Position numbers and translations under genes: made by a program. From positions 450,208-514,207 of the forward strand of contig OZ246406.1 of the NCBI GenBank assembly GCA_965231045.1: a DNA stretch of 64,000 nt. The letters are read 5' to 3'. This document shows, one piece after another, positions 1-64,000 of this stretch. Below the pieces are notes generated by a model. That model saw only the letters and a list, made by a program, of their open reading frames with translations. It did no database searches and was not told the origin of the DNA. This stretch comes from an uncultured Candidatus Saccharibacteria bacterium. Its GTDB lineage: Bacteria; Patescibacteriota; Saccharimonadia; Saccharimonadales; JAGQNJ01. How positions within the stretch are numbered: the stretch's first letter is position 1; each line of letters opens with the position of its first letter.

Positions 1-974
1 GAGATCATCGGTTGTTAGAAAGTTATTTTCACCAACTTTAGGACCAGTTATCGGATAGCCATCAAGCGCATAACCAATAACCTTGTTTACACTGGTATCT
101 GTTATACAGCTACTTAGGGTGTGGTAATGATATTCGCCTTTTTCTTGAGGATGTCCTTCGCAGTCGTCTTGCACTTCCCAGGCACCGGCATCGCGACCAC
201 CCGCATCAAAGGCATCAAACAACGCTACTCCAGTAGTCATTACGCCGACTTCATTGTTCATACACTGTGGGCTGCCGTATGACGGTGTAGCATTTAACTC
301 ATAAGTTAGTGTGGTGGTTTTGATGGTGTTGGGGTTTCTATCATAACTATAAGCTGGATCAGATTTTGATACTGGAAAAACTCCCGTGTGGTGATCCGGC
401 AAATCGTTGGTGTCGATTATGCGTTTGCCGTCTTTGATCTCCATGCTGTAGCGCTGAGTCCAGTTAACCTTACCCTGCACAGCTACTTTCTTATTTATAT
501 CCCACTGGGTCGTACCAATAAACCACGGCCCACGTGTCTGGGCACCAGCTTGTCCAGCTGGAACAAAATTCGCTTTACACAAATAGACATTGCCCTTTTT
601 GGCTGCATCAGTGGTGTATTTATTATCACCTACCGGCAAAATACCGTTAGCATATTTATTGCCGTAGTTTTTATTCGGATCGAGCTGGAGGCCTTCTACT
701 TTTGGAGTTTCTTTCTTGGTAGTGGTTACAGATTGTTCGTTATCTGCTGGTGGCCTTGATATGTTGCGTATTCTAAAATACCAAAAAGCGGCGGTAGCCA
801 GAGCCAAAATAACAAACAATATACTTAGCACAACAATGTGACGATTTTGTTTTTTGGGTTTATCTACAATTGGTTTAGAATCTTCGGGGATATTTGGAAC
901 GTCTGGTTTTGGTGTACCTTCAGGGGTAGCTGGCTCAACTTCAGACTTCTCTGGCGTCTTTAGCTCATCTTCCA
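1..974 (-). CDS. YHYH-domain protein with N-terminal TM anchor (3' end cut by window edge)
   Basis: Minus-strand ORF absent from the supplied track because it runs off the window. ATG at 974-972. My translation is MEDELKTPEK...RHIVVLSILFVILALATAAFWYF (TM) ...DDCEGHPQEKGEYHYHTLSSC, which carries the YHYH signature. Confidence 0.7.
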
Positions 975-1076
975 TACAACCATTGTACAACCATTAGCGT
1001 AATCAGCGAAGATTCAACCTAACCGCGGTTGATAGCAATGAACCATTCTAGCTATTGCGGTTATAGGTTTTAATAA

Positions 1077-1364
1077 CTAATTCAGGTTTGGATTAGCCTT
1101 AGGACCGGTTGGTTCCCAGTTGGAACCATTCCAATTCGAAAATCCAAATACGCGTCGGCCTACATTACGCGGTCTTTCTTCTCTAGCACCACCAATCGCT
1201 ATATCAACAATATCAACACCCGTTTGATTAGCGACGGCTCTTTGTATCTCTGCATCGCTCATACCTTCTGTGTCATGAACATGTCCAAGTACTATAGCTT
1301 TATCGGGCGTTATACCCAATCCATCAACATGAAATCTAGCTGGTTCTTTTTCGAAATCTGACAT
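1077..1364 (-). CDS. hypothetical small protein (95 aa)
   Basis: Intact ORF in the same orientation as its neighbours. No recognisable motif. Confidence 0.45.
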   Translation of the reverse strand: MSDFEKEPARFHVDGLGITPDKAIVLGHVHDTEGMSDAEIQRAVANQTGVDIVDIAIGGAREERPRNVGRRVFGFSNWNGSNWEPTGPKANPNLN

Positions 1365-1418
1365 ATTAACTCCTTGAAGTAGAGATATTGTACAACCTTG
1401 CCAGTATTTTGTATATAT

Positions 1419-3242
1419 CTACTTGTTGAGGCGTTTGCGCTTGTTAGGATCGAGTTCTTTTTTGCGCAATCGCAGGTTTTTTGGTGTAACTTCCAGCACT
1501 TCGTCGTTTTCAATAAAGTCGATGCACTGCTCTAGGCTAAAAATAGTCGGTGGCGTTAGCTGCACCACACCATCACTACTTGAGCTACGCATGTTCGTCA
1601 GGTGCTTAGCCTTACAAACATTGATTTCCATATCGTCACCACGTTTGTTGAGCCCAATAATTTGACCGGCGTAAACCTTTTCGGCCGGACCAACAAAGCA
1701 GGTACCTCGTTCTTCGACATTCTGCAGAGCGTAGGGTGTCGTGGTGCCTGTTTCGAAGGCAATCAGCACACCGTTGCGAAGTTGCTGTAGGGGCGCGCCA
1801 AGCGGCTCGTAGCCAATCATCAGGCTATTCATGATAATCGTTCCCTTGGTGTTAGTCATCAGAATATTTCTAAGACCAAGTAGTGCCCGAGTTGGTAATT
1901 CATAGACTAGTTTAGTCACGCCTTTGGGGCTAGCAAATTGCTCTTTTAGATTAGCTCGGCGTGCACCAAGCTCTTGTTGGACCGTGCCGACGTGTTCGGC
2001 TGGCACTTCAATAATCAATTCTTCGATCGGCTCAACGGTTTGGCCATTTTCTTCTTTGGTCACAACTTGTGGACGGCCAACTTCAAACTCAAAGCCTTCG
2101 CGTCGCATAGTCTCAATTAGCACGCTTAAATGTAGTTCGCCACGGCCAGACACCAAAAAGCCAATGCCTTGCTCTTCGACGCGCAAGCCCACATTGGTTT
2201 CTAACTCTTTTTGCAGCCGATCGCCAATTTGTCGGCTAGTGTTAAACTCACCTTCTAAACCTTTGAATGGGGAAGTATTGGGGCCTAAATAAATCTTGAG
2301 AGTTGGTGCTTCGACTTCCAGCACTGGAAGTGCTTCAGGTTGATCAGCATCGGCAATCGTCTCGCCGATCTGAGCATTAGCCACACCCGTCAGTTGCACA
2401 ATATCGCCAGCCACACCTTCATCAACTTCAAACTTGCTCACGCCATGGCTCATGTAGACATTGTCGATCTTAGCTTTGGCCTGGGTGCCGTCTTTGAGGC
2501 ATAAAGTAACTTGGTCTCCACCTTTGACACGGCCACGAGTAATTCGCCCAATAGCATACTTGCCCTTAAAGCTATCCCACGCCAGAGCAGTAACAAGCAT
2601 CTGAAAAGGCTTGTCGAGTTCAATTTGCGGGGCAGGGATGTGCTCAACAATGGCTTCAAAAATCGGCTCTAGATCCCCTGCTGCTTCTGGATCACTAGGA
2701 ATTTCCTTCCAAGCTTTACCAGCCCGGCCAACCGCGTAATAAACAGGGTAGTGAAGCTGGTCTTCGTGCACAGCAAGCTCCAAAAACAGATCAGCTAACT
2801 CATCTTCGACTTCTTTGATACGTGATCCAGGCTTGTCGATTTTATTGATAATCACAATTGGTTTAAGCTCATTGGCTAGGGCCTTACCCAGCACAAACTT
2901 GGTTTGAGGCATCGGGCCTTCCTGGGCGTCGACGATTAAAATACTGCCATCGGCCATATTTAGTGTGCGCTCGACTTCCCCACTAAAATCCGCATGTCCT
3001 GGTGTGTCAACGATGTTAATTCGATAATCACCATGCTGCACTGCCGTAACTTTGGCAGTAATGGTAATTCCGCGTTCGCGCTCTTGGTCGCCACTGTCCA
3101 TAATGAGTTCTTGGCCCATTTCGGCTTGGTTATCACGAAACGTTTTGGATTGCTTCAATAGCCCATCAACCAAGGTAGTTTTACCATGGTCAACGTGCGC
3201 AATAATCGCAATGTTACGAATTTTGGTTGGATCTTGTTTCAT
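1419..3242 (-). CDS. typA: translational GTPase TypA/BipA
   Basis: 607 aa. G1 motif [26 protein letters not shown], and EF-G-like C-terminal domains. Confidence 0.92.
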
Positions 3243-3330
3243 AAAATAAAGCGCCCGTAGTTTAAGGCGCTCCCTTATCTGTTAATTATAACATAAGTGG
3301 TACTGGGGCGCAATGATTGCGCCCCGCGTT

Positions 3331-4545
3331 TTAACGATCGATGAATGTTAGGGCATGGCCAACTTTGCCAGCTCGCCCAGCTCGACCAATACGGTGCACA
3401 TAGTCATCGTAAGTTTTTGGTGTCGAGTAGTTAATCACGTGGGTGACATCAATCACGTCAATACCACGCGCCGCTACATCAGTAGCTACCAAGATAGTCA
3501 CTTGGTTGTCTTTGAATCGCTTCAATGAGCGTTGGCGCTGACCTTGTGATTTACCACCATGAATTGCATCAGCCGAAAAGCCACGAGCAATCAGTTCATT
3601 GCTCAGGCTCTCGACACTTCGCTGCGTATCATCAAAGATAATTGCCTTGGCGATGTTCTGGTTAGTCAAAAGGTCATGCAAGTGCTCGATCTTTCGACCG
3701 CCGTTAATTCGTACGACATCTTGGTGAATATTCTCACCAGTTTCGCCAGTTTTTACAGAGATCATAACTGGATTGTTAGCAAACGTCTCAATCAACGATT
3801 TTACGCGTGCATCAAGTGTTGCCGAGAAAAACAACGATTGCCGCTTCTCAGATAGGTTGCTAAGAATACTGCGAACATCGTTCACAAAACCCATATCTAG
3901 CATACGGTCAACTTCGTCGAGGACGACGCAGTTAAAGTCGCGTAGTTGTAGGCTTCGGCGTTCAATATGGTCTTTGATACGGCCAGGTGTACCGATAACC
4001 ACTCGTGGGTTTCGGCGCAAATCGCTCAGTTGTCGGCCCATACCAGATCCACCGATTAATACAGCTCGACGCAAGTTACTGTCTTTGCTAAGCACATAAA
4101 ACTCTTCGTCGATTTGCTGAGCCAGCTCGCGTGTTGGTGCTACCACCAAAACTTTAGCGTTGTTGTTCATGATTGCCTGGATGGCTGGTACGGCAAAAGC
4201 GGCTGTCTTACCTGTTCCTGTATCGGCAATACCGATAATGTCGCGGCCAGCTAAAATCTCTGGAATTGCTTGATCCTGAATTGGCGAAGGCGTTGTAAAC
4301 CCTTTTCGCTCCAAGTTTCGAACCAATAGTTGATTTAGGCCAAAATCAGCAAACTGATGTTTGGCTTCATAGGTTGTCTGTTCTTTAGGTGTTGCCACCT
4401 TAACAAAACGGCTTGGATCAATGTAGTCTTTCTTAAGACCGCCGCGCCTTGGCGCACGATTTTGTGAAAATGACCGGCTCCGGCCACCGCCGTGATAGTT
4501 GCCGCCACTTCGGCGACCTGAATTAAAGTTTTTATTATAAGGCAT
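3331..4545 (-). CDS. DEAD-box ATP-dependent RNA helicase with RGG-rich N-terminus
   Basis: Q-motif GFTTPSPIQ, motif I ADTGTGKTAAF, motif II DEVD, SAT, and HRIGRAGRAG motif VI. Confidence 0.9.
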   Translation of the reverse strand: MPYNKNFNSGRRSGGNYHGGGRSRSFSQNRAPRRGGLKKDYIDPSRFVKVATPKEQTTYEAKHQFADFGLNQLLVRNLERKGFTTPSPIQDQAIPEILAGRDIIGIADTGTGKTAAFAVPAIQAIMNNNAKVLVVAPTRELAQQIDEEFYVLSKDSNLRRAVLIGGSGMGRQLSDLRRNPRVVIGTPGRIKDHIERRSLQLRDFNCVVLDEVDRMLDMGFVNDVRSILSNLSEKRQSLFFSATLDARVKSLIETFANNPVMISVKTGETGENIHQDVVRINGGRKIEHLHDLLTNQNIAKAIIFDDTQRSVESLSNELIARGFSADAIHGGKSQGQRQRSLKRFKDNQVTILVATDVAARGIDVIDVTHVINYSTPKTYDDYVHRIGRAGRAGKVGHALTFIDR

Positions 4546-4734
4546 TAAAATAACCCTTCGTTTTAGAGGCTTTCGCCCTTGATATTACTTCGATTGTGAT
4601 AATGAAATATCGAGTAATACGTCTAAAACAAACCCGGGTTCACTAATTACAATGTCCATATACATTAGCATTATTTTTAAGAGGTGTCAACAGTTTAGCC
4701 CCTACTTTCTTGTTTCTGCAAGAAAGCTAGCAAA

Positions 4735-4872
4735 GAACCGACAGGCGACTGGCTCGTATGATGCAACCACCTGTCAAAGCACACAACAGCCTCAGTAACT
4801 CGCTCCGCTCAGACATCCCTCGGCTTTATAGTTGTGCCTTTGCCGTGTTTGCTCAGCCTCCCCAGAGCCTGG
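4735..4872 (+). repeat. G+C-rich intergenic repeat, copy A (left flank of the R-M cassette)
   Basis: Collinear anchor blocks shared with copy B in inverted orientation: CAGGCGACT 4742-4750, ACTCGCTC 4798-4805, CAGAGCCTGG 4863-4872. It also shares blocks with the copies at 35453-35517, 32329-32420 and 26350-26518. Aligned by eye. Confidence 0.55.
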
Positions 4873-4906
4873 GAATATTACCTTACCTCTGATAGTATAA
4901 ATATCA

Positions 4907-7384
4907 ATGAGTAAAGAGGCTGCTGCTCGAATCAAAATCAATAAACTGCTTGAGGAAGCTGGTTGGGATTTTGATCAAAATATTAAGGTTGAGGCTGGCG
5001 TAAACATTAACGAAGTTGGTGATGATTACGAGCACAGTAAACATGGATTTATTGATTACTTACTGCTGGATGACAAGGGTTTCCCTCTTTTAGTTCTGGA
5101 GGCAAAAAAAGAAAGCAAAAGTCCGCTAGATGGTAAAGAGCAAGCAAGGAATTACGCAAGAAGCAATAAAGCCAGATTTATCATTCTAAGCAACGGTAAC
5201 CTGCATTACTTTTGGGATACAGAACATGGCACCGAAAAGTTAATCACTGACTTCCCTTCACAAAAATCATTACTTGATTTGCAGGATTACAAACCAGACC
5301 ACAAGACACTTGCCGGTGAGAAAGTTCAAGGAGATTACATTGCTCTCAGTCAAATGCCAAACTATGCTGAAGATCCAGACTGGCTGGCCGGAGGCCACAA
5401 GCAAGAAGCATTCAAAGATCGCCATGGCTTAAAGTTTATGCGCTACTACCAGCTCGATGCAATCCATGCCATCCAAGATGCTGCTAAAGAAGGTAAAGAG
5501 CGCTATCTGCTTGAGATGGCAACAGGTACTGGCAAAACTCTTACAACGATAGCAATCTGCAAACTATTTTTAAGAACTGGAAATGCCAGCCGAATACTAT
5601 TTTTGGTTGACCGTATAGAACTAGAGAAGCAAGCAGCTAAGGACTTTAAGGCAATCAAAAATGACTATTTGACTAGTGTTTACAAAGAAAATAAAGATGA
5701 TTGGCGCAAAGCAAATATAGTGATCTCCACAGTCCAGACGCTAATGGCCGGCGACCGATACAAAAAGGAATTTGACCCTACAGATTTTGATCTAGTAATT
5801 TCAGATGAAGCACACCGCTCCATCGGTGGCAACTCACGCAGTGTATTCGAATACTTCATTGGCTACAAACTTGGCTTAACTGCCACTCCAAAAGACTATC
5901 TAAAACATGTAGATACAAACAAAGAGAGTCAAAAGGACCAAGAGCGACGGCAGCTATTAGACACTTACAAAACCTTTGGTTGTGATAGTGGTGAGCCGAC
6001 ATATCGTTATGACCTAAAAAAGGGTGCCGCAGATGGCTTTTTGATTCAGCCAACAGTGGTCGATGCACGTACAGAGATAACTACCCAACTACTTAGTGAT
6101 GAAGGTTACGAAGTTGAACGCAAGAATGACGAAGGCGATATTGAAAAACAAGTTTACTTTAGTCGTCAATTTGAGCGTAAGTTCTTTAACGAAGATACGA
6201 ACGTTGCTTTCTGTAAGGCTTTTGTAGATAACGCGTTACGCGATCCAATTAGTCAGGAAGTTGGTAAAAGCCTTATTTTCTGTGTAACTCAAGACCATGC
6301 GCAAAAGATTACTCTAATACTAAATCAAATTGCCGACAAAAAATGGCCTGGAAAGTACAGTTCCGACTTTGCAATTCAAGTAAGTAGCAACGTAGACGCC
6401 GCACAAGAAATGACCACTAAGTTTAGCAACAACAACCTTAATGGCACAACTCGCTTTAAAGATGGCTACAAATCCAGCCGTACGCGAATTTGTGTAACGG
6501 TTGGGATGATGACAACTGGATACGACTGCCCTGACATTCTAAACGTTGCTTTTATGCGTCCTGTATTCAGCCCTGCAGATTTTATACAAATGAAAGGCCG
6601 TGGCACGCGAAGAGCCGTATTTAGCTACGAGGACGAAACCAAAGAAAAGTTTGAGGTTCCCAAAAAAGCCTTCAAGCTTTTTGACTTCTTCGCAGTATGT
6701 GAATACTTCGAGGAGAAGTTTAATTACGACGAGCAGCTTAAACTACCGCCAACCATTGGGCGCAAAAACGTTGATGAAGAAGAACGAACAGAACGCTACA
6801 TAACAGACGATTTGGAGCTTGGCAGACGCGACGATATCCAAACTATCAAAGAAGAGCAAATCGGTAATGAAGGCATGCGTGTGGACCGTGAAGTTTGGGG
6901 CGAAAAGGCGAAAGAAGCTATAGAAAAAGACCAAGAAATCTCTGAATTATACAAATCTGGCGATATTTATGGTGCCGAAAAGGCCGTGATAGAAAAACAC
7001 TTTGAAAAGCCAAAACTATACATCAGCCGTAGTAAGTTCAAACAAGCTTTCAAACTCGACCGTCGCCCGCATGTAAAAGAAATATTGGAATATGTGTTTG
7101 GTGATCGTGATAACTTTCAGTCAAAGGACGAAATTGTATCAGATGAATTCGAAAGCTTTGTGCAAAACGAAGGCATTACACCAGATCAATACAGTGCAGC
7201 ACGTGATGTATTTAGTGCATACACCACTGATCCACATGTACGTGAGCTGATTGACGAAGGTCGCTTTGCAGAGCTAGACTTCACAGGCCTCAAAATGGAC
7301 GACTGGATTAACCTAGCGCCTGAACTACGTAAACGCATTCCTGAATACGCCCGTGATTATGTTTTAGAAAAAGTTGCTGATTAA
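4907..7384 (+). CDS. hsdR: Type I restriction enzyme R subunit (HsdR-like, 825 aa)
   Basis: N-terminal PD-(D/E)xK HSDR_N-like region (IDYLLL...VLEAKK). Helicase motifs ATGTGKT, DEAH (VISDEAHRS), GLTATP, MKGRGTR. EcoEI_R_C-like C-terminus. Confidence 0.85.
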   Translation: MSKEAAARIKINKLLEEAGWDFDQNIKVEAGVNINEVGDDYEHSKHGFIDYLLLDDKGFPLLVLEAKKESKSPLDGKEQARNYARSNKARFIILSNGNLHYFWDTEHGTEKLITDFPSQKSLLDLQDYKPDHKTLAGEKVQGDYIALSQMPNYAEDPDWLAGGHKQEAFKDRHGLKFMRYYQLDAIHAIQDAAKEGKERYLLEMATGTGKTLTTIAICKLFLRTGNASRILFLVDRIELEKQAAKDFKAIKNDYLTSVYKENKDDWRKANIVISTVQTLMAGDRYKKEFDPTDFDLVISDEAHRSIGGNSRSVFEYFIGYKLGLTATPKDYLKHVDTNKESQKDQERRQLLDTYKTFGCDSGEPTYRYDLKKGAADGFLIQPTVVDARTEITTQLLSDEGYEVERKNDEGDIEKQVYFSRQFERKFFNEDTNVAFCKAFVDNALRDPISQEVGKSLIFCVTQDHAQKITLILNQIADKKWPGKYSSDFAIQVSSNVDAAQEMTTKFSNNNLNGTTRFKDGYKSSRTRICVTVGMMTTGYDCPDILNVAFMRPVFSPADFIQMKGRGTRRAVFSYEDETKEKFEVPKKAFKLFDFFAVCEYFEEKFNYDEQLKLPPTIGRKNVDEEERTERYITDDLELGRRDDIQTIKEEQIGNEGMRVDREVWGEKAKEAIEKDQEISELYKSGDIYGAEKAVIEKHFEKPKLYISRSKFKQAFKLDRRPHVKEILEYVFGDRDNFQSKDEIVSDEFESFVQNEGITPDQYSAARDVFSAYTTDPHVRELIDEGRFAELDFTGLKMDDWINLAPELRKRIPEYARDYVLEKVAD

Positions 7385-7746
7385 AAGAAGTCTGACGCTC
7401 TTTCTATGGCAATCTTATCAATTGTATTATCGTCATAATTCTGCGTGTGTGAAACTATAGTTAGCAAAACGATCTTGTCCCCACTTACTGCAAACCACAT
7501 GCGAGGCCATTGGCTAGGCCTTAAGCCAGAGCCTGGTACAGCCATTTCTACTTTCCAGAGTGACCAGATCGCATTTTGATGAATCCGATGAATTTTTCCT
7601 GGAGCAATTACTTCATCAGGACTTGTTGGATCAAATTGTTTTTCAAGTAGTCTCTCAACTGCGCTCAAACCAGCAGTCGTTCCGGGGTATTTCTTTACGA
7701 GTTGCTTGAGCTCCCCAGAGAACTGATCATGTCGCAGAAAATTCAT
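7381..7746 (-). CDS. putative RelE/ParE-superfamily-like toxin, partner of the Panacea antitoxin
   Basis: Start chosen at the internal Met (MNFLRHDQF...), which overlaps the upstream gene stop by 20 nt. The C-terminal pattern LWKVEM...RMWFAVSGDKIVLLTIVSH resembles the RelE/ParE core. Family assignment is tentative. Confidence 0.5.
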   Translation of the reverse strand: MNFLRHDQFSGELKQLVKKYPGTTAGLSAVERLLEKQFDPTSPDEVIAPGKIHRIHQNAIWSLWKVEMAVPGSGLRPSQWPRMWFAVSGDKIVLLTIVSHTQNYDDNTIDKIAIERASDFF

Positions 7747-8233
7747 TAAAATCAGTCCCTCTATAAAAAGCCAGGTCATATGGTATTTCTTCACTAAGCT
7801 TTGTACCAATGTAGGGTGCCTCAGCATGTGTCAAGTCTTCTAGTTGCTTCCCGTTCAAACCTCCATAGAGCTTTGAAACTCGTTGAAGAATAGCTATGTC
7901 GTCTTCATCAAACACTGACATATCAGGTTCAGCCGTGCAAGTATACGTCTCTGTTGGTTTATAACCAGGGACACCTTCTATGGCATCTATTCGCAATTTG
8001 CCTGCCTTTGCCATTTTTTGAACAACATTCGGCATATTCTCTGGGAAAGGACCCATGGGCAAGGCTTTATAGACGTCCCCTGTTAAGGTCTTCATCGATT
8101 CTTTGTATTCGTAGTGGTCAAAGTCAAGATAATAGAGAAGCTTAGCGAGTTTTTTCTTACCATGAAGAACTCCGCCCTGTTGTTTACAGAGGTATAGAAT
8201 CGCGTTCTCGTACTTATTCAATGCTACGGCCAT
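7727..8233 (-). CDS. Panacea/DUF4065 (SocA/GepA-like) antitoxin-domain protein
   Basis: 168 aa. KKLAKLLYYLDFDHYEYKESMKTLTGDVYKALPMGPFP is typical of DUF4065 (PanA) proteins. Confidence 0.7.
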   Translation of the reverse strand: MAVALNKYENAILYLCKQQGGVLHGKKKLAKLLYYLDFDHYEYKESMKTLTGDVYKALPMGPFPENMPNVVQKMAKAGKLRIDAIEGVPGYKPTETYTCTAEPDMSVFDEDDIAILQRVSKLYGGLNGKQLEDLTHAEAPYIGTKLSEEIPYDLAFYRGTDFNEFSAT

Positions 8234-8282
8234 AAAATTATTATAACAACAAACGCAATGTTTATCGACTGCTTATGCTTAA

Positions 8283-10871
8283 CTACTGACTCCAAACTTC
8301 GGAGATTTTGTCTTTTATTTTTTGCTCAAAAATGGTTATTAATTGACGATTTTGGTCGACTAATATATTTCTGAGCTCCATATAGTCTTTAGCAAGAATC
8401 CTTTGTTCGTCTATAGATGGCAACGGTATTTTTATTCTTTTCAATGCACCACCGTTAAACTGCGGTTGGGCTCCTCCTTGAACAAGTTGTCTTGCTTGCA
8501 TCCAATAATCTTGGCACTGTGCATATGCCCAGTAAAATTCTGGTAATATTTTGGATACATCAAAATTTAATCTAATTAAGAACGATGCGAATACCGCTGG
8601 CTCGTTGTCTGTATAGATAGCAGTTTTACCATAAGTCGCCCCAGTTCGTGCAACGAGCACATCATTTTGATGTAATAAGTATTTTTCAGCCTCTGCGGTT
8701 AGGTTAATGTACTTCGCACCATCTTTTTTGACTGAACCCATGTCGTCAATATCTGTAATACGCACAAGCCTCGCCGACCCCTTATCTTTAGCGCTAGCTG
8801 TAAAGCCGTATTCGATACTTGCTACTTCATTAAGCTCAAACTTAGGCCAAGATGGTTTAACCACAATGTTCATCCCTTTAACTTGAGACATCTCTTTGGC
8901 TAAATCGATGATTTTTTGGTAGCTGTCGAGCTCGGCAACAATTTCTTTCTGCAGCTCAATCGGTGGTAGTGGTATTTCAAGATTTTTTATTGAGGTTGAA
9001 TTTATGCTGGCCTGGTTAACGGCTCTTTGTGCAAATCTCTTTGCATCATCTGTAAACAAATCCGACTTAAATACGTATAAAGCGTACTCCGGGATTATTT
9101 TTGATGTATCAGGCCGTAGCCTAAGTAGGTTCGAACCATGTATAACTTTCTCTTTACTTTCAAAGAGTGCAGTCTTAGCTAAATGATCAATGCTGTTTAT
9201 ATGGCTGAAAAGAATATCGCCTTTTTGTAGATAATCATTCTCATTCACGTCATCAGTAGACCATTTAACTGCATCTAGATTTACAATACCTTTTGCGATT
9301 GTTTGTATTCTAGACACTTTGTGACCTATAGGTTCGTCAGTTTGTTTAACGTTTTTGCCATTTTTAATTTCTATAAAAATGTCGCTGAGTTTAGATCTTG
9401 GCCATTTTTGATTTTGACTTGTTTCTGATACCAAGTACCGCGAAGCTGTTAGGTTGTAATCGCCACTCTCAGCAATTTTGTCTCGGCTCACCGCAACTAT
9501 CTCGATTTGATCTACTTCTGCTGGTGAACCAATTATATCCGGACCCCCAACGGTACTTAGTCCAATGGTAAATAAACCAGATTTTTTGAGTTCGTCTTTG
9601 ATAGTTTGTATATCAGTTTTTGGTTCTTTTCTGTATCTTTGTAGTATCTCAGCAGTCAGCGGCAAGTCGTTATGTGCTATTGGACGACGCTGTGCACCAA
9701 GGTCAAAACCGTCGTGCTCAATTTTTGCAAAAATAATGTCTTTGGATTGTTTTGCTCTGCTGTTATCAAAGATTAAGATACTGGTCTTAACACCTGCATA
9801 CGGGTTAAAGACGCCGGCAGGGAGCGAAATAACCGCAAGTAGGCCATCTTCAACTAAGTTTTTGCGTAATTGCTTGTATGCTTTGCCGCTTTGAAAAATA
9901 ATGCCTTCGGGCACAATAATGCCAGCCCGGCCGTTTTGCTTGAGGTGGCTCATGATGTAGTCAACAAACAAAACTTCTGCACGAGAAGATTCAACACCAA
10001 ACTTATTGTGTGGGCGAATCCCACCCTTTGGTGACATAAAGGGCGGATTGGCCAAAATAATATCAAAGGTATCACCCCAACGCTCTTCACTTGTTAAGCT
10101 GTCATACTCGTAAATCTGCGGGTCATTATTTCCATGCAGGTACATATTGACTCGAGCAAGTTTAACCATGTCGCTACTTATGTCGTAACCTTCTAGGTTG
10201 CTCATGAGTTTTTGCTTTTCTTGATGAGTCAGTGACTTTTCGTTATTTTTTTTACCATTTTCATCAACACCGTCATGCTTTTCAACAATATGCTTATAGG
10301 CACTGATAAGGAAGCCCGCCGTGCCGCAAGCTGGATCCAAAATAGTGTCGTCCTTATCTGGATCCAGCACCTTTACAATGAAGTCAATAATGTGACGAGG
10401 TGTACGGAACTGCCCCGCATCGCCCTGTGAACCCATAATGCTGAGCAAGTACTCGAAAGCATTGCCAAGTTCTTCGCTGTGATTGTAGTCAAAAAACTCA
10501 ATTTCTTTTAGGAACAAGTTGAGCGTTTCTGGGTCTCGGTACGGCAAAAAAGCTTGACGGAATATATCACGAAACAATTGCGGTAACTGTGCGGCCGTAC
10601 TAAACTTTTCCAACGCTTCTGTATACATATTCAAGCGCTCTTGCGAGCCACTGCGTGGGTCCATGAGTTTGCGCCATGCATACTTTTCTAGATCACCAGT
10701 AAAGAAAGAGGCTTTTCCGCCAGCATCTTTGGCCTTGATATCCATATCATCCATGAACTTATATATAAGTGCGTTGGTGATTTGATCTATCTGCTGCTTT
10801 GGATCTGGGACCTTACCAACTAGAACCTGCCTAGCACTATCAATATGTCTTTTTGTATCAGCTGTAAGCAT
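8283..10871 (-). CDS. Type I R-M fused methyltransferase-specificity protein (HsdM-HsdS fusion, 862 aa)
   Basis: N-terminal HsdM_N-like region. AdoMet motif DPACGTAGFL and catalytic NPPF (ILANPPFMSP). The C-terminal ~400 aa holds two TRD/conserved-helix units (…IPLPPIELQKEIV… and …IPLPSIDEQRILA…) typical of HsdS. Confidence 0.85.
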   Translation of the reverse strand: MLTADTKRHIDSARQVLVGKVPDPKQQIDQITNALIYKFMDDMDIKAKDAGGKASFFTGDLEKYAWRKLMDPRSGSQERLNMYTEALEKFSTAAQLPQLFRDIFRQAFLPYRDPETLNLFLKEIEFFDYNHSEELGNAFEYLLSIMGSQGDAGQFRTPRHIIDFIVKVLDPDKDDTILDPACGTAGFLISAYKHIVEKHDGVDENGKKNNEKSLTHQEKQKLMSNLEGYDISSDMVKLARVNMYLHGNNDPQIYEYDSLTSEERWGDTFDIILANPPFMSPKGGIRPHNKFGVESSRAEVLFVDYIMSHLKQNGRAGIIVPEGIIFQSGKAYKQLRKNLVEDGLLAVISLPAGVFNPYAGVKTSILIFDNSRAKQSKDIIFAKIEHDGFDLGAQRRPIAHNDLPLTAEILQRYRKEPKTDIQTIKDELKKSGLFTIGLSTVGGPDIIGSPAEVDQIEIVAVSRDKIAESGDYNLTASRYLVSETSQNQKWPRSKLSDIFIEIKNGKNVKQTDEPIGHKVSRIQTIAKGIVNLDAVKWSTDDVNENDYLQKGDILFSHINSIDHLAKTALFESKEKVIHGSNLLRLRPDTSKIIPEYALYVFKSDLFTDDAKRFAQRAVNQASINSTSIKNLEIPLPPIELQKEIVAELDSYQKIIDLAKEMSQVKGMNIVVKPSWPKFELNEVASIEYGFTASAKDKGSARLVRITDIDDMGSVKKDGAKYINLTAEAEKYLLHQNDVLVARTGATYGKTAIYTDNEPAVFASFLIRLNFDVSKILPEFYWAYAQCQDYWMQARQLVQGGAQPQFNGGALKRIKIPLPSIDEQRILAKDYMELRNILVDQNRQLITIFEQKIKDKISEVWSQ

Positions 10872-10945
10872 TAACCCCTCTCTGTTTCTGGTTTTATTTT
10901 ACACCTGGTAACAGATCAGGGGTGTTGTGATTTTTATTCAGTTAA

Positions 10946-11080
10946 CCAGGCTCTGCAGGCTCCTGATGATGTGAGTGTCAAAGCGACCTTTTGAGCGAGT
11001 GCGTGGAGCTTGCGGCAACGCCGAGCATGGTCGCGCTTGGCAGCGAACTCATAAAGAGCCGTAAGTCGCCTGCGGCGTTT
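10946..11080 (-). repeat. G+C-rich intergenic repeat, copy B (right flank of the R-M cassette, inverted relative to copy A)
   Basis: CCAGGCTCTG 10946-10955, GAGCGAGT 10993-11000 and AGTCGCCTG 11064-11072 are reverse complements of the copy-A anchor blocks, in the same order and with similar spacing. Confidence 0.55.
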
Positions 11081-11122
11081 TTGATACTTTTGCCGCTGTT
11101 GGTAAAAGTATGAAGCAAAAGG

Positions 11123-11989
11123 TTATTTGCAATAATCACTGGTCTTGCCACTGGCTTGGTCAGCAGCAGGGAGTGACTTAACAATCGCGGCATCTTTACT
11201 TGGAAGCATATCGAACCAACAAACTGCAAATCCAGCCTGGCTAAGTTCGTTTTGGTGTTTGCTCACAAATGATGCATTTTTTGAAGCTTCGTTTGGTTGT
11301 CTGAGATCATATACTCCAAAGTCAAACGCTGTGTTTTTTGGCGATGAATTTTTAAAACCGACTGCCGTAGCCACAACATCTCCTGCTTTTACTGAAATTG
11401 GCTTATCAAATGGAGTTGTTCTAGAATCGTCTTGTTTTGCAGCAGGTAATTTATCTGCCTGTTCCTGGAATGTTGGAGCTAATGTAAGCAAGTGATCGAA
11501 TCTATATGAAATGCCGCAAGCATTTGTAAAGCGCAGCATGTACTGCACCTCACCCTGCTCAATATATCTGCTACCTTCAACCAATTGCGCATCCATAACA
11601 GCGCTGACTTTCACATCGCTATTGTTGAGGCCATCGAATCTAAGACCGCCATGAGGTTTGTAGTTACCGCCACGTGTTTGGCCTGGGTATAGAACTGCAG
11701 TAGCCTTACTAACATCAGCTGGTGAATTATTAAAGACTAGTGGGTTCGGGCAAGTTGGTGGTGTGTCACTTGGTTGCCACTTTGAGCCATCAAACTGCCA
11801 ATCCACGTTTGTGGACGCCGATGAAGCAGATTGTGATGAACTTTGTGAAGTTTGATTACTACTCGTCGGTTTTTTACTAAACACTCGCCAGCCAACAAAG
11901 CCAACGACCGCCAATATAACAACTATTAACAATATTAAAAGAACGTGAGCTATTCCATTTTGATCTTTACGCATATGCTTATTATACAC
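11123..11989 (-). CDS. membrane-anchored extracytoplasmic protein, function unknown
   Basis: 288 aa. N-terminal TM (VLLILLIVVILAVVGFVGW) followed by a Ser/Gln-rich linker. No catalytic motif recognised. Confidence 0.55.
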   Translation of the reverse strand: MYNKHMRKDQNGIAHVLLILLIVVILAVVGFVGWRVFSKKPTSSNQTSQSSSQSASSASTNVDWQFDGSKWQPSDTPPTCPNPLVFNNSPADVSKATAVLYPGQTRGGNYKPHGGLRFDGLNNSDVKVSAVMDAQLVEGSRYIEQGEVQYMLRFTNACGISYRFDHLLTLAPTFQEQADKLPAAKQDDSRTTPFDKPISVKAGDVVATAVGFKNSSPKNTAFDFGVYDLRQPNEASKNASFVSKHQNELSQAGFAVCWFDMLPSKDAAIVKSLPAADQASGKTSDYCK

Positions 11990-12065
11990 ATTTCGTTATC
12001 GTTTACAGGTTGTACAGACTTCTTCATCCGATAAGCCATAGCGCCCCTGTGATAAAAGAAGTTAT

Positions 12066-12347
12066 CTACTGGGATTGTTTCCAGGGCTGGAGTTGCATCT
12101 CGATAACTAGACGATCATATACTGCCTGAGTATCCAGCTCGCACCCAGCCGCCTCTTGATCATCCAAGAACTTATCCATGCCCTCGGCTAGTTGATCTTC
12201 AACGGTCATTATTTGCAGCAGATCATTTGCGTCAAGGGCCTCAATAGCAACTTCAGTGTCCTGCATCATGAGTTGAGCTAACGCCGCGAAGCGCGCGTCA
12301 CATGCTTCGCGTTTCGGGCCTTCACACTCTATGCATCTCTCAACCAT
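12066..12347 (-). CDS. hypothetical acidic protein (93 aa)
   Basis: ORF co-oriented with and 19 nt downstream of 12367-13089. Confidence 0.45.
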   Translation of the reverse strand: MVERCIECEGPKREACDARFAALAQLMMQDTEVAIEALDANDLLQIMTVEDQLAEGMDKFLDDQEAAGCELDTQAVYDRLVIEMQLQPWKQSQ

Positions 12348-12366
12348 TAACTATATAGTACCCCTT

Positions 12367-13089
12367 TTAAGCCAAAATCTGTAAGTTAGGAACTTCTAAG
12401 CGGGCTGTTCTTACATATGTTCGACCATCTGGAGCTGCCAGCCGACCAACCTCGTAGACAATTCTATCGAGAGGTTTATCTGGATCAACCAACCGAAATG
12501 GTTCTGGAATACGAGCCATGGCATCAACTGCCCTGTTAACCTGATCTTGATGGGTCTCAATAACTTCTTCTATAACGCTTTCTTCTATCGGTTTGTAGTG
12601 CCGGGGAGCTTCCAACTCACCAGCTGCTATTTGCGCTTGTTGGCGCTGCATTTTGCGCATTTTTCGAGTCGTCAGAACCGCCTGGAAAATGTCAGTTAAA
12701 ATCTCATGCCCCTCAATGGTGTATTCCATCATGGTATGATCTGGTATTTCAAAATCCTTACTGACTCGGTGCAACCAGTTATGAAAGGGTATTGGCAGTA
12801 TGATTATATTTAGGGGCAGCTCTCTGAAACGCTTCGGAATATCGTCTTTCTTGCTGTTTTTTAAGAACTTACTTTTGGAGTGATAAAGGTGGTGGTCATT
12901 TGAGCTATCTGGCCCTATTGGGCTCACATATTCAGGGTGCAGCGTAGCCCGCACTGCTCGTAGATAAGGTACTACTTGGATGCGACCATATTCATCGGTG
13001 GGTACAGTTACAAAATCGAAGCCGTCTCGCAGGCGCATGGATTCGGGCGGCAGGCCATCTCGTTTCGACGAGATATTCCGCCCTAACAT
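12367..13089 (-). CDS. hypothetical protein (240 aa)
   Basis: Long ORF with no recognised domain. The His-rich stretch DHHLYHS...FHNWLHR is only weakly HNH-like. Confidence 0.5.
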   Translation of the reverse strand: MLGRNISSKRDGLPPESMRLRDGFDFVTVPTDEYGRIQVVPYLRAVRATLHPEYVSPIGPDSSNDHHLYHSKSKFLKNSKKDDIPKRFRELPLNIIILPIPFHNWLHRVSKDFEIPDHTMMEYTIEGHEILTDIFQAVLTTRKMRKMQRQQAQIAAGELEAPRHYKPIEESVIEEVIETHQDQVNRAVDAMARIPEPFRLVDPDKPLDRIVYEVGRLAAPDGRTYVRTARLEVPNLQILA

Positions 13090-13197
13090 TACATTTCCCT
13101 TGGTAGTTTTAGTTTTTGTACCATCTTATTCTGATTATATGACCAGGGCGCAAATATATGCAATACGCTTATGTCAACATTGTAAACTTAACTACGT

Positions 13198-13845
13198 TTA
13201 TTTTTCGATTTCAAGAAGTTGAACATCAATAACTAGCACGGCATTTGGCGGCACAGGGTCCTGACCCTTTGAACCATAACCAACAGCCGGAGGGATAATT
13301 AAGCGCCGAATACCCCCGACTTTCATACCACCAACACCTTGTTCCCAGCCGGGTATAACTTGGTGTGCCCCATATGTAAACACAAACGGCACGATCTTGT
13401 TATCTTTATCAACCCGGTTCTGGTCAATTAGTTTGCCATCTGTTAGGTATACCTTATAAATAACGGCGGCTTTTTTATTGACCTTAATTTCATCGCCAGT
13501 GCCTGGCTGAAGATCTTGATAGAGTGCGTTCTTTTCACCCTTGTACTTATCAAACTGAGCAAAAGTCTCTGGCCCTGGCGCACTAGACTTACTAGATGAA
13601 CTCGATCCGCCAGATTGATCGGTGTTGCCTTCTATTCCACCCCCAAGTCCACTATTGCCAGATACGCTCAGGCTACTGCCGCTCTGGTCAGAATCTAGTG
13701 GAATGGCCTGGGCAACATTCGACTCACCCTTAACGGCTATTTGTTTAGGTTTCTGTTGGTTATGCCAAACTGCGTAACCAATAATGCCAGCTGTAATGAC
13801 TGTGAAGCCCCCTAAAACTAATCCGGCCTTTATCCCTGCGCGCAT
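13198..13845 (-). CDS. FKBP-type peptidyl-prolyl cis-trans isomerase, membrane anchored
   Basis: N-terminal TM. C-terminal FKBP core FVFTYGAHQVIPGWEQGVGGMKVGGIRRLIIPPAVGYG. Confidence 0.85.
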   Translation of the reverse strand: MRAGIKAGLVLGGFTVITAGIIGYAVWHNQQKPKQIAVKGESNVAQAIPLDSDQSGSSLSVSGNSGLGGGIEGNTDQSGGSSSSSKSSAPGPETFAQFDKYKGEKNALYQDLQPGTGDEIKVNKKAAVIYKVYLTDGKLIDQNRVDKDNKIVPFVFTYGAHQVIPGWEQGVGGMKVGGIRRLIIPPAVGYGSKGQDPVPPNAVLVIDVQLLEIEK

Positions 13846-13900
13846 TGGCCTAATTGTAGGTTAACTGTCTGGTGGACACAATCAAAAAAGTTAACAAAGT

Positions 13901-15070
13901 TTATTTACAGATTGGGCAGGTTTCTTCTTCTTCGAAACCATACTTCCAGGTGGTTAGGGCCTTGCCTAGTGGTAAGAAATGCAAATACAACCTAAGATCG
14001 GCCAGACGTCTCAGCACCCAGCCAAACCAACCGTTGATCTGTGTCTTGCCCCAGAGCACAACCGCCCAGTGCCGACCAACCGGAATCGCATAAATCGGCC
14101 TTTTGGGCATGTAATCGATACGGGTTTTGCCATGCAAAGTCCGCAAAATATCATCAACAACATACTCGGCATCATGTAAAGCAGTTTGCGCCATTCCGGT
14201 ATACTCGGTGACTGCACAGTCCCCAATAACATAAATATTGGGCTTGGCTTGCAGGTGCTTATCAACAACAACTCGTTTGGCCTTGCCCAGCTCAAAGAGA
14301 TGTGGGAACTTTGCAAAGAAAGGATTATTGGTTACACCGGCCGTCCAAACAACCGTATGAGATCTGATCGGTCCATTGGGCAACTGAATGCCATCGACAT
14401 TCTCGGCTTTGACAGCCGTGTTGAAGTAAGTCTTTACATGAAGTTTCTTGAGCCGTTTCACAATTGCCTGCGAGTACTTTTCGGGCATAGCCGCTACCGG
14501 CCGAGGACCAGCCTCAATCAAATCAATGGTAAAGTTGCGCTTTATTTTATGCTTGGTGCGAATCTTTTTGAGATATGAAGCTAGTTCAGCGCTCAGTTCT
14601 ACCCCAGTCGGGCCTGCGCCAATAACCACGTAGTTACGATCAGCATCAGACTCTAACAACTGGTCGTGCAAATGGCGCTTGAGTTTTAGGGCTTCCTGAA
14701 TTGTTTTGACACCGTAGGAGTATTCTTTGAGACCTTCAATACCAAAATATTCCGTAACATTACCCATGGCGAGTATTAGCTTTTCGTACTCGTAGCGCGA
14801 GCCTGACTTGCCCACTATAACCTGGTCTTTGCTATCGATGTCTTCTATGGTGTCGTCAATAACTTCCACATTTTTGGCATAGCCAAAGAAATCCTTTAGG
14901 GGTATGGCAACTTCTAGTGGCGAACGGCCAGTGGCTGAGCGGTACAGGGCAGCATGATACTCAAAATAACTCTGGGGCGAAATGAGCTTTACATCAATCC
15001 CTTTTCGGTTGGCGAGCTTCAACGCCGCGCGCACGCCACCAAAGCCACCACCTACAATCACAATCTTCAT
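13901..15070 (-). CDS. NAD(P)/FAD-dependent oxidoreductase (type II NADH dehydrogenase-like)
   Basis: MKIVIVGGGFGGV Rossmann motif, a second GAGPTGVE dinucleotide motif, and IYVIGDCA. Confidence 0.75.
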   Translation of the reverse strand: MKIVIVGGGFGGVRAALKLANRKGIDVKLISPQSYFEYHAALYRSATGRSPLEVAIPLKDFFGYAKNVEVIDDTIEDIDSKDQVIVGKSGSRYEYEKLILAMGNVTEYFGIEGLKEYSYGVKTIQEALKLKRHLHDQLLESDADRNYVVIGAGPTGVELSAELASYLKKIRTKHKIKRNFTIDLIEAGPRPVAAMPEKYSQAIVKRLKKLHVKTYFNTAVKAENVDGIQLPNGPIRSHTVVWTAGVTNNPFFAKFPHLFELGKAKRVVVDKHLQAKPNIYVIGDCAVTEYTGMAQTALHDAEYVVDDILRTLHGKTRIDYMPKRPIYAIPVGRHWAVVLWGKTQINGWFGWVLRRLADLRLYLHFLPLGKALTTWKYGFEEEETCPICK

Positions 15071-16720
15071 CTAGAAACTACTCCTCATGTGTTTATGAGA
15101 ATAGTTTAACTTAGCATCCGTCTTTTTGTGCGGATTAAAGATATCTTTGGGATCAAAAATACGTTTGATTGAGCTAAACACTTCCATCATCTTCGGTCCA
15201 TACATCTGCTCAAGCATTGGCCCCCGAATCAAACCATCGTTATGTTCACCAGATAGAGAGCCATGATATTCCAGTACCAGATCAGTTACTTCTTTGAGGG
15301 CAGGGTAGATTTTGTCGCGCTCGGACTGCTGCTTAAGATCCATCAACGGAATAATGTGGAAGTTGCCATCGCCCATGTGGCCAGCCACGGTATACATGAG
15401 CTTATAACGCTCCATGATCTCGGTGAGTCGTGGCAAAAATTCCGGCAAATACTTTGGCGGCACAATCAAGTCATCGATAAATGGCGCGGTGTGTTTGTTT
15501 TTGACATTTTTGCGAAGCAGGTTGAAACTCTCGCGGCGCATCGTCCAAAACTTCTCTTCGTGTTTTTTATCTCGAGCTTCTTGAGTCTCGATGTCTAGTT
15601 TTGCCAAGCGTTCTTCGGTCTCGGCAATTTTCTTATCGATATCGGCCTGGTTGTCATCCTCAAACTCAATCAGCAAAATAATCTTAGGCAAATGTGGGAA
15701 GAACTTAAGTAACTTGTTGAGCACAGGGATGAAACTCAGCCCTAATAAAATAAACTTTTTCCAACCAAGCGTGGCGCGAAAACTTAGGAAAAACCTAAAA
15801 GCAAATAACAAAGTGTGGTCGTCGAACGACTCCAGACTACTTGGCTTTAGTGGCAAAATAGCGTTGATGATCTCGCCCAGGTTTTTGAGTGATGGCAAAA
15901 AGGCCACTAGCATACCAGATAACGGTTTAGCTGGAACTAGGCGGAAAGTTACCTCTGTTATCAGCCCGAGTGTTCCCTGCGATCCAACTATGACTTTGGT
16001 CATATCAAACGTTTTGCCGTCCCAAACATCCCAAACATTATAGGCAGTTGAGTTTTTGCTAACTTGTGGCCGAGAATCTTTGATAATCTTTTCGTTCTTG
16101 GTCACCAGGTTATACATATCGCGGTACAGTTCGCCCTCAATGTCTTTTTGGTTCATTTTCTTGGTTAGCTCGGTGTGACTGATTGGTTCAAAACTATGCT
16201 CCTTGCCGTCACGCAAAACCATTTTAACCTGTTTAATGAACTTGTCGGTCTTGCCGTAAATAAGTGACTTTTCACCACCGGCATTATTGGCCGCCATGCC
16301 ACCGATCATGCACAGCTCACGCGAAGCCGGATATGATGGCATAAGTAAACCCTTTTCAAGCGTCTTGGGTTCGAAGTTACGATAATAAACCCCGGGCTGC
16401 ACCGAAACCTGATTGTCCTTAACTTCGCCAATGTTTGTAAAATACTTATCAAACTCAACAATTATAGAATCGTTGATTGCGCCGCCGGACATGTCGGTAC
16501 CACCACTACGGCCCGTCAACGACAACTGCGGCTCGTGCTGTTTGTGTCTGGCGACAAAGTCAACCAAATTACAGATGTCCTCAGTATCTTTTGGATATAC
16601 GATTATCTGCGGCTTGAGTTCGAAGAGGCTAGCGTCATGGCTATATTGTTCACGATTTTTGGCATCGTCAACAACATCCCCCTTAAAAAACTTCTTAACT
16701 GCATCAGCAAGATGTAACAT
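15071..16720 (-). CDS. FAD-binding oxidoreductase (GlcD / D-lactate dehydrogenase family)
   Basis: 549 aa. FAD_binding_4-like N-terminus (LSLTGRSGGTDMSGGAI) and FAD-oxidase C-terminal region (GSLSGEHNDGLIR). Confidence 0.75.
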   Translation of the reverse strand: MLHLADAVKKFFKGDVVDDAKNREQYSHDASLFELKPQIIVYPKDTEDICNLVDFVARHKQHEPQLSLTGRSGGTDMSGGAINDSIIVEFDKYFTNIGEVKDNQVSVQPGVYYRNFEPKTLEKGLLMPSYPASRELCMIGGMAANNAGGEKSLIYGKTDKFIKQVKMVLRDGKEHSFEPISHTELTKKMNQKDIEGELYRDMYNLVTKNEKIIKDSRPQVSKNSTAYNVWDVWDGKTFDMTKVIVGSQGTLGLITEVTFRLVPAKPLSGMLVAFLPSLKNLGEIINAILPLKPSSLESFDDHTLLFAFRFFLSFRATLGWKKFILLGLSFIPVLNKLLKFFPHLPKIILLIEFEDDNQADIDKKIAETEERLAKLDIETQEARDKKHEEKFWTMRRESFNLLRKNVKNKHTAPFIDDLIVPPKYLPEFLPRLTEIMERYKLMYTVAGHMGDGNFHIIPLMDLKQQSERDKIYPALKEVTDLVLEYHGSLSGEHNDGLIRGPMLEQMYGPKMMEVFSSIKRIFDPKDIFNPHKKTDAKLNYSHKHMRSSF

Positions 16721-16742
16721 TACATGCTCAGTCTCGGCTTAA

Positions 16743-17282
16743 TTATTCGAGAATTGGCATTTTCTTAACAAGATCTTGTTTGACCCACCAATCTCGCAAG
16801 CCCCACTTTTGTTGTGAGTTGCTGGTGTAAAGTGCCCATAGAACAATGATGTAAACGATATGATCATCTAGGAATGGGTGATTTGCTGGAGGCAATACCG
16901 CTGACCACATCATGAGGAACAATAGTGATCCAGTAAATGTAGCAATCTTCATGCCAATACCAGTAACTAGCGCTAGACCGATTAGCAACAATCCAGCCAT
17001 AAACAATACGTCAATAAAGCCGTTACCAGCTAACCCGTGATAAAACGAAGCTAGTGGACCCTTGGTTGCAAGTTTCAAGAAGTTTGTTGTTGGTGATCCG
17101 CCGTTAACCCATGCTTTACTGCACATTTGTGTAACCACGCCGGTCTTGGCATCACGGCATGTTGAAAAGCCCAGCCCCCAAAGTTTATCAAAGAACGCCC
17201 AGAGCATAGTCAGCCCCAGAGAAATTCTAGCTACCGCAAGAACATACGGTGTTTTGTCATTATTTTTTACTTTTTTAGGCAT
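16743..17282 (-). CDS. DoxX-family membrane protein
   Basis: 179 aa with four hydrophobic segments and a DoxX-like pattern (RISLGLTMLWAFFDKLWG). Confidence 0.6.
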   Translation of the reverse strand: MPKKVKNNDKTPYVLAVARISLGLTMLWAFFDKLWGLGFSTCRDAKTGVVTQMCSKAWVNGGSPTTNFLKLATKGPLASFYHGLAGNGFIDVLFMAGLLLIGLALVTGIGMKIATFTGSLLFLMMWSAVLPPANHPFLDDHIVYIIVLWALYTSNSQQKWGLRDWWVKQDLVKKMPILE

Positions 17283-17354
17283 AATAATTCCTTTAAAATG
17301 CTTACGTTTTAATAATTACAATATAACCCCTGTTCACTGAGAATTCAAGGTGTA

Positions 17355-17588
17355 CTATTTTTTAACTTTGTAAGCAGCATACAAAATACCCATGCATATA
17401 CCGCCAATCATTGTAGTACCCAACAGTACCGTCTCTAGGTTGCCTACCCATGTAGGAGTATCATCAACGCCCATCAGCCCAATAACTGCCCACATTAGCC
17501 CGTAAATTGTAGCGGCTCCAACCGTAACCGTAAAAGCTACTGTACGCATTTGTTCTAAATTTGAATTTTTTGTTACTTTTTTTGGCAT
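17355..17588 (-). CDS. small two-TM membrane protein
   Basis: Start placed at the internal MPKKVTKN, which is preceded by AAGGGA. Two hydrophobic helices. Confidence 0.5.
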   Translation of the reverse strand: MPKKVTKNSNLEQMRTVAFTVTVGAATIYGLMWAVIGLMGVDDTPTWVGNLETVLLGTTMIGGICMGILYAAYKVKK

Positions 17589-17666
17589 GTTTTCCCTTTT
17601 ATAATGCTTATGATTTATTACATACAATATAGCAAATTGTTGTATTTTTACAACACCTCATAGGAG

Positions 17667-18593
17667 TTATTCAGTAAAATCAAATCGTCGCACACCACTG
17701 TATCCGCCGAAGCTATCTGTAACGCTTAAAAATTCATCATATAGCGCTACGGCTTCGGGTAGCTGTCGCTTAGGTGCATCTGGGTTAATCGGAATGGGAT
17801 TACGTTGTTCATCCATTAGTAAGGCAAATCGCCCGTATCGTGTTGCACTATCACCAATAATATCAGGTTCGAATACTACCCTTTCAGTCTCCAGATCCCG
17901 CGCAAAAGTTCCAAATATCTCCATACATGCTGCCTGAACCGCCGGATGTGGGAACTTAAAGAACTCGAACGGATACAAACCGGTTTCGCGCCCAGTGCGC
18001 ACAATATCTGGAGCTTTAAGATTATGCACCTTCATTATGTTACTTTCCTCTAGTTCACGCCTAGAGGCACCAAAAACAACCCTTGATATACCAACGGCAT
18101 GCAGCTCATCTAAACATGCTGGGCATGGTTCGAGAGTTGAAGCCAAAGTTAATCCGGTCAACTGCGTGCGGCGGGCAAGTTCTGCAACAGCCTCGTCCTC
18201 ATCCACTTCTGGGTCATCAGGAATCAGGTGCTGCATTGTAAGCCTAGCGAAGTTTCGCATAGCCATAACTTCGGCATGAGCAGCCGGGTCATTTAACTCT
18301 TTATCTTGGGCTGCACCCTGATAAAACAACCCTGTACTTGGATCCCCAATCGCAGCACCAATAGGTAAATCCATAGCGTTTGGATCTTTACGCCTATACC
18401 TGTTAACGCTAAAAATAGCCGAATCATAAGCAGCAGCCATAGTTCTAGTCACAAACATCATGTCATCAATAATTGACTCAATACTTGACCAATTCTCTAG
18501 GGTTGGAGTGGTATCAACAATATCATCCAGTGTTTCAGGATGTATACGACCGAATCTTTGTACTATTCCAAAATCTGCTTCTGTTAAAGGCAT
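17667..18593 (-). CDS. CMP/dCMP-type zinc deaminase-fold protein with N- and C-terminal extensions
   Basis: HAE (AAHAEVMAM) and PCxxC (EPCPACLDEL) zinc-deaminase signatures. They are separated by an unusually long acidic insert. Confidence 0.65.
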   Translation of the reverse strand: MPLTEADFGIVQRFGRIHPETLDDIVDTTPTLENWSSIESIIDDMMFVTRTMAAAYDSAIFSVNRYRRKDPNAMDLPIGAAIGDPSTGLFYQGAAQDKELNDPAAHAEVMAMRNFARLTMQHLIPDDPEVDEDEAVAELARRTQLTGLTLASTLEPCPACLDELHAVGISRVVFGASRRELEESNIMKVHNLKAPDIVRTGRETGLYPFEFFKFPHPAVQAACMEIFGTFARDLETERVVFEPDIIGDSATRYGRFALLMDEQRNPIPINPDAPKRQLPEAVALYDEFLSVTDSFGGYSGVRRFDFTE

Positions 18594-18674
18594 GTTGACT
18601 CTTTATAAAGTAATACTATGCTAACTTGATTAATTTTTGTCAACAAAAAAGCACCGGCAGGATTTTTTGCAGGA

Positions 18675-19715
18675 CTACTTTATTTCTAGAACACGAAGGG
18701 CAATATTCGTTAATACCCCTTTGATAGTACCTATATGCATTGTTGGTTTTACGTCGTGCTCAATAAGTTCATATTTTGTAGGGAACTCCTCTTTCTCTAC
18801 GCTATATTCCCACCATTCCGCCTGTTTTTGTTTTCTCTCAGCGTATTTATAACCTTGTGATATATACCCAACAATTGGCATAAAGATCATTCCTGCTCTT
18901 GTAGCTGGCAAAGGTATAGTTAAATTTCTTGGCACAAAATCTTTCTCTGTTGATTGATTTGCACCGCTTAACCATTCTTCTTCTGTAATCCTTGTCTTCT
19001 TATCACTTTCTCTATCATCCAACCAGAGCTTGCCATCCTCACCCAGAAAAACATTTTGTATTCTCTCAAAGCGTTCCTGTGATGATGGTTCATGAGTAAT
19101 TACTAAGCGTCTTGGGGCGAGTGGTTTGTCTGGTTCTGCACTAACTGCTATCGGGTAACCTCTTACTTCAGGCGTAAATACTGGGACTTGTTCAAATGCT
19201 ATTCTTTTTCGTAATCCCCATAGGGATCTCTTTACTACCTCTCGTTCCTCAACAGTACGAGTCCAAGTCAATACTTCTGCGCCTGGAAATCCTTCTTCAC
19301 GCATAATTTCCAGGAACTCTCTGCATTGTTCACCAGCCACTTCACCCCATACATGCTCAGGTAGCGTACCGTCTCTCCGTATGCGTTCCGCTTCTTCAAT
19401 AGCTTCACGCTGTTCGTTTTCTTTCTCTATTTCCTCTACACTTTTGGGCACTTCTTCGCCTTCTTGAGCGCTTACTACTAATTGCTGGGATATTTCAGCA
19501 TTACTAATCGAACGAAGTCGTGCACGTTCTCTTCTGGACTCAATAATTTCTCTTAAGGATCCATCACCGTCAACCGAAGGTTCGTATGGGCCCCTAACTG
19601 TATCATGCGCGTGATTGCCAAGTGCAGCATTAAGATCCCGTATCAAACCATCCATTTTAACTGGGAAGCCATCCGGTCGATATAATGCTTCTTTATTAAA
19701 GTCACCATCTGTCAT
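18675..19715 (-). CDS. hypothetical protein (346 aa)
   Basis: Long ORF with no recognised domain. Confidence 0.5.
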   Translation of the reverse strand: MTDGDFNKEALYRPDGFPVKMDGLIRDLNAALGNHAHDTVRGPYEPSVDGDGSLREIIESRRERARLRSISNAEISQQLVVSAQEGEEVPKSVEEIEKENEQREAIEEAERIRRDGTLPEHVWGEVAGEQCREFLEIMREEGFPGAEVLTWTRTVEEREVVKRSLWGLRKRIAFEQVPVFTPEVRGYPIAVSAEPDKPLAPRRLVITHEPSSQERFERIQNVFLGEDGKLWLDDRESDKKTRITEEEWLSGANQSTEKDFVPRNLTIPLPATRAGMIFMPIVGYISQGYKYAERKQKQAEWWEYSVEKEEFPTKYELIEHDVKPTMHIGTIKGVLTNIALRVLEIK

Positions 19716-19765
19716 GCCAATATTTATACTATAAAAAGCTATTTTTGTAAATAGTCTGCTGGAAT

Positions 19766-19790
19766 CAAAAAAGCACCTCGTGTGAGATGC
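19766..19790 (-). terminator. intrinsic terminator after the displaced tmRNA 3'-end copy
   Basis: Minus strand reads GCATCTC-ACAC-GAGGTGC followed by TTTTTT. Confidence 0.6.
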
Positions 19791-19796
19791 GATTTT

Positions 19797-19815
19797 TGGT
19801 GGAGCTGCCGAGTAC
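19797..19815 (-). repeat. 19-nt exact duplicate of the tmRNA 3' end (T-stem 3' strand + acceptor + ACCA)
   Basis: TGGTGGAGCTGCCGAGTAC at 19797-19815 is identical to 19969-19987. Similarity continues into the GATTTT flank. Confidence 0.9.
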
Positions 19816-19930
19816 GAACTATTTTGCGCCTAGGGACAAAATTGCTTCGCAATTGCCCATGGCGGCCAAGCAAGGATTCCTCAAACTGCCACTGGCAGTT
19901 CTCACCCTCACGGCCAGCACTCGAACGTCA

Positions 19931-19966
19931 AACAAAAAATCTCCATTCCATAAGGAATCGAGATTT
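19931..19966 (-). terminator. intrinsic terminator 2 nt after the tmRNA 3' end (inside the insert)
   Basis: Minus strand reads AAATCTC-GATTCCTTATGGAATG-GAGATTT followed by TTTGTTTG. Confidence 0.5.
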
Positions 19967-19968
19967 TG

Positions 19969-20381
19969 TGGTGGAGCTGCCGAGTACTGCCCTCGGGTCC
20001 GTCAGTTTATCTTTGTTAGTCTTCTACAGGTTTAGTCTATCTAAGTGTCTTAGGAGTATGTCTCAAGATAGACAGAAAAACATATTCCGCAGACTCTAAA
20101 GTCTTGGCACTAATAAGGAGTCAACTTATCAATGGGCATCCAGAAAATATGACATGCGTATTGAAATATCTGGCGTCATTCAAAGCACGGCTCCGGTAAT
20201 TAAACTGAAGCTGTTACGGTCTGAAGCTGTAGACCTGTAAATGCGTTAGCAAATACAGAAGCTACGCTCTTCAAACCGCGAGTAATAGCGTTTGCAATTA
20301 CTGGGTTTTGCCTATAACGCTGACAAGCGACCTGCAAGATCTAACTGATAAAGTCCAACGTCGAGCTTAAAATTCAGCCCC
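19969..20381 (-). ncRNA. ssrA: tmRNA (SsrA), 413 nt
   Basis: 5' GGGGCUGAAUUUUAAGCUCGACG and 3' CCGAG-GGCAGUA-CUCGG-CAGCUCC-A-CCA. The acceptor pairs GGGGCUG/CAGCUCC with the G3:U Ala identity pair. Candidate resume context UAAUU-GCA-AAC-GCU resembles E. coli UAGUC-GCA-AAC-GAC. Confidence 0.88.
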
Positions 20382-20425
20382 GTAACCGTTATTATACCAT
20401 AAAAACTATGATTTTTGCAATATGC

Positions 20426-20668
20426 TTAAGCTTGCGGTAATTTGAGACCAAGTTCGCCCATGTAGAACTTCACTTCTTCATATGAGTAAGGCGAAGTGTC
20501 TCCCACAATGTTGCCTTGTATATCTAGGCTTTTATCACTTGGAACAACCGTAATGTGCACTGCATCCATCCTAAGTTCTGGGCACACTTCCCACAATTCG
20601 GCTTTGGCAGCATCGCGAACTTGCCGCGCGGCATCAAATTCTATTTGCGTAAATTTTCGTGGTGACAT
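20426..20668 (-). CDS. hypothetical protein (80 aa)
   Basis: ORF only. Confidence 0.4.
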   Translation of the reverse strand: MSPRKFTQIEFDAARQVRDAAKAELWEVCPELRMDAVHITVVPSDKSLDIQGNIVGDTSPYSYEEVKFYMGELGLKLPQA

Positions 20669-20745
20669 AAAAACGATAGTAAACCTCTTCTTTGTTTTTG
20701 CATAGTGCTTGTGTTTTATCTTTTTGGCTAGTTCATAATAATCAT

Positions 20746-21288
20746 ATGTTGCGACATCCCGACGGACAGCCTTTTACCTACCAAGAATTCAATGAGTTCT
20801 TGCCAGCACCGCAAGGCGAATTATTTGGATTGCCAGGTTTTTTACCAACTGAAACTGTTATGGGATTAGTAAATCTATCTGAAACCATTGGTGTGCGCAA
20901 ACATATATATACCTTTCCAGAGCCGCTGCCTGAGGATCATGATATCCCGCTGCCAATCGCAGAAGCTGTCAGCACAGTAAGTCGATGGGTTCCAGTAAAT
21001 ACCGCTATCCTAAAGCGATACGCTACAGATGAGCCGAGCCAAGCCTTCTATCCTCACGAAGACCCAGAAGTTTTCAAGCAACACTGGCTAGTACTAATAA
21101 GTTTAAGCGGCGAAGCAGTTTTGTCCTTACACAATTCAGTGCATGGCATAGAGAGTGTCCCTTGTAGAACTGGAGATGTAATTTGTGTTGCACCTCAAAT
21201 GGTTCACAGTGTTACACCACCCTTGAACGAAGATGGTGTTCGCCACTTCCTGTTTCTCGGCTACGACAGTTCACTGCCAAGACAGTAA
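20746..21288 (+). CDS. 2OG-Fe(II) oxygenase superfamily protein (AlkB-like)
   Basis: Start moved to MLRHPDGQPF (ATG 20746). HxD (YPHEDP) ... GD ... H (MVHSV) ... R (GVRHFLF) pattern. Confidence 0.55.
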   Translation: MLRHPDGQPFTYQEFNEFLPAPQGELFGLPGFLPTETVMGLVNLSETIGVRKHIYTFPEPLPEDHDIPLPIAEAVSTVSRWVPVNTAILKRYATDEPSQAFYPHEDPEVFKQHWLVLISLSGEAVLSLHNSVHGIESVPCRTGDVICVAPQMVHSVTPPLNEDGVRHFLFLGYDSSLPRQ

Positions 21289-21343
21289 TTTCTTAGAACT
21301 TCTGGAAAAAACTCAGAAAATATGGCATTATCATCATTAAAGT

Positions 21344-22015
21344 ATGGCAAGTGATAAACAACAGTTCGAGCGAGCGCGAGCTTCCTGGGAGAGTTTGTAT
21401 TCTGACGCATACTTTAGTGCGCCCGCCGATATTGGAAAAGTTGCCATAATTTGCTCATATTATGCTATTTGGAGTGATGAAAGTGACGGTGAGCACGTTA
21501 CGAAATTAGACCAAAAAGAAATAAGACAATTTAGAAAGGAAGCGTTCGCCATTGCACGGCAAACCGAGGAAATGGGCAAAGAACCTATCGTTTTATTAAA
21601 TGCAAAAGTTCATGAGATTTCCGATATTATGCGCGACCCAGCAATTAGCGATATTGTAACGGTTGGCCACGGAACTTTGGCCTGCTTGTTGTTACTTGAC
21701 CCAACAGACCTAGAAAACCCCGACGCTTACGATTGGACTGATGTGGTTGAACATGCCGATCACTTGAAAACAGGTTATTTTGTTCAAAGACATTGTGGTA
21801 TTACGCATAGAGAATTAAACGTTCCGCTTGGTATGTTTGCCATGATGGACGCCCGGAACATAATAGCTGCCACGGGACAAAACTTTGAACCAAGAGGTCT
21901 TAACCATATAGAAAACCTCAAATTGTCCCCTGTGTTTGATTCAGCCAGACCAAGTTATCGGCAGGTAAAAGCAATCGGGCCTAGCACAGATATACCAAAA
22001 TCTGAGGAAACTTAA
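21344..22015 (+). CDS. hypothetical protein (223 aa)
   Basis: ORF only. Confidence 0.5.
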   Translation: MASDKQQFERARASWESLYSDAYFSAPADIGKVAIICSYYAIWSDESDGEHVTKLDQKEIRQFRKEAFAIARQTEEMGKEPIVLLNAKVHEISDIMRDPAISDIVTVGHGTLACLLLLDPTDLENPDAYDWTDVVEHADHLKTGYFVQRHCGITHRELNVPLGMFAMMDARNIIAATGQNFEPRGLNHIENLKLSPVFDSARPSYRQVKAIGPSTDIPKSEET

Positions 22016-23301
22016 GCGTGTTGTTCGAGGACTTTAGCGGACGGACGATAGATTGCTAAGAATAAGAATCCGCCGGCAAGCACTGTAAAGCCACCGACCA
22101 AAATTGGTGTACCAGTACTGATTGTTGCTAGGTAGCCGCTCATGGCTGCTGGGATGGCTTGTGCCAGCGATTGAACTGAAGCGTTAATACCTAGGACTTC
22201 CCCTTGAATGTGAGAATCTGCAGATGTACTAACAAGCGCTAAGCTGTTGGCCATAGAGTTTCCGAGGAATAAGGCAAATATTGGTGTTATCCAAAGCAAG
22301 TCAACGGTATTGGCTGCCATAAGATACATAAACAACGTCAATCCAGATCCGATCAAACTAACTCTAAGTACTGTGTATGGCCTGAACCGTTTTGCCAAAA
22401 TTGGTGTGATAACCGCCTGCACAATGGCAATCCAAATACCAACATAGGCAAAGAAGTCACCAATGTTACTTTGGTTAAAGTGTAGCTTCTGGATTAGCAA
22501 CACCTGGAAGAATGTTTGGAAGAAGCTAAAACCTGCCCAGAATAGGAAAATCGACGGAAACACTACCCGGAGCCCTGGGTAGGACATTGCGGTAATGATA
22601 TTCTCGATTGATTTATGCAGCTTAACTTTTACATGTTTAAGCTGTTTGTTGGTTTCAGGCAATAGAATCAAAATAAGAATTAAGTTAATCAAGCTTAGGG
22701 CAGCTGTAAACCAGAACGGTGTTGCCGGGTTAAACCAGTGTGGTGTATGGAACAATCCAAAGAAATTAATTCCTGGTGTTGCCAGCTTTGATCCAAGATA
22801 TGGTCCAAGCACAAACCCCGTACCAAACGCCGCACCAATTAAGGCAAATCGCTTCGCACGATCTTTTGGTGGCGTAACATCGGCAATTACGGCTTGGGCA
22901 ACACTTAAGTTACCGCCTGTAATACCGTCGAGGGCGCGCGAGAAAAATAACAGTGGAATGTTGCGCGTAATAATGCCGATGGCGAATAGTATATAACCGA
23001 CGGCTGTACCAAAAATACTAAATCCTAAGACAGGTTTTCGGCCAAATCTATCTGATAATTGCCCTAGAATTGGTGTCGCCAAAAACTGCATAAATGGATA
23101 GATGGCTAGAAGCCAGCCAAGTAAAATCAAACCGCCTTTGAACGTCCAGCCAGCCGGCAAGAGGTAATACGACGATGAAGGGTTAGCTAACAGCTGCGGG
23201 ATAATTGGTATAAGAATACCGACGCCAAGAACGTCGAGAAAAATTGTTAGTAATACTGCTGGTAAGGCTTTACCTGCCATTTTTGCTTTTACTTTTTCCA
23301 T
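22012..23301 (-). CDS. MFS transporter (drug:H+ antiporter / Tet-like)
   Basis: 429 aa with about 12 TM segments. MFS motif A-like GQLSDRFGRKP. Confidence 0.8.
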   Translation of the reverse strand: MEKVKAKMAGKALPAVLLTIFLDVLGVGILIPIIPQLLANPSSSYYLLPAGWTFKGGLILLGWLLAIYPFMQFLATPILGQLSDRFGRKPVLGFSIFGTAVGYILFAIGIITRNIPLLFFSRALDGITGGNLSVAQAVIADVTPPKDRAKRFALIGAAFGTGFVLGPYLGSKLATPGINFFGLFHTPHWFNPATPFWFTAALSLINLILILILLPETNKQLKHVKVKLHKSIENIITAMSYPGLRVVFPSIFLFWAGFSFFQTFFQVLLIQKLHFNQSNIGDFFAYVGIWIAIVQAVITPILAKRFRPYTVLRVSLIGSGLTLFMYLMAANTVDLLWITPIFALFLGNSMANSLALVSTSADSHIQGEVLGINASVQSLAQAIPAAMSGYLATISTGTPILVGGFTVLAGGFLFLAIYRPSAKVLEQHA

Positions 23302-23319
23302 CTGGTTTTAGTTTCCTCC

Positions 23320-23775
23320 TTAATAATTGTGGCAAGAACCGGGTTTGTCTCGACTACACATTTCTTCGTGAACAGTTTGAAGTAATTCTTTTAGCTGCTG
23401 TTGTTGTGCAGGTGTGAATCTTTCAAAGGCTGGCATATGATATTCATTGAGGGCCGCCATAGCCTTATCAATCGCTTTTTCACCTTTGCTAGTAAGCATT
23501 GTGATGTGTTCTCGTTTATTATGCTCGCCCTTTTTGGCTGTTATTAGCCCCGCTTCTTTTAGTAGCTTAATCTGACGGCTCACGCTGGCCTCAGTTTGAC
23601 CGAGCTTTTCAGCGATCTGGCGTTGCTGAACGCCCTGATGCCACTTCAGAGCCATCAATATCTTGAACTGTGAAAACCCCATGTCCAAACGTTCTTGCAA
23701 AAGAGAGTCTGATTGACGATCCATCACAAATCCGAGGTGGTGGAGGAGATAGCCAAGATTATCATTGTAGTTCAT
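23320..23775 (-). CDS. MarR-family transcriptional regulator
   Basis: Winged-helix pattern FKILMALKWHQGVQQRQIAEKLGQTEASVSRQIKLLKEAGLI. Co-oriented with the adjacent MFS gene. Confidence 0.8.
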   Translation of the reverse strand: MNYNDNLGYLLHHLGFVMDRQSDSLLQERLDMGFSQFKILMALKWHQGVQQRQIAEKLGQTEASVSRQIKLLKEAGLITAKKGEHNKREHITMLTSKGEKAIDKAMAALNEYHMPAFERFTPAQQQQLKELLQTVHEEMCSRDKPGSCHNY

Positions 23776-23837
23776 ATAAGCAGCCTAGGGTTGTTAACAC
23801 TATCAGTATAAAAAGCGATACTTAACAAGTCAAGTAT

Positions 23838-24521
23838 TTAATCGGATAGGGGAGCCTCGAGCATTTGGCGGACAAGATGATCTTGAGTATCTTTGACCTG
23901 TTCAATCGCCATTCTACAATTGGCAAAAGATGGACGCATATAATAAGGATCGACATCAACTAAAATGAGACCTGGTTCACCTCCCACCTCTGTCGAACCA
24001 TACATGAACTGATTATCTGTGTATATGTCACGTAGTGGTGGGATACCGGCGGTACGCCGTGCTCGGACATATTTTGCCAACCCTGTAAAGGTACTGTTAA
24101 TACTATCTATCGCCATATCTCTCTCTTCACGAGTTTCTGGATCGTAGTATATGATTGGTACCCCGAAAATATATTCTGAATCAATTTGCAGTCCTATATC
24201 TTCATCAACAATTTCAAACGGGCTAGTCTGATCTTTGCGTCCCCAGATTGGGATTGGGCAAACACTAACTTCTGATTTAACGACTGACACACCGGCAGCC
24301 TCAAGAGCTTTTAACTCATCCTCAAGCTGAACTTTATTGCGATTAAGAGCATTCCGAAGCACATTGTCGGCGCCGGCATTCCTAAGAAAAGCTAACGTTG
24401 GATCTTCCATGGTGGGATTTACAGTACGAACAACCCTGTCACCAAAAAATCGCACCCAAGGGTGGGCATCGATTAATTGTTCACCCATATGGAAATCTTC
24501 ACCAACGGCCATAATAACCAT
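23838..24521 (-). CDS. hypothetical protein (start uncertain)
   Basis: ORF only. Alternative start at MGEQLID. Confidence 0.5.
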   Translation of the reverse strand: MVIMAVGEDFHMGEQLIDAHPWVRFFGDRVVRTVNPTMEDPTLAFLRNAGADNVLRNALNRNKVQLEDELKALEAAGVSVVKSEVSVCPIPIWGRKDQTSPFEIVDEDIGLQIDSEYIFGVPIIYYDPETREERDMAIDSINSTFTGLAKYVRARRTAGIPPLRDIYTDNQFMYGSTEVGGEPGLILVDVDPYYMRPSFANCRMAIEQVKDTQDHLVRQMLEAPLSD

Positions 24522-24540
24522 ATTATAACATGAAAATCGT

Positions 24541-25326
24541 CTATTTGTCTACTGACTTGTAGAGTTCGTACCACTGTTGTAACGACAGCTCTTGAGCACG
24601 TTTATTGGGATCGATTCCGGCCTTTTGCAGTAGCGATTCGGCTTGGCTTTTATCAATATTTAGACCACCACTTAAACTGCTGCGAAGTTTTTTGCGACGC
24701 TCGCTAAACCCAGCTTTAACAATCTTGAAGAATTTATCAACATCGACATCGGCAAATAGTGGCGTAGTTCGATAATCTAACCTAATAATTTGTGAATCAA
24801 CCTTAGGTGGTGGAGTGAATAAATAAGCGGGGACAAGTTCACCAAGTTTAACTTCGCAGTAAAATTGAACGCTGACGGCCAACAACGATAATTCGCCAGG
24901 TTTGGCAGCAATCCGCTCGGCAACTTCTTTTTGCACCAACAAGGTCATTATTTTTGGTGGGTGTGGTGATTCACACAACACACGGAGAAGGTTAGAAGTG
25001 AGGTAATAGGGGATGTTGGCGACAACTTTATAGCCTTTTGGTAATTGAGTAAGGTCAAACTGCAAAATGTCTTCGGATTGAATTTCAACATTCGTATTAG
25101 CAAATTTGGCAGCCAGTTCTAGAGCAAGTTTTTGATCGTATTCAACAGCTACTACCTTCCCTGCCCGCCCCTGTAAATATTCGGTTAGCGTACCCAGACC
25201 AGGACCAACCTCCAATACCGTGTCGTCTTTGTTAACCTCTGCAAAGTCACAAATTTCTTCAAGCGTAGGCTTATCTGTTAACCAATGCTGGCCAAGAGTT
25301 TTATTGGCATATGGTAAATCACTCAT
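24541..25326 (-). CDS. rsmA: 16S rRNA (adenine1518/1519-N6)-dimethyltransferase
   Basis: LGQHWLTD, VLEVGPGLGTLT and NIPYYLTS motifs. Confidence 0.9.
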   Translation of the reverse strand: MSDLPYANKTLGQHWLTDKPTLEEICDFAEVNKDDTVLEVGPGLGTLTEYLQGRAGKVVAVEYDQKLALELAAKFANTNVEIQSEDILQFDLTQLPKGYKVVANIPYYLTSNLLRVLCESPHPPKIMTLLVQKEVAERIAAKPGELSLLAVSVQFYCEVKLGELVPAYLFTPPPKVDSQIIRLDYRTTPLFADVDVDKFFKIVKAGFSERRKKLRSSLSGGLNIDKSQAESLLQKAGIDPNKRAQELSLQQWYELYKSVDK

Positions 25327-25745
25327 AGATCAAGTAGTTTTAGGCCAGTTTCTTTGTCTTCTGATCTAGTTAACAGCTCTTCATACCATTTGTGAAGCAT
25401 AATCTCGCAGGTGCCACCTACAATAAGCTCACGTACATGACCACCAACTACCGACAGATCAGATTTAGAAAAAGTTCCATGTAAGTGCCATTTAGGCTCT
25501 TCCCCATCCCAGGATAGATTTCCTTGCAGGCCCGTTATTTCAACCAGCTCCACGACGTTGTGCCATTCGTATTCTTTCTTTGGTAGATTGTAATACCCGA
25601 CCTCAGCGCTCAATGCTCCGCCAATCACATTTACCCAACAGCTCGGAAGTTTTTCTTGCTTGGCCAGTTTTGTCAGTGATTCAACTAGTTTTTCGCCCTT
25701 TTCTAGACGAACTAACCAGTTAAAACCATCATACCGAAATTTCAT
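25323..25745 (-). CDS. PPC (DUF296) domain protein
   Basis: 140 aa with a DUF296-like pattern (...GGALSAEVGYY...WHLHGTFS...GGHV). Confidence 0.6.
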   Translation of the reverse strand: MKFRYDGFNWLVRLEKGEKLVESLTKLAKQEKLPSCWVNVIGGALSAEVGYYNLPKKEYEWHNVVELVEITGLQGNLSWDGEEPKWHLHGTFSKSDLSVVGGHVRELIVGGTCEIMLHKWYEELLTRSEDKETGLKLLDL

Positions 25746-26328
25746 ATCTGTCTTTCATTATAGTCTTAAACTTCTCAAACGACTCAAAAAACTCAGCATG
25801 TATGCCAAATGCCTTGGCGCCAGCCACATTTTCATGGCTATCATCCCAAAATAATACTTCATCTTTTTGAGCATCAATTTCTTTGAGCACTTTATCAAAA
25901 AACTCCAAATCAGGCTTTTGAGACCCCAGATGTGCCGAGGCGAACAACTTGTCAAAACTATCTTTGAAGCCCATTTTTTCTATCATGTACTGGGCTCGGT
26001 ATTTTTCTTGGTTTGTAGCAACATAGCAGTGGATGCCCTTCGCCCTCAAACGCTGAACATATTCAACGATTCGCTCATCCAAGTTATGCTCGTATTCAAA
26101 CCACTCCTGTAAATAATCATCAACTGTTTTGGGCCAATTCCATTTCTTCAGATATGACTCAATTATTTCCTTAAGATCAGCTTTCCCAGCAATAGTTTGC
26201 GGAAATGGACCCTGATAAAATTCTGTGAGCTTGTCTCTAGGTATTCCATATTCACGCTCGATCTGCCGACTGAACATTTCTGAATGAATCAGCACGCCAT
26301 CAGCATCAAATAAAATATGCTTTATCAT
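25729..26328 (-). CDS. HAD-superfamily hydrolase
   Basis: Start moved to MIKHILFDADGVL (the DxDG motif I at the N-terminus). The upstream 39 codons of the track ORF lie in the structured element 26350-26518. Confidence 0.7.
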   Translation of the reverse strand: MIKHILFDADGVLIHSEMFSRQIEREYGIPRDKLTEFYQGPFPQTIAGKADLKEIIESYLKKWNWPKTVDDYLQEWFEYEHNLDERIVEYVQRLRAKGIHCYVATNQEKYRAQYMIEKMGFKDSFDKLFASAHLGSQKPDLEFFDKVLKEIDAQKDEVLFWDDSHENVAGAKAFGIHAEFFESFEKFKTIMKDRYEISV

Positions 26329-26349
26329 CGAATTGATTATATCAGTGTT

Positions 26350-26518
26350 GGCCTGGTTAATTTGGCTGGATGTCCCACTAGGCGCAATTGAAGTACGACT
26401 GAGGCGTATAAGAATACGGCGAATGAGTCCTGGAAATTGCAACAACGTGGGGCACCAGAAGTTCGACAGAGTTCCTGGCTCTGCCAGGAAGCAGGTCGAA
26501 AGTCACATTAGCCAGGCT
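26350..26518 (-). repeat. G+C-rich structured intergenic element, copy F (candidate ncRNA, rearranged family member)
   Basis: GGCCTGGTTAAT 26350-26361 can pair with ATTAGCCAGGCT 26507-26518 (12 bp including 2 G:U). Internal hairpins are CCTGG-CTCTG-CCAGG 26475-26489 and CGTAT-AAGA-ATACG. It shares ACTGAGGC 26398-26405 and GGATGTC 26368-26374 (both rc) with copy A, and GCCTGGTTAA 26351-26360 (rc) with copy B. Confidence 0.4.
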
Positions 26519-27740
26519 ACCACCAGTGGTTGTTCTGCCAGAAGTTATAGGCTCCACTCCAGCCACCATATCGACGGGCATAGCCATTGAAGAAGTTCAG
26601 CTGACATACCGGATCAGTCTGCCAACTTGGGCAAGCATTTGCTAAGCTCTGGCTACAACTCTGTCCGAGACCGATACAGCGATTCGCACTGACAGCATTT
26701 GGTCGCCAGCCAGATTCTCGACCGATAATGTAATCAACGTAGACGTAATCACTTGAGCTAATACCCGCACCAGCCATCCAATCGGCCTTGCTGCCTGTTA
26801 GGGTGATTACTTTGGTGCCCTTAGCGACGGTTTGTTTTGTTGGTTCAGCTACAGTAATTGACTGGATTACGGTACGGCCGACTTCTTTGCCATTTTCTAG
26901 ATGGATTTCGTAGGTAACAACTTTTTTGCCTGGTGTTCCAGCAATCTTTATAACATTGGCTCCTACGGGTAGGGTTGGATCTTCAACCGTTTCAACTGGC
27001 ATAGGTATTGGCTCCTCAACAGTTATAACCTGCTTGTTTGGATTGGTTACATTAATGGTTGAGCCTGGCAACAACATCGTAGTAAGACTTGGCTGAATAA
27101 TATCATTAGGTTGTGTAACAATGTTCTTTTCTTTTAGTACATCGCCGACAGTTTTTGCCCAAGTTCGTATGGTTACAACGCTGCCATATAGGTTTAAATT
27201 GATTGTTGGTGCTCGATCAATTTGAAGCTGCTGCCCTACTGTACCTTCCTTCATGACACTTTGTGGTGATGACGGCACAACTCTATCTTCGAGGTTTAAT
27301 TTAAACCCGGCTTCTGTGGCAAGTCGTTGCGGGGAATCAACAGTAGTCAATAGAGTTACTTTTTTATCTCCTTCCACAACAGTGACCGGACGGGCCCTGT
27401 AGACATTTACTTGAAAATTATCTTCCAATATTTGTGTATCTGCCGACGGTTCAACAACGTCTTTTTCATTAAGAGTAATGTTAAGTCGTTTTAACAAATC
27501 ACCAACCGTTGGCGCTCGAGTTGGTAAAGTTTGTTGTTTGCCATCTACATAAACATTAACCAGCCTAGCATCACCAGGCCCAATAGTCTTACCACCAAAG
27601 CTTATAAAAGCGGCCAGAGTGATAAAAAATAAGATAATAAAAGTAGCTACAGGAACAATAAACGGATGTTTTCTAAACTTAATAATCCGTTTTTTGTGAG
27701 CCTTATATTGCTTGGCAAGCTTTTTGGTTCGTTTACTCAT
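26517..27740 (-). CDS. DUF348/G5-domain cell-wall protein with C-terminal transglycosylase-like domain (RpfB/YabE-like)
   Basis: N-terminal TM, repeated DUF348-like units, G5-like region, and C-terminal GRESGWRPNAV...GYARRYGGWSGAYNFWQNNHWW. Confidence 0.65.
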   Translation of the reverse strand: MSKRTKKLAKQYKAHKKRIIKFRKHPFIVPVATFIILFFITLAAFISFGGKTIGPGDARLVNVYVDGKQQTLPTRAPTVGDLLKRLNITLNEKDVVEPSADTQILEDNFQVNVYRARPVTVVEGDKKVTLLTTVDSPQRLATEAGFKLNLEDRVVPSSPQSVMKEGTVGQQLQIDRAPTINLNLYGSVVTIRTWAKTVGDVLKEKNIVTQPNDIIQPSLTTMLLPGSTINVTNPNKQVITVEEPIPMPVETVEDPTLPVGANVIKIAGTPGKKVVTYEIHLENGKEVGRTVIQSITVAEPTKQTVAKGTKVITLTGSKADWMAGAGISSSDYVYVDYIIGRESGWRPNAVSANRCIGLGQSCSQSLANACPSWQTDPVCQLNFFNGYARRYGGWSGAYNFWQNNHWW

Positions 27741-27828
27741 AAATGTAAGACAGATTGGATATTAAAAATTCCTAAACTGTCGCCCCTATTAAAGGACAAG
27801 TTGTATTGTAACAATATTTGACCCCTTA

Positions 27829-28275
27829 TTAAACTGTTAACATATCTAGAACTTCTTTGTTGGTATTTGTCTCATTAAGTGTTTTGGGATCGACCCACGC
27901 CGCCTCAATAATTTCAAACCCTTTGATCTTTGGCGTTGCCTGATCACTAATTTTGGCTTTGAAACGCTCACTTTTAAAATTCGCAAAATTTTCACGATAG
28001 CGGATGAGGCCAAGATATTTAATACTCTTGGGTTTAAGTTCAATCCCGGTTTCTTCTTTAGTCTCGCGGATAACCCCAGCAATCGGCTTCTCACCACGCT
28101 TAAGGCCACCGCCTGGCAATGACCATTTGCCATTTCCTAGAGTGCCCTTGACGAGCAAGACTTTGCCTTTTGACTCAATCAATATGCGGGTACGTGACCC
28201 AAAACGTAAATAGATTACAACTGGCAGCCACAAAATGACCGACATAATTTTGCCTAAAAAAATGCGAGTTTTCAT
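27829..28275 (-). CDS. NUDIX hydrolase
   Basis: Nudix box GGGLKRGEKPIAGVIRETKEETG. ATGA start/stop overlap with pcrA. Confidence 0.8.
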   Translation of the reverse strand: MKTRIFLGKIMSVILWLPVVIYLRFGSRTRILIESKGKVLLVKGTLGNGKWSLPGGGLKRGEKPIAGVIRETKEETGIELKPKSIKYLGLIRYRENFANFKSERFKAKISDQATPKIKGFEIIEAAWVDPKTLNETNTNKEVLDMLTV

Positions 28276-30440
28276 TCTAATTTCTCAAGTGGTGCGATGC
28301 TAATATCAAGCTTCTTACTACCTTTTCCCTTAAAGTAAATTGTTGCAATGTCGCCGTTAAGTTCAAGAATGGTACCAACCCCAAAAAGTTTGTGGCTAAC
28401 ACCATCGCCTTCTTCTAGATCAGGCACATATCGTGGTTCACTAGATGGTGCTTTGGGAGTGATCGGTGAATCAGCGAAAAACGATGGTTGCGTTCCAAAA
28501 GTTGTACTTGGTTGAAACGATGAGGCATTTACAGCGCTGGCGTCAACTTCCGACAGAAACCGACTAGGTGGATTGTGCTGCATGCCACCATACAACATAC
28601 GACTCGAGGCATAAACCATGTACAGCTCTTCTTTGGCCCGCGTCATACCCACGTAACAAAGTCGCCTTTCTTCTTCCATTTCACTTTGGTCATAAAGCGC
28701 GCGTGAATGCGGAAAAACCATTTCTTCCATACCAACCATGAATACCACTGGAAACTCTAGCCCTTTGGCGCTATGTATAGTCATTAACGTTACGGCTTCA
28801 TTATTGAAGTTAGCTTGATCAACATCACTAATGAGCGAAACTTCTTCTAAGAAACCATCGAGACCAAGCTCTTGATATTCTTGAGTTACACTGGCGAGCT
28901 CCTTAACGTTCTCTTGCCGAGATTCACCCTGAGCTGTACCATCATCCAAAAAGTTATAGTAATCAATCCTGCGTAGCAGTGAATCTAGCAAACCGGTAAC
29001 CGTTGCATCGGCCATAACTTCACGAAGTGAACCGAGCATATCACCTAATTCGACGAAGGCTTTCCGAGCCTTTGGTGTAATAGTGTCGCACTCGCCGCTT
29101 TTTTCAAGAGCATTCTGCAAAGTGTAGCTATTACTTTGTCGCCAAGCATGAAATTCTTGCAATGACTTTGTACCAATGCCGCGAGTTGGCACGTTAACAA
29201 TTCGGTCAAAACTCACCACATCATCAGGCTGATAAATGACCCTCAGGTAGGCCATGATGTCCTTAATTTCTTTTCGATCATAAAAACGCACACCACCAAC
29301 AATTCGATATGGGATGCCGTACTGTATAAAAATCTCTTCCACTGAACGACTCTGGGCATTAGTCCGATAAAGTACAGCATAGTCGCTATAACTTCGCCCT
29401 GTATCAATCCCATACTTAATACGACGTACCAACGCCTCGCCTTCACTTCGTTCACTATTGACCGGTACAACTTGAACTGGCAGGCCACTATCACTGGCTG
29501 TCCAAAGTTTTTTGTCGGAACGTTGTTCATTTTTAGTAATTACCGCATGTGCCGCATCCAAAATATGCTTCGTGCTGCGATAATTTTGCTCCAGTTTTAT
29601 AACTGTACATTTAGGATAATCTTTTTCGAAGTTTAATATATTCTTGAAATCAGCCCCACGCCACGAATAAATACTCTGCCAATCATCGCCAACCACCGCG
29701 ATATTTTTATCAGCACTCGTTAGTAGTTTTACTAATTTGTACTGGGCAGCATTAGTATCCTGATATTCGTCGATCATGATGTATTTAAACTGCTTCTGCC
29801 ACTTCTCTCTTATTTCTTGCTGAGTGTCTAGCATGTGGACGGTACGCGCAATCAAATCATCAAAATCAAGAGCTTTAGCATCCTTAAGGGCCTTTTGATA
29901 CAACGGATAAATCTGGGCGGCTGTTTTTTGCGCGGGGCTTCTAGCCATGCCATCATATTCTGCAGGAGTAAGCATTTCATTCTTAGCGCTACTAATAAGT
30001 CCGCCAATATTTCGTGGCGGAAAAGCTTTTTCATCAACATGTAGCTGTTTGGATATTTGCTTTATGGTAGCCGTACGATCCGACTCATCAAAGATAACAA
30101 AGTTTTTGGGTATACGAACATAATCTCCGTCTTGGCGTAATAGGCGTACGCAGATACTGTGAAACGTGCCCATGAATGGCATGAAGGAACGATTGTCAGG
30201 GCTCTCGCCCAGTAGCATCGCCACTCGCTCGCGCATTTCTTTGGCAGCTTTGTTGGTGAATGTTACGGCCAGTATGTTATATGGTGAAGCTAAACGTTTG
30301 TGGATCAAATAGGCAATTCGATGGGTCAGGGTTTTTGTTTTGCCACTTCCTGCCCCAGCTTGAATTAACAACGGTCCTTCGGTTGTTTCAACCGCACGTT
30401 GTTGTTCTGGATTTAACCCCTCGAGTAATTCTTGCACCAA
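28272..30440 (-). CDS. pcrA: ATP-dependent DNA helicase PcrA/UvrD
   Basis: 722 aa. AGAGSGKT, IMIDEYQDTN, and GLEFPVVF...VGMTRAKE motifs. Confidence 0.9.
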   Translation of the reverse strand: MVQELLEGLNPEQQRAVETTEGPLLIQAGAGSGKTKTLTHRIAYLIHKRLASPYNILAVTFTNKAAKEMRERVAMLLGESPDNRSFMPFMGTFHSICVRLLRQDGDYVRIPKNFVIFDESDRTATIKQISKQLHVDEKAFPPRNIGGLISSAKNEMLTPAEYDGMARSPAQKTAAQIYPLYQKALKDAKALDFDDLIARTVHMLDTQQEIREKWQKQFKYIMIDEYQDTNAAQYKLVKLLTSADKNIAVVGDDWQSIYSWRGADFKNILNFEKDYPKCTVIKLEQNYRSTKHILDAAHAVITKNEQRSDKKLWTASDSGLPVQVVPVNSERSEGEALVRRIKYGIDTGRSYSDYAVLYRTNAQSRSVEEIFIQYGIPYRIVGGVRFYDRKEIKDIMAYLRVIYQPDDVVSFDRIVNVPTRGIGTKSLQEFHAWRQSNSYTLQNALEKSGECDTITPKARKAFVELGDMLGSLREVMADATVTGLLDSLLRRIDYYNFLDDGTAQGESRQENVKELASVTQEYQELGLDGFLEEVSLISDVDQANFNNEAVTLMTIHSAKGLEFPVVFMVGMEEMVFPHSRALYDQSEMEEERRLCYVGMTRAKEELYMVYASSRMLYGGMQHNPPSRFLSEVDASAVNASSFQPSTTFGTQPSFFADSPITPKAPSSEPRYVPDLEEGDGVSHKLFGVGTILELNGDIATIYFKGKGSKKLDISIAPLEKLE

Positions 30441-30478
30441 GTTATTGTATCAGGCTTCTATGCGTTATTTGTGTTGTT

Positions 30479-31444
30479 TTAGTTATCAGGAAAGATATTG
30501 GTTAGTGGTTTTATATCTGTCTTAATAAGTCCCGCATCGACTGCAAAATTTGCCCCAACAATACACAGTATTAAAATAAGCAATACGGCTAGCAGTAAGT
30601 TTCGATCTTTGCGCCGACGAGTAACCTGACCAATCGGTAAAAAGTATTTCTTGCTCTCAACAAGCTTATCCATCTTCTCTTGGTGAGCCTTTAATTCTTT
30701 TTCTTCCTGATCTTCGTGCTTTTTGTTAGCAGCTTTTTTTGCCAGCTCATCCACTAAACCATCTGAACCATCGGGGTTAGTCTTTGGTTTTGAATCCGAA
30801 TCATCTTCGTCCTTTTCATCTGTCTTGTCTTCAGATTTATCAACTGTGTCAGTATCATCATTTTCCTCTTTGTCAGTATCATCCGGCTTGTCTTCATCGC
30901 CCCGGGTTTCGTCTTTGTCTTCCGTCTTATCAATGCTTTTGGTTGGTTGGATAACCTTTTCGGGTTTGGCCTCGAGTGGCGCAGCTTCTACTTCTTTTGA
31001 ATCATCTTCTTTTGATTCATCTTTATCGTCGGCTTCAATAATTTCTTTAACGGCTGGAATGGCCGTGCCTTTAGTAGATTCGCTTGGTGTATCTTCGTCG
31101 ACAGTTGGCTTTTTGTCGTCAGATTTTTCGTCTTTAAGCTCTGGTTTGGCTTCGGGTTTATCTGACTCCACATCATCCTTAAGTTCACCATCTTCTGTAA
31201 TACTAATTGCAGCTGGTTTCGTACGTTTTAAGTTTTTGTAACGTGAGACTTTGTCATCAATAACCGGCGGTCCAGGAATCATGTCGTCCTTTTCGCCCTT
31301 CCTAACCATGGGATCCTGAACTATTGGCTTACGGCTTACAATAATTGGGCGGCTACTTGCGTCCGGCTCAGATTTGCCAGGATGACTTACATCCATTATT
31401 GCTTTTTTGTCGCTTGAGTCTGCATTAGATTTTTTGGGCATCAT
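30479..31444 (-). CDS. highly acidic low-complexity protein with C-terminal TM anchor
   Basis: 321 aa. D/E/K-rich, with C-terminal LLLAVLLILILCIVGANFAV. ATGA overlap with the tpiA stop. Confidence 0.55.
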   Translation of the reverse strand: MMPKKSNADSSDKKAIMDVSHPGKSEPDASSRPIIVSRKPIVQDPMVRKGEKDDMIPGPPVIDDKVSRYKNLKRTKPAAISITEDGELKDDVESDKPEAKPELKDEKSDDKKPTVDEDTPSESTKGTAIPAVKEIIEADDKDESKEDDSKEVEAAPLEAKPEKVIQPTKSIDKTEDKDETRGDEDKPDDTDKEENDDTDTVDKSEDKTDEKDEDDSDSKPKTNPDGSDGLVDELAKKAANKKHEDQEEKELKAHQEKMDKLVESKKYFLPIGQVTRRRKDRNLLLAVLLILILCIVGANFAVDAGLIKTDIKPLTNIFPDN

Positions 31445-32238
31445 TCCTCTCCTTGTTCGGATTGCATTTTGTAGGCAATGTCAGTCATACGCGAAAACTC
31501 ATGATAATTAAGACTAGCCCCGCCTGGCAACAACCCATCAATGCCAGGGATTGAAAGATAGGCTCGGGCATTTTCTGAAGTTGAACTTCCTCCATAAAGT
31601 ACCCGCACATCTTCACCAGCCTTTTTGCCATATAGATCAGAAACAGTTTTTCGGATTAATGTTACGGCTTTTTCAACTTCATCTGGTTTAGCAATTTCGT
31701 GATGTGCGTAGTTCATACCGTTACTGATAGCCCAAACAGGCTCATAGGCAATAACCATGTTTTTGACTTCGCGGGCTGTAAGATTGCTAATAGCTGTTGT
31801 TAGTTGATCGTGAATTACTCGTCGGGTTTCGCCAGCTAGCTTTTCACTCTTGGTTTCACCAACACAGAGTATTGGTGTAATGTCATTTCGCACACAGGCT
31901 GCAACCTTATCACGAATCATCGCTAGATCTTCACCAAAAACATGCCGTCTCTCCGAGTGCCCAATAATGACATAGTGGACTAGGTCTCGAAGCATATTGA
32001 ATGATACTTCACCTGTAAATGCACCTTCGTCTTTAAAGTAGGCATTTTGGGCTGCCAAACGAAATTTGCGACGATCGAGCTGTACACTAAGTGGCTGTAA
32101 AACCAGCATGCTCGGAGCCAATACCACCTCAACATTGCGGTAGATCTTGATCCGCTCCTGAAGTCGGTGCATCAACAAACTTGCCTGTGAGGCGTTGAGA
32201 TGCATTTTCCAGTTACCAACAATTATTATCTTTCGCAT
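31441..32238 (-). CDS. tpiA: triosephosphate isomerase
   Basis: GNWKMH, IIGHSERR, and AYEPVWAI motifs. Confidence 0.92.
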   Translation of the reverse strand: MRKIIIVGNWKMHLNASQASLLMHRLQERIKIYRNVEVVLAPSMLVLQPLSVQLDRRKFRLAAQNAYFKDEGAFTGEVSFNMLRDLVHYVIIGHSERRHVFGEDLAMIRDKVAACVRNDITPILCVGETKSEKLAGETRRVIHDQLTTAISNLTAREVKNMVIAYEPVWAISNGMNYAHHEIAKPDEVEKAVTLIRKTVSDLYGKKAGEDVRVLYGGSSTSENARAYLSIPGIDGLLPGGASLNYHEFSRMTDIAYKMQSEQGEE

Positions 32239-32324
32239 ACTTTTCTATTCTTCTTATGCTTCAGTGTACCACAGTTCTCAGTTACTTTGGACCGCCAAAG
32301 TAACCAAAACTCTTGGGCTAACGT

Positions 32325-32425
32325 TTTTTCTTTATGAAGCCTCTGCTCAAGCCTGACAACAGCCTCGAGAACTCACGTTGTTCAAACAACTCTCGACTAA
32401 TGGTTGTCAGTTTGAAGAGCTTACA
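32325..32425 (+). repeat. G+C-rich intergenic repeat, copy E (inside the 322-nt pgk-tpiA spacer)
   Basis: TATGA 32333-32337, ACAACAGCCTC 32356-32366 (identical to 4783-4793), AACTC, and TAATGGTTGTCAGTTTG (compare TATAGTTGTGCCTTTG in copy A) are collinear with copy A. Confidence 0.5.
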
Positions 32426-32560
32426 AAGGAAAAAGCCGATGCCAAAACTTGCAAATGACCATTCTTTACAAAATTGCATGGAACGAGTTCTTAGTTTTAA
32501 CAGGGTCCAGCGTAGTGCTGGCGAAGCCAAAGCGCACTGTTAAAACTATAGTAGGAGTGG

Positions 32561-33853
32561 TTATTTATCTTGCAAGGCTTCTACGCCCGGTAGTTTTTTA
32601 CCACTCATAAGATCCATGCTGGCGCCACCACCAGTCGAGGCGTGGTCAAATGAATTGATCAATCCTCGTTTCTCTATATAGCCAACGGTGTCACCACCCC
32701 CAACGATAGATTTTGGACGATGGCCGAATTCACCCATCATGGCTTCGATGATAAGTTCTGTGCCATGAGCAAATGGCCCAACTGGCCCATGTATACTAGG
32801 GGTCTCTGTAACTCCCATGACACCGTTCCAAATGACTGTTTCCATATTTTGCATTGCCCCAGCAATAAATGCGCCTGAAAACGGACCGATATCCAATATA
32901 AGTTCGTTACTCAACAAATCCTCTGAGCGATGAGGTGGAAGTTTTGGATAGTTTTCTATCTCAGCAATTACATGAGCTTGCCAATCAACGATCCGGGTAT
33001 GAGCACTTTTATCTAAACTCGTAGCCACGACTCCGTCCTGTGGCAGATAAAAGATAAATTTTCGGGCTTTGGCCTCTTTTTTAGCCCTTTCGATTATTTT
33101 TTCGGCTAGTGGTAAATCATCTTTATCCCAAAGGCTCTTAGCAATATCAATTCCTTCGGCCTTTAGAAAGTTATTAGCCATAGCCCCGCCAACTGCCACA
33201 AAATCCGCAATGTCTAAAAAGCGGTTCAAAATATCTAGTTTGTCAGCAATTTTAGCGCCACCAATTATTGCCATAAGTGGCCGTTTTGGATTGTGCATTG
33301 CCTCAGTAATGGTATCCACTTCTTTTTGAAGCAAAAGGCCGGCAACACTTGGCAAAAACTTAGTAACTGCATCAGTTGAGGCATGAGCACGGTGAACCAC
33401 ACCGAAACCATCCTGAACAAAAATATCTGCATAGCCGGCTAATTGTTTGGCAAAATCTTTGTCGTTAGCTTCTTCTTCGGGGTGAAACCGCAAATTTTCA
33501 AGCAACAAGATATGCCCAGTTCGAAGATGTTTGAGCTTTTCTTCAACTTGCGGCCCAACACAATCATCAGCAAAGTCAACTTTATACGGAAAATGCTTAT
33601 CCAAATAAGCTGCCACAGGATGTAAGCTCATTTTTGGGTTAACTTTGCCTTCTGGTCGACCAGCATGCGAGCAAACTACAATCTTGGCACCATGATCCAT
33701 CAGATATTTCAATGTTGGGAAAGATTGATCGATGCGATAGGTATCATAAATCCCCCCCTTGTCATCAAACGGCACATTATAGTCAGCCCGAAGCAATACT
33801 GTCTTGTTCTGGAGATTAATGTCTTTTATCGTTTTCTTTACGAACATGTCCAC
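32561..33853 (-). CDS. pgk: phosphoglycerate kinase
   Basis: LLRADYNVP, CSHAGRP, and GGGDT...STGGGA motifs. Confidence 0.92.
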   Translation of the reverse strand: MDMFVKKTIKDINLQNKTVLLRADYNVPFDDKGGIYDTYRIDQSFPTLKYLMDHGAKIVVCSHAGRPEGKVNPKMSLHPVAAYLDKHFPYKVDFADDCVGPQVEEKLKHLRTGHILLLENLRFHPEEEANDKDFAKQLAGYADIFVQDGFGVVHRAHASTDAVTKFLPSVAGLLLQKEVDTITEAMHNPKRPLMAIIGGAKIADKLDILNRFLDIADFVAVGGAMANNFLKAEGIDIAKSLWDKDDLPLAEKIIERAKKEAKARKFIFYLPQDGVVATSLDKSAHTRIVDWQAHVIAEIENYPKLPPHRSEDLLSNELILDIGPFSGAFIAGAMQNMETVIWNGVMGVTETPSIHGPVGPFAHGTELIIEAMMGEFGHRPKSIVGGGDTVGYIEKRGLINSFDHASTGGGASMDLMSGKKLPGVEALQDK

Positions 33854-33862
33854 CCTTTGTTT

Positions 33863-35296
33863 CTATTCTATAACACGAACCTTGATCGTGTCTGTTGCCC
33901 CAACAACCCCTGGATATTTACCAGAGGCCGTCACGACGATATCGCCCTTCTTGAGAACTTTATGATGTTTGAGCCAATCTGTTAATTTCTGTGCTGCCAA
34001 CCTGTGAACCGGACGCACGTAACTTTTGGTTCCATAAACAAGTGATAACTGATGCGCCACTAAACTATCGGATGTAACGGCAATTATAGGCAAATTTGGC
34101 CGACGTCCGGCAATCTCAAGTGCTGTGGCACCAGATTTTGTCTCGGCCACGATAGCCTTGGCTTTTACTGATTCCGCCAGATTAACAATGGCATCACAAA
34201 CTGCACTCTGCTTGGTCGTATCCGAATTATCGTTAAACGTAGCCGTGACTGGCGAGTTATCTTGGGTATACAAAATCACTCGTTTCATTACTTTCACTGA
34301 TTCAGTTGGATATTTACCGTTGGCTGTTTCATCACTAAGCATTACAGCATCGGCACCCACAATAACTGCGGTTGCAATATCCGAAACTTCGGCACGAGTT
34401 GGCTCGGGGGCTTCGGTCATGCTCATAAGCATTTGAGTTGCTACTATCGTTGGTTTTTTATATTTTAGCCCTAGCCCAATCATTCGTCGCTGTAAAACGG
34501 GTATGGATTCAGGTGTAGTTTCATAAGCCAGATCACCTCTGGCGATCATAACTACATCAGCTACTTCGAATATTTTCTCGATGTTTTCGATGGCCGCTTT
34601 GGTTTCAACCTTGGCTATCACCTTAGCTTTGCTGCCCACGTTTTTAAGTTCAGTCATGATTTTGTAGATATCATGTTCTGATTGCACAAAACTCAATGCC
34701 ACATAGTCAATATCGTGGGTTGATCCAAAAACAATATCTTTTCTATCCTTATCAGTAATTATATCGCCACCAAAATCTGTGTCTGGCAAGTTTATGCCTT
34801 TTCGTTTGATTAGCACGCCTTCATTTTCTGCACGAGCATGTACTACGCCATCAACCACAGCAGTAATAGTTGTTCTTATACGACCATCGGCAAGTAATAA
34901 TTGCTCGCCACGTTTCACTTTCTGAGATAAATCATACTGTGTCGGGATAAGTTTACTGCGTTCAAAATCAGCATCGTATTTAAATCTAAGTTCTTGGCCA
35001 GGTTGGACTGGGATAACTCCATCAAAGTCGCCTAGGCGAATCTTAGGACCCTGTAAATCCTGAATAATTGCTGCGGGTTTGCCATATTCCTTAGAAGCTT
35101 TGCGAATCCATTTTATCTGTTGTATTCGCTCCTCATATGTACCATGACTAAAATTCAACCGGATACCATTTGCTCCGGCGGCAATCAAATCATATATAGC
35201 CTGGTAGCTATTTGTCGCTGGCCCCACCGTGGCAATAATTTTTGTCCGCTTAAACTTCGCCAGCGGGACACTTGGTGCTTTACTGGTTGAATCCAT
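33863..35296 (-). CDS. pyk: pyruvate kinase
   Basis: TKIIATVGPA, NFSHG, MIARGDLA and MLSDETA motifs. Confidence 0.92.
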   Translation of the reverse strand: MDSTSKAPSVPLAKFKRTKIIATVGPATNSYQAIYDLIAAGANGIRLNFSHGTYEERIQQIKWIRKASKEYGKPAAIIQDLQGPKIRLGDFDGVIPVQPGQELRFKYDADFERSKLIPTQYDLSQKVKRGEQLLLADGRIRTTITAVVDGVVHARAENEGVLIKRKGINLPDTDFGGDIITDKDRKDIVFGSTHDIDYVALSFVQSEHDIYKIMTELKNVGSKAKVIAKVETKAAIENIEKIFEVADVVMIARGDLAYETTPESIPVLQRRMIGLGLKYKKPTIVATQMLMSMTEAPEPTRAEVSDIATAVIVGADAVMLSDETANGKYPTESVKVMKRVILYTQDNSPVTATFNDNSDTTKQSAVCDAIVNLAESVKAKAIVAETKSGATALEIAGRRPNLPIIAVTSDSLVAHQLSLVYGTKSYVRPVHRLAAQKLTDWLKHHKVLKKGDIVVTASGKYPGVVGATDTIKVRVIE

Positions 35297-35370
35297 ATTC
35301 CCTACTAGTGTACTTGCTTATGGTTACCAGATACAAGACTTTATACAAATAAAAAGTTTACCAAAAAAAT

Positions 35371-35401
35371 TAAAAAGCCCAGCCGATGCTGCGCTCTTTT
35401 T
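35371..35401 (-). terminator. intrinsic terminator after the displaced tRNA-Glu 3'-end copy
   Basis: Minus strand reads AGCGCAGC-ATCG-GCTGGGCT (one mismatch) followed by TTTTTAATTTTTTT. Confidence 0.5.
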
Positions 35402-35419
35402 GGTGACCTCAAGGGGAAT
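35401..35419 (-). repeat. 19-nt exact duplicate of the tRNA-Glu 3' end
   Basis: TGGTGACCTCAAGGGGAAT at 35401-35419 is identical to 35531-35549. Confidence 0.9.
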
Positions 35420-35530
35420 GTTGCTTCGCAACCGTTCGTTCCACTCACGAACGAACCGCCTGACGGGCTTCGAGCTCGCCTTTGGCGAGCAACCACGCAA
35501 AAGCCCGAGTACACAACTCGGGCATTCACG
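35420..35530 (+). repeat. 111-nt insert between tRNA-Glu and its 3'-end duplicate; partial member of the G+C-rich repeat family
   Basis: Collinear with copy A: GAACCG 35453/4735, GAC.GGCT(T)CG, GCAACCAC 35489-35496/4763-4770, CAAA(A)GC, and ACACAAC 35511-35517/4781-4787. Hairpins are GTTGC-TTC-GCAAC, CGTTCGT-TCCACTC-ACGAACG and GCTCGCC-TTT-GGCGAGC. Confidence 0.55.
35497..35523 (-). terminator. intrinsic terminator 8 nt after the tRNA-Glu 3' end (inside the insert)
   Basis: Minus strand reads GCCCGAG-TTGTGTA-CTCGGGC followed by TTTTG. Confidence 0.6.
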
Positions 35531-35605
35531 TGGTGACCTCAAGGGGAATCGAACCCCTATTGCCAGGATGAAAACCTGGTGTCCTAACCGTTAGACGATG
35601 AGGCC
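35531..35605 (-). tRNA. tRNA-Glu (anticodon UUC), CCA encoded
   Basis: GGCCTCATCGTCTAACGGTTAGGACACCAGGTTTTCATCCTGGCAATAGGGGTTCGATTCCCCTTGAGGTCACCA folds as a cloverleaf. Anticodon stem CCAGG/CCTGG, loop UUUUCAU. Confidence 0.9.
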
Positions 35606-35620
35606 AGATTTTGAGAAATC

Positions 35621-35646
35621 GGGGGCTCATACAAAGTATGAGGCCC
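35621..35646 (-). other. hairpin 16 nt upstream of tRNA-Glu whose 5' arm repeats the tRNA 5' acceptor strand
   Basis: Minus strand reads GGGCCTCATA-CTTTG-TATGAGCCCC. GGCCTCAT equals tRNA nt 1-8. Confidence 0.35.
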
Positions 35647-35704
35647 TGCTAGCTAACTTTTCATATCTGTTAGTAACCGGCAAATTGTACCATAAAACTG
35701 AGGA

Positions 35705-35733
35705 AAGAAAAACCCCTGGAGTCAGGGGTTTTA
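35705..35733. terminator. bidirectional intrinsic terminator (ends the sortase/LPXTG operon)
   Basis: AAAAA-ACCCCTG-GAGT-CAGGGGT-TTTTA. Confidence 0.65.
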
Positions 35734-35822
35734 TAAGACTTTTGAGAGCGGTCAGTCAGTGCTCTATCTGGTTAAGATAGTAGCACATTTTTGACGAATG
35801 CGCTACTACTTATCCACAGTGT

Positions 35823-36653
35823 TTATCGTTCTAGCTTTTTAGCAATTCTACGACGTATTTCGTAGGCTGCCGTACCGGCCACTGATGTTGCACCAAAGAT
35901 ACCTAGCATGTCACCTGCACCCGTCTTTGGAAGTTCACGTGGTGTTGGTGTTGGAGTCGGTGTAGGTGTTGGTGAAACTGGCTTAACTTCTACTGTGTAA
36001 ACAACTACTACTACATATTCCCAGCATCCCCATTGGTCACCACTACCGAAGTTTGGGCTACCGATAGGAGTAGTACCATTAACAGCGCTGTCTGGTAGGC
36101 TCTTCCAGCCATATGGCTCAGAGTAGATGTGGACACTTGATGGAACAAGCTTTAGTTCTACATCACTACCACAGTTCAGTTTAGCTGTATCGCTAACACT
36201 AGCTGCGTTTGTTGCAGTTACCGTACCAGCGAAAGTAAAGTTCTTGCTCTTTACATTTAGAGGTGTAGTCATAGTTAGTTTTACACCGTGGGCAACAGAT
36301 GTACCGTTACCGTTATCGTTAGTACCTTCATAGGCACCATTGTGAATGTAGTCACGAACATCGAATTTTTCACCTACATTACAACTTGCATTTAGTGGAT
36401 CAACCCATGGGCTGTCTTGAGTTGGAGTTTCATTGTTGCCGTTGCTCTTTCGAACACGAACGAAATCTGACTCAGCACCGTTAGCTGGATTGTCATCTGT
36501 ATAGATGTTAAAAGCTGGAGTTGTAGGAGCTACGACTGTAGCAGCCTGCGCCTTCATGTTACCAACCATGGCAATAACAGCAGCAACAAATAATGCTACA
36601 AGTGAGCTGGCGATGATTTTACGAATTTTCATAATTATCCTTCCTTTTCCCAC
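35823..36653 (-). CDS. LPXTG-anchored surface protein
   Basis: Signal peptide. PTPTPTPTPTP linker, then LPKTGAG + hydrophobic segment + RRRIAKK, the classic sortase sorting signal. Confidence 0.8.
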   Translation of the reverse strand: MGKGRIIMKIRKIIASSLVALFVAAVIAMVGNMKAQAATVVAPTTPAFNIYTDDNPANGAESDFVRVRKSNGNNETPTQDSPWVDPLNASCNVGEKFDVRDYIHNGAYEGTNDNGNGTSVAHGVKLTMTTPLNVKSKNFTFAGTVTATNAASVSDTAKLNCGSDVELKLVPSSVHIYSEPYGWKSLPDSAVNGTTPIGSPNFGSGDQWGCWEYVVVVVYTVEVKPVSPTPTPTPTPTPRELPKTGAGDMLGIFGATSVAGTAAYEIRRRIAKKLER

Positions 36654-36659
36654 TCTTAC

Positions 36660-37181
36660 TTAATTTGTGTGCTGTGGAACAGACTGATTAGGACCAGTAG
36701 TTGGTGTAGGAACTTCTGTAGTACTACCGCCTGGGGTCGTAGTTACAGTTACGTTAGGTGTAGTTGTCGTTGTAGTAATAATCTCAGTGGTTGTAGTTGT
36801 AGGTCTAGTAGTTGTAGTAACTTCTGATGTGGTTGTAGTTGATTCACTAGTAGTTGGAGCAGAAGTAGTTACTTTAATGCTATCTGTTGGTGCAGGTTGA
36901 CCTTCAGTAGTAGTTGGACAGATTTTAACAATAGTATTACATACATGTCCTGTGGTTTCAGTTACAGCTGCAGGCACTACAGGTGCTTGAGCTTCTGAGT
37001 GGCCTGCGATACCAAATGCAGCACCAACTGTTAATGCACCGCCCAAAATACCGGCAGCAACTCGGTGTTGGTATGCCCAGTTCATTGGGTTTAACTTTTC
37101 CATAGGTGATCGATTCATAATATAACTTCTCCTCTTATTCTTTACTCCACGCATAGCAGCCACCAAACGAGATAACTCCAC
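36660..37181 (-). CDS. secreted Thr-rich protein (start uncertain)
   Basis: Signal/TM segment (AAGILGGALTVGAAFGIAG) followed by poly-Thr low complexity. Confidence 0.5.
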   Translation of the reverse strand: MELSRLVAAMRGVKNKRRSYIMNRSPMEKLNPMNWAYQHRVAAGILGGALTVGAAFGIAGHSEAQAPVVPAAVTETTGHVCNTIVKICPTTTEGQPAPTDSIKVTTSAPTTSESTTTTSEVTTTTRPTTTTTEIITTTTTTPNVTVTTTPGGSTTEVPTPTTGPNQSVPQHTN

Positions 37182-37277
37182 ACGTTTTCACTATTCTATC
37201 ACAGAATTCATACCTTGTCAACTACGGTTATCCTTATTTTGCCTCTTTGGGTAGTTGATTGTAAGGTACTACTAAAC

Positions 37278-38681
37278 TTAACCGTTATTCTGTGGTGAAG
37301 ACGAGACACTTACTAGGCCCCAGCGGGTAACATATCTGTTAGAATCACTACCGGTGCGACCTTCAGCATCGCTACACATATAGACAGACATAGTCGAGTT
37401 ATAAAAGAAGTTTTTATACTCTCGTATAGCTGTATCATTTGTGCCAGATACGATTTCAGAGCCAAGCATTACATAGTTATATGTACGGCCATCGTTACGT
37501 ACAACCGAGGCAATATCGCCAGGATTTAGAGAAGTTGCGTTAGCCAATGGCCCACTAAAAGTTGACCCATGACCATAAACCACAAAGTTGCCACCCGCAT
37601 CTGTTGGATAGCTAGAAGTTGGTATACCATCTACGGTTTGCTCATGACCTGCAATTGGCAAATATACATTAATATTGCCGCTGGGATTAGTGGTTTGATT
37701 GTTAATCAGATTTGAACGAGTTCGGTTTGAACGCTTGTAAGCATTTGCAGGCATTTTTTGCTCGGCATCAGTACAGATTTCTGGGCCGGCTGGATCGGGA
37801 ATCAATTTATCAATTGTAGCCTGACCACTTCCAACCATACCGCTAATTTTTTCATGCTCACTCGTCTCATAAACTTGGATATTTTCACAAAGAGCCGGGA
37901 TATTAATTGTTGCAATCATGTCGCCAGGCTTTGCGGTGAATTTTACTGGTGGTTTTGGTGCTTCAGTAGTTGTTGGCGCTACAGTTGTTGGAGCAGCGGT
38001 TGTAGTTGGTGCTTCAGTAGTCGGGGTCTCAGTTGTTGGTTCTGGAGGTGTAATCTTTGGTGCTTCAGCGGCGGCTGGGACTGGTCTCATACTAGAAAAT
38101 TCAGCAACACCCACAATAGCACCAGTTATAACAGTGGTACCGACAGTTATCGCACCAAGTACAACACCAACCCTTTTGGCGCTTGGTTTAACCGTTTCCC
38201 AAGTTCCTGATAAGGCATCCTTAACCTTTGGAAGTTGTGGCGTCCGACGTGCTCGCTTAGGCTTTGGTGAAACAATAGTCACGTCTGGGGTCTCTGAAGA
38301 TTTCGCGTATGTGCGTTTGGCATCAAGTTCACTAACAATCGGAGCGTTAATTACAGGTTTTTTCCATGGTCCTAATGGGATAGCAGGCATGATATCCTCT
38401 ACAACTGGCTCAATAATTGGGCTTACCTCTGGAATAATAGGCTTCGGCTGAAAGTCTTGATAAGTTGGATATTGTTTCTTCTTGTGAGTATCCTTGAGGT
38501 GATTTTTGAGGATTTTATCGATATTAACTTCTGTGAGACCCTCGACGCGAGGCATATCAATACCTGAACCAACAGCATGTAGTGGCCCAATTTCTGGCAT
38601 TACTGTCTCTGTTACAGAGCCTAGGAACGCCTCGATATTGAAATCATTTCGTGTCTCTACAGACATATATAAACTCCTCAC
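37278..38681 (-). CDS. sortase-family transpeptidase with long N-terminal region and Pro/Thr linker
   Basis: The C-terminal region aligns to the sortase pattern: VVYGHGSTF...LNPGD...YNYV...MSVYMCSD (TLxTC-like Cys) ...NRYVTRWGL (Arg). Confidence 0.6.
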   Translation of the reverse strand: MRSLYMSVETRNDFNIEAFLGSVTETVMPEIGPLHAVGSGIDMPRVEGLTEVNIDKILKNHLKDTHKKKQYPTYQDFQPKPIIPEVSPIIEPVVEDIMPAIPLGPWKKPVINAPIVSELDAKRTYAKSSETPDVTIVSPKPKRARRTPQLPKVKDALSGTWETVKPSAKRVGVVLGAITVGTTVITGAIVGVAEFSSMRPVPAAAEAPKITPPEPTTETPTTEAPTTTAAPTTVAPTTTEAPKPPVKFTAKPGDMIATINIPALCENIQVYETSEHEKISGMVGSGQATIDKLIPDPAGPEICTDAEQKMPANAYKRSNRTRSNLINNQTTNPSGNINVYLPIAGHEQTVDGIPTSSYPTDAGGNFVVYGHGSTFSGPLANATSLNPGDIASVVRNDGRTYNYVMLGSEIVSGTNDTAIREYKNFFYNSTMSVYMCSDAEGRTGSDSNRYVTRWGLVSVSSSPQNNG

Positions 38682-38736
38682 GAGTTAATCTAAAACTACC
38701 ATAATAACAGAGAAATGTCAATGGCAAGCATTAGCT

Positions 38737-40944
38737 TTATTTAGGCGGGGTCTGTTCTTCCTTAGGTTTAGCAGGAGCCTTAAAATGATCTGGTGAAAGA
38801 GCTGATTTAGCGAATGAGAAACCAAACGTACTGCCCTTGCCTTCCTCACTATGGAAAATAAGTGCTCCGCCTTGCGCCACAATAACTTTCTTGGCCATAA
38901 ATAACCCTAGACCCGTGCCATCTGGCCGAGCTTTTTTGGCATTGCCAGCTCGATAAAACTTACCAAATAAATGGTGTTGTTCTTCTTTAGGCACGCCAAT
39001 CCCATCATCAACAACTGTGAATTCTATGCTATCGCCTTTATCTTCAAGATTAACCTGAATGTGTCCGCCGGCTGGTGTGTAATAGATAGCGTTGTCGGCA
39101 AAGTTCATAATTACCTGCCGGATCTTGGTATCATCAAGCATAAGTGTCGGGAACTCTTTTGGCTTATGATAAGTAAGTTCCAGATCACGTCCTTTGGCCG
39201 TCTCTGTAAGTTGAGAGATTTCCCCTTCAACAACCTCAGCCAGGTTAGTTGGTTTAGGCTCAATGATAAATTTACCAGTACGAAGTCTAGAGACATTCAA
39301 TAGATCAGCAATCAAATACACCATACGTTGGGAACTTATAAAGGCTTGGTCGAGCAGCTTCTTTTGAGCGGCACTAATCTTACCGGCGTCACCCTCCATG
39401 ACCATGCTGACATAGCCTTTAACAGAGGTAAGCGGAGTACGTAACTGGTGTGAGGCCATGCTAATGAAGTCATCTTTGGTTTGATCCATCTGCTTCAATT
39501 TTTCATTTGTTCGCCTTAGCTGTCTTGTAGCTTCATTAACTTTCTCCTGCAAAGTTTCGGCAAAATTCTGAATTTCTTCAAACCTTAGCGAGTTTTGGAT
39601 AGCAATAACCAACTCATCTGATATGATCTCAAGCATTTTTGTATCTTGTGATGAATAAGGATTCCCACTCTTTTTTGGCCCCAGAATAATATAACCTAGT
39701 CCTTCACTTACCTTTTTCGGGGTATCCGTGAGTCTTGCTATAACAGATATATTGTTTCTTCTTAAGATTTCTCCTAAACCTCTATTTTCTTCACCAAGTT
39801 CGTCAGCAACTATTATCTTTGTGTGCATCTTAGGGGTTACTTCACGAGTATAGTTGATATCCTCTTCCGGGAAGTTCTTCGATGCATCACCAACAATACG
39901 TCTAGGTGTACTTCCCATCTCCTTTATCCCGAAAACGCAAAATTCTGATTTTAGAGTCTGCCCAATAACAGTTGAACTTTTTTTAAGTAGTTCTTCTAGC
40001 TCAATTGTTCCGACAAGCACTTTATTCAATTGATCTATCAGAACCTGGGGCTCATATGCATCCCGATAAAAAAGCCTGTTCGTAAATTTATCAAAGAATT
40101 TCTTTGCCGGAGGAAAGGAGAACGCCAGAACCACAGCTAACACAACATAAAATACCTGCTCGTTAAATGATAAATGAGTCTTGAATGCAAAAATATTGGC
40201 AATATTAAATGCAATTAGCGAATAAACTGCACCTAGGAAAATTATTGACAACGCATAACCTAGAGACCTAGCAACAATTAAGCGTATATCAAATAATTTA
40301 TGCCTAATAATCGCATATGCTGTTGCCCCAACAAAAAACACCGTGCCTGCCGGACCAAGTTTGGCAGTAACCCAACTTGTAACAAAGATTGGAAGAATAA
40401 CATTGAAAACTAATGCCCAGATAAAACTAGACATAAAACCAAATGCAACAAACTGAGCTTGCATTTTTTCAATCTGATCAACTTTATGTCGGTTTTTAAT
40501 GTAAACAACTAGGGCATATGTAAAAAGTAGTAGAACAATTACTGTGTAACCGTTATACATCAAACCTGGAACTACATCTGTACCGTCAGTACGAACTTTT
40601 ACTCCATAAACAACGAGGTTTGTTACACTGAAAATAATACCTACTGCGGTTACGAATGTAACATATAGTAAGCCTTTCTTTGTAAAACCAAGCTTTAAGG
40701 GGAAAACTCTTGAAAAAAGAGCTAATAATCCTGAGACTACTACTGGGAAGAAAAAAGCTGCTTTTGCGAAGAAAAGCCTTAGGTCAGGAGAAGCATTATC
40801 TGTAAAATAACTTGATATACTCCATAAACAAATTGAAAGGCTCATCGCCAAGAATATGCGATTAACAGCTGATTTTGTATTTCTTGCAAAAACTAGAAAA
40901 CCTACAAAAGCATTAATTAAGACAATGAAAATCAAGATTGCCAT
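38737..40944 (-). CDS. sensor histidine kinase with polytopic N-terminal membrane domain
   Basis: About 8 TM segments. HisKA H-box MASHQLRTPLT. HATPase N/G boxes (NFADNAIYYTP, DDGIGVP, GTGLGL). Confidence 0.85.
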   Translation of the reverse strand: MAILIFIVLINAFVGFLVFARNTKSAVNRIFLAMSLSICLWSISSYFTDNASPDLRLFFAKAAFFFPVVVSGLLALFSRVFPLKLGFTKKGLLYVTFVTAVGIIFSVTNLVVYGVKVRTDGTDVVPGLMYNGYTVIVLLLFTYALVVYIKNRHKVDQIEKMQAQFVAFGFMSSFIWALVFNVILPIFVTSWVTAKLGPAGTVFFVGATAYAIIRHKLFDIRLIVARSLGYALSIIFLGAVYSLIAFNIANIFAFKTHLSFNEQVFYVVLAVVLAFSFPPAKKFFDKFTNRLFYRDAYEPQVLIDQLNKVLVGTIELEELLKKSSTVIGQTLKSEFCVFGIKEMGSTPRRIVGDASKNFPEEDINYTREVTPKMHTKIIVADELGEENRGLGEILRRNNISVIARLTDTPKKVSEGLGYIILGPKKSGNPYSSQDTKMLEIISDELVIAIQNSLRFEEIQNFAETLQEKVNEATRQLRRTNEKLKQMDQTKDDFISMASHQLRTPLTSVKGYVSMVMEGDAGKISAAQKKLLDQAFISSQRMVYLIADLLNVSRLRTGKFIIEPKPTNLAEVVEGEISQLTETAKGRDLELTYHKPKEFPTLMLDDTKIRQVIMNFADNAIYYTPAGGHIQVNLEDKGDSIEFTVVDDGIGVPKEEQHHLFGKFYRAGNAKKARPDGTGLGLFMAKKVIVAQGGALIFHSEEGKGSTFGFSFAKSALSPDHFKAPAKPKEEQTPPK

Positions 40945-40966
40945 GAATACTGCTTATTTTAATTTA

Positions 40967-41809
40967 CTAATCTATTTCCGGCAAAACATATTCAAACTCA
41001 AGACCAGAACTTTTTGTATATAAATCATATATATCTTCGCTAAAAGCTTTCACTTTCTCTAGCCCTGTATAAAGATCAGTATAAACAGGTATGCTAGCCT
41101 TTGAACCTTCAAAAGGCTCAAAATCAGTCCCCTCGAAAGGAGTAAAAGGCTCACCCCAAGCCTGCATCATATTATAAATGTGGCTATCTACTATAGTTGC
41201 CCAGTGATTGTAACCATTTGCTAGTGACCATCTTACACAGGTGGAGTAAAGCACTGCGCTTGCACCATCCTTTGAATGGCCACTAGAATACTCTGGCATT
41301 ACAGCCATGGTAGTAATATCAACTGTATGATCAGGATCATATCCCATTTCAAGTTTTCTTTTTTCAGGTGAATCATCTTGCGATTTCCAAAGACTATTTG
41401 GTGCAACTATAGCATCAATCGTTATTAGCGAGTCATTTACTGGCTTAACAATCCTGATATTGCCTACCGGCTTTTGATTCTCATAATCTACAATTATCAA
41501 GAAAGTACTTGCCTCATCATATGGTTCATACATTTCTTTCATTTTGCCAATGTCATTTTTAAAACGCACCTCAAAGTTTTTCCATTCAATAAACCTAGCA
41601 ATATCAGATAATGGATTACTGCCGTCTACAATGTGAACGCCAAGATTTCTCCCCTGACGTATTTCATCGCTTGGGGTCAATTCACCAATTAATTCACTGA
41701 TTCGTTCTGGTTGCAAAGCTTCTATTGACCAATCAGCAACCCAGTCAGAAGAAGTATTGTCTATGTGTGGTCTTTCGGCATCAATCGAACTTTGTATATC
41801 TAAAGACAT
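40967..41809 (-). CDS. GNAT-fold (Acetyltransf_5 / N-acyl amino acid synthase-like) protein
   Basis: The pattern ...YEPYDEASTFLIIVDYENQKPVGNIRIV... and ...DITTMAVMPEYS... resembles the OlsB/LuxI-like acyltransferase fold. Assignment is tentative. Confidence 0.45.
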   Translation of the reverse strand: MSLDIQSSIDAERPHIDNTSSDWVADWSIEALQPERISELIGELTPSDEIRQGRNLGVHIVDGSNPLSDIARFIEWKNFEVRFKNDIGKMKEMYEPYDEASTFLIIVDYENQKPVGNIRIVKPVNDSLITIDAIVAPNSLWKSQDDSPEKRKLEMGYDPDHTVDITTMAVMPEYSSGHSKDGASAVLYSTCVRWSLANGYNHWATIVDSHIYNMMQAWGEPFTPFEGTDFEPFEGSKASIPVYTDLYTGLEKVKAFSEDIYDLYTKSSGLEFEYVLPEID

Positions 41810-42150
41810 TAAAATTCCTTGTAATCAAGATCTGTGGCTTCAAAAAAATCGTGCGTAAAGTTAATCGCATCTTGAACATCAAACTTCTTACAAGTATAAA
41901 TATCAACGCTAAAAAATAAAATGGGCTGTTCCCAGGCATAAAAATGAGCCCCAGAACTCTCCCAGTGAATCCAACCAGCCTCACCATATTTATCGGAACG
42001 GTGCGTAACTGGATCTAGCAAGGTCTTCATACCAATAACATCAGACAGCTTTGACAAATATTGCTTGATTTCATGAGCAGTTATATTTTTCTTTGGATAG
42101 CCTTCAATTACTGCTCTTTGTCTATAAATTTGTGGCGCAAGATCTCTCAT
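41809..42150 (-). CDS. S-adenosylmethionine decarboxylase-like pyruvoyl enzyme (SpeH/AdoMetDC fold)
   Basis: WESSGAHFYAWEQ...VDIYTCK aligns to ESH-LTIHTWPE...IDLFTCG of class-1 AdoMetDC, including the E-S self-cleavage site. Confidence 0.6.
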   Translation of the reverse strand: MRDLAPQIYRQRAVIEGYPKKNITAHEIKQYLSKLSDVIGMKTLLDPVTHRSDKYGEAGWIHWESSGAHFYAWEQPILFFSVDIYTCKKFDVQDAINFTHDFFEATDLDYKEF

Positions 42151-42183
42151 GTATTTCCTAGGTTTATGCTTAATGATTTATGT

Positions 42184-42231
42184 ACAAAAAATACGACATG
42201 ACAGAGGAATAAGATCCTCACATGTCGTATT
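42184..42231 (-). terminator. intrinsic terminator after the ABC operon
   Basis: 11-bp stem AATACGACATG/CATGTCGTATT with an inner GAGGA/TCCTC helix, followed on the minus strand by TTTTTTG. Confidence 0.7.
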
Positions 42232-42292
42232 CAATCTTCTAAAGTACAAATAATATTTTAGCAAATTATAGTCAATAGATCAACTACAATGT

Positions 42293-43033
42293 TTATGGTT
42301 TAATTACGCTTCCGTCTCTTAGCTCAATCACTCTTTCAGCATGGTTCTTTATATTTGGCTCATGTGAGACGCAGATGATAGATGTACCTGCATATTGGGT
42401 AATATCAAAAAAGAGTGATAATGTTCTCTCCGTCATCTTTGAGTCAAGGGCTGCCGTAGGCTCATCGGCAACAACAAGTTCGGGTCTATGCGCAAACCCA
42501 GCAACGATGGCTACTCTTTGAGCCTCACCACCAGATAGCGCTCCAGCATATTTTCCTAGATGTTTCGAAATCTCTAAATTATGAATCAAGAAGTCAAGCC
42601 ACTCTGGATCCAGTTTATTACCCCTGGCTTGTTGCGGTAATTTTATGTATTGTTCCGCAGTTAAATATGGGTCTAGATAAGGATTCTGAGCAATGTATCC
42701 AAGATATCTTGAGCGATATGCAGCCAGGTAACGTTCCGCTTTTGTTTCTAGTCTTAACTTTTTAACTGCCCTACCTAGAGTTGATTCAGATACCATGGAC
42801 CTATTAACAAATGATCCCTCATTAATACCAGTATGACTAACAGAACCTTCTGTAGGTTTTTGAAGACCGTGAATTACAGACGCAAACGTGCTTTTCCCGG
42901 CACCAGATGGACCAATTATTGCTGTAAAGCCAGAATGAAAATCAACCGATACATCATCTAAAACAATTGCGCCTTCCCTTACTACACTAACACCTTCTAC
43001 TTTAATGATTGGGTCACTTTCTAAACTACTCAT
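42293..43033 (-). CDS. ABC transporter ATP-binding protein
   Basis: Walker A GPSGAGKST, signature LSGGEAQR, Walker B LVVADEPT. Confidence 0.88.
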   Translation of the reverse strand: MSSLESDPIIKVEGVSVVREGAIVLDDVSVDFHSGFTAIIGPSGAGKSTFASVIHGLQKPTEGSVSHTGINEGSFVNRSMVSESTLGRAVKKLRLETKAERYLAAYRSRYLGYIAQNPYLDPYLTAEQYIKLPQQARGNKLDPEWLDFLIHNLEISKHLGKYAGALSGGEAQRVAIVAGFAHRPELVVADEPTAALDSKMTERTLSLFFDITQYAGTSIICVSHEPNIKNHAERVIELRDGSVIKP

Positions 43034-44511
43034 AGAGTATGCCCCTTGCTAAGATCCATATTTGAAGCCTCGCGTCGTATAGCTATAGCCGTCCCAGCCT
43101 TATTTATTCCATAATTTATTCCTACAATACAAAGAACAGTCTTAACACTCGGAGCCAATGCGGCTCCAGGAATACCAGTATTAGTATATACATCCGCTAG
43201 TAGCACAACTGGTATAGCAATAAGGGATGAGTATAGTGCCTCTGATTCAGCAATTTCTGAATACTTTTTACTAAGTGCATGCTTATCCAGTCCATTAGCA
43301 CCCCAGACAGTGTTAATTCGTGTATTTTCTTTTAACCTATTCCTAGCCCTATTACCTAAGGCTGCTGCCGCAAGCAATGATGCGACCGTCATTGCCTGAA
43401 GAACCAACGGGTTAACACTGTTTTCACCTGTTTCTTTACTATTCTGTACGAATTTATCAACAGGAACAACAAATGCACGATCTGTTAGAGTGTCTGGGGA
43501 AAGCCCTTGCTCAGCCAAAAGTTTTTGAATCTCAGTTTTTTGACCTTGTGCAAGTATTAGAGAATATGGCTGATCTGGGGTATTTCTAACACAGCGTGCA
43601 AAATCTTCATTATTAAATAGTACAGGTAGTAGGTTTAACCCACTTTTCTCCTCAATAACATTATTAACAGTTAAAGTCAGCCCATCCATAGTAAAGGTTT
43701 CACCCTTTTTGACGCCAAGCTCTTTTGCAACATCTACAGAAATTTCTTTACATTCTTTATCAGCAAGTGGAATTTGTGTTGTTTCACTTGGCAAACTACC
43801 TGTAAGTAGTTGGATTTTTGTCCCTTCTTCACCCTTACGCTGGCCAGAATGCCACTCCCAGGTTCCTGGCACTGCCGTTATATTATGCTCTTTGGCATGT
43901 GCTAAAAATCCATTTGCTCTATTAATTGAAATACTAGTGTTATTAGCTAATTCTGGTACTGGAGTATTAGATATAACATAATTTCCAATATTATCACTTG
44001 GTCTTTCCGCCCCAAGTATATTCGCGAAATAATCAGCAACTTTTGCTTGTGAACTACTTACTTCGTGAGCAGTATCAACAAAATTACCTATCATTGCACC
44101 CGTACCTACAACGATCAAGCTTGCTTGTGCGACCCTTCTACCAACCGAACCTCTTGACTGATTTCTGGCATGAGCCATTTCATGTATAGCTTGATCCTCA
44201 GAGCTAAACGCCCGCCTAATATGCCCGACGCCCCTCTTAACAAGTAATCCAGCTCCTAAAATTGCTCCGCCTTCCACAGCTAAATTAAAAGCATTTGCTA
44301 GCCCATCAGATGGGCTAACTGAATCGCTCGCAGTGCTGACTATAGGGCTGTCAAGATTTGTGTTTTCGTGCGTAACAACACCCACTCCTGCAGCCACACC
44401 TCCGAGCATAATTAAACCCGTAGCAACTTGTCCAAATTTTCGCCTTAAAGCATTGTTATATTCAGATTGAGACCCAGATTCAGCACCACCAATTTTAGCT
44501 AGTTCAGACAT
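43030..44511 (-). CDS. FtsX/MacB-like ABC permease with large extracytoplasmic domain
   Basis: N-terminal TM, an ~300-aa extracytoplasmic region, and C-terminal TM cluster. ATGA coupling to the ATPase gene. Confidence 0.6.
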   Translation of the reverse strand: MSELAKIGGAESGSQSEYNNALRRKFGQVATGLIMLGGVAAGVGVVTHENTNLDSPIVSTASDSVSPSDGLANAFNLAVEGGAILGAGLLVKRGVGHIRRAFSSEDQAIHEMAHARNQSRGSVGRRVAQASLIVVGTGAMIGNFVDTAHEVSSSQAKVADYFANILGAERPSDNIGNYVISNTPVPELANNTSISINRANGFLAHAKEHNITAVPGTWEWHSGQRKGEEGTKIQLLTGSLPSETTQIPLADKECKEISVDVAKELGVKKGETFTMDGLTLTVNNVIEEKSGLNLLPVLFNNEDFARCVRNTPDQPYSLILAQGQKTEIQKLLAEQGLSPDTLTDRAFVVPVDKFVQNSKETGENSVNPLVLQAMTVASLLAAAALGNRARNRLKENTRINTVWGANGLDKHALSKKYSEIAESEALYSSLIAIPVVLLADVYTNTGIPGAALAPSVKTVLCIVGINYGINKAGTAIAIRREASNMDLSKGHTL

Positions 44512-44575
44512 TTAATTCTCACTTAATTTAACTAATTTTATGAGTATATGCCTCTATTGTCAATTATATTGTATT

Positions 44576-45514
44576 TTATGTCTGTCTAGGCTCAATTGTA
44601 TACTTATGAAAAAAGTTGCATGTTCCTAGAGTAAGCATAAACATCCTTAGTTCATCAAGGCCGTAGTCCGGGCCCAGATTTACATACGTATATCCTTGCT
44701 CAATGAATCTTTTTGCAAACATATATCCCAGTATTTCAAAACCAAAGGTAAGCCTGTTGGTAGCTTTAATATGCTTCATGACAACATACTTACCGTCGCT
44801 TGAGGGTTGATAGAGACAAAATCCCCAAATTTTGCCGTTAACAAATAGGCATAGATTATCCACTCCAAGCTTATCAGAGTTAATAATATAATTCTCAATG
44901 CACTCACCCTCTATAGAGCCAAAGTCATTTAGTTTATTTTTTACTCTCCATTTAGCTGCTGCATTTAGTAAAAGATCTCTCTCTGATTTAACTTGCAGAT
45001 CTAAACTTGTTACCGATATCTTTTTATCTTCTAAAAAGTTAATAACTTTAGCTGCTACGCGTTGCCAGTGTGGCGCCATATTTTTCAGCGGATAGAAATG
45101 GGAAAGTGGCAACACATATTCATTCAAATGTCTTTGCTCTTTAAACGTATACATATCATGATATCTGATAAAACTAAGCACGAACTCTGGAACATTTACT
45201 AGTCTCGCTGGATCACCTTTTTCTCTTAGATAATCGAAAATTGCACATATAGACTCATCAATTTTTCTAGTCCCAACAATTGATAGACCAGTATTTTCTT
45301 CATCTCCAGGCATCCAATACGGTATTACCAGATTTCCATTAAGCTCACTAACCGATATATCGCCTAGAGGGTTCCACCATGACATTAATCCTGGGAAAGA
45401 AATATCATATATGGGTGGATAATTTCGAATTGCCAACTCATATTCGTCCTTTTTTTCCCATGTTAATTTACTAAACTCTGGGAAGGATTTGAAAGTAGAA
45501 AGCCTGGTCTTCAT
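44576..45514 (-). CDS. soluble DUF2156 (LPG-synthase C-terminal / aa-tRNA-dependent transferase fold) protein, paralog 1
   Basis: 312 aa with no TM. NYPPIYDISFPGLMSWWNPLG...LSIVGTRKIDESI... and C-terminal NLGPDYGLDELRMFMLTLG fit the DUF2156 pattern. Clear paralog of 46433-47416. Confidence 0.55.
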   Translation of the reverse strand: MKTRLSTFKSFPEFSKLTWEKKDEYELAIRNYPPIYDISFPGLMSWWNPLGDISVSELNGNLVIPYWMPGDEENTGLSIVGTRKIDESICAIFDYLREKGDPARLVNVPEFVLSFIRYHDMYTFKEQRHLNEYVLPLSHFYPLKNMAPHWQRVAAKVINFLEDKKISVTSLDLQVKSERDLLLNAAAKWRVKNKLNDFGSIEGECIENYIINSDKLGVDNLCLFVNGKIWGFCLYQPSSDGKYVVMKHIKATNRLTFGFEILGYMFAKRFIEQGYTYVNLGPDYGLDELRMFMLTLGTCNFFHKYTIEPRQT

Positions 45515-45632
45515 CTGGGCAACCTCTTATTGCCCCTTGTTATATATTAATTTCGCTAAAAATACAACGATAAGCATCACTTTTATTTGAACGATCTACT
45601 ATTTATCTGTTACATTTAATTAAACTAAGCTT

Positions 45633-46016
45633 ATGCAGTCTAAACAAAAAATAGTAATCGTAGAGGATGAGCCGTCGATACAAGAAATGTATCGGATGAA
45701 GTTAAACTTATCCGGGTTTGACGTACAAACCGCAAATAATGGCGAAGATGGGCTAAAAGTAATCGATGCTTTTGAACCTCACCTGATTTTGCTCGATCTT
45801 AAGATGCCAGTTATGAGTGGTGACATCATGCTTGAAAAACTGCGTGAGACCAAAAAAGGCGCAGAGATTCGTGTAATAGTTCTCACAAACATTAGTCGTG
45901 ATGAAGCGCCACACAATCTGCGATTCCTAAATGTTGATCGGTATATTGTAAAAGCACATTACACACCGACACAGGTGATAAATGTCGTTGAAGAAGTTCT
46001 TGGTATAAAGAAGTAA
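45633..46016 (+). CDS. stand-alone response-regulator receiver protein (CheY-like), copy 1
   Basis: 127 aa. EDE acidic pair, phospho-Asp context ILLDLKMP, VLTN, and VKA Lys. Confidence 0.85.
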   Translation: MQSKQKIVIVEDEPSIQEMYRMKLNLSGFDVQTANNGEDGLKVIDAFEPHLILLDLKMPVMSGDIMLEKLRETKKGAEIRVIVLTNISRDEAPHNLRFLNVDRYIVKAHYTPTQVINVVEEVLGIKK

Positions 46017-46052
46017 GCTTGCAGTTGTAAGTAATAAGCGTACCATGAGGAT

Positions 46053-46421
46053 ATGGGTGCTAGGATCGCAATACTTGAAGATGATCAGCCCATACGCGAG
46101 ATGTATGAGCTCAAACTGAAGAGTGCCGGATACACTGTTAAAGCAGCCGGTGACGGCGTTCAAGGCCTAACGCTTTTGGAAAAATTCAGGCCTGACTTAA
46201 TACTTCTCGACCTTATGATGCCAGAAATGAACGGTGATGAAGTCGCCGAAAAGGTTCGCTCAACTAAGTGGGGAGCAAAAACAAAAATTATTGTTCTGAC
46301 TAATATTAGTTTGGATGAAGCGCCTGAAAAGTTACAAAAACTTGGAATACTAGATTATGTTGTCAAAGCCAATCACACACCTTCCCAGGTTATCGAAATA
46401 GTTCAAAACGCATTACATTAA
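46053..46421 (+). CDS. stand-alone response-regulator receiver protein, copy 2
   Basis: 122 aa. EDD, ILLDLMMPEMNG, VLTN, VKA. Confidence 0.85.
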   Translation: MGARIAILEDDQPIREMYELKLKSAGYTVKAAGDGVQGLTLLEKFRPDLILLDLMMPEMNGDEVAEKVRSTKWGAKTKIIVLTNISLDEAPEKLQKLGILDYVVKANHTPSQVIEIVQNALH

Positions 46422-46432
46422 AAAATGTAAGA

Positions 46433-47416
46433 TTACCTAATTCTTCTTTTAACCCCATAGTAGCGCCTACTCTTCACATAAGATTCTTCCGGTCGGACAG
46501 TATACTTTTTAAATGCATTTTTTGGCCTTAAAGAAAGTAGGTGAGCTCGATATTTTGGGTCACCTATATGTATAACCATATTTACGAATTTCGCGTTTTC
46601 TTTAGTAAATAATTCTGCCATCTTGTAGCATGCAAAGCTATGTGATCCAGGCACATCGAATGTAAATCCAGAGTACTTTATTACCTTATAGTTGCTATTT
46701 AGAGGTGATTCATATAATGAAAAGCTATTGATTTCATCATCTATATAAAGCGAAACAACTTCTGTGCCAAGTTTGGTTGCATTGTTAATTGAATACAGGA
46801 ATGCATTCTCTGCGTGACTTGGAAGACAATTAACTTCAGCTTTTTCTTTCCAGTCAAAATAACAGTTAATTATTAACTCTCGGTTTTCTGGCTTACTGAG
46901 ATCTATCTTTTTTAGGTCAACCCTTTTCCCTTTTGTGGCTCGTAAAAAGCTTCCGACTTTGATTCGTAGAAATATTGGCATTGACTTAATTTCTGCCGTT
47001 TCTTCGACCAACAATAAGGATTCTACGTAGTCAGGCTCATCCTCACAGCCAAACATCTCGGGGTACCTAATGTGTCCTAGTACAAAATCTGGTACGTGAA
47101 CTAGCTTACTTTCCTGGTCTTGAGCTTTTTGGTAATCAAAAATTTCGCAAATTGATTCGTCAATTTTATTAGTGCCCACCAGTGAAAGTCCTGAGTTTTC
47201 GTCATCTCCGGGCAGCCAATATGATATGACCAAGTTCCCGTGAATTTGTGAAACCTTACAATTACCAAGTGAGCTCCACCAACTCATTAAACTCGAAAAA
47301 GAGATTTCCGAGATTGGTGGATAATCTCGAATTAAGGCATTGTAAGCATCTCTATCAGACAACTTTAATTCATAAAACTCTGGAAATTCTGGGAGAACGA
47401 GTGGCTTTATCTTCAT
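46433..47416 (-). CDS. soluble DUF2156-like protein, paralog 2
   Basis: 327 aa. DYPPISEISFSSLMSWWSSLG...LSLVGTNKIDESI, collinear with paralog 1. Confidence 0.55.
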   Translation of the reverse strand: MKIKPLVLPEFPEFYELKLSDRDAYNALIRDYPPISEISFSSLMSWWSSLGNCKVSQIHGNLVISYWLPGDDENSGLSLVGTNKIDESICEIFDYQKAQDQESKLVHVPDFVLGHIRYPEMFGCEDEPDYVESLLLVEETAEIKSMPIFLRIKVGSFLRATKGKRVDLKKIDLSKPENRELIINCYFDWKEKAEVNCLPSHAENAFLYSINNATKLGTEVVSLYIDDEINSFSLYESPLNSNYKVIKYSGFTFDVPGSHSFACYKMAELFTKENAKFVNMVIHIGDPKYRAHLLSLRPKNAFKKYTVRPEESYVKSRRYYGVKRRIR

Positions 47417-47521
47417 ACAACACCTTTCGTTAGCCTTAAAATAGCACTAATAACTACAGGGGTCAACAGATATCAGTAAAATGTTATTGAGTTAGTATCA
47501 ACAATGCCGTAGGATTAATAT

Positions 47522-47893
47522 ATGTCGGCCAAGATCGCAATCATAGAAGACGATCAAGCTATTTCTCAGATGTACCGCATCAAATTTGAGGCGGAAGGTT
47601 TTGTTGTCGAGACTGCCGAAAACGGCAAACTTGGATTAGAACTTGCCGAAAATATGAAGCCAGATATTATTCTGCTGGACCTTATGATGCCAGAAATGAA
47701 CGGCGATGAAATGCTGTCCAAACTCCGCAAAACCCCGTTTGGCAAAAATACAAAAGTAGTCATCCTTACCAACATGGGCGAGCAAGAAGTCCCAGAAGAA
47801 GTTAAGAAACTTGGTGTTGTGGCAATTATTCTTAAGGCTGATATGACACCGCGCCAGGTAGCTGAACTTGTTAAGAAACAACTCAACAAATAG
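47522..47893 (+). CDS. stand-alone response-regulator receiver protein, copy 3
   Basis: 123 aa. EDD, ILLDLMMPEMNG, ILTN, LKA. Confidence 0.85.
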   Translation: MSAKIAIIEDDQAISQMYRIKFEAEGFVVETAENGKLGLELAENMKPDIILLDLMMPEMNGDEMLSKLRKTPFGKNTKVVILTNMGEQEVPEEVKKLGVVAIILKADMTPRQVAELVKKQLNK

Positions 47894-47911
47894 AACTGTT
47901 ACAATATTCAT

Positions 47912-49267
47912 ATGCGAATAGCGATTTTAGGATATGGGGATCAAGGACGTAGTGCCTTTGAGTACTGGAACAAGTCAGAAAATCAGATTACAATCTGCGA
48001 TCAAATTTTGCCAGATGATTTACCTGAAGGCGTTGATACCAAGTCTGATGGTGATTATTTAAGTAACTTGCATGAGTTTGACATGCTAGTTCGTACTCCA
48101 GGTCTTCACCCAACGGAAATCTTAAAAGCCAACGAATTGCACCCAGAAGTAATGGAAAAAGTAACAACCGTTACCAACGAGTTTTTTCGTGTTTGTCCGG
48201 CTCCAATCATTGGTATAACCGGAACAAAAGGCAAAGGAACAACCTCGAGTCTAATCGCTGCTTTTTTGCAGCAAGCGGGTAGACGCGTTCATCTAGGCGG
48301 CAATATTGGCATACCACCTCTTGACCTACTAAAGAATAACATCCAGCCGGATGATCTCGTTGTACTCGAACTAGCCAATTTTCAGCTTATTGATCTAAAG
48401 TATTCACCGCACATTGCCGTATGTCTTATGATTACGCCAGAACACCTCAACTGGCATCCTGATATGTTTGAGTACGTAAATGCCAAAAAGCAAATGTTTA
48501 TTCATCAACAAGTACATGATCTTGCAGTCTATAACAGTGCTAATCTTTACTCGCAAGAAATCGCTGATAGCTCGCCAGGCTATAAGTTAACTTATGAAGT
48601 CCCCTTGCCTGATCAGGACCCAACAGATGAAGATGGATTTTACGTCAAGGATGACCATATATTTGTAGCTGGTGAAAAAATTTGCAGCACTCATGATATC
48701 CTCCTACCCGGACGTCATAATTTAGAGAATATTTGTGCGGCACTTGCTGCAGTCTGGGAACTTATTCGCGAAGACAAACACATTGTCAAAGAGGTATTAA
48801 AGACATTTGCTGGCTTGCCACACCGTTTGCAGACAGTACTTAACTATGGCGGCGTACAAATCATTGATGATTCATTTGGCACAACTCCTGAAACCGCAAT
48901 CGTGGCTATCGATGCCTTTAAACAACCAAAAATTATGATTGTTGGTGGTTCGGATAAGGGATCATCATATGAAGAGATGGCTCAAAAAATTGTAAAAAGT
49001 AATGTTAAGTACCTGGTAGCCATTGGTGAAACTGGTCCAAAGATTGTCGATCTAGTTAAAAAATACTCGAATTACCGCAACGTCCCTTTCATTGTGCTTG
49101 ATGAAACTGTGAAAATGCCCGAGATCTTAGCTGTTGCACTTCAGCAGGCAAAAAAGGGTGACATGGTAATGTTATCAACCGGTAGCGCCAGCTTTGGAAT
49201 GTTTGCAAACTACAAAGATCGTGGCGAGCAATTTCAAGCCGCAGTTAAAGCCTTACCGACTGCCTAA
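47912..49267 (+). CDS. murD: UDP-N-acetylmuramoylalanine--D-glutamate ligase
   Basis: GITGTKGKGTT P-loop and Mur-ligase middle/C-terminal domains (GLPHRLQ). Confidence 0.85.
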   Translation: MRIAILGYGDQGRSAFEYWNKSENQITICDQILPDDLPEGVDTKSDGDYLSNLHEFDMLVRTPGLHPTEILKANELHPEVMEKVTTVTNEFFRVCPAPIIGITGTKGKGTTSSLIAAFLQQAGRRVHLGGNIGIPPLDLLKNNIQPDDLVVLELANFQLIDLKYSPHIAVCLMITPEHLNWHPDMFEYVNAKKQMFIHQQVHDLAVYNSANLYSQEIADSSPGYKLTYEVPLPDQDPTDEDGFYVKDDHIFVAGEKICSTHDILLPGRHNLENICAALAAVWELIREDKHIVKEVLKTFAGLPHRLQTVLNYGGVQIIDDSFGTTPETAIVAIDAFKQPKIMIVGGSDKGSSYEEMAQKIVKSNVKYLVAIGETGPKIVDLVKKYSNYRNVPFIVLDETVKMPEILAVALQQAKKGDMVMLSTGSASFGMFANYKDRGEQFQAAVKALPTA

Positions 49268-49915
49268 AATCCGTTTCAATTGTTCAATAACCGGCTTTTC
49301 TGGCTGTAAAATTTCAGCTCGGCCAGCTGCTTCATCGTGAATCAAATCCTCGATCCAGTGATAATGTGTACAGCCAAGAACGATAACGTCAGCCCCTTGA
49401 TTGCAGGCTTCATCAGTAATTTTACGGATGTGATCCTTGTCGATATTATTGGTCTCAATCATATGTGACCAGTCGCTGCAGTCAGGTTCTAGGACTTTTA
49501 CTCCCTTAGCAAATTCATCCTTAAGCTGAGCGTAACGCTTACTAGCTAAGGTTGTTGGAGTAGCACAGACCGCAATGACCTTTGATTTTGTAGCCGCTGC
49601 TGCCGGCTTAACCATTGGCTCCATGGCAATAAGAGGAACTTTAATTTCATCTCTCAAGTCTGAAATAATCGTTGTACTTACTGTATTACAGGCAATAACA
49701 ATTACATCTACACCCAGTTCAACTAATGATTCAAGAATTGGTACAACATATTCAAGCAATTCCTGAGGCTGCTTATTGGCGTAAGGGAAGTGGTCCGGAT
49801 CATTGGTAAACAAAACTTCATCATCTGGCAAAGCCTCTTGGATTGCTTGAGCTACTGATAGTCCGCCGATCCCAGAATCAAAAACACCAATTTTACTCAC
49901 TTTTTTTCTCCGCAA
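49253..49915 (-). CDS. murI: glutamate racemase
   Basis: GVFDSGIGGLSV, IACNT and GCTHY motifs. Confidence 0.88.
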   Translation of the reverse strand: MRRKKVSKIGVFDSGIGGLSVAQAIQEALPDDEVLFTNDPDHFPYANKQPQELLEYVVPILESLVELGVDVIVIACNTVSTTIISDLRDEIKVPLIAMEPMVKPAAAATKSKVIAVCATPTTLASKRYAQLKDEFAKGVKVLEPDCSDWSHMIETNNIDKDHIRKITDEACNQGADVIVLGCTHYHWIEDLIHDEAAGRAEILQPEKPVIEQLKRILGSR

Positions 49916-50714
49916 ACTTTTGTGCTGAGCGAATCACGTTTTCGAATAAGCCACAGACCGTTAGTGGGCCTACCCCACCCTTCTCGGGCGTAATAGTAAC
50001 GTCTGGTAGCTCGCGAACATCTTTGGCAATATCACCAACTAAGCCGTTCTTATCGGTTGCCACACCGGCATCAACCACAATCACATCAGGTTTTACCATT
50101 GAGGCATCGATTAGACCCGGCACACCAGTGGCGGCCACTAGGACATCAGCTTTTCTGGTTACATCAGATAGATTTGGAACTTTTTTGTCGGCAACCTCAA
50201 CATCAAAGCCAGAAGCCTTCCAAACTTTAGCCAGTGGGCGTCCTACCAGACGACCATGCCCGACAATCACAATATGTTTGTGTGCTAGGTCAACATTATA
50301 GCCAGCCAGCAACCAATCAATTGCTAGGGGTGTTGCTGGTTCAAATTCTGTTTTTTGGCCCAACCCATCTACATCTTTGTTAGGTGCTACTGCATTTAGA
50401 ATTTCATCAGTTTGCGTTGGATCAGGCAATGGTATCTGGACAATTATCCCATGCACACTGTTATCATCGTTTAGATCACTTATGCGTTTTAAGGCTTCTC
50501 TCTGATCAATAGTGTGCACATCGACATCAATTAAAATATCAGACCCATAATTTTGCTTGAGCTTCATATAGCTATCGACAACAGGATCTGGATTGGTTCG
50601 AATAATCGCAAGTTTAGGCTGTATATTATGGGCCTGCCGCAGTGTACGCACTTGTTTTGCTTGTCGTTCTTTGATAAAACCAGCAAGCTCTGAACCGTTT
50701 AATAACTTCTTCAT
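49893..50714 (-). CDS. folD: bifunctional methylenetetrahydrofolate dehydrogenase/cyclohydrolase
   Basis: 273 aa. YMKLKQ..., HGIIVQIPLP, VIVGHGRLVGRPLA, and GGVGPLT motifs. Confidence 0.88.
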   Translation of the reverse strand: MKKLLNGSELAGFIKERQAKQVRTLRQAHNIQPKLAIIRTNPDPVVDSYMKLKQNYGSDILIDVDVHTIDQREALKRISDLNDDNSVHGIIVQIPLPDPTQTDEILNAVAPNKDVDGLGQKTEFEPATPLAIDWLLAGYNVDLAHKHIVIVGHGRLVGRPLAKVWKASGFDVEVADKKVPNLSDVTRKADVLVAATGVPGLIDASMVKPDVIVVDAGVATDKNGLVGDIAKDVRELPDVTITPEKGGVGPLTVCGLFENVIRSAQKFAEKKSE

Positions 50715-50734
50715 TTCAAGCGCTTATTGTACCA

Positions 50735-50766
50735 CGAAAAACGAAAGAGCACCCCTGGGGGTGCTC
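50735..50766 (-). terminator. intrinsic terminator
   Basis: GAGCACCC-CTGG-GGGTGCTC, followed on the minus strand by TTTCGTTTTT. Confidence 0.7.
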
Positions 50767-50786
50767 AATCTTAATAGACGAACAAA

Positions 50787-51317
50787 TTATTTTGTTGCGG
50801 CTGGAGCTGATGGTGCAGCTGGAGCAGCTGGCTTTGAGCCACCTGAACCTGCGGCTGCAGGGCCACCATATTTTGCATCACCAAAGGCTAGCATTGGGAA
50901 GCCAACGATTGGCAATAGAATTAGCAATACTGCAAATCCAGTGGTCTTAGCAAATGATTTTGCAAGATCAACGTAAAGAATACAGATTACTACAAATCCG
51001 GCAAGACTACCGATGTATGGAATAACACCAAGTAATGGTGCTAGTCCCCACCAACCTGGGCGGCCAACAATTTCTGCCAATGTCCATGTGTTATAGAAAG
51101 GAATAATTGATTTCCATCCTGCTTCACCAGCTTTTGTGAAAATCTTCCACATACTGATGATCATAATTACTGAAACTACAAGGACAATTAACCAAATGAT
51201 TAGCAAAAACGCACCCAATCCTGCGGTTGATGCACCATTAGTTGTTGTCGTTGTGTACGTATAGTCGTAACTAGCTTGACCTAAGTTACCTGCAAGGCTT
51301 ACAAGAGCACCTAGCAT
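50787..51317 (-). CDS. DUF5684-like membrane protein
   Basis: KIFTKAGEAGWKSIIPFYNTWTLAEIVGRPGWWGL signature with multiple TM segments. Confidence 0.6.
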   Translation of the reverse strand: MLGALVSLAGNLGQASYDYTYTTTTTNGASTAGLGAFLLIIWLIVLVVSVIMIISMWKIFTKAGEAGWKSIIPFYNTWTLAEIVGRPGWWGLAPLLGVIPYIGSLAGFVVICILYVDLAKSFAKTTGFAVLLILLPIVGFPMLAFGDAKYGGPAAAGSGGSKPAAPAAPSAPAATK

Positions 51318-51445
51318 ACTTACCCTCCTTATTATTTATGAAGATAATTATAGCTTATTCGCGGTAAAACGAATAGTTTTTGTGAAAATATATGCATTAG
51401 GGGTATTACGTGCTACGATTTATCTAAATTTAACAGGAGTTTCTC

Positions 51446-52441
51446 ATGGAACCTTCGCCAAACGAACCAGAATCACTAGCACCAAAACCAGAGCACTCTG
51501 GGCATCATGCAGGGCATCATCACGAGCATCATCACGAGCAAGCTGCCCACGTGTCACACCCTACTCAAAGTACTTCACCGGCTGAATCACAGGAATATCA
51601 ATCAAATCCATTCCTCGTTTCAGTTACGGGGCTTGTTAGGATGCTTACGGTTAATCCTATACCATCCCTACTCCTAATCTTACTTCTTTCCGTTATGGCC
51701 GTTGGGGCGTTTATGTTTAGTTTCTTCTTTTTGCTAATTCCAATTTTGGGTGTCTTTGCATTTCTTGGTGTACTATTGCTAATTATGCCAGTTTTTTATG
51801 GTTCGCTTGCTTCACTAGGCGTGAGCAGTATTCGCCATGAGACACGCAGTACAACAGATTACATTGGTGACTCTTTCAAGAAGATTTGGACATTGCTTGG
51901 AGCATCAGTATTAATTGGCCTAGCAGTATTTGGCGGTCTACTTCTGTTTATAGTACCCGGAATCATATTTGGTCTGTGGTTTTGCTTTACATATTTCGTA
52001 ATCATGGACGAAAATCTTGGAGCCGTTGCTGCCATGAAAAGAAGTAAAGAATTAGCCAAGGGTCATTTAATTGAGATTCTTGGAGCATTATTTGCTGGCG
52101 GCATTATGGGCGGCGCCAGTTTTGGAAGTGGTGGCGGTCTATTGACTCCAATAATTTCAATGAGCCCACTAGTTGGAAGATATGAACAAATCAAAGCCCT
52201 CAAGTCAGGAAATCAGCCAAAACCAGAAGTCCATTGGGCAAACTATATATTAGTCGTTTTCTGCTCGATATTTGTTGCGATGTTTATTATTGTTTACGGC
52301 ATCATGATTGCTGCAGGGGTATATGACAGCAACAGTAACTACAACCGAAACAGATATAATCGGCCAACCTACCAACAAAACAACAACTTTGATAACTTTT
52401 TTAACGACAACGACTCAGGCCCTAGATTCCAGACCAATTAG
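51446..52441 (+). CDS. polytopic membrane protein with His-rich N-terminus and Asn-rich C-terminus
   Basis: EHSGHHAGHHHEHHHEQAAH, then about 6 TM segments, then a low-complexity N/Y/Q tail. Confidence 0.6.
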   Translation: MEPSPNEPESLAPKPEHSGHHAGHHHEHHHEQAAHVSHPTQSTSPAESQEYQSNPFLVSVTGLVRMLTVNPIPSLLLILLLSVMAVGAFMFSFFFLLIPILGVFAFLGVLLLIMPVFYGSLASLGVSSIRHETRSTTDYIGDSFKKIWTLLGASVLIGLAVFGGLLLFIVPGIIFGLWFCFTYFVIMDENLGAVAAMKRSKELAKGHLIEILGALFAGGIMGGASFGSGGGLLTPIISMSPLVGRYEQIKALKSGNQPKPEVHWANYILVVFCSIFVAMFIIVYGIMIAAGVYDSNSNYNRNRYNRPTYQQNNNFDNFFNDNDSGPRFQTN

Positions 52442-52606
52442 ATAACAGATTTACAAGTATTTTTTAATCTGTTAAAATTGCCTTCTGTTAGCTTGCTAAC
52501 AAAGCATTATCCCTAATTTTTCGAACCAAGGAGTGGCTTTGCCTCTCGACTGTTTGAAAAATTAAGAGGAAGAGGGAGTGCTATAAGGTGAAGCTCTGCG
52601 AGTTTA

Positions 52607-52642
52607 CTCGTCAGAGCAAGCCCAAAGCCTCACTCTGACGAG
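52607..52642 (+). other. perfect 10-bp hairpin abutting the tRNA-Lys 5' end
   Basis: CTCGTCAGAG (52607-52616) / CTCTGACGAG (52633-52642). The last G is tRNA nt 1. The upstream GCGAGTTTACT 52598-52608 matches rc of copy A 4794-4803. Confidence 0.5.
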
Positions 52643-52718
52643 GGCCACTAGCTCAGCTGGTTAGAGCATCGGCCTCTTAAGCCGAGTGTCCTGGGTTCGA
52701 GTCCCAGGTGGCCCTCCA
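52642..52718 (+). tRNA. tRNA-Lys (anticodon CUU), CCA encoded
   Basis: GGGCCACTAGCTCAGCTGGTTAGAGCATCGGCCTCTTAAGCCGAGTGTCCTGGGTTCGAGTCCCAGGTGGCCCTCCA. Anticodon loop CUCUUAA. Confidence 0.9.
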
Positions 52719-52731
52719 ATACATTGTCAAT

Positions 52732-52758
52732 AATGCCATAACATGGCATTATTTTATT
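52732..52758 (+). terminator. intrinsic terminator 14 nt after tRNA-Lys
   Basis: AATGCCAT-AAC-ATGGCATT followed by ATTTTATT. Confidence 0.6.
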
Positions 52759-52869
52759 ATTGTGACTACCTTTAGTGCAGAGAATGGAAATAATTGGCAC
52801 ATTGAACGAGCAGAAATAGACCCATATTTTGCAGCTGAGACATGTAGAGAGATTGGCCAATTAGCATCT

Positions 52870-53328
52870 ATGGAGCTAGAACTTCCTGATGGGGTAATCT
52901 CCTCAAGGTTACTAGTAGATGGTCGAAGGCTATCTGGATTTCAGTGCTGTGTTGAGCCAGCGCTTGATACAGACCGTGACGGTCTTTTAAATTATCCGGA
53001 GTTTGCCGCGAGAGTACCAAATTTACTTAAGCTCTTTCATCTACGGCGTAAGACTGTCGGGAGTACAGTGCCGGGTTTTGGGATTAACATACTTGGTTCA
53101 CACGGATTTATCCAGACACACAGAGACGCCTATCTGTCCCCATCAAGTGCTACGGTCTTAGAAGGTGAGTCCACAACTACTATTACCGATCCGATAACTG
53201 GCATAGAACGTATATTTACACTAGCTGTTGGCGACTCCTTTACTCTGCAAAATACCGCAGGTAGTCCACCCCCTTTACACGGAGCGCGTAACTTAAAATC
53301 TAAACGACGAATTACATTTGTTATTTAA
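52870..53328 (+). CDS. 2OG-Fe(II) oxygenase-like protein (start uncertain: ATG 52870 or GTG 52762)
   Basis: HxD (QTHRDA) ... GD ... H (PLHGA) ... RRITF pattern. The track's ATG at 52708 overlaps the tRNA and is rejected. Confidence 0.5.
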   Translation: MELELPDGVISSRLLVDGRRLSGFQCCVEPALDTDRDGLLNYPEFAARVPNLLKLFHLRRKTVGSTVPGFGINILGSHGFIQTHRDAYLSPSSATVLEGESTTTITDPITGIERIFTLAVGDSFTLQNTAGSPPPLHGARNLKSKRRITFVI

Positions 53329-53459
53329 CGAGAAGCCTTTAGGTCCGCGAGGTAGACCCCTCCATCACGATATTCCATTCCAAGGTCAATGAGACGATGA
53401 TATAAGATTGTCAAATCCTCGATAATATTGAATTCGGGGTGTTCCAAAAAAATACCTCC

Positions 53460-53470
53460 TGGCCCTCCAA
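53460..53470 (+). repeat. 11-nt exact duplicate of the tRNA-Lys 3' end (TGGCCCTCCAA)
   Basis: 53460-53470 is identical to 52709-52719 (acceptor 3' strand + discriminator + CCA + A), with partial similarity further 5'. Confidence 0.6.
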
Positions 53471-53515
53471 AATGGTTAAAAGAGGCGGGGAGCGTCTTTT
53501 TGTTATGATAGAGGT

Positions 53516-54271
53516 ATGAAAGAACTTACAGTTGCGTCGTGGAACATTGGTGGTGGGTATAAGATTGCCAGTACCAAGCAGTTTGACTATCAAGAAAAAG
53601 AAGATGTCGCGTATATTATCAGCGAGATAAAGAAGGTCAAGCCAGACATCGTATGTCTGCAAGAGTCCCATGTAAACGATGAGGATTCATTGTCCCGTCG
53701 TATTCAAGCAGGGATCGGATTTGATCATATATTTGAGGTAGCGAGTCATGAATCTCATATTGATACACGCTATAAGAATGCCACAGTGATTTTATCGAAG
53801 TCTAACATTACTAGGCAAAATAAGGTGCCGATCCCTTACCCCGAGTTTGAATTGAGATTTGCTGATGGTAGGTATTCAGCGTTTCATCAAAGGTACTTGC
53901 AAACTTCAGAAATTGAGAATTGCATGATCGCCAATACTCATGGTAACAATATCAACATGTTTGGCTATGATTATGAGCAAGGCAAAGGGAAAGATCTAGC
54001 AGGAAAGATAGAGGAAGTCTACATAGACAATCTTGAGCGACCTCTAATTTTTGTGGGTGATTTTAACTGTGATAATGCACAGAAAGTATTTTCTAAACTG
54101 GTAAGTACATTGAAACTCTCAAATGCGATCCCGGCTGGCGCAACAAGACCGGACGGGAGACATACAGATTACATATTTTGTAGCCCGGAGCTTAGAATAG
54201 TTGAGTCGCAAGTAGTAAAGACCCAGACTGACCACTATCTATGCTGGACAAAGTTTCGTTTACCAAAATAG
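53516..54271 (+). CDS. endonuclease/exonuclease/phosphatase (EEP) family protein
   Basis: SWNIGGG..., PDIVCLQE, and C-terminal TDHYL motifs. Confidence 0.75.
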   Translation: MKELTVASWNIGGGYKIASTKQFDYQEKEDVAYIISEIKKVKPDIVCLQESHVNDEDSLSRRIQAGIGFDHIFEVASHESHIDTRYKNATVILSKSNITRQNKVPIPYPEFELRFADGRYSAFHQRYLQTSEIENCMIANTHGNNINMFGYDYEQGKGKDLAGKIEEVYIDNLERPLIFVGDFNCDNAQKVFSKLVSTLKLSNAIPAGATRPDGRHTDYIFCSPELRIVESQVVKTQTDHYLCWTKFRLPK

Positions 54272-54307
54272 ACCAACGGCCCCTACGGTGATCCCAACTA
54301 AGAACTC

Positions 54308-56545
54308 TCATTTGAGAGTTTTTTGTTTTTGTAGATCTACGGCCATAGCTTTTTCTAGATTTAGGGCAATGAGTGCCAAGTCACCAACATCGCCGTCATA
54401 AGCAAAGTAATTTTCTTGCCAGTCTGGCTCAAACTTATTTTTAAACTGCTCTAGCCCGGCGGCTGAGAAACGGCCGGCACCAAGCGTTCGAGCAATTCGA
54501 GCTAATCGGCCTGTCATTTGTGCTAAAGGCACAAAACCGATGTCAAAGTATTTATATCTGTCTTCCTCGTTAAGTTGATGCAGTACGTTATAAATCAAAA
54601 AATTGTTAGCGTTAGGTGCATCTTCTATAAAACGAATTAAATCAATCGTCGTTTGACGTAAGTTATTGTATATTGGCAGTTCATTTACAAAAGCAACTAC
54701 TCTTTGCTGTTCATCACGCAAAAGATGAATTCGGCAGCGCTGCAAATAACTTACATCAAAATACCCAAGCGCAAAGCCTTCCTCCTGATGCCCATCACGT
54801 TTTAGCCACTCATCCGAAACAGCCTTAAGTTCATTTAATAACTCATGGGAGTGTGGCGCCTGTAACACCTCGTACTTATAACCAAGCTTTGTGCCTTTAT
54901 TATTTTGCCAACGCCACCATTTGTTACGGGCTGTTTCATTGCAGTACTTATCAATATCAACTACAGCACTAGCCCCAACTTTTAGAAAATTCAATGCATC
55001 ATTGCTGTATAGACTTCTGGTTTTATCGGAAATTACCATAAAACACACTCTCCAACCATGCGTGCGACAATACGACATAAAGTCATCGAGTATATTTTGT
55101 TGATCTTTTGGAGTATCGGCAACTGGATCAGCTAACGCAAACGCAACTGGTCCAACTACTTTATAAGCAATAAAAGCCCGCCTATTACCAAGCCAAAAGT
55201 ACTGTTTATCATGAGGCCAAATCTTAAAGAAATCTTCAGTTGATCTAGAATACTGATGAAGCAAAGCCTCGGCTTCTTCAATCTCATTAAGCGAGGCTAC
55301 GCCATGTTCATGCTGGGCTGGCTGAAATAGCGCCCAAAGCAAAAAGGCTGTGCTAGAAATAACCAAGAGTGTAACTATACGCGCCCTTATGGTTTCTTTT
55401 ACGTGACTTTGAGTAAAATGACTGGTGCTACTTATGATTCTGCCTGAACGATGTAAGGTGGAGTTAACAAGCGGATGTGCTGGTGTATGTAGCAGCAACT
55501 CACCAATAATGACAATAGCAATCATCACTCCACCTAGCATGATAGTTATATCTACTATTCGAGATCTCCATGATTGTGCAACAACCCCCCTGTTAAAGTA
55601 GTCGCGAGCTGTAAAAACAAACGCGAACGTAATAATATAAAGTGCCAGTAATGCTGGCTGAGGAATAATAATGGCGTATTTCAAAACTTCAAAGCCGATA
55701 AGCATAACTAAGATTTGCCAGGCCCGCCGCTCACCTCGAGCGATATGACGACTTATATAAAGAAAGACAAGCCCCACGATTAAACCATGTTGACTGAGCC
55801 ATGTATTATCTTCGGCGAAATAAAAACTCTGCAGGAATCCAAAGTAGCCAATATGAACAACGGCCAATAATATTGTTGCTATGCCATTTATGCCGACCCA
55901 AACCGCCAGAACCTTATTTACGTTGCTTGTTGCTCTTGGTGGATGTGGCTCATTATCAAACTGGGTTACTGCAAACCAAGCCAACCAAACTATGGTGACG
56001 GATTGATACAAGAACTGAGAAAAAGTCCCAAAGTGGTATATAGATGCATACTGGGTCAAGAACAGACCGCCGTACAGAATCTGGAATGTCAAAAAGAATC
56101 CTGATGGTACGCGCTTCTTCCTAAAGGTATCCCAAGCAGCAAGTGCCAACATGGCACCTACCGCAACAGTGTTGTCAATGGCGTGCCCAATTACAGCCTC
56201 AGCATTTTCTTCTCTACAAAATCCACTGGTTATATGACAGCCAGTTGGTATAAACGCGTCAACGGCAATCGCAATACCTATAACGGCTAGAAGCCCGCTA
56301 GAAATACTAAGCCCCCTTTGTTTTTTCATCATGTAGCCCGCCATACCCAAAAGCAGTAAACCGGCAATAACATCACAAGCCCTGAACAACCAAGAATATG
56401 CCATACCTGGCACTTCAAAGTGATTAATAAGTGCGTCTGGACTGGTTAAAATTGGGTTTATTATTGGGGCAAATAGCCAGCTAGTAGCCGTTAAAAGGAA
56501 GGCTAGTTGCCACAAATTTTTCCAGTGGCGTTTTAGAAACGACAT
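54308..56545 (-). CDS. MprF-like aminoacyl-phosphatidylglycerol synthase (polytopic N-terminus + DUF2156 C-terminus)
   Basis: 745 aa. About 12 TM segments, then FFKIWPHDKQYFW...AFIAYKVVGPVAFALADPV, typical of LPG_synthase_C. Confidence 0.75.
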   Translation of the reverse strand: MSFLKRHWKNLWQLAFLLTATSWLFAPIINPILTSPDALINHFEVPGMAYSWLFRACDVIAGLLLLGMAGYMMKKQRGLSISSGLLAVIGIAIAVDAFIPTGCHITSGFCREENAEAVIGHAIDNTVAVGAMLALAAWDTFRKKRVPSGFFLTFQILYGGLFLTQYASIYHFGTFSQFLYQSVTIVWLAWFAVTQFDNEPHPPRATSNVNKVLAVWVGINGIATILLAVVHIGYFGFLQSFYFAEDNTWLSQHGLIVGLVFLYISRHIARGERRAWQILVMLIGFEVLKYAIIIPQPALLALYIITFAFVFTARDYFNRGVVAQSWRSRIVDITIMLGGVMIAIVIIGELLLHTPAHPLVNSTLHRSGRIISSTSHFTQSHVKETIRARIVTLLVISSTAFLLWALFQPAQHEHGVASLNEIEEAEALLHQYSRSTEDFFKIWPHDKQYFWLGNRRAFIAYKVVGPVAFALADPVADTPKDQQNILDDFMSYCRTHGWRVCFMVISDKTRSLYSNDALNFLKVGASAVVDIDKYCNETARNKWWRWQNNKGTKLGYKYEVLQAPHSHELLNELKAVSDEWLKRDGHQEEGFALGYFDVSYLQRCRIHLLRDEQQRVVAFVNELPIYNNLRQTTIDLIRFIEDAPNANNFLIYNVLHQLNEEDRYKYFDIGFVPLAQMTGRLARIARTLGAGRFSAAGLEQFKNKFEPDWQENYFAYDGDVGDLALIALNLEKAMAVDLQKQKTLK

Positions 56546-56584
56546 AGCCTATATTGTACCTACTTACTGTGTTATCCAAAAACT

Positions 56585-57073
56585 TTAAACCAAAGCTTTG
56601 GCACGTTTCCACACTTGAAATCTATAAGTTACGCCATTCTCCGTTATAGGATCACCTGAAGTTACAAGTTGAAATTGATTCTTGAACTCGGGGAAAAACT
56701 TTGTACAACCAAAATCCCCATCAATCTGTGTGATATAAAGCTCCTCAGCATAATCAATAGTACTTGCAAATAATCCTGCTCCACCTAAATTCCAAATATC
56801 ATTATGGCTTGATTTTATAAACTCAACGGCGTCAGAAACTGGCTCGAAGCCTTCACGCAATTTTTCATCTTTTGAGGTTGCTACGTAGTTTGTTCCACCT
56901 GGATATGGTTTTGTAAGTTCCACATAAAGTCCGTAGCCCATAAGGATCGTACCGCCATCATTTACTTTGTCACGATAGTACTTAATATCTCCAGGGATTT
57001 TTCCCTGCCACGGTATGCCGTGATCATCAGCAATACCTCGTTTTTCATCCATTGCTGCAATACATCTAACCAT
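56585..57073 (-). CDS. folA: dihydrofolate reductase
   Basis: 162 aa. IAAMDEKRGIADDHGIPW...LMGYGLY...GGAGLF collinear with the DHFR pattern. Confidence 0.7.
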   Translation of the reverse strand: MVRCIAAMDEKRGIADDHGIPWQGKIPGDIKYYRDKVNDGGTILMGYGLYVELTKPYPGGTNYVATSKDEKLREGFEPVSDAVEFIKSSHNDIWNLGGAGLFASTIDYAEELYITQIDGDFGCTKFFPEFKNQFQLVTSGDPITENGVTYRFQVWKRAKALV

Positions 57074-58346
57074 GGATATATTGTCTCACTTTGTAGACTA
57101 GCGAACCAATTAAATAAAATGATCCTGTAATAAGTATGATATCCTCTGGCTGTTTTAGTAATTCTTCGAATGCATCATCGGTGTTTTTTATTGATTGAAC
57201 CCTAGAAAAGCCTGCTTTCTTGCATCCAGAAACCAATTCCGTACTTGGCATGACTTTATGCGGCAGGTCAGTACTAGCCATAAATTCAGTCGTAATTACA
57301 TTGTCCGAAATACTGTGCAAGATTGTGAGGCTAACATCAAGAGTTGCCTGCTTACTTTCCATGAATGCTATTAGTAGAGCATATGATTTATCTGGGAATA
57401 ATTTTTTCAGGCTGCTAACTAGAGCATTTAGTTTCTGAGGATTATGTGCGCCATCAATAACTAATGTTTTGTTGCCTATTTGTACGTGCTGTAATCGGGC
57501 TGGAATAATAGTTTTTTGTGAATCTAGAAGTATTTCGGTATCGAGTTTATTAAGCCCGTCCCGATTAATCACAAACTCGGCAACTTGTTGTGCGAGTAAC
57601 CAGTTCCTCTTTTGATAGTCGGGCAAGTCACTGTTTAGTCGAGCATTTCTGTGCAACTCAACTTCATCCAGTCGATGTAGTATGGCTTTTGATTCTTTAA
57701 CTTGCTTATCAATTACATCGTTTAAGATTTTATTTTGGTCATAACAAAAAACATTATTACCTGATTTTATTATTCCGGCTTTTTGAAAAGCAATTTTTTC
57801 TAGTGTGTCGCCAAGAATTCGGGTATGATCGAGGCCAATATCGGTAATAACTGCAACTTTGTCGCGATCATCTATTATATTAGTTGCGTCTTTGAGGCCT
57901 CCCAAACCAACCTCCATGACTACATGAGTGCAGTTCATTCTGGCAAATACAAATAGTGCAAACGTAATCACGCATTCAAAATACGTTGGTTTGAGCTCGA
58001 TCAAACCAGGCGTATTAATAAACTCTGTGAACAGCTCGCACATTTCAGACTCTTTTAATGGAACGTTATTAATTTGAATGCGCTCATTAATTTGAAAAAC
58101 ATGTGGCGAAACACTCAGCCCAACCTTTGCGCCGCTAGACTTGAGCAATTCTGCAATGTAGTAACAGGTTGAGGTCTTGCCAGAAGTTCCTGCAACATGA
58201 ATGATCTTAAATTTGTTTTGTGGATTATCAACTAGTGGCAAAAGTTCATACATTTTTTGTGGATTATAAAAATCGCCATCAAGAATAGAACCAGGTACAA
58301 ACTGTCGTAAATACTTATTTAGCTCTTCAAAACTACTAACTTTCAT
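57066..58346 (-). CDS. folC: folylpolyglutamate synthase/dihydrofolate synthase (Mur-ligase family)
   Basis: HVAGTSGKTST P-loop and EVGLGG. Overlaps folA by 8 nt. Confidence 0.75.
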   Translation of the reverse strand: MKVSSFEELNKYLRQFVPGSILDGDFYNPQKMYELLPLVDNPQNKFKIIHVAGTSGKTSTCYYIAELLKSSGAKVGLSVSPHVFQINERIQINNVPLKESEMCELFTEFINTPGLIELKPTYFECVITFALFVFARMNCTHVVMEVGLGGLKDATNIIDDRDKVAVITDIGLDHTRILGDTLEKIAFQKAGIIKSGNNVFCYDQNKILNDVIDKQVKESKAILHRLDEVELHRNARLNSDLPDYQKRNWLLAQQVAEFVINRDGLNKLDTEILLDSQKTIIPARLQHVQIGNKTLVIDGAHNPQKLNALVSSLKKLFPDKSYALLIAFMESKQATLDVSLTILHSISDNVITTEFMASTDLPHKVMPSTELVSGCKKAGFSRVQSIKNTDDAFEELLKQPEDIILITGSFYLIGSLVYKVRQYIHG

Positions 58347-58377
58347 CCGACCTATATTGTACTTTAGAATGTAATAA

Positions 58378-58785
58378 CTAACGTGCTATTAGTAACAAAA
58401 CCGCTGCTATCGCAATAATACTTAGTGCAACTATAATTGTCTTGGGATCGGCAATGAAAAGGTTGGTTTTGGTTTTAACACCGTTGTTTTCTAGTAAACT
58501 TCTAACTTCTTTTAAGGATTTTGGATCTGATAAACTTTTTCTGGCATAAACTAAACTATAATTTGCGGGTTTTATGCCCCTTATAACATAACTGCCCCCG
58601 CTGGTCTTTAACCGAACATAATTTGCCGAAAATTCGGCAAGACTAATTGATGATAGGGGCGTATTAAGCAGTACAGCCTCACCTTCCCTTACAACGATAA
58701 CTTGTGGAGTAACCAAGAGTTCTTTACTTAGGTTTGTAGAACCATAGTTACAAATCAAATTCAGTTCTTTTTCATTAGCCTGCAT
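58378..58785 (-). CDS. hypothetical protein with C-terminal TM anchor
   Basis: ORF with C-terminal IIVALSIIAIAAVLLLIA. Confidence 0.45.
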   Translation of the reverse strand: MQANEKELNLICNYGSTNLSKELLVTPQVIVVREGEAVLLNTPLSSISLAEFSANYVRLKTSGGSYVIRGIKPANYSLVYARKSLSDPKSLKEVRSLLENNGVKTKTNLFIADPKTIIVALSIIAIAAVLLLIAR

Positions 58786-58828
58786 ATTATATCCTTATTG
58801 TATTCATCTTAATATAATACCAATACTA

Positions 58829-59344
58829 TTACTTAGCTAGTTCGTTTAGATATTTTTGCGCTCTTTTTGAAACAGACTTATGAGGATCGCTCATCAGCCT
58901 CTTTAGTTGTTTTGAATAATCTGTAGCTAGGCTGGTGTTTTCTTTAACAAACTTGTACATTATTTCAATGCTAAAATTGAGTACTATCCAATCAGTGGCA
59001 TGTTCTAGGTTAGACCTAAGAATTTCAATGGCTCTTTTAGTTTGTATTTCATTTAGATCAAGTTCTCCCATCATTTGCACCAAATGCCACTGTACTGATG
59101 GCTGGTCAATTTTATAAACTTCAGTTTGTAATCTATCAATATAATCACTGAACCAATCCGGATGTACTCGACAAATTTTTTCCAGTGCATCACCGGCACG
59201 CATCCTGACAAGCTCATCACTAACAAATAAACAGTCAAATAGTGTTTTTAGTTCGCCAGGGTTTTCAAAGACAAAATGGATAACTTCTTCTGTGTGACCA
59301 AGACTATTTGGATGCCCACCAGTAAGCAAAAGTTCGATGTTCAT
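58829..59344 (-). CDS. HEAT-repeat protein (DNA alkylation repair AlkD-like, tentative)
   Basis: 171 aa, all-helical repeat character. Weak resemblance to PF08713 proteins. Confidence 0.4.
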   Translation of the reverse strand: MNIELLLTGGHPNSLGHTEEVIHFVFENPGELKTLFDCLFVSDELVRMRAGDALEKICRVHPDWFSDYIDRLQTEVYKIDQPSVQWHLVQMMGELDLNEIQTKRAIEILRSNLEHATDWIVLNFSIEIMYKFVKENTSLATDYSKQLKRLMSDPHKSVSKRAQKYLNELAK

Positions 59345-59386
59345 AAATCTATGGTAACAGACAGCCTGTGGTTAATCGTATTGCAC

Positions 59387-59403
59387 GGTACACCGGGAGG
59401 GAT
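59387..59403 (-). repeat. 17-nt exact duplicate of the tRNA-Arg 3' end
   Basis: GGTACACCGGGAGGGAT at 59387-59403 is identical to 59535-59551. Confidence 0.88.
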
Positions 59404-59494
59404 AATCGCACATTAATCTGTGCGCCGAGAATCTCGGGCAACAGACTAATGACCGAACCCTGGATCGAATCCCTGCTCGAAATGTCGAGCTAAA

Positions 59495-59519
59495 ATATAA
59501 AACCACCCATTCTGGGTGG
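59495..59519 (-). terminator. intrinsic terminator 14 nt after the tRNA-Arg 3' end (inside the insert)
   Basis: Minus strand reads CCACCCA-GAA-TGGGTGG followed by TTTTATATTTT. Confidence 0.6.
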
Positions 59520-59533
59520 CAAAATATTTTACC

Positions 59534-59610
59534 TGGTACACCGGGAGGGATTCGAACCCCCGACCCTCTGTTCCGAAGACAGATGCTCTAATCCGCTGAG
59601 CTACCGGTGC
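59534..59610 (-). tRNA. tRNA-Arg (anticodon UCG), CCA encoded
   Basis: GCACCGGTAGCTCAGCGGATTAGAGCATCTGTCTTCGGAACAGAGGGTCGGGGGTTCGAATCCCTCCCGGTGTACCA. Anticodon loop CUUCGGA. Confidence 0.9.
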
Positions 59611-59621
59611 ACGTCAAATTG

Positions 59622-59647
59622 CAATTATAACAGACAATTATAACAGA
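59622..59647 (-). promoter_or_regulatory. tandem duplicated extended -10 promoter candidates upstream of tRNA-Arg
   Basis: The 13-nt unit CAATTATAACAGA occurs twice in tandem. On the minus strand each unit reads TCTGTTATAATTG (TGnTATAAT). The proximal box ends 13 nt before tRNA nt 1. Confidence 0.4.
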
Positions 59648-59669
59648 TTAGAACAGTTTAGAAATAGTA

Positions 59670-60206
59670 TTATTTTTCTTGCTTATCTTGTGGCCTAGGC
59701 AACATACGGGGTTTGGCAGGTTTTTGAGCAAGTGAAGCTTTCAAAACTTCTACCATGGTCTGAGCATATTCTCGACTCATGCCAATGCGCGAAACTGTTG
59801 TGGGTTGATTGTTGCCAGATTGCATGAAGTTTAAAACAATACCGCTTTTGTTAACCGTAACTTGCAGATCATCAGTGTAAAGAACACGATTATCAAACGG
59901 TATGACCATGAACATTTGCTTGCTGGCATCATTATCGATTGTCTCGGTTTCTTGTTTTGGTCGCTCATAGCCCGCAAGTTCCCAGAGCTCAGTGGCATCA
60001 TCTTCGCTAACGTCCAAATGACTAATTAGTAGAAGGAGGATATCCTCGCTTGGCAACAACATGCCCTGTTCAATCTTAGACAGCATTTCTTGATCAATTT
60101 CAACGGCACCGGAAACTTCGGCTAAACTCTCATGGATAGACTCTCTGCGCTTACGCAAATAGTTGCCCAATGTCTTGTGTGGAAAATGATGTGTATTTTC
60201 TCCCAT
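59670..60206 (-). CDS. XRE-family helix-turn-helix protein with C-terminal domain of unknown function
   Basis: LGNYLRKRRESIHESLAEVSGAVEIDQEMLSKIEQG is an HTH_3-like region. Confidence 0.65.
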   Translation of the reverse strand: MGENTHHFPHKTLGNYLRKRRESIHESLAEVSGAVEIDQEMLSKIEQGMLLPSEDILLLLISHLDVSEDDATELWELAGYERPKQETETIDNDASKQMFMVIPFDNRVLYTDDLQVTVNKSGIVLNFMQSGNNQPTTVSRIGMSREYAQTMVEVLKASLAQKPAKPRMLPRPQDKQEK

Positions 60207-60270
60207 TGCTATATATATGTTACTGCTGATAAATACGTCATTGCAAGCAAAAGCACGTATAATAATTACT

Positions 60271-61329
60271 ATGGAAATACAGCACGATGTTAGCCTGGCT
60301 GACTATACTTCTTTTGGTACCGGCGGGCCTGCTGAAATATTCATAACAATAAGCAAGCGTAGTGAAATTACTGACGCCTTATTAAACAGCACTCACCCAA
60401 TCTGGTTTCTGGGCGCGGGCGCAAATGTATTGATTTCTGACAAGGGTTTACCTGGGACAACTCTTCATATGCAAAGCTCCCAACTGGATATATCAAAAGG
60501 AACTGGACTCTGTATTATTACCGCTGATGCTGGCGTTGACTGGGACGACCTAGTAAAGGCCAGTATCAAAGAAAAAAAATGGGGCTTAGAACGAATGAGT
60601 GGCATTCCTGGTACGGTTGGTGCAGCGGTGGTTGGAAATATAGCAGCATACGGGCAAGCTGTTTCTCATTCTTTGTTATGGGTTGAAGTTATCGATACAA
60701 AATCAAGTGACATCGTTGTACAACGAATCCCAGCCGAGCAACTAGGCTTTGACTATCGATTCTCTGATTTTCAAACGGATCGATTCAAAGATTTTGTAAT
60801 TATTAGTGCTGCCTTTGCTTTGAGCGATAATCCAGAGGACCTCGTATACGCATCCGCACTTAACGTGGCTAAGGAATTAAAACTCGATCCGAATAAGTTA
60901 GGTGATCGGCGCAAAATTATTCTTGAATCTCGCAAGCGTGCCGGATCATTGCTCGGCGGTAAAGATGACCCTAAGACGGCTGGCTCTTTCTTTAGGAATC
61001 CGATTGTTAGCGCCAAGTTAGCAGAAGAGATAATGAAATATGAGGAACACTCTGTGAGCACTAAGGAGATCAAAACACAGAATAAGGTTCACGGTGGCTC
61101 AACAACCCGTGTATCAGCAGCTCATGTTATGCTGGCGGCTGGTTTTAAGCGTGGTCAATCCTGGGGACCAGTCAGACTGCATCCTGAACACGTACTAAAA
61201 ATTGAAAACACCGGTGGTGCGACATCACAGCAAATTTACGAAGTTGTACAAGAAATTATCAAAACCGTTAAGGATAAACTTGGTATTGAACTTGTGCCCG
61301 AAGTTCGAATACTTGGCGATTTTAGCTAG
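60271..61329 (+). CDS. murB: UDP-N-acetylmuramate dehydrogenase
   Basis: Start moved to MEIQHDVSLADYTSFGTGGPAEIF. GAGANVLISD and a C-terminal MurB_C-like region. Confidence 0.8.
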   Translation: MEIQHDVSLADYTSFGTGGPAEIFITISKRSEITDALLNSTHPIWFLGAGANVLISDKGLPGTTLHMQSSQLDISKGTGLCIITADAGVDWDDLVKASIKEKKWGLERMSGIPGTVGAAVVGNIAAYGQAVSHSLLWVEVIDTKSSDIVVQRIPAEQLGFDYRFSDFQTDRFKDFVIISAAFALSDNPEDLVYASALNVAKELKLDPNKLGDRRKIILESRKRAGSLLGGKDDPKTAGSFFRNPIVSAKLAEEIMKYEEHSVSTKEIKTQNKVHGGSTTRVSAAHVMLAAGFKRGQSWGPVRLHPEHVLKIENTGGATSQQIYEVVQEIIKTVKDKLGIELVPEVRILGDFS

Positions 61330-62585
61330 TTTGGCAATGGGAAATCTTTAGTAAATACCTTTATTTCTTTTTCGATTGAAGAAAGTTTCTTGTCGTCATT
61401 ATGATGCTTTAATGCTTCGTCAATCCAACTTGCAACCTGAACCATTTCTTTCTCTTTCATTCCTCGAGTAGTTAAGGCTGGCGTACCGAGCCGAATTCCA
61501 CTTGGGTCGAATGGCGGACGAGGATCAAATGGTACTGTGTTCTTATTGACTGTTATCCCTGCCTTACCCAAAGCGATTTCAGCCTGCTTGCCAGTGATTT
61601 TCTTATTACTTAGATCAATAAGCATCAAGTGGTTATCCGTGCCTCCAGTAATAAGTGTGTAGCCCTTTTCGTTTAACTCATCAGCTAGCTTCTTGGCATT
61701 TTTAACAATTTGCTGAGCATATTTTTTGAAAGCTGGTTGAGCCGCTTCATGAAGCGCCACTGCAATTGCGGCAGTTTGGTGATTGTGAGGGCCACCCTGC
61801 AAGCCCGGAATAATTGCTCGATCTATAAGTGTTGGTAGGTTTTCTTTACTTCGCTCAACAGCTTTTAGCGGAGTAGCCGGATTGCCATTACACATAATCA
61901 TCGCGCCACGTGGGCCACGTAGTGTCTTGTGGGTCGTGGTAGTGATAACATCGGCGATACCTGCTGGTGATGGATGAACACCTCCCGCAACAAGTCCAGC
62001 AATATGTGAAATGTCAGCAACCAAAAAGGCATCGACTTGATCGGCAATCTGACGCAGTTTTTTCCAATCAAAAACACGTGGGTATACAGTCGCGCCAGTG
62101 AAGATAAGTTTTGGCTTAGTTTTGGCGACTAGCTTGGCAAGAGCTTCATAATCTAAAAGGCCATCTTTGCCCGTTTGATATTGAACGGAGTTAAACCATT
62201 TGCCTGAAAAATTAACTTTAAGACCATGTGTCATATGACCCCCAAAGTACAAATCCATACCCATAACTGTGTCGCCAGGATTAGCTAAAGCAAAGTAAAC
62301 CGCCAAGTTAGCTGGTGAGCCAGAATATGGCTGCACGTTAGCATGAGTTACGCCAAAAAGAGCTTTTGCTCGATCACGAGCCAGATTCTCAACCGCATCA
62401 ACATTTTCACATCCGCCGTAATAGCGTTTGCCAGGATAACCTTCTGAATATTTATCAGTTAATCGTGATCCAAGCGCCTTCAATACATCACCAGATGTAT
62501 GATTTTCGCTAGGTATCATTTCCAAACCATCAGTTTGGCGTTTGATTTCTTTCTTGATCAGTTTCTCTATAACTTTGTCTTTCAT
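61326..62585 (-). CDS. glyA: serine hydroxymethyltransferase
   Basis: LEMIPSENHTS, and TTTTHKTLRGPRG (PLP Lys). Confidence 0.95.
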   Translation of the reverse strand: MKDKVIEKLIKKEIKRQTDGLEMIPSENHTSGDVLKALGSRLTDKYSEGYPGKRYYGGCENVDAVENLARDRAKALFGVTHANVQPYSGSPANLAVYFALANPGDTVMGMDLYFGGHMTHGLKVNFSGKWFNSVQYQTGKDGLLDYEALAKLVAKTKPKLIFTGATVYPRVFDWKKLRQIADQVDAFLVADISHIAGLVAGGVHPSPAGIADVITTTTHKTLRGPRGAMIMCNGNPATPLKAVERSKENLPTLIDRAIIPGLQGGPHNHQTAAIAVALHEAAQPAFKKYAQQIVKNAKKLADELNEKGYTLITGGTDNHLMLIDLSNKKITGKQAEIALGKAGITVNKNTVPFDPRPPFDPSGIRLGTPALTTRGMKEKEMVQVASWIDEALKHHNDDKKLSSIEKEIKVFTKDFPLPN

Positions 62586-62728
62586 AGTAAATATCCCTCT
62601 TAGAATGGCAATAAAATCAGTAATATTTGGCCTCAGATCATATCTCTATTGTAGCTGATAATAATAGTGGATAAAAATGTGAAAATTACCTCTTTTTTTA
62701 TGCCTTTTGTGATATACTTCTTGGGCAC

Positions 62729-64000
62729 ATGGAAACATCTAATCAGAAGATTGGTCACTTAATTTACCAGATACGACAAGAGAGAGGCTTAACCCAAGCC
62801 GACTTTGCCAGACAACTGGGCACGAGCCAATCTGCAGTTAATCGAATTGAGCACGGGCGACAAAATATGAGTATTGAAATGCTCGGCCGTATTAGCGATG
62901 TGCTTAATAAACCACTAATCAGCATTAGTAGCGGAGCCGTTAATCTACGTATTGAAGGTGGTCGTGAACTCAGCGGTGAAATTACCCTTAAAACTTCCAA
63001 GAACGCAACCGTTGCCTTGCTTTGTGCCAGTTTACTTAACAAAGGTACTACCAAGCTCAAGAAAGTTCCGCGAATCGAGGAAGTAAATCGTATCATCGAA
63101 GTTCTGAAAAGTATCGATGTATCGGTTAGATGGCTTCCAAACAACACGCTAGAAATTAAGCCGCCAACCAAATTTGATCTAGAAAAAATGGATAAAAACG
63201 CGGCTCGCAAAACAAGAACTGTGATCATGTTTATCGGTCCATTAATGCACCACTTGAAACGATTTCAAATTCCGTATGCCGGTGGTTGTGAACTAGGTCG
63301 GCGAACTGTACTGCCACATTTGTATGCACTAGAAGAATTTGGCGCCGAAGTTTTGACTAAATCTGGTCACTATAACGTCATAGTTAATAAACAACAGCCG
63401 AAGCGCGATGTAATTCTATATGAATCAGGTGATACAACTACAGAAAATGCCTTGATGGCTGCCGCAGGCTTTGAAGGCGAAACAATTATAAAAATGGCCA
63501 GTGCTAACTATATGGTTCAGGACCTATGTTTCTTCCTTAAAAAACTTGGTGTCAAAATTGACGGTATTGGCACAACTACGTTGCGTGTTCGTGGGGTTAA
63601 TAACATAAAGAAAAATGTCACCTACTCGCCTTCTGAAGATCCGGTAGAAGCCATGACATTTGTTGCGGCGGCTATAACAACGGATTCTCAGGTTACTATT
63701 CGACGTGTGCCGATTGATTTTATGGAGCTTGAATTATTAAAGCTTGAAAAAATGGGTCTTAAGTATGCCCATGGCCAAAAGTACAAAGCTGATAACGGAC
63801 AAACCGATCTTGTTGATCTGACAATCCACAAACATCACGGCGAGTTGGTAGCTGCCCAAGAAAAAATCTACGGGCGTCCCTTCCCAGGTGTAAATATCGA
63901 CCATGTTCCTTACTTTGTACCGATTGCAGCTATAGCCAAAGGGCGTACTTTGATTCATGACTGGGTATATGAAGATCGAGCTTTGATGTACACCGAGATG
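62729..64000 (+). CDS. murA: UDP-N-acetylglucosamine 1-carboxyvinyltransferase with N-terminal XRE-type HTH fusion (3' end cut by window edge)
   Basis: Not in the ORF track because it runs off the window. My translation is METSNQKIGHLIYQIRQERGLTQADFARQLGTSQSAVNRIEHGRQNMSIEML (HTH), then LRIEGGRELSGEITLKTSKNATVALLCASLL...PYAGGCELGRR (catalytic Cys loop). Confidence 0.8.
   Translation, partial: METSNQKIGHLIYQIRQERGLTQADFARQLGTSQSAVNRIEHGRQNMSIEMLGRISDVLNKPLISISSGAVNLRIEGGRELSGEITLKTSKNATVALLCASLLNKGTTKLKKVPRIEEVNRIIEVLKSIDVSVRWLPNNTLEIKPPTKFDLEKMDKNAARKTRTVIMFIGPLMHHLKRFQIPYAGGCELGRRTVLPHLYALEEFGAEVLTKSGHYNVIVNKQQPKRDVILYESGDTTTENALMAAAGFEGETIIKMASANYMVQDLCFFLKKLGVKIDGIGTTTLRVRGVNNIKKNVTYSPSEDPVEAMTFVAAAITTDSQVTIRRVPIDFMELELLKLEKMGLKYAHGQKYKADNGQTDLVDLTIHKHHGELVAAQEKIYGRPFPGVNIDHVPYFVPIAAIAKGRTLIHDWVYEDRALMYTEM

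Follow-up and report, generated by a model that had tools for sequence, protein, structure and literature searches.

Do the stand-alone receivers of a Saccharibacteria locus control the soluble DUF2156 proteins that are encoded beside them? Saccharibacteria live as obligate epibionts; their genomes are tiny and encode very few regulators that can be recognised, and our literature searches found nothing on two-component systems of Saccharibacteria or on the function of bacterial stand-alone DUF2156 proteins. The window analysed here is a 64 kb stretch of an uncultured Candidatus Saccharibacteria genome. A reading of its sequence alone had proposed duplicated, divergent modules in which a receiver is the regulatory subunit of a DUF2156 aminoacyl transferase. 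The five open reading frames of that proposal lie exactly where it placed them, on the strands it gave, and the MprF-like gene that it described is also confirmed. The features discussed are as follows.

38737..40944, minus strand: sensor histidine kinase, 735 aa (Pfam HisKA_7TM/HisKA/HATPase_c)
40967..41809, minus strand: hyp280, cassette protein (co-occurrence with the AdoMetDC-like gene)
41809..42150, minus strand: small pyruvoyl-type decarboxylase (AdoMetDC-like), 113 aa, cassette enzyme (PF02675, E=6e-10)
42293..43033, minus strand: ABC transporter ATPase, cassette component (PF00005, E=4e-21)
43030..44511, minus strand: membrane permease partner, 493 aa (hydrophobic segments; 4 bp overlap with the ATPase gene)
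44576..45514, minus strand: soluble DUF2156 paralog A, 312 aa, tandem-GNAT (PF09924 and AF2 model)
45515..45632, no strand: divergent intergenic region DUF2156_A/REC1
45633..46016, plus strand: REC1-type stand-alone receiver, 127 aa (PF00072)
46053..46421, plus strand: REC2, extra stand-alone receiver, 122 aa (PF00072)
46433..47416, minus strand: soluble DUF2156 paralog B, 327 aa (identity to A and family HMM)
47417..47521, no strand: divergent intergenic region DUF2156_B/REC3
47522..47893, plus strand: REC3-type stand-alone receiver, 123 aa (PF00072)
47912..49267, plus strand: murD, UDP-MurNAc-L-Ala:Glu ligase family (Pfam Mur_ligase_M/C)
54308-56545: MprF-like gene, 745 aa, N-terminal TM region (PF09924, E=1e-52)

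DUF2156_A is the first gene and the kinase gene the last of one co-directional string, in which the cassette genes are tightly spaced and read in the same direction as the kinase gene. A low-GC block extends from the sensor half of the kinase gene through both DUF2156 genes. The same arrangement was seen in three independent assemblies, which rules out an assembly artefact. The 493-aa permease has one N-terminal and three C-terminal hydrophobic segments flanking a large soluble domain, and it matched no Pfam family and no FtsX/BceB signature. For hyp280, Pfam, PDB-profile and hhalign searches gave no assignment beyond a faint GNAT hint (E=0.23); it always accompanies the AdoMetDC-like gene (loci L007, L029, L037, L040 and L060). 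The PADLOC anti-phage models gave generic REC, ABC and HATPase domain matches only; DUF2156, hyp280, the permease and the decarboxylase had no match.

The soluble DUF2156 proteins

Paralog A matches PF09924 (LPG_synthase_C) with E=4e-9 and 36.4 bits, where the gathering score is 27.5. Paralog B has no direct Pfam match; over the full length it shares 37% identity with A (E=4e-60), and the HMM of the soluble family, most members of which carry precomputed PF09924, gives it 407 bits. The AF2 model of paralog A (pLDDT 90.8, pTM 0.88) is a tandem GNAT. The proposed DUF2156, or aa-tRNA-transferase, fold is borne out. Hydrophobic TM segments are absent from A and B, so both are TM-less, as had been stated. 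[quoted passage not shown] A basic inter-GNAT helix is conserved across the soluble family, the inter-GNAT region having a net charge of +3 to +10 in 29 of 30 members; in paralog A, the helix itself is poorer in basic residues than is usual for the family.

The best Foldseek match of the A model is 2HQY, a free-standing DUF2156 protein of Bacteroides thetaiotaomicron (TM 0.77-0.81), which is also the best sequence match to soluble DUF2156 (E=2e-16). The MprF synthase domains 4V36, 5VRV and 4V35 gave TM of about 0.6, and FemX about 0.55. Like A and B, 2HQY and the fungal ErgS, which glycylates ergosterol (PMC8913301), have about 300 aa and no membrane domain, and they share the tandem GNAT with a basic inter-domain helix. 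Unlike the DUF2156 proteins of the window, neither is described beside a two-component system or a decarboxylase. MprF and the other aminoacyl-phosphatidylglycerol synthases belong to the same Pfam family as A, with the same fold and a tRNA-binding basic helix (PMC6103681). In contrast to them, A and B have no flippase/TM domain and show 12-16% identity to the solved synthase domains. MprF proper, the bifunctional aaPG synthase/flippase, was rejected for A and B because the N-terminal membrane flippase domain is absent. FemXAB (PF02388) was also rejected, since there was no FemAB match at E<=1 and its structures are less similar than those of DUF2156 proteins.

VlmA, DhpH/DhpK, PacB and Orf11/Sba18/Sbb17 are soluble double-GNAT enzymes that aminoacylate small-molecule amines or hydroxylamines (PMC12945691). 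Like the cassette of the window, these natural-product aa-tRNA transferases sit in small clusters with tailoring enzymes and an exporter, and Sba18/Sbb17 are structural neighbours of the A model (TM 0.50-0.55). However, VlmA/DhpH/PacB-type enzymes resemble FemX more closely than DUF2156, and genes homologous to their pathways are absent at the window locus. A profile search with the soluble family returned 2,971 cluster representatives; stand-alone proteins of about 300 aa, together with shorter fragments, make up nearly all of the top 150. The family HMM does not pick up the MprF-like protein of the window. Most likely, the soluble DUF2156 protein is an aa-tRNA-dependent transferase that is carried as optional cargo of the cassette.

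Receivers, kinase and murD

REC1, REC2 and REC3 are the sole receivers in the 64 kb window. All three match PF00072 (E 1e-18 to 1e-22), consist of a receiver domain only (122-127 aa), and retain the E/D-D pocket, phospho-Asp, Thr and Lys, in agreement with the sequence-only reading. The phospho-acceptor residues are retained in 118-121 of 121 related receivers. All three therefore have the features of single-domain (CheY-like) response regulators and resemble CheY, DivK, Spo0F and CpdR in being receiver-only with an intact phospho-acceptor site. NCBIfam gave partial matches, including DivK/CpdR-type models, with all scores far under the cut-offs. As a difference, no gene for CheA, Hpt or any other known partner lies near the window receivers, and a conserved operon with murD, which REC3 has, is not a feature of CheY, DivK, Spo0F or CpdR. 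We found no DNA-binding partner and no defined output for them. Since they have no output domain, they must work via protein contacts.

REC1-type and REC3-type receivers are old paralogs that form a tandem pair in most loci, whatever the DUF2156 copy number. The REC1 type is facultative and forms a more variable clade, to which REC2 is basal. REC3 is 70-86% identical across loci regardless of cassette content, so its partner must be something universal. murD starts 19 bp 3' of REC3, this adjacency is kept in most loci, also where DUF2156 is missing, and murI or MurL adjoins the REC3-murD operon.

The kinase has an N-terminal 7TM sensor (about residues 1-220, with about 7 hydrophobic segments and no large extracellular domain), a middle region, and a HisKA + HATPase_c core. 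It had been described as the only kinase in the window, 3.6 kb away. It is indeed the sole histidine kinase in the 64 kb, but it is no distant bystander; it shares the gene string of DUF2156_A, and its synteny with the receivers is clade-wide (32 full-length cases with REC3/murD). A HisKA + HATPase_c kinase genetically linked to receivers across species is one mark of a cognate HK7TM-REC pair, and judging from gene order this kinase is likely the cognate kinase of all three receivers.

The conserved scaffold of these loci consists of the 7TM histidine kinase, a variable cassette, the REC1-type and REC3-type receivers, and murD. In DUF2156-anchored loci, the order is MurD<-REC3<-REC1 followed by divergent DUF2156 (x1-4) -> variable genes -> HK7TM; in receiver-anchored metagenome loci, it is HK<- (0-5 kb) REC1-> REC3-> MurD->. 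The receivers are divergently upstream in 15 of the 16 evaluable DUF2156-anchored loci, which come from different GTDB species, and the adjacency also occurs in the more distant L101 and L104, so that it is conserved and not confined to this genome.

Are the receivers then phospho-switchable regulatory subunits that bind soluble DUF2156 directly and gate aminoacyl transfer? The recurrent divergent adjacency, the lack of an output domain and the position of the more variable REC1 type next to the cassette would fit this idea. However, among the 23 complete kinase-to-receiver intervals of receiver-anchored loci, DUF2156 is found in 5, and 2 are empty. REC1 is present in 15 of these cassettes (4 with DUF2156) and absent from 8 (1 with DUF2156), and REC3 stays the same irrespective of the cassette. 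Copy numbers of REC (1-4) and DUF2156 (1-4) do not track each other, and in a mirror-tree comparison REC and DUF2156 did not co-evolve beyond expectation (partial r 0.13 and -0.12, n.s., n=9). Furthermore, the distant DUF2156 operons L105 and L106 have no receiver on the short contigs available, and the good sigma-70-like promoters seen before DUF2156 in several loci lend nothing to post-translational control. We consider direct gating of this kind very improbable and a dedicated receiver-regulated DUF2156 enzyme unlikely; the pairing of receiver and transferase is an attractive idea that these comparisons do not support.

Nor do the data show duplicated modules. The REC1/REC3 tandem pair occurs whatever the number of DUF2156 genes, and in L002 the ortholog of paralog B is the second of the tandem copies, behind an A-type gene. 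Thus, the window layout is a local rearrangement that in this genome moved paralog B to its place between REC2 and REC3, rather than the duplication of a REC+DUF2156 unit. The overall interpretation drawn from the sequence alone is partly supported.

The exchangeable cassette and the kinase sensor

The cassettes encode FeeM-like GNAT, ThiF-like, PvlArgDC and AdoMetDC-like proteins, PLP Orn/Arg/DAP decarboxylase, class I/II aminotransferase, a saccharopine-DH-like Rossmann protein, EgtD-like methyltransferase, nitroreductase, and ABC transporters. AdoMetDC-like orthologs are present in the cassettes of L007, L009, L029, L037, L044, L060 and L101, and an ABC pair homologous to that of the window is present in L064, without DUF2156. 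Decarboxylases of three unrelated folds repeatedly adjoin DUF2156, including in the distant L101, L105 and L106. Among the receiver-anchored intervals, which are phylogenetically non-independent, a decarboxylase is present in 5/5 with DUF2156 and 4/18 without (Fisher p=0.004); it is detectable within 5 kb in 15/33 DUF2156 loci, about half. This recurrent partner suggests that DUF2156 acts on amine acceptors.

It is possible that the gap between kinase and receivers is simply a hotspot of recombination or insertion in genomes that are small and syntenic, with DUF2156 as a passenger and no functional link. Cassette turnover is extreme, with more than 12 unrelated families and some empty intervals; the locus has the low-GC block, and DUF2156 is found in both orientations and at either cassette end. 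However, the cassette families are non-random, since nearly all those with an assignment modify amino acids or amines. The same interval has recruited at least two DUF2156 lineages (HMM scores of about 140-300 and >400), the non-homologous decarboxylases recur with DUF2156 also outside the scaffold, and the cassette genes are co-directional and closely spaced with the kinase gene. We therefore regard a mere hotspot as unlikely.

The kinase sensor bears on the same question. The mean pairwise identity of the kinases is 20% in the sensor, 32% in the middle region and 67% in the core. REC3 distances follow the kinase core (r=0.60), and core identity is correlated with MurD identity (r=0.40), whereas sensor identity is not (r=0.02). 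Sensor similarity covaries with cassette content (partial r about 0.5, p=0.0002), and this holds when controlling for the core, for MurD, or with bit scores. The correlation is 0.20 once closer relatives are dropped, and it is carried by few groups (k6, k5, k1/k4), while the sensor identity of k2/k3 is not elevated. Sensor similarity is unrelated to the presence of DUF2156 itself (r=-0.02). The correlation could arise from physical linkage of adjacent DNA, which, with its weakening among distant pairs, is a further point for the hotspot; TM regions in general evolve fast and are rich in AT, and this alone could account for some of the sensor divergence and of the GC dip.

The agr and comQXPA loci are polymorphic signal/sensor loci. 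The present scaffold is like them in its layout: hypervariable biosynthetic genes directly adjoin the N-terminal sensor part of the kinase, itself hypervariable, whereas the core and receiver are conserved. Unlike them, it has REC-only receivers without LytTR/HTH outputs, no peptide precursor was identified, and the covariation, which is of moderate strength, may be due to linkage alone. A receiver with a DNA-binding output and an identified signal precursor mark the agr/comQXPA type, and neither was found here. A tRNA-dependent, pherotype-like signal could nevertheless be imagined, in which a decarboxylase-made amine would receive an amino acid from DUF2156 and be exported by the ABC transporter, and the co-varying 7TM sensor kinase would read it and pass the signal on to the conserved receivers, operonic with murD. 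The products would be lineage-specific aminoacylated amines or lipo-amino compounds, and in a variant a REC1 or REC2 type receiver would additionally gate the transferase directly. We think this scheme quite unlikely. If true, it would mean tRNA-dependent small-molecule signalling coupled to cell-wall synthesis in Patescibacteria.

A tentative model and the envelope alternative

We tentatively suggest, with somewhat less than even confidence, that the locus is a clade-wide signalling scaffold around a swappable amino-acid/amine-tailoring cassette, with DUF2156 as optional cargo and receivers that act elsewhere. The 7TM sensor kinase stands on one side, and the REC3 type, presumably co-transcribed with murD, and the facultative REC1 type on the other; amino-acid- and amine-tailoring enzymes fill the exchangeable interval between them. 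DUF2156 would most likely transfer an amino acid from aa-tRNA onto a hydroxyl or amine acceptor that other cassette enzymes produce or process. In the window, the AdoMetDC-like decarboxylase, hyp280 and the ABC exporter may make or handle this acceptor, and the product may be an aminoacylated small molecule or an envelope/lipid decoration. The kinase, with its cassette-covarying membrane sensor, would phosphorylate the receivers, which would then, through protein-protein contacts, act on a target that every lineage possesses. Such a target cannot be DUF2156 itself. Of this model, the domain and fold identities, the conservation of the scaffold, the turnover of the cassette and its covariation with the sensor are observed; the aa-tRNA chemistry and the acceptor, phosphotransfer from kinase to receivers, the coupling of cassette product to sensor, and what the receivers act on are inferred.

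Alternatively, envelope stress may be what the kinase and receivers sense, and they may control cassette enzymes for the decoration of membrane lipids or peptidoglycan. DUF2156, near murD/murI, would then aminoacylate either a lipid, like MprF and ErgS, or, in a Fem-like manner, a precursor of peptidoglycan. The experimentally characterised DUF2156 enzymes all aminoacylate lipids (PMC6103681, PMC8913301, PMC7334510), and FeeM-like enzymes, to judge from the Pfam name, yield N-acyl amino acids, which are lipids. An ABC transporter is found in the cassettes of the window and L064, murD forms a tight operon with REC3, murI or MurL lying alongside, and the tandem arrays of 1-4 DUF2156 paralogs resemble FemX/A/B, FemX being a structural neighbour of paralog A. 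A 7TM sensor with no large extracellular domain also fits intramembrane sensing. However, A and B have no FemAB Pfam match and no membrane anchor, the genome already has a membrane MprF-like protein, and the murD linkage belongs to REC3 and persists without DUF2156. The decarboxylase, aminotransferase and methyltransferase partners equally suggest small-molecule tailoring.

The nearest analogy for an envelope regulon is the control of mprF by the Bce-type GraRS/ApsRS-VraFG systems of Firmicutes (according to references cited in PMC6103681). There, too, an MprF-type function is genetically tied to a sensor kinase together with a receiver protein and an ABC transporter. In the window, by contrast, the association is one of gene adjacency; the receivers have no DNA-binding domain of the OmpR type, such as GraR/BceR carry, the kinase is of the 7TM type, and the permease has no FtsX/BceB match. 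A Bce/GraRS-type ABC-linked detoxification module was rejected, because the receivers carry no Trans_reg_C domain and the 493-aa permease does not match FtsX. We regard the envelope regulon as possible, if on balance rather doubtful.

The clade-wide bracket of 7TM kinase, highly conserved receiver and murD around rapidly exchanging amino-acid-tailoring enzymes is defined by the present analysis. It offers a testable entry to what the kinase senses, to the role of single-domain receivers in a lineage with almost no transcription factors, and to the acceptors of bacterial free-standing DUF2156 enzymes.

We found no convincing common operator in the divergent DUF2156_A/REC1 intergenic region. The region 47417..47521 contains a promoter-like site, TTGACC-N17-TATTTT, oriented toward DUF2156_B.

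Soluble DUF2156 proteins and stand-alone receivers

We recovered all five genes of the sequence-only reading, two for soluble DUF2156 proteins and three for receivers, at exactly the positions assigned to them, and, as it had stated, the window contains only one histidine kinase.

38737-40944, histidine kinase (HisKA_7TM + HisKA + HATPase_c)
44576-45514 (-), DUF2156 paralog A, 312 aa; PF09924 (LPG_synthase_C, formerly DUF2156), E = 4e-9, 36.4 bits against a gathering score of 27.5
45633-46016, receiver REC1; PF00072, E within 1e-18 to 1e-22
46053-46421, receiver REC2; PF00072, E within 1e-18 to 1e-22
46433-47416 (-), DUF2156 paralog B, 327 aa; 37% identical to A over the whole length (E = 4e-60), 407 bits on the family HMM
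47522-47893, receiver REC3; PF00072, E within 1e-18 to 1e-22

The DUF2156 assignment holds. A is over the Pfam threshold, and B, for which the Pfam search gave no direct match, is homologous to A. Both had been described as lacking transmembrane segments, and there are indeed 0 hydrophobic segments in A and 0 in B. The AlphaFold2 model of A, obtained from a 30-sequence family alignment, is a tandem GNAT (pLDDT 90.8, pTM 0.88). Its closest structure is 2HQY, a free-standing Bacteroides protein of 305 aa (TM 0.77-0.81), followed by the MprF synthase domains 4V36, 5VRV, 4V35, and 6LV0 (TM about 0.6), and then by FemX and the aa-tRNA-dependent peptide synthases Sba18/Sbb17 (TM 0.50-0.55). A sequence-profile search of the PDB gave 2HQY as the only significant match (E = 2e-16). 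Fem-family membership of A and B is ruled out by the lack of a FemAB match; this concerns membership, not chemistry.

The family is large and built of stand-alone proteins. At E <= 1e-3, the profile search retrieved 2,971 cluster representatives, 401 of them at E <= 1e-30; the best 150 of the matches are nearly all stand-alone proteins of ~300 aa, together with shorter fragments. Among the near-invariant residues are R290 and an R/K-K-Y motif at the C-terminus, for which the C-terminal Lys known to be catalytic in FemX and DhpH (PMC12945691) is a possible counterpart. The helix between the two GNAT domains is strongly basic across the family: its net charge is +3 to +10 in 29 of the 30 members, and A is a little less basic here. 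The MprF-like gene noticed previously at 54308-56545 (-) encodes a protein of 745 aa with a PF09924 domain (E = 1e-52) and an N-terminal membrane region. This region has a weak DUF998 match and no match to the canonical MprF flippase domain, and the protein may be an atypical membrane-anchored aa-tRNA transferase. Since hhalign of the soluble family against the C-domain of this MprF gave no significant alignment, the MprF catalytic residues were not transferred onto the soluble family.

The three receivers are receiver-only proteins, and the acidic pair, the phospho-Asp, the Thr, and the Lys are all retained, as had been reported. In neighbour-joining trees, the receivers fall into two old clades. 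REC3-type receivers are 70-86% identical between loci and adjoin murD throughout, in most cases at a distance of 0-45 bp. REC1-type receivers are 45-68% identical between loci, and REC2 of the window is basal within this clade. The receiver genes of one related locus (L015:5166-5707, -) are two overlapping fragments of 60 and 133 aa, which could stem from a frameshift, a pseudogene, or a misassembly of this MAG.

Gene order around the kinase, receivers, and murD

The same gene order was found in three independent assemblies, and the source names place the organism in the Saccharibacteria. We collected 17 loci anchored on DUF2156, from distinct GTDB species. The flank was long enough in 16 of them, and 15 of these 16 have at least one receiver lying divergently within about 3 kb upstream of DUF2156; L012 is alone among the DUF2156 loci in lacking a receiver in its available flank. 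The usual order is FolD / MurI (or another gene) / MurD ← REC3-type ← REC1-type, then divergent DUF2156 (one to four in tandem) → 2-3 variable genes → 7TM histidine kinase. A second set, unbiased as to DUF2156, was anchored on REC3-type receivers and covers the best 80 of 376 confirmed stretches. Here the scaffold is kinase ← (0-5 kb) REC1-type → REC3-type → MurD. Among the 23 loci of this set that capture the complete kinase-to-receiver interval, only 5 have DUF2156, about a fifth, and in 2 the interval is empty, with the kinase directly against the receiver. A REC1-type receiver is present in 15 of the 23 (4 with DUF2156) and absent from 8 (1 with DUF2156). The receiver-DUF2156 adjacency is thus conserved and not unique to this genome, but asymmetrically so: nearly all loci anchored on DUF2156 show it, against a minority of those anchored on REC3. 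Neither this conservation nor the fold assignment falls to the refuting conditions that the sequence-only reading had set.

The kinase had been noted as lying 3.6 kb away. It closes the co-directional string DUF2156_A / permease / ABC ATPase / AdoMetDC-like / hyp280 / kinase, and it belongs to the conserved unit across loci. The proposal of duplicated modules does not survive either. The receiver and DUF2156 trees speak against a duplicated unit. B is wedged between REC2 and REC3 in the window, while in the related locus L002 its ortholog lies in tandem, directly behind an A-type gene, so the window layout comes from a tandem DUF2156 pair and an array of receivers that were rearranged locally. 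The copy numbers (1-4 receivers, 1-4 DUF2156) do not track one another.

The sequence-only reading had proposed that the receivers are phospho-regulated subunits of the DUF2156 transferases. We found no specific support for this, and consider a direct regulatory subunit very improbable. REC3 is highly conserved whether the cassette is entirely different or empty, so its partner should be common to all these loci. Furthermore, in a mirror-tree test with the kinase core controlled, co-evolution of receivers and DUF2156 was not in excess (REC1, partial r 0.13; REC3, partial r -0.12; both n.s.; n = 9, low power). In the same analysis, REC3 and the kinase core behave as a cognate pair should, with correlated distances (r = 0.60). 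We tentatively favour a reading in which kinase and receivers make up a signalling scaffold, tied to murD and found across the clade, with DUF2156 as optional cargo in a bracketed variable cassette. Among distant stand-alone DUF2156 genes, those on the short contigs L105 and L106 lie in operons with decarboxylases, with no receiver on these contigs; L104 retains the receiver/kinase context, as does L101, in another arrangement with a GAF-type kinase.

Cassette content and the kinase sensor

The kinase-to-receiver interval is a rapidly exchanging cassette, and its assignable families are almost all amino-acid or amine-tailoring enzymes.

Cassette families and components
FeeM-like N-acyl-amino-acid-synthase GNATs
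ThiF-like adenylating enzymes
Pyruvoyl arginine decarboxylase, PvlArgDC
Small AdoMetDC-like pyruvoyl decarboxylases
PLP-dependent Orn/Arg/DAP decarboxylase fused to a SET domain
Class I/II aminotransferase
Saccharopine-dehydrogenase-like Rossmann protein
EgtD-like amino-acid N-methyltransferases, in front of DUF2156 arrays
Nitroreductase
Glu/Leu/Phe/Val dehydrogenase
ABC transporter (window and L064)

Among the recurrent neighbours of DUF2156 are decarboxylases, which belong to three unrelated folds; 15 of 33 DUF2156 loci have one within 5 kb. In the receiver-anchored intervals, a decarboxylase is present in 5/5 with DUF2156 versus 4/18 without it (one-sided Fisher p = 0.004; the loci are not phylogenetically independent). 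The PLP-dependent Orn/Arg/DAP decarboxylase occurs in L034 (4140-5765, +), L042, and L068, and in L034 it carries a C-terminal SET (lysine methyltransferase-like) domain, an unusual fusion. The EgtD-like SAM-dependent N-methyltransferases (Methyltransf_33; L012:717-4015, L016:4695-5915) are directly upstream of tandem DUF2156 genes, four copies in L012 and two in L016. Just past MurL-MurD, L104 (750-4193) has argininosuccinate synthase, an ADI/DDAH-family amidinotransferase-like protein, and an amidohydrolase, arginine-metabolism genes which may be relevant to the arginine/decarboxylase theme of the cassettes. The cassette protein hyp280 (40967-41809, -) has no assignment: Pfam, PDB profiles, and hhalign comparison with every other cassette family yielded a faint GNAT hint at most. 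PADLOC found no defence system.

We compared 33 full-length kinases, 32 from the loci and that of the window. The mean pairwise identity is 20% for the 7TM sensor, 32% for the middle region, and 67% for the catalytic core. Kinases whose loci share cassette content tend to have similar sensors. This correlation has a partial r = 0.50 with the core controlled (permutation p = 0.0002, n = 29), and it recurs with MurD and core controlled (r = 0.51, p = 0.0002, n = 19) or with alignment-free normalised bit scores (r = 0.52). The sensor does not follow MurD (r = 0.02), whereas the core does (r = 0.40). The correlation drops to r = 0.20 without the closer relatives, a few cassette groups carry it, and it is unrelated to the presence of DUF2156 itself (r = -0.02). 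The sensor of L060, among the most similar to that of the window, accompanies a cassette sharing AdoMetDC-like and hyp280 genes and having no DUF2156. The covariation may simply be co-inheritance of adjacent DNA. This would suit the reading of the interval as a hotspot with no functional link, a reading that as a whole we regard as unlikely. GC in the window is low (0.33-0.39, against flanks of about 0.42-0.45) over a block that extends from the half of the kinase gene encoding the sensor across both DUF2156 genes.

An alternative architecture, a shorter kinase (445-525 aa) whose core is 61-69% identical to that of the window and which has no 7TM region, was found in L034, L038, L046, L052, L033, and L101 (L101:3502-5959, with GAF_2). 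In all of these except L033, where it directly adjoins the receiver, two small unassigned genes of about 94 and about 280 aa come before it and may be a split sensor.

Predicted chemistry, regulatory sequence, and bordering genes

Characterised DUF2156 enzymes aminoacylate lipids (PMC6103681, PMC7334510, PMC8913301), and small amines or hydroxylamines are aminoacylated by related double-GNAT enzymes of biosynthetic clusters (PMC12945691). In view of the cassette context, the most economical reading is that A and B are predicted aa-tRNA-dependent transferases whose acceptor, an amine or a hydroxyl, would come from the adjoining enzymes. The product would leave the cell by export or enter the envelope. 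An envelope-modification regulon, which we rank second and consider doubtful, overlaps the scaffold-and-cargo reading; what sets it apart is mainly the kind of product. There is precedent for free-standing DUF2156 proteins, for single-domain receivers, and for two-component-linked accessory operons. The searchable literature gave nothing relevant on DUF2156 with receivers, Saccharibacteria two-component systems, or Tn-seq coverage of the locus, nor did we find there the architecture, its clade-wide conservation, or the sensor/cassette covariation.

A promoter and terminator scan gave counts at or below shuffled expectation, so no operon boundaries were drawn from it. A k-mer search of the REC/DUF2156 intergenic regions gave a maximum sharing of 9/13 against a null maximum of 8, and no convincing operator. 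A subset of these regions has a promoter-like element in common: upstream of DUF2156 in several loci (L005, L007, L010, L011, and L052) is a sigma-70-like promoter, TTGAC-N15-17-TAGTAT, followed by a conserved CAGTAGTAMCATA leader. Paralog B has a promoter-like site, TTGACC-N17-TATTTT, at 47438-47466. Another, matching 11/12 of the consensus, lies between DUF2156_A and the permease gene (44563-44535, -), and the string may therefore have an internal promoter.

The gene after murD in the window is murI (glutamate racemase), and the two together occupy 47912-49915. In L104 (4180-6740), the neighbour of murD is MurL (PF26299/PF26298), which serves as L-Glu epimerase in the MurD2/MurL route, and in several other loci this position is held by a gene of 428-474 aa (related loci L004, L005, L008, and L015). 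Thus, the D-Glu supply route seems to be lineage-dependent around the same REC3-murD core. The window has a gene for a 467-aa sortase-domain protein (37278-38681, -) directly downstream of its kinase; in the same position, L003 (10819-12240) has a PKD-domain protein of 470-480 aa with an LPXTG anchor, with homologs in L005, L010, and L015. On its kinase side, the scaffold is therefore bordered by surface-protein genes.

Follow-up and report, generated by a model that had tools for sequence, protein, structure and literature searches.

The 3′ end of the tRNA-Lys(CTT) gene in this Saccharibacteria genome recurs downstream on the same strand, with a gene in between, and the question is whether this DNA was inserted, how far the inserted unit reaches and by what route it arrived. 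In the window, that is, the whole 64-kb stretch of DNA analyzed, the 11-mer TGGCCCTCCAA was present in exactly two copies, even with one mismatch allowed, at 52709–52719 (the tRNA end) and at 53460–53470, both on the + strand. This agrees with the preliminary description, which had also placed a terminator directly behind the tRNA; a hairpin (AATAATGCCATAACATGGCATTATT) with a T-run was found there at 52729–52753. The islet drawn between the two copies fared less well. The DNA is indeed inserted and varies between strains, and copies of the tRNA 3′ end flank it, but the islet had been drawn too small, and the 11-mer is not where the unit carrying the enclosed gene (ORF188) ends. That unit stops earlier, at a degenerate copy of the core, and the 11-mer heads a second cassette carrying an EEP gene.

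The limits of the variable DNA were set by L131, a conspecific strain in which an identical tRNA is joined straight to the equivalent of window position 54300. Positions 1–5051 of L131 correspond to window 47680–52721 (96.0%) and positions 5053–10337 to window 54300–59581 (98.4%), so that 52722–54299 (1,578 bp) is a strain-variable block. A search for relatives without the insert, proposed earlier, thus returned an empty site lacking the whole block. The alignment shows the block to be absent from the conspecific strain, with breakpoints at the cores, and it fits insertion or deletion alike. L131, like the second comparison strain L002, is represented by one short-read Logan contig. The block has three parts, the ORF188 cassette, a 95-nt spacer and the EEP cassette, and its only genes are ORF188 and EEP. 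The features of the locus are as follows:

52642–52718, + strand: tRNA-Lys(CTT) gene with encoded CCA, the attB-like anchor of the array (ARAGORN; Rfam, 68 bits; same sequence in L131)
52709–52719, + strand: core copy 1, TGGCCCTCCA plus A (3′ strand of the acceptor stem, discriminator base, CCA); the L131 indel begins directly after it
52720–52761, + strand: leader of cassette 1, with the terminator-like hairpin (52729–52753), T-run and a TG-extended −10-like box, CATTAT; homologous leader in L046
52762–53328, + strand: ORF188, 188 aa, GTG start, cargo of cassette 1, predicted 2OG/Fe(II)-dioxygenase fold (dN/dS, conserved residues, AF2, Foldseek)
53325–53447, − strand: 40-aa antisense ORF preceded by AGGAGG-7 nt-TTG, probably spurious, spanning the degenerate core and spacer
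53355–53364, + strand: degenerate core GACCCCTCCA, right end of the ORF188 cassette, where homology between the window and L002 stops
53365–53459, + strand: 95-nt gene-less spacer, possibly a decayed cassette, lacking the 20-nt junction motif
53460–53470, + strand: core copy 2, the 11-mer, an exact repeat at the boundary of spacer and EEP cassette
53471–53515, + strand: leader of cassette 2, with a weak terminator (AAAAGAGGCG..CGTCTTTTT), then TGTTATGAT (extended −10-like) and the ATG 6 nt further on
53516–54271, + strand: gene for a 251-aa EEP (endonuclease/exonuclease/phosphatase family) protein, carried by cassette 2 (PF03372, E = 5e-18)
54280–54299, + strand: decayed junction, reading CCCCTACGGTGATCCCAACT where the consensus is GCGTCTACGG-TGGCCCTCCA-A; the block ends here (L131 indel edge at 54299/54300)
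54300–54323, + strand: native trailer and terminator, shared with a convergent MprF-like gene; directly after the tRNA in L131

The ORF188 cassette extends from 52720 to 53364, and the 740 bp flagged previously are this cassette plus the spacer. Its leader is about 43 nt long and its tail, from the ORF188 stop to the degenerate core, 36 nt. Only 9 nt separate the end of the CATTAT box from the GTG, suggesting an mRNA that is leaderless or nearly so. The start codon was the same choice by gene callers, and the L002 homologue (88% identical) has ATG at that codon. With a dN/dS of 0.26 against L002, ORF188 is, on codon-level evidence, a real gene. Homology with L002 (91%) runs over 52698–53369, from tRNA-derived sequence to the degenerate core, with unlike sequence on either side; at the degenerate-core site L002 reads GATCACTCCAA, after which both the leader and the next gene are other than in the window. 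The leader itself is identical in L002 (42/42), next to an ORF with dS = 0.22, and a homologous leader follows tRNA-Lys in L046, but upstream of an unrelated ORF. In L129, a 54% homologue of ORF188 (P0018) lies between two core-plus-leader junctions. These alignments show that ORF188 moves as a self-contained unit with tRNA-derived cores at its ends. The spacer had no homologue among the 120 genome loci. For the antisense ORF, no Pfam match was found, and its C-terminal part is poorly conserved at the protein level in L002, judging from the alignment read by eye.

The EEP cassette (53471–54299) has a leader of about 46 nt and a tail of 28 nt. Its leader is 83% identical over 47 nt to the post-core leader of L061, where an unrelated gene lies downstream, and similar leaders occur in L123, L043, L094 and others. 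Identical EEP copies were found only in this species; the next homologues (61% and 54%) are non-syntenic because the EEP gene is itself cargo, and the 54%-identical one (P0005) sits within the tRNA-Lys array of L008. The gene was rejected as a synteny anchor, its homologues being non-syntenic. At the right end, only CTACGG plus TGATCCCAA of the junction is kept. The decay of this right-hand core goes far beyond that predicted by the 2–4% strain divergence, so the block may have arrived pre-assembled. An alternative reading of the second core copy, as an ancestral tRNA end that had been displaced and kept its native trailer, was dropped because L131 places the native trailer at 54300, and 53471–53515 is the EEP leader. 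A comparison of base composition and codon usage, suggested for detecting foreign DNA, gave a divided answer: G+C is ordinary (ORF188, 0.445; EEP, 0.406; window mean, 0.428) and codon usage only mildly atypical, both genes being at the low end of codon-usage fit among the 42 window genes (ORF188, rank 4; EEP, rank 1, the worst).

Distal repeats of the 3′ part of the tRNA comprise degenerate copies at 53355–53364 and at about 54290–54297 besides the exact one. The former, a third copy of the tRNA end, had been overlooked in the preliminary description. Core copy 2 and its left flank match the commonest Saccharibacteria tRNA-Lys allele over 15 nt (CCTCCTGGCCCTCCA), against 11 nt for the resident tRNA.

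Across Saccharibacteria, an exact match of 11 nt or more to the tRNA 3′ end follows the tRNA on the same strand, no further than 4 kb away, at 34 of 121 tRNA-Lys loci; upstream copies were found at only two of the 121, and both were a second copy of the tRNA gene. A 30-nt junction, AGTTGCRATAGC.T..ACGR-TGGCCCTCCA, the last 10 nt of which are the tRNA 3′ end, occurred 48 times in 32 of 120 loci, about a quarter of these species-representative genomes. The junctions lie downstream of the tRNA and are co-oriented with it (none upstream, four on the other strand). The exact motif was present in 69 more metagenome contigs, with a tRNA-Lys 3′ end upstream in 17 of the 17 where this region is visible. 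The left 20 nt of the junction have no counterpart in the tRNA, as expected of a protein-binding site, and are conserved at 60–100% per position across distant genomes with unrelated cargo. Junction position −10 and the inner core positions vary independently of the resident tRNA allele, and CTCCA is nearly invariant, which favors a site carried by the cassette.

Cassettes delimited in this way have a median length of 897 bp, a main ORF co-directional with the tRNA in 36 cases out of 48, and regular spacing (36–81 nt from core to ORF start, 28–80 nt from ORF stop to the next core). Their leaders are heterogeneous, two recurrent types covering only about 29% of junctions, and the 485 ORFs downstream of tRNA-Lys fell into 344 protein clusters, among which the recurrent families were housekeeping genes only. 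In the window, the array is preceded by the tRNA, a UPF0259-like gene, a DUF5684 gene and FolD. Cassettes are shared between loci, with homology ending at the cores, in L014 and L129, in L014, L091 and L038, in L112 and L125, and in L056 and L071. These comparisons show that, in many Saccharibacteria, the region 3′ of tRNA-Lys is a polar and hypervariable array whose units mostly carry one gene, and that the same cassette types occupy different array positions in different genomes. The presence of such stacks behind this tRNA in dozens of relatives points to a dedicated mechanism of gene capture.

The window cassettes match the unit start of these arrays (TGGCCCTCCA core, a leader of ~40–60 nt with hairpin, T-run and −10-like box, and one co-directional ORF), and their leaders (about 43 and 46 nt) and tails (36 and 28 nt) are within array norms. 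The window held no match to the 20-nt motif, AGTTGCRATAGC.T..ACGR, even at a relaxed 12 of 20 positions, and the motif is thus absent at both cores downstream of ORF188. This cassette may therefore have moved by another route or have a decayed site.

ORF188 was assigned a fold by collecting HMMER homologues, aligning them and building an AF2 model. Among 1.84 billion representatives, only 12 matches were found at E ≤ 1e-3, three of which, long multi-stretch proteins judged spurious, were excluded from the alignment. The HxD…H…R signature of 2OG-Fe(II) oxygenases noted in the preliminary description held up: H120, D122, H173 and R183 are invariant in 10 ORF188 homologues, down to 22% identity, and the Arg lies 10 residues past the distal His, within an R-I-S/T motif. 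The model (pLDDT 81.9, pTM 0.82) is a double-stranded beta-helix. A Foldseek search of the PDB with it gave 669 matches at E ≤ 1e-3 (best E about 1e-7); all 50 listed of these were 2OG oxygenases, including P4H 4j25, AlkB 2fd8, ALKBH5 and PHD2, at TM 0.5–0.63 and with a sequence identity of 9–17% to the solved structures. A PDB profile alignment placed H173 and R183 opposite their counterparts in a plant 2OG oxygenase. ORF188 thus resembles 2OG/Fe(II)-dependent dioxygenases (AlkB/ALKBH, prolyl-4-hydroxylase and PHD type) in fold and HxD…H facial triad, but falls below every Pfam threshold: no 2OG Pfam match was found at E ≤ 1, and its remote homologues gave sub-threshold matches only (PF03171, E = 0.006; PF13532, E = 0.009; PF05118, E = 0.01). 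The conserved residues and the predicted fold make an Fe(II)/2-oxoglutarate-dependent hydroxylase or demethylase its most likely identity. Close homologues form only two clusters among 5.8 billion proteins, and no relative was found in JGI metagenomes, making ORF188 by these searches a tiny, orphan-like family.

The suggestion that the ORF188 islet is a cargo-bearing version of the miniature inserts at other loci did not hold in that simple form, since the two belong to different classes. The mini-inserts, gene-less and 130–230 bp long, lie behind tRNA-Glu, tRNA-Arg, tmRNA and tRNA-Lys, and have 17–23-nt repeats from the T-loop (or its tmRNA equivalent) and an unrelated filler family, whereas the ORF188 unit repeats only the last ~10 nt of the tRNA, as do other Saccharibacteria tRNA-Lys cassette arrays. 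Inspection of the mini-inserts by eye, with a casposon-like target-site duplication and a retroelement primer-binding site in mind, revealed no terminal inverted repeats. L002 and L088 suggest that at such loci the entire tRNA, or its T-arm, may be replaced. Nor was ORF188 found to be related to the second oxygenase-like gene proposed near the tmRNA (20746–21288): no homology was detectable (hhalign probability 3.6%). That ORF, on the 5′ side of the tmRNA and outside its 3′ insert, had no Pfam match and nothing relevant in a PDB sequence search, and its single-sequence AF2 model (pLDDT 39) was unusable.

We consider it probable, though well short of certain, that 52722–54299 is a stack of cassettes at the 3′ end of tRNA-Lys(CTT), gained by site-specific recombination with a recombinase encoded elsewhere. 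Insertion at the tRNA 3′ end is inferred to be site-specific and integron-like, with the enzyme supplied from elsewhere. Cassettes would enter singly at the attB-like tRNA 3′ end, with a crossover near …CTCCA|A, and the cassette-borne partner site would consist of the 20-nt motif, core and leader. The recombinase would be encoded at another site in the genome or carried by a helper element. The newest cassette would adjoin the tRNA, older units being pushed downstream, and each leader would re-terminate the tRNA transcript and provide a promoter, so that each cargo gene would be self-sufficient. A broader proposal, which we put forward tentatively and rate as possible rather than probable, is that tRNA-Lys(CTT) carries an undescribed integron-like capture platform served by a trans-acting recombinase, and that a second, related system makes the mini-inserts. 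If so, cassettes would be self-expressing, with a ~30-nt site ending in 10 nt that imitate the tRNA 3′ end, and their insertion, excision and shuffling by a host or helper recombinase would generate much of the strain-level accessory genome in these ultra-small epibionts.

A dedicated recombinase may not be needed if the cassettes were exchanged after natural transformation, by RecA or by homology-facilitated illegitimate recombination, with the near-invariant tRNA gene and the upstream FolD as left anchor and the cores, junctions and leaders as right (micro)homology. Saccharibacteria are naturally competent according to one report (bioRxiv 10.1101/2023.05.02.539146; PMC10633639). FolD-tRNA-Lys synteny, which such exchange would exploit, is kept at 76 of 120 loci, the ORF188 cassette lacks the 20-nt motif and has only 7–11-nt core matches at its ends, and the decayed right core suggests transfer of a pre-assembled block. 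Furthermore, the arrays and their surroundings yielded no recombinase. None, and no integrase, was among the genes annotated by Pfam in window 42762–59589, Pfam revealed no recombinase in 10 further mid-size window ORFs, and a tyrosine-recombinase box-II regex, crude and unvalidated, had no match in the window, the 120 genome loci and the 69 metagenome loci (~1.2 Mb). Transformation nevertheless leaves unexplained the conserved 20-nt motif without tRNA counterpart, the strict polarity and the co-orientation. Its breakpoints would be expected to spread through the conserved leaders, yet they fall exactly at the cores, and 10–30 nt of homology is very short for RecA. We regard this explanation as unlikely.

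Another possibility is that the cassettes are remnants of ordinary, larger elements that integrate at tRNA genes, such as prophages, integrative plasmids or tycheposon-like elements. Each integration would have duplicated the tRNA 3′ end, and later deletions would have taken out integrase and backbone, so that only single cargo genes and att scars stayed behind. In support, genomes that are small and reduced are strongly prone to deletion; full-length tRNA duplications surround a ~380-bp insert in L043 and L102, the downstream copy decaying in L102; and two 22-nt repeats enclose a 2.7-kb unit of several genes in L038. In Prochlorococcus, tycheposons document successive integration at one tRNA, with islands beside tRNAs in which repeated integration pushes older elements inward and partial tRNAs are scattered (bioRxiv 10.1101/2020.12.28.424599). 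Decay would not, however, be expected to produce units as regular as those observed, with leaders of 36–81 nt, tails of 28–80 nt, their own terminator and promoter-like element and a conserved junction, nor identical unit boundaries across genomes. The same ~1.2 Mb of array DNA yielded no integrase fragments with that crude regex; viral contigs had neither the junction motif nor the pattern of tRNA end plus leader, and phage and plasmid collections gave no BLAST match. We found no circular or excised cassette form, and the window insert and the most recurrent downstream ORF clusters contained no recombinase and no replication/packaging module. An origin by decay appears rather improbable. As for a chance 11-mer beside an ordinary resident ORF188, the reverse complement of the 11-mer (TTGGAGGGCCA) overlaps the GGAGG of the AGGAGG-7 nt-TTG preceding the antisense ORF, segment G+C is normal, and 23 of 100 shuffles of all 64 kb contained at least two matches with one mismatch allowed. 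Likewise, the 7-mer CCCTCCA occurs four times in the window, roughly the chance number overall; but three of these copies share one strand within 760 bp (52712, 53358 and 53463), and at least two extra copies within 1 kb downstream have P ~5e-4 by our own estimate. Together with the empty site in L131, the homology of the leader behind the 11-mer to post-core leaders elsewhere, the scarcity of close ORF188 homologues and the downstream bias of the copies (34 to 2), this leaves chance with a negligible probability, and the comparative data in practice refute it.

The favored reading, cassette insertion by a recombinase acting in trans, recalls several known systems. Williams, in 2002, is said to have described tyrosine integrases as using the 3′-end and T-loop sublocations of tRNA and tmRNA genes. 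Integrase-type tRNA islands and islets share with the array the 3′-end insertion, distal direct repeat, intact tRNA, strain-variable presence and tandem accretion with newer units nearest the tRNA. The array differs in having no integrase in cis, units of about 0.3–1.5 kb with usually one gene, a ~10-nt core, and a 20-nt motif and terminator-plus-promoter leader on unrelated cargo. Prochlorococcus islands built by tycheposons are alike in their streamlined genomes, tRNA adjacency and partial tRNAs separating units with niche-specific cargo, but tycheposons are multi-kilobase elements with recombinase and replication modules, whereas the Saccharibacteria unit appears as a single self-expressing gene in which no such modules were seen.

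Integrons are characterized by intI, attI, attC sites (R″/L″/L′/R′) and Pc-driven cassettes. The tRNA-Lys array resembles them in its polar, co-oriented, mostly single-gene units, short site-like separators, varying order and diverse cargo of largely unknown function. It differs in having no adjacent intI, in its anchor, the tRNA 3′ end and not attI, in junctions that by inspection lack attC R″-L″…L′-R′ palindromes and a GTTRRRY box, and in cassettes with their own promoter-like leader where integron cassettes rely on Pc. Modules mobilized in trans without a recombinase of their own include pdif modules of Acinetobacter plasmids, IMEX (using host XerCD) and CIMEs, which likewise hold small cargo between recombination sites. 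A loose resemblance to the XerD arm of dif is seen in one array leader type (TTATGCTTAAA), but the junctions are not 11-6-11, their left arm is the tRNA end, and the arrays are chromosomal and tRNA-anchored; with the 11-6-11 architecture missing, a dif/Xer-type site is speculative.

Saccharibacteria and other CPR bacteria are obligate epibionts with genomes <1 Mb and few recognizable mobile elements, and to our knowledge strain-specific gene acquisition in these groups is poorly understood. Our literature search found no description of tRNA-anchored cassettes in Saccharibacteria. If the favored reading is true, one-gene cassettes behind one tRNA would be a concrete route of gene flux, recurring across the phylum. 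The few Saccharibacteria that are cultivable and naturally competent could then be engineered at a natural landing pad that comes with portable terminator/promoter leaders. The arrays would also be a source from which niche-adaptive genes could be mined, among them those of the EEP nuclease/phosphatase and of the orphan 2OG-oxygenase-like family.

The public genome annotation starts ORF188 at a GTG within the tRNA (206 aa, P0037), which is almost certainly wrong.

The window contained three tRNA genes and one tmRNA gene. The 11-mer TGGCCCTCCAA, reported in the preliminary description as the tRNA-Lys end and its copy, occurred only at 52709–52719 and 53460–53470 in the window, even with one mismatch allowed, and the terminator noted behind the tRNA was borne out by a terminator-like hairpin (11 pairs plus T-run, 52729–52753). 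A degenerate third copy of the tRNA end (core), GACCCCTCCA at 53355–53364, had been overlooked. Of the four CCCTCCA heptamers of the 64-kb window, three clustered at the tRNA-Lys block on the same strand, and the fourth (39392–39398) lay away from any tRNA.

An empty site was found in L131, a 10.3-kb Logan contig from a conspecific strain, which was retrieved by searching for homologues of the upstream membrane protein and carries a 99%-identical copy of it. Window positions 47680–52721 aligned with L131 positions 1–5051 at 96.0% identity, and 54300–59581 with 5053–10337 at 98.4%. The tRNA-Lys of L131 was identical to that of the window and directly continued into TAAAATAACTCTCACCGTCTGAGAGTTTTTTG, the trailer and terminator that starts at 54300 in the window and is common to the convergent MprF-like gene. 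The strain-variable block therefore spans 52722–54299 (1,578 bp) and contains two genes, ORF188 and a gene of the endonuclease/exonuclease/phosphatase (EEP) family, so that the islet was indeed inserted relative to L131, but its proposed extent of 740 bp with a single gene was too small. The right end of the block, CCCCTACGGTGATCCCAACT, is a decayed form of the array junction described below. Gain in the window or loss in L131 would both fit the alignment, with breakpoints at tRNA-derived cores either way.

The inner boundaries were given by L002, a 970-bp relative whose ORF188 homologue is 88% identical at the protein level and whose nucleotide identity to the window (91%) was confined to 52698–53369. 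On the left, homology started within a 22-nt remnant of a tRNA-Lys 3' end (CGAGTCCCAGATGGCCC-CCAG). Some 85 nt ahead of this remnant stands another tRNA-Lys allele, which has a terminator of its own, and thus a miniature insert lies ahead of the ORF188 unit in L002. On the right, it stopped at the degenerate core, where L002 reads GATCACTCCAA and continues with another leader and another gene; the ORF188 unit proper is therefore 52720–53364.

Features of the tRNA-Lys locus (window coordinates)
52642–52718, + strand: tRNA-Lys(CTT), CCA encoded
52720–53364, + strand: ORF188 unit (leader to 52761, 567-bp ORF, 36-nt tail)
52762 (GTG)–53328, + strand: ORF188, 188 aa
53471–54299, + strand: EEP unit (46-nt gap from the final A of the core to the ATG, 28-nt tail)

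The 95-nt spacer past the ORF188 unit held no credible gene, and the 40-aa antisense ORF there, which spans the degenerate core, was poorly conserved; the second 11-mer marks the end of this spacer and the start of the EEP unit. The public, NCBI-sourced protein for ORF188 (P0037, window 52708–53328) is a 206-aa form whose GTG start falls within tRNA-Lys. This start was probably mis-called, because the L002 homologue has ATG at the 52762 codon.

A dN/dS of 0.26 showed purifying selection on ORF188. Among 5.8 billion proteins, a word-indexed search returned ORF188 itself and the L002 homologue, nothing else; full HMMER against 1.84 billion representatives gave 12 matches at E ≤ 1e-3. Ten family members, the most distant at 22% identity, had H120, D122, H173 and R183 as invariant residues and shared an R-I-S/T motif. 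An AF2 model built from the family alignment (pLDDT 81.9, pTM 0.82) was searched against the PDB with Foldseek, and all 50 listed matches were 2OG/Fe(II) oxygenases (E ~1e-7, TM 0.5–0.63), including bacterial P4H, AlkB, ALKBH2/5 and PHD2. Curated sequence models gave no 2OG match for ORF188, with remote homologues sub-threshold (E = 0.006–0.01), and the best PDB profile match, a 2OG oxygenase covering the distal His and Arg, had E = 0.74. The 2OG oxygenase signature claimed for ORF188 is therefore accepted at the level of predicted fold and motif, as "2OG-oxygenase-like". The G+C content of both cargo genes was ordinary; their codon usage ranked fourth lowest (ORF188) and lowest (EEP) of 42 window genes. 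Between ORF188 and the proposed second oxygenase-like gene near the tmRNA (20746–21288), no relationship could be detected (hhalign probability 3.6%). The latter had no Pfam or PDB match, and its structure model was unusable. Read as 198 aa (20692–21288, + strand), this candidate ORF flanking the tmRNA locus has an HED...H motif.

The single islet is modest, and the interest lies in the array system around it. A degenerate pattern matching the 3'-terminal 55 nt of tRNA-Lys(CTT) was run against GTDB species representatives and gave at least 120 loci, almost all from Saccharibacteria. Among the matches listed, 34 of 121 tRNA genes had a downstream same-strand copy of the 3' end (≥11 nt, within 4 kb) and two had an upstream copy, in both cases a second tRNA gene copy. 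Inserts fell into two classes. Class 1 comprised gene-less mini-inserts of ~130–230 bp, with a repeat of 16–22 nt starting in the T-loop. In class 2, gene-bearing units, the repeat was the last ~10–13 nt alone, preceded by a conserved 20-nt motif, giving the junction consensus AGTTGC[GA]ATA[GA]C.T..AC[GT][AG]-TGGCCCTCCA with per-position conservation of roughly 50–100%. Among the matches listed, 48 such junctions occurred in 32 of 120 loci, none upstream of the tRNA and four on the other strand. The exact motif was found on 69 further JGI metagenome contigs, with a tRNA-Lys end upstream on the same strand in 17 of the 17 contigs where it was visible.

Among the listed loci, units had a median length of 897 bp, and 36 of 48 had their main ORF oriented in the same direction as the tRNA; unit ORFs started 36–81 nt past the core and stopped 28–80 nt before the next core. 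Cargo was hypervariable (344 clusters from 485 ORFs of the listed loci), the only recurrent families of the cargo region in this clustering being flanking housekeeping genes. One and the same unit occupied differing array positions across genomes, with homology ending at the cores (L014 and L129; L014, L091 and L038; L112 and L125), and L056 and L071 differed in a 2.9-kb block whose boundary lies at a core. Long arrays were seen in L014 (5–7 junctions in ~4.4 kb, 75–4434), L095, L094, L060 and L161 (3 exact junctions); in L094, class-1 repeats and class-2 junctions are interleaved within a single array. The EEP family is array cargo elsewhere, with a 54% homologue in an L008 array starting with a tRNA-Lys end, and a 54% homologue of ORF188 (P0018, L129) sits between two core-plus-leader junctions. 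The closest syntenic relatives had different content between tRNA-Lys and the conserved neighbours; behind tRNA-Lys, L049 carried mini-inserts only, and L132 carried a mini-insert and, after it, AAA_18 and rhodanese genes. At variance with the array pattern, the 20-nt motif was absent before both cores downstream of ORF188, the EEP unit retaining just CTACGG.

The ORF188-unit leader was homologous to the post-tRNA-Lys leader of L046, where an unrelated ORF and then a typical junction follow. It was identical to that of L002 at 42 of 42 positions despite a dS of 0.22 in the adjacent ORF, and is therefore under constraint. The EEP-unit leader was 83% identical to an L061 leader behind a junction core, with different flanking genes on both sides. 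A hairpin and a T-run were features of the array leaders, which often also had a TG-extended −10-like box located a few nt upstream of the ATG. Two recurrent types (AGCATAAGC... and ...TTATGCTTAAA) were found at ~29% of junctions, ~13% of tRNA ends and <0.4% of random positions among the listed loci; other leaders were heterogeneous. In both window leaders (52747–52764 and 53501–53518), a −10-like box lies just 6–9 nt before the start codon and a convincing Shine-Dalgarno sequence is lacking; the arrangement suggests leaderless cassette mRNAs in the window. Cassette leaders of other loci also show recurring −10-like boxes.

The system has discrete core-bounded units, a conspecific empty site, polarity, a conserved junction and unit shuffling. 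We infer that units would be inserted at the tRNA-Lys 3' end by site-specific recombination, with a recombinase supplied in trans. Breakpoints at cores and strict orientation argue for a site-specific process, as does the 20-nt motif, which matches nothing in the tRNA although unrelated cargo carries it in conserved form, as would be expected of a protein-binding site. Position −10 and inner core positions of the junctions varied independently of the resident tRNA allele and CTCCA was nearly invariant, so that any crossover would be placed at the extreme 3' end. Several observations count against a site-specific process. A recombinase was found neither in the insert nor in the surrounding 17 kb annotated with Pfam, nor among 10 further window ORFs; a crude, unvalidated regex detected none across ~1.2 Mb of array DNA, and no excised or extrachromosomal form was found in viral contigs or phage and plasmid collections. 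The ORF188 unit is motif-less, and decay of the block's right-hand core goes far beyond what strain divergence would predict.

The chief alternative is natural transformation followed by exchange through homology, with the tRNA acting as the anchor on the left and the short cores providing microhomology on the right. Saccharibacteria are naturally competent (bioRxiv 10.1101/2023.05.02.539146; published as PMC10633639). We consider this route rather unlikely. A second rival, by which larger integrative elements would have decayed in the manner of tycheposon islands, is supported by occasional full-length tRNA duplications (L043, L102) and a 2.7-kb multi-gene unit in L038, but the regularity of the units speaks against it, and it appears quite improbable. 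Functionally, the tRNA-Lys arrays resemble tandem accretion at a tRNA attB. They also resemble integrons in array logic; however, intI and attI are absent, no attC architecture was seen in the junction by inspection, and the tRNA-Lys cassettes, unlike those of integrons, appear self-expressing. The units have no cis integrase and so are neither a classical island nor a tycheposon. Recombinase-less, trans-mobilised modules are known as pdif modules, IMEX and CIME, which may be the nearest conceptual precedent. No account of such arrays in Saccharibacteria or Patescibacteria was found in published full text.

Each of the three other tRNA-type genes in the window carried a gene-less mini-insert: the gene is followed by a terminator hairpin, a filler of ~100 nt that itself ends with a small hairpin, and a direct copy of the gene 3' end.

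Mini-inserts of the window
19793–19987, − strand: tmRNA mini-insert, 23-nt copy with 1 mismatch, spacing 172
35401–35549, − strand: tRNA-Glu mini-insert, exact 19-nt copy, spacing 130
59386–59551, − strand: tRNA-Arg mini-insert, 17–18-nt copy, spacing 148

Directly downstream of the tmRNA mini-insert, a 346-aa ORF (18675–19715, − strand) matched no Pfam family. The tRNA-Arg mini-insert was also present in L131. Its filler (GGTTCGGTCATTAGTCTGTTGCCCGAGATTCTCGGCGCACAGATTAATGTGCGATT; 59399–59459, − strand) was 87% identical over 62 nt (E = 2.5e-8) to L049 6582–6643, which belongs to a tRNA-Lys mini-insert of another genus-level MAG, and related fillers were carried by L088 and L132. One filler family thus pairs with different tRNA 3' ends, suggesting that the mini-insert may be a mobile, retargetable mini-element.

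In two genomes, the displaced 3'-end remnant differed from the resident tRNA-Lys in its T-stem sequence: in L002 (1–165), the resident has GAGAG/CTCTC and the remnant CCCAG; in L088 (7470–7690, − strand), the resident has CTGGG/CCCAG and the remnant CCCTG, with a nested second remnant TTTAAGTCCCTC. From this, mini-insert events appear to exchange the entire T-arm or the entire tRNA gene, which goes beyond what a simple T-loop crossover accounts for. The tRNA-Lys mini-insert of L049 (6449–6570) was apparently tandemly duplicated across an N run, which leaves its copy number uncertain and could reflect masking or a scaffold gap at the repeat. In L043 (rc 3840–4384) and L102 (rc 1210–1751), a ~380-bp insert with one small ORF lies between two full-length tRNA-Lys copies that include ~10 nt of 5' flank, the downstream copy in L102 decaying into a pseudogene.

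Follow-up and report, generated by a model that had tools for sequence, protein, structure and literature searches.

In E. coli, the tyrT region contains units 178 nt apart downstream of tyrT and again downstream of tyrV, and each of these units ends in AATCCTTCCCCCACCACCA, which is identical to the final 19 nt of tRNA-Tyr. The copied CCA is also the exact 3' end of rttR, a small RNA annotated in this bacterium. The Rfam family RF00391 (RtT), whose consensus has the closing helix GgGaaGGAU/AUCCuuCcC and a free ccaCCACCA tail, matched four of the E. coli units at 133-137 bits and was the positive control in this study. The 178-bp tyrT repeats and the rtT RNA have been known since 1978-1991 and have, to our knowledge, no accepted function or origin.

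The sites of tRNA-targeting P4-like integrases typically show a 17-22-nt identity block that extends from the T-loop to the 3' end of the tRNA gene. Small RNAs derived from tRNA 3' external transcribed spacers, such as 3'ETS-leuZ, act as sponges through short seed pairing. The latter resemble the element proposed here in that a functional RNA comes from the trailer of a tRNA transcript, and differ from it in their mode of action as well as in having neither a copy of the tRNA 3' end nor an inverted T-arm.

Here, we analysed the 3' end of a tRNA-Arg gene that is present twice in a 64 kb stretch of DNA, hereafter the window. We estimate at roughly 70%, by analogy with RtT, the probability that an RtT-type tRNA-trailer element ends in this duplicate and would give rise to a sense-strand RNA carrying a tRNA-like tail at its 3' end.

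The duplicated 3' end of tRNA-Arg and its surroundings

The original prediction stated that the 3' end of tRNA-Arg occurs a second time downstream of the gene, with only the terminal A of CCA missing. Indeed, GGTACACCGGGAGGGAT has exactly two occurrences in the 64 kb window (Table 1), no further site with up to three mismatches was found there, and two matches were obtained in 0/100 dinucleotide shuffles. On the gene strand the repeat reads ATCCCTCCCGGTGTACC and spans the last 2 nt of the T-loop, the 3' strand of the T-stem, the 3' strand of the acceptor stem, the discriminator and CC; the base that follows copy 2 is G instead of A. The element lies directly 3' of tRNA-Arg on the same strand. 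The terminator that had been predicted at the start of the insert (CCACCCA-GAA-TGGGTGG and a T-run) was also located by our scan.

Table 1. Features of the Arg locus and of the related loci in the window.
Feature	Position	Strand	Remarks
tRNA-Arg(TCG) gene with encoded CCA	59534-59610	minus	ARAGORN; Rfam tRNA model, 67.2 bits
Arg repeat copy 1, within tRNA-Arg (tRNA positions 59-75)	59535-59551	minus	
Stretch between the Arg copies (trailer and element body; A of CCA included)	59404-59534	minus	131 nt
Arg element	59387-59533	minus	
Sigma-70-like promoter match TTGCCA-17-TATATT	59522 down to 59494	minus	overlaps the terminator-like hairpin
Intrinsic-terminator-like hairpin GCCACCCA-GAA-TGGGTGGT and T-run, right after tRNA-Arg	59492-59520 (hairpin 59502-59520)	minus	
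Small hairpin GCUCGA-CAUU-UCGAGC, precedes the inverted motif	59475-59490	minus	minimum-free-energy fold
Inverted T-arm copy, gene strand AGGGAUUCGAUCC, forward GGATCGAATCC(CT)	59462-59474	minus	
GGGUUCGG, direct-orientation copy of the T-stem 5' strand and the T-loop start	59453-59460	minus	
Long hairpin CAUUAGUCUGU-U-GCCCGAG-AUU-CUCGG-C-GCACAGAUUAAUG	~59411-59451	minus	minimum-free-energy fold
Arg repeat copy 2, AUCCCUCCCGGUGUACC, 3' end of the element	59387-59403	minus	without the final A of CCA
Gene for a 171-aa HEAT-like protein	58829-59344		
tRNA-Glu gene	35531-35605	minus	
tRNA-Glu, last 19 nt repeated	35401-35419 / 35531-35549	minus	spacing 130 nt
tmRNA gene	19969-20381	minus	Rfam
tmRNA, last 19 nt repeated	19797-19815 / 19969-19987	minus	spacing 172 nt

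The inverted motif of the insert is complementary to the T-loop and the T-stem 3' strand of tRNA-Arg and matches the reverse complement of the T-arm (59546-59558) at 12/13 positions; according to our own arithmetic, about 8e-5 matches of this quality are expected per 131 nt. Whether this T-arm-like piece on the opposite strand belongs to a tRNA fragment had been raised as a question in the original prediction. No second tRNA or pseudo-tRNA was detected on either strand of the insert with ARAGORN or with the Rfam tRNA model at E <= 10, and the piece represents the T-arm copy in inverted orientation that most elements of this kind contain (see below). Six base pairs (AGGGAU/AUCCCU) can form between the inverted motif, as the 5' strand, and copy 2. 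They constitute a closing helix, of which the minimum-free-energy fold pairs GGGA with UCCC. With these 6 bp the motif pairs less well with copy 2 than with the real tRNA; the equivalent inverted motifs at other loci pair with the 3' copy.

The direct-orientation block GGGUUCGG has its counterpart in the GGGUUCGAC block that is present in RtT and in the metagenomic elements that we call family B (compared with E. coli and with contig L217). Of the hairpins originally predicted, CCGAG-AAT-CTCGG is present, but it is the tip of the long hairpin and not a separate structure; similarly, the arms CGCACA and TGTGCG exist, but the minimum-free-energy fold absorbs both into the same long hairpin. The latter is homologous to the element beside a tRNA-Gln on contig L193 (84.6% identity over 52 nt, E = 0.011), and at least one compensatory change, from A-U to G-C, could be recognised by eye. 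The whole Arg element folds with z = -4.6 in comparison to shuffles, and AGGGAU/AUCCCU closes around the long hairpin. Since a terminator-like hairpin stands between tRNA-Arg and the element, their co-transcription is not assured.

An exact copy of the 3' end, 17-19 nt in length and running from the T-loop to CC(A), was found on the same strand 130-172 nt downstream at three of the four tRNA-like genes of the window (tRNA-Arg, tRNA-Glu and tmRNA), when each of these genes was searched against the window; the same search revealed no downstream copy for tRNA-Lys. The sequences of the three inserts show no relationship (60/100 identity), but their plan is common: a terminator-like hairpin and stable hairpins are followed by the copy, so the predicted similarity in architecture and not in sequence holds for all three. 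A second hairpin resembling a terminator lies 3' of the copy at the Glu and tmRNA loci. In the tmRNA element UCGAGUGC pairs with GUACUCGG, leaving an 11-nt tail, and the Glu element has a weaker version of this closing-helix plan; both elements fold only modestly better than shuffles (z ~ -1.7).

The neighbouring gene product of 178 aa, an HTH protein, has homologues labelled Candidatus Saccharimonadales (CPR), and the tRNA-Arg sequence recurs in Saccharibacteria MAGs; a protein search of the genome contig collection gave no match to the 178-aa protein. Eight independent Logan contigs from this species have an Arg insert with 100% identity to that of the window. Among the closest relatives fetched (L023, L264 and L021, with 81%, 79% and 75% protein identity, respectively), tRNA-Arg is followed by other sequence without a second copy, these being different species in which the exact boundaries are not definable. 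In L022, a 71% relative with the same gene order, we observed an insert of similar size, with a decayed 13-nt copy and an inverted T-arm motif of its own. As the site is empty in three relatives and occupied in the fourth, the Arg element is not ancestral to the group or is easily lost.

An apparent integrated element in L001, where identical flanking proteins are accompanied by a different post-tRNA sequence, was rejected, because an assembly chimera within the conserved tRNA is most likely. The tRNA 3' end of L001, GGGCGTACCA, is mismatched to the 5' acceptor strand of the same gene and identical to the 3' end seen in L038, L081 and L139, which are other Saccharibacteria; the coverage is 2.5x and an N-gap is present. 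Logan contigs also break inside tRNA-Arg, which has the same trivial cause in assembly.

Occurrence of the pattern and its relation to RtT

The tRNA-Arg pattern matched 119 genome loci. At loci labelled as Saccharibacteria, 4/55 tRNAs had a copy of their 3' end at 146-183 nt, and L083 is a fifth case from this group, in which the copy differs from its own tRNA. In other phyla a copy was found for 1/106 tRNAs, in another CPR lineage and at 260 nt. The metagenomes were scanned with the pattern T-arm ... 138-168 nt ... ATCCCTCC, which gave at least 120 loci; among the matches listed, about 85 are single-tRNA loci, with genes for Arg, Gln, Ser, Tyr, Pro, Met, Thr and Lys tRNAs on contigs with a GC content of 0.25-0.70. 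This pattern fixes the spacing and cannot alone show a size class. However, for unselected tRNAs on the same contigs the copies were at 130, 133, 164, 164, 170 and 175 nt, and only a handful occurred at other distances, up to 3 kb. The repeat spacing falls in a class of 130-180 nt, sometimes with several elements per contig.

At the ~85 listed loci and in several Saccharibacteria MAGs, the partial copies reach from T-loop positions 55-59 as far as the 3' terminus of the gene, and across loci the length of the repeat varies from 17 to 28 nt. Elements are elsewhere situated between tRNA genes or before unrelated genes, and tandem arrays, which fit unequal exchange between the repeats, occur in E. 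coli and on L258, L161 and L178. Where the tRNA gene has no encoded CCA, the copy is also without CCA. This implies that the gene, and not the mature tRNA, is what the copy mirrors, and speaks against reverse transcription of mature tRNA (the 18-nt logic of primer-binding sites, PBS), an origin that we rejected. The cores of the Arg and Glu inserts had no match among viral contigs, and our literature search yielded no relevant work, either on Saccharibacteria tRNA repeats or on miniature integrative elements.

Most of the 87 distinct inserts among the matches listed contain, 45-70 nt past the tRNA, the motif GGGATTCGAA or GGGATGAGAAC, which is the reverse complement of the T-loop and the T-stem 3' strand. 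Where the local T-arm differs, the inverted motif differs to match. The 3' copy CGACTCCCT at Leu-TAG (L206, L218) is accompanied by the inverted motif AGGGAGTCG (as paired RNA strands, CGACUCCCU with AGGGAGUCG), the copy CGAACCCC at Lys-CTT (L154) by GGGGTTCG (CGAACCCC with GGGGUUCG), ATCCCAC at Ser-CGA (L240) by GTGGGAT (AUCCCAC with GUGGGAU), and ATCCTTCCCC at E. coli Tyr by GGGGAAGGAT (AUCCUUCCCC with GGGGAAGGAU). For a family of 14 members RNAalifold predicted a three-way junction closed by the pairing of motif and copy. In the alignment 98% of the cells were paired and 7 pairs had compensatory changes; 0/500 shuffles were as good, and in slid controls 27-41% of the cells were paired. Several G-U pairs of this family are on the tRNA-sense strand, which indicates that it is this strand that folds, either as RNA or as single-stranded DNA. 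The cores of hammerhead and other known ribozymes were considered by eye and rejected, and there was no such Rfam match. The elements also lack the hallmark of MITEs, i.e. element-specific terminal inverted repeats with a short target duplication of fixed length: their inverted arms copy the target tRNA and change with it, and the 17-28-nt repeat is variable.

On contigs with two elements, cores of about 100 nt are 87-96% identical, whereas the 3' copies differ from each other at up to half of the positions and each equals its own tRNA perfectly. The core identities were 96/100 for Arg-ACG and Ser-CGA (L240), 93/100 for Arg-TCT and Arg-TCG (L192), 90/100 for Lys-CTT and Arg-TCT (L154), 89/100 for Leu-TAG and Arg-TCG (L218) and 87/100 for Leu-TAG and Arg-TCT (L206). 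On L240 and L154 the identity begins just past the locus-specific part of the inverted motif and stops exactly at the copy, and the trailers are unrelated and locus-specific. Point mutation could not produce about 50% divergence in the flanks beside 4% in the core, which suggests that the tRNA-derived flanks were re-templated from the neighbouring gene. At L083 and L024 the 3' copy matches another tRNA-Arg allele than that of the neighbouring gene, suggesting import by recombination.

The Arg element shares the defining architecture of RtT; membership in the Rfam family is not claimed. Both are located immediately 3' of a tRNA gene and on the same strand, with a unit spacing of about 130-180 nt, and both end with the 3' end of the adjacent tRNA from the T-loop to CCA (exact over 17 nt in the Arg element and over 19 nt in E. 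coli). In both, an upstream segment closes a multi-hairpin domain against the T-loop and T-stem 3' strand, and the acceptor strand with CCA is the tail. Within this domain, AGGGAU-UCGAU-CC-A-GG-GUUCGG of the Arg element parallels GGAAGGAU-GAGAAG-hairpin-GGUUCGAC of E. coli. The elements of the window differ from RtT in being single units and not tandem arrays, in being separated from the tRNA by a terminator-like hairpin, in their association with tRNA-Arg, tRNA-Glu and tmRNA instead of tRNA-Tyr, and in their host, which is a CPR bacterium and not a gammaproteobacterium; in addition, the Arg copy is without the final A.

With RF00391 there was no match in the window at the Rfam gathering threshold and none on 59350-59620 at E <= 10. 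Full-length metagenome matches below the threshold were obtained on L217 (34.6 bits, E = 0.0057) and L228 (34.0 bits, E = 0.0081), and L158 gave 26 bits, likewise below the threshold. We also used models of our own. The model R1, which was built from two E. coli units and the eight metagenome elements of family B, detected eight further elements at E < 0.01, one of them a copy of a training sequence, and had no matches in 100 unselected genome loci; one R1 match at E < 0.01 belongs to family C, to which the Glu and tmRNA elements of the window bear a resemblance. R1 aligned to exactly 59386-59481 of the Arg element, but with E = 3.8, and its best match in the window (E = 0.067) lay inside the tmRNA element. 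R2, a covariance model of family C, had no significant match in the window, the top one being inside the Glu element on the opposite strand (E = 1.6), and nhmmer profiles of families B and C matched only real T-arms there. For a further family, A, the protein chosen to identify the host proved to be a promiscuous DNA methyltransferase and was uninformative. Because the Arg element had no significant match to RF00391, R1, R2 or the nhmmer profiles, its probable assignment to the RtT type rests on architecture, position and short similarities, namely the hairpin shared with L193 and the 5' block CAGGGATTCGATCCAGGGTTCGG, which is close to CAGGGATGAGAACCCAGGGGTTCGAC of L217. By analogy, the Arg element would work like RtT, and the elements of the window are a divergent variant of this long-known, unexplained kind.

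Alternative explanations

The alternative that survives best concerns the spread of the elements and could coexist with a role as RNA. It assumes a miniature non-autonomous mobile element that integrates as a folded single strand at tRNA 3' ends with the help of a tyrosine recombinase of the host. The inverted and the direct copy of the tRNA 3' end would fold into a hairpin resembling the double-stranded target. CTXphi attP(+) and integron attC are comparable: there, too, two inverted target-like copies 60-100 nt apart make an imperfect hairpin, one specific strand folds, and structure is conserved over sequence. The conservation of structure and not of sequence in our elements, with G-T wobble on one strand only, agrees with such a process, as do the patchy presence among close relatives, the occurrence of several copies per contig at different tRNAs and the copies that match a different tRNA-Arg allele (L083, L024). 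Moreover, the order of direct site, short body, inverted site, 60-100-nt spacer and direct site corresponds to the layout of the right end of an integrated CTX prophage. However, the target would be the 3' end of a tRNA gene instead of dif or attI, no recombinase is linked to the elements, neither a free (attP) nor a circular form was found, and the scans of viral contigs were empty. Conservative recombination within the T-arm would also be expected to leave one acceptor strand mismatched, whereas at most loci neither copy differs from the local tRNA, and on L240 and L154 the unit in common is located past the native trailer and not at the tRNA end. The one-strand geometry and the G-T pairs are equally explained by an RNA fold. 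In E. coli, the prototype is expressed as RNA, and we know of no report that it is mobile. On balance, we consider integration as a folded strand improbable.

The original prediction had also implied that the insert is foreign DNA between att-like repeats. According to this explanation, the two copies would be the attL and attR cores of an island or prophage that had integrated into the 3' end of tRNA-Arg and was later almost wholly deleted. A direct repeat over the tRNA 3' end that starts in the T-loop, within the 17-22 nt typical of P4-like sites, is what such an event would leave, and the empty site in the closest relatives (L264, L023 and L021, which are different species) is the part of the claim that stands. 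The integrase scar does not. Only 131 nt without an ORF, an integrase or any cargo separate the copies, and the insert is without a viral-contig match. Inserts of 130-172 nt are present at three loci in 64 kb and the 130-180-nt class recurs at unselected loci; independent deletions would not converge on one size class at many loci. The covarying inverted T-arm copy and the conserved fold are foreign to att scars and have their precedent in RtT, and both repeats match the local tRNA even where the core is common to different tRNAs. A deleted island or prophage is thus very unlikely.

We also evaluated whether the insert could be the promoter and 5' leader of the 171-aa HEAT-like gene, the copy of the tRNA end being an incidental local duplication. 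The gene begins 42 nt past copy 2, there is no terminator 3' of this copy, unlike at the Glu and tmRNA loci, and the insert contains a 10/12 match to a sigma-70 promoter; yet promoter and terminator calls are consensus matches only, and chance alone would give about 0.9 promoters and 0.5 terminators in the stretch that was scanned. At the Glu and tmRNA loci the same architecture leads to terminators and not to genes, elsewhere the elements are between tRNA genes or before unrelated genes, and neither the exact copy of the tRNA end nor the inverted T-arm would be explained. A conserved 5' UTR of the downstream gene in relatives without the tRNA, which the original prediction had named as the contrary finding, received no support, and L022, the sole relative with the same gene order, has both the tRNA and the element. 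We attach hardly any probability to the leader. The same applies to a decayed, functionless tandem duplicate of the tRNA gene, for while true tandem tRNA duplicates at a similar spacing exist in the metagenome set and T-arm-derived pieces occur in the element in both orientations, the insert matches no cloverleaf or tRNA model on either strand (ARAGORN; Rfam tRNA model, E <= 10), the identity has a sharp boundary in the T-loop at about 85 loci among the matches listed, the copy is exact beside a remainder unlike tRNA, and the body is a conserved non-tRNA fold common to different tRNA types.

Proposed mechanism and significance

In the preferred reading, an RtT-type element would be a structured module of about 100-130 nt located just 3' of a tRNA or tRNA-like gene and on the same strand, and would have three parts: the T-arm in inverted orientation, between one and three stable hairpins, and the tRNA 3' end repeated in direct orientation. 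Pairing of the two tRNA-derived parts would close the domain, and the acceptor 3' strand with NCC(A) would stay free as a tRNA-like tail. By analogy with E. coli rtT, transcription on the tRNA strand may result from read-through of the terminator or start at the overlapping promoter-like site. The tRNA 3'-end machinery would then trim the transcript at the copied CC(A), a step extrapolated from E. coli only, and release a small RNA with a tRNA-like tail. Our best guess for its putative role is that of a mimic or decoy of tRNA 3' ends.

Regarding the origin of the elements, their cores may have been copied between tRNA loci, after which the flanks would be re-templated by gene conversion or by template switching, for which the direct repeats and the quasi-palindrome could provide the substrates. 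Such re-templating would keep the copy identical to the local tRNA. Gene conversion and slippage between direct repeats, as well as template switching that perfects quasi-palindromes, are established processes. It is conceivable, though rather doubtful at present, that RtT-like modules form a widespread unrecognised class that extends from E. coli to CPR bacteria and is associated with both tRNAs and tmRNA, in which a shared core spreads and the adjacent gene templates the T-arm copy as well as the copy of the 3' end.

The RtT design is present in a CPR bacterium with a minimal genome, at three of the four tRNA-like genes of the window including tmRNA, and with about 85 more loci among the matches listed, covering many tRNA types and a wide range of GC contents, the pattern is much wider than the Rfam family suggests. 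One practical consequence is that such copies can be mistaken for att sites in genome annotation. The tracking of the local tRNA, together with near-identical cores between local flanks, makes the old puzzle of RtT testable and suggests that retargeting is templated and that the role of the elements is linked to the tRNA 3' end itself. If the elements do spread by templating, this would represent a self-retargeting duplication mechanism directed by tRNA structure, and the RNA or folded single strand would display the local acceptor strand and CCA and might serve, for instance, as a decoy that draws off enzymes or toxins targeting tRNA 3' ends.

Elements downstream of the tRNA-Glu and tmRNA genes

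Two further genes of the window, tRNA-Glu(TTC) and tmRNA, are followed by RtT-like elements, that is, modules ending in a copy of the gene's own 3' end. In the case of tRNA-Glu(TTC), the last 19 nt, ATTCCCCTTGAGGTCACCA, recur 130 nt downstream, and the 111-nt insert, with a GC content of 59% vs 42% for the genome, contains a terminator and three hairpins, as well as a TTGC-GAA-GCAA hairpin located directly beside the repeat copy. A second terminator lies beyond the downstream copy.

The last 19 nt of tmRNA, GTACTCGGCAGCTCCACCA, recur 172 nt downstream, and in the predicted fold of this element UCGAGUGC is paired with GUACUCGG of the copy, leaving an 11-nt tail. To our knowledge, an RtT-like element following tmRNA has not been reported earlier. 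A smaller RtT-like unit within it was aligned by R1, the covariance model built from two E. coli RtT units and eight metagenome elements, and consists of GAGGGUGAGAAC, followed by a hairpin whose loop is CAGUG and then by AAUCCUUGCUUGGCCGCCA. AAUCCUUGCUUGGCCGCCA looks like the 3' end of another tRNA, and the inner unit may be a fossil of an earlier association; no tRNA matching AAUCCUUGCUUGGCCGCCA was found among the loci examined.

Coordinates of the features in the window
Feature	Position	Strand	Remark
tmRNA element with repeats	19797-19987	minus
RtT-like unit within the tmRNA element	19860-19916	minus	R1 alignment, E = 0.067
tRNA-Glu(TTC) element with repeats	35401-35549	minus
tRNA-Lys(CTT) region	52642-53471		no element
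ORF	52708-53328		begins inside the 3' end of tRNA-Lys(CTT)
CAATTATAACAGA tandem duplication	59622-59647		immediately upstream of tRNA-Arg

The only match downstream of tRNA-Lys(CTT), the 11-nt TGGCCCTCCAA about 750 nt away, is at chance level.

The tRNA-Arg site in the window and in its own species

The tandem duplication of CAATTATAACAGA doubles, on the gene strand of tRNA-Arg, the CTGTTATAAT box, which in all relatives is conserved ahead of this tRNA gene and is probably its -10 element. CAATTATAACAGA is single-copy in L012 and L001, two contigs of the same species. At positions 4802-4970 of the latter, an ENA scaffold, the flanking proteins are identical, the downstream sequence is different, an N-gap is present and the acceptor 3' strand of tRNA-Arg is mismatched. 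The most likely explanation of this site is chimeric assembly across species, inside the conserved tRNA.

Elements in other contigs

On low-GC metagenome contigs (27-39% GC; L218, 2280-3220; L206; L192), elements of a single family occur in twos or threes, placed after the neighbouring tRNAs Leu-TAG, Arg-TCG and Arg-TCT. Every element contains a conserved hairpin that includes AUGCCAGUGGCAU, and a junction of the form CUGCAGCGA / GAGACGAAAGAA.

In a 71% relative (L266, 2075-2255), tRNA-Arg is inverted and a mirror-image layout was observed at its 5' end: the first 17 nt, CGCACCGGTAGCTCAGC, have a second copy about 100 nt further upstream, and between the two repeats lies the D-arm region copied in inverted orientation. 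Therefore, 3' ends may not be the only tRNA ends that are duplicated together with an inverted partner.

In two Saccharibacteria MAGs, L083 (~4610-4790) and L024, the downstream copy corresponds not to the adjacent gene but to another tRNA-Arg allele, whose 3' end it repeats (in L083, CCGCCGGTACC in the copy vs CCCGGTGTACC in the gene). These foreign-allele copies suggest that the elements have been exchanged between lineages.
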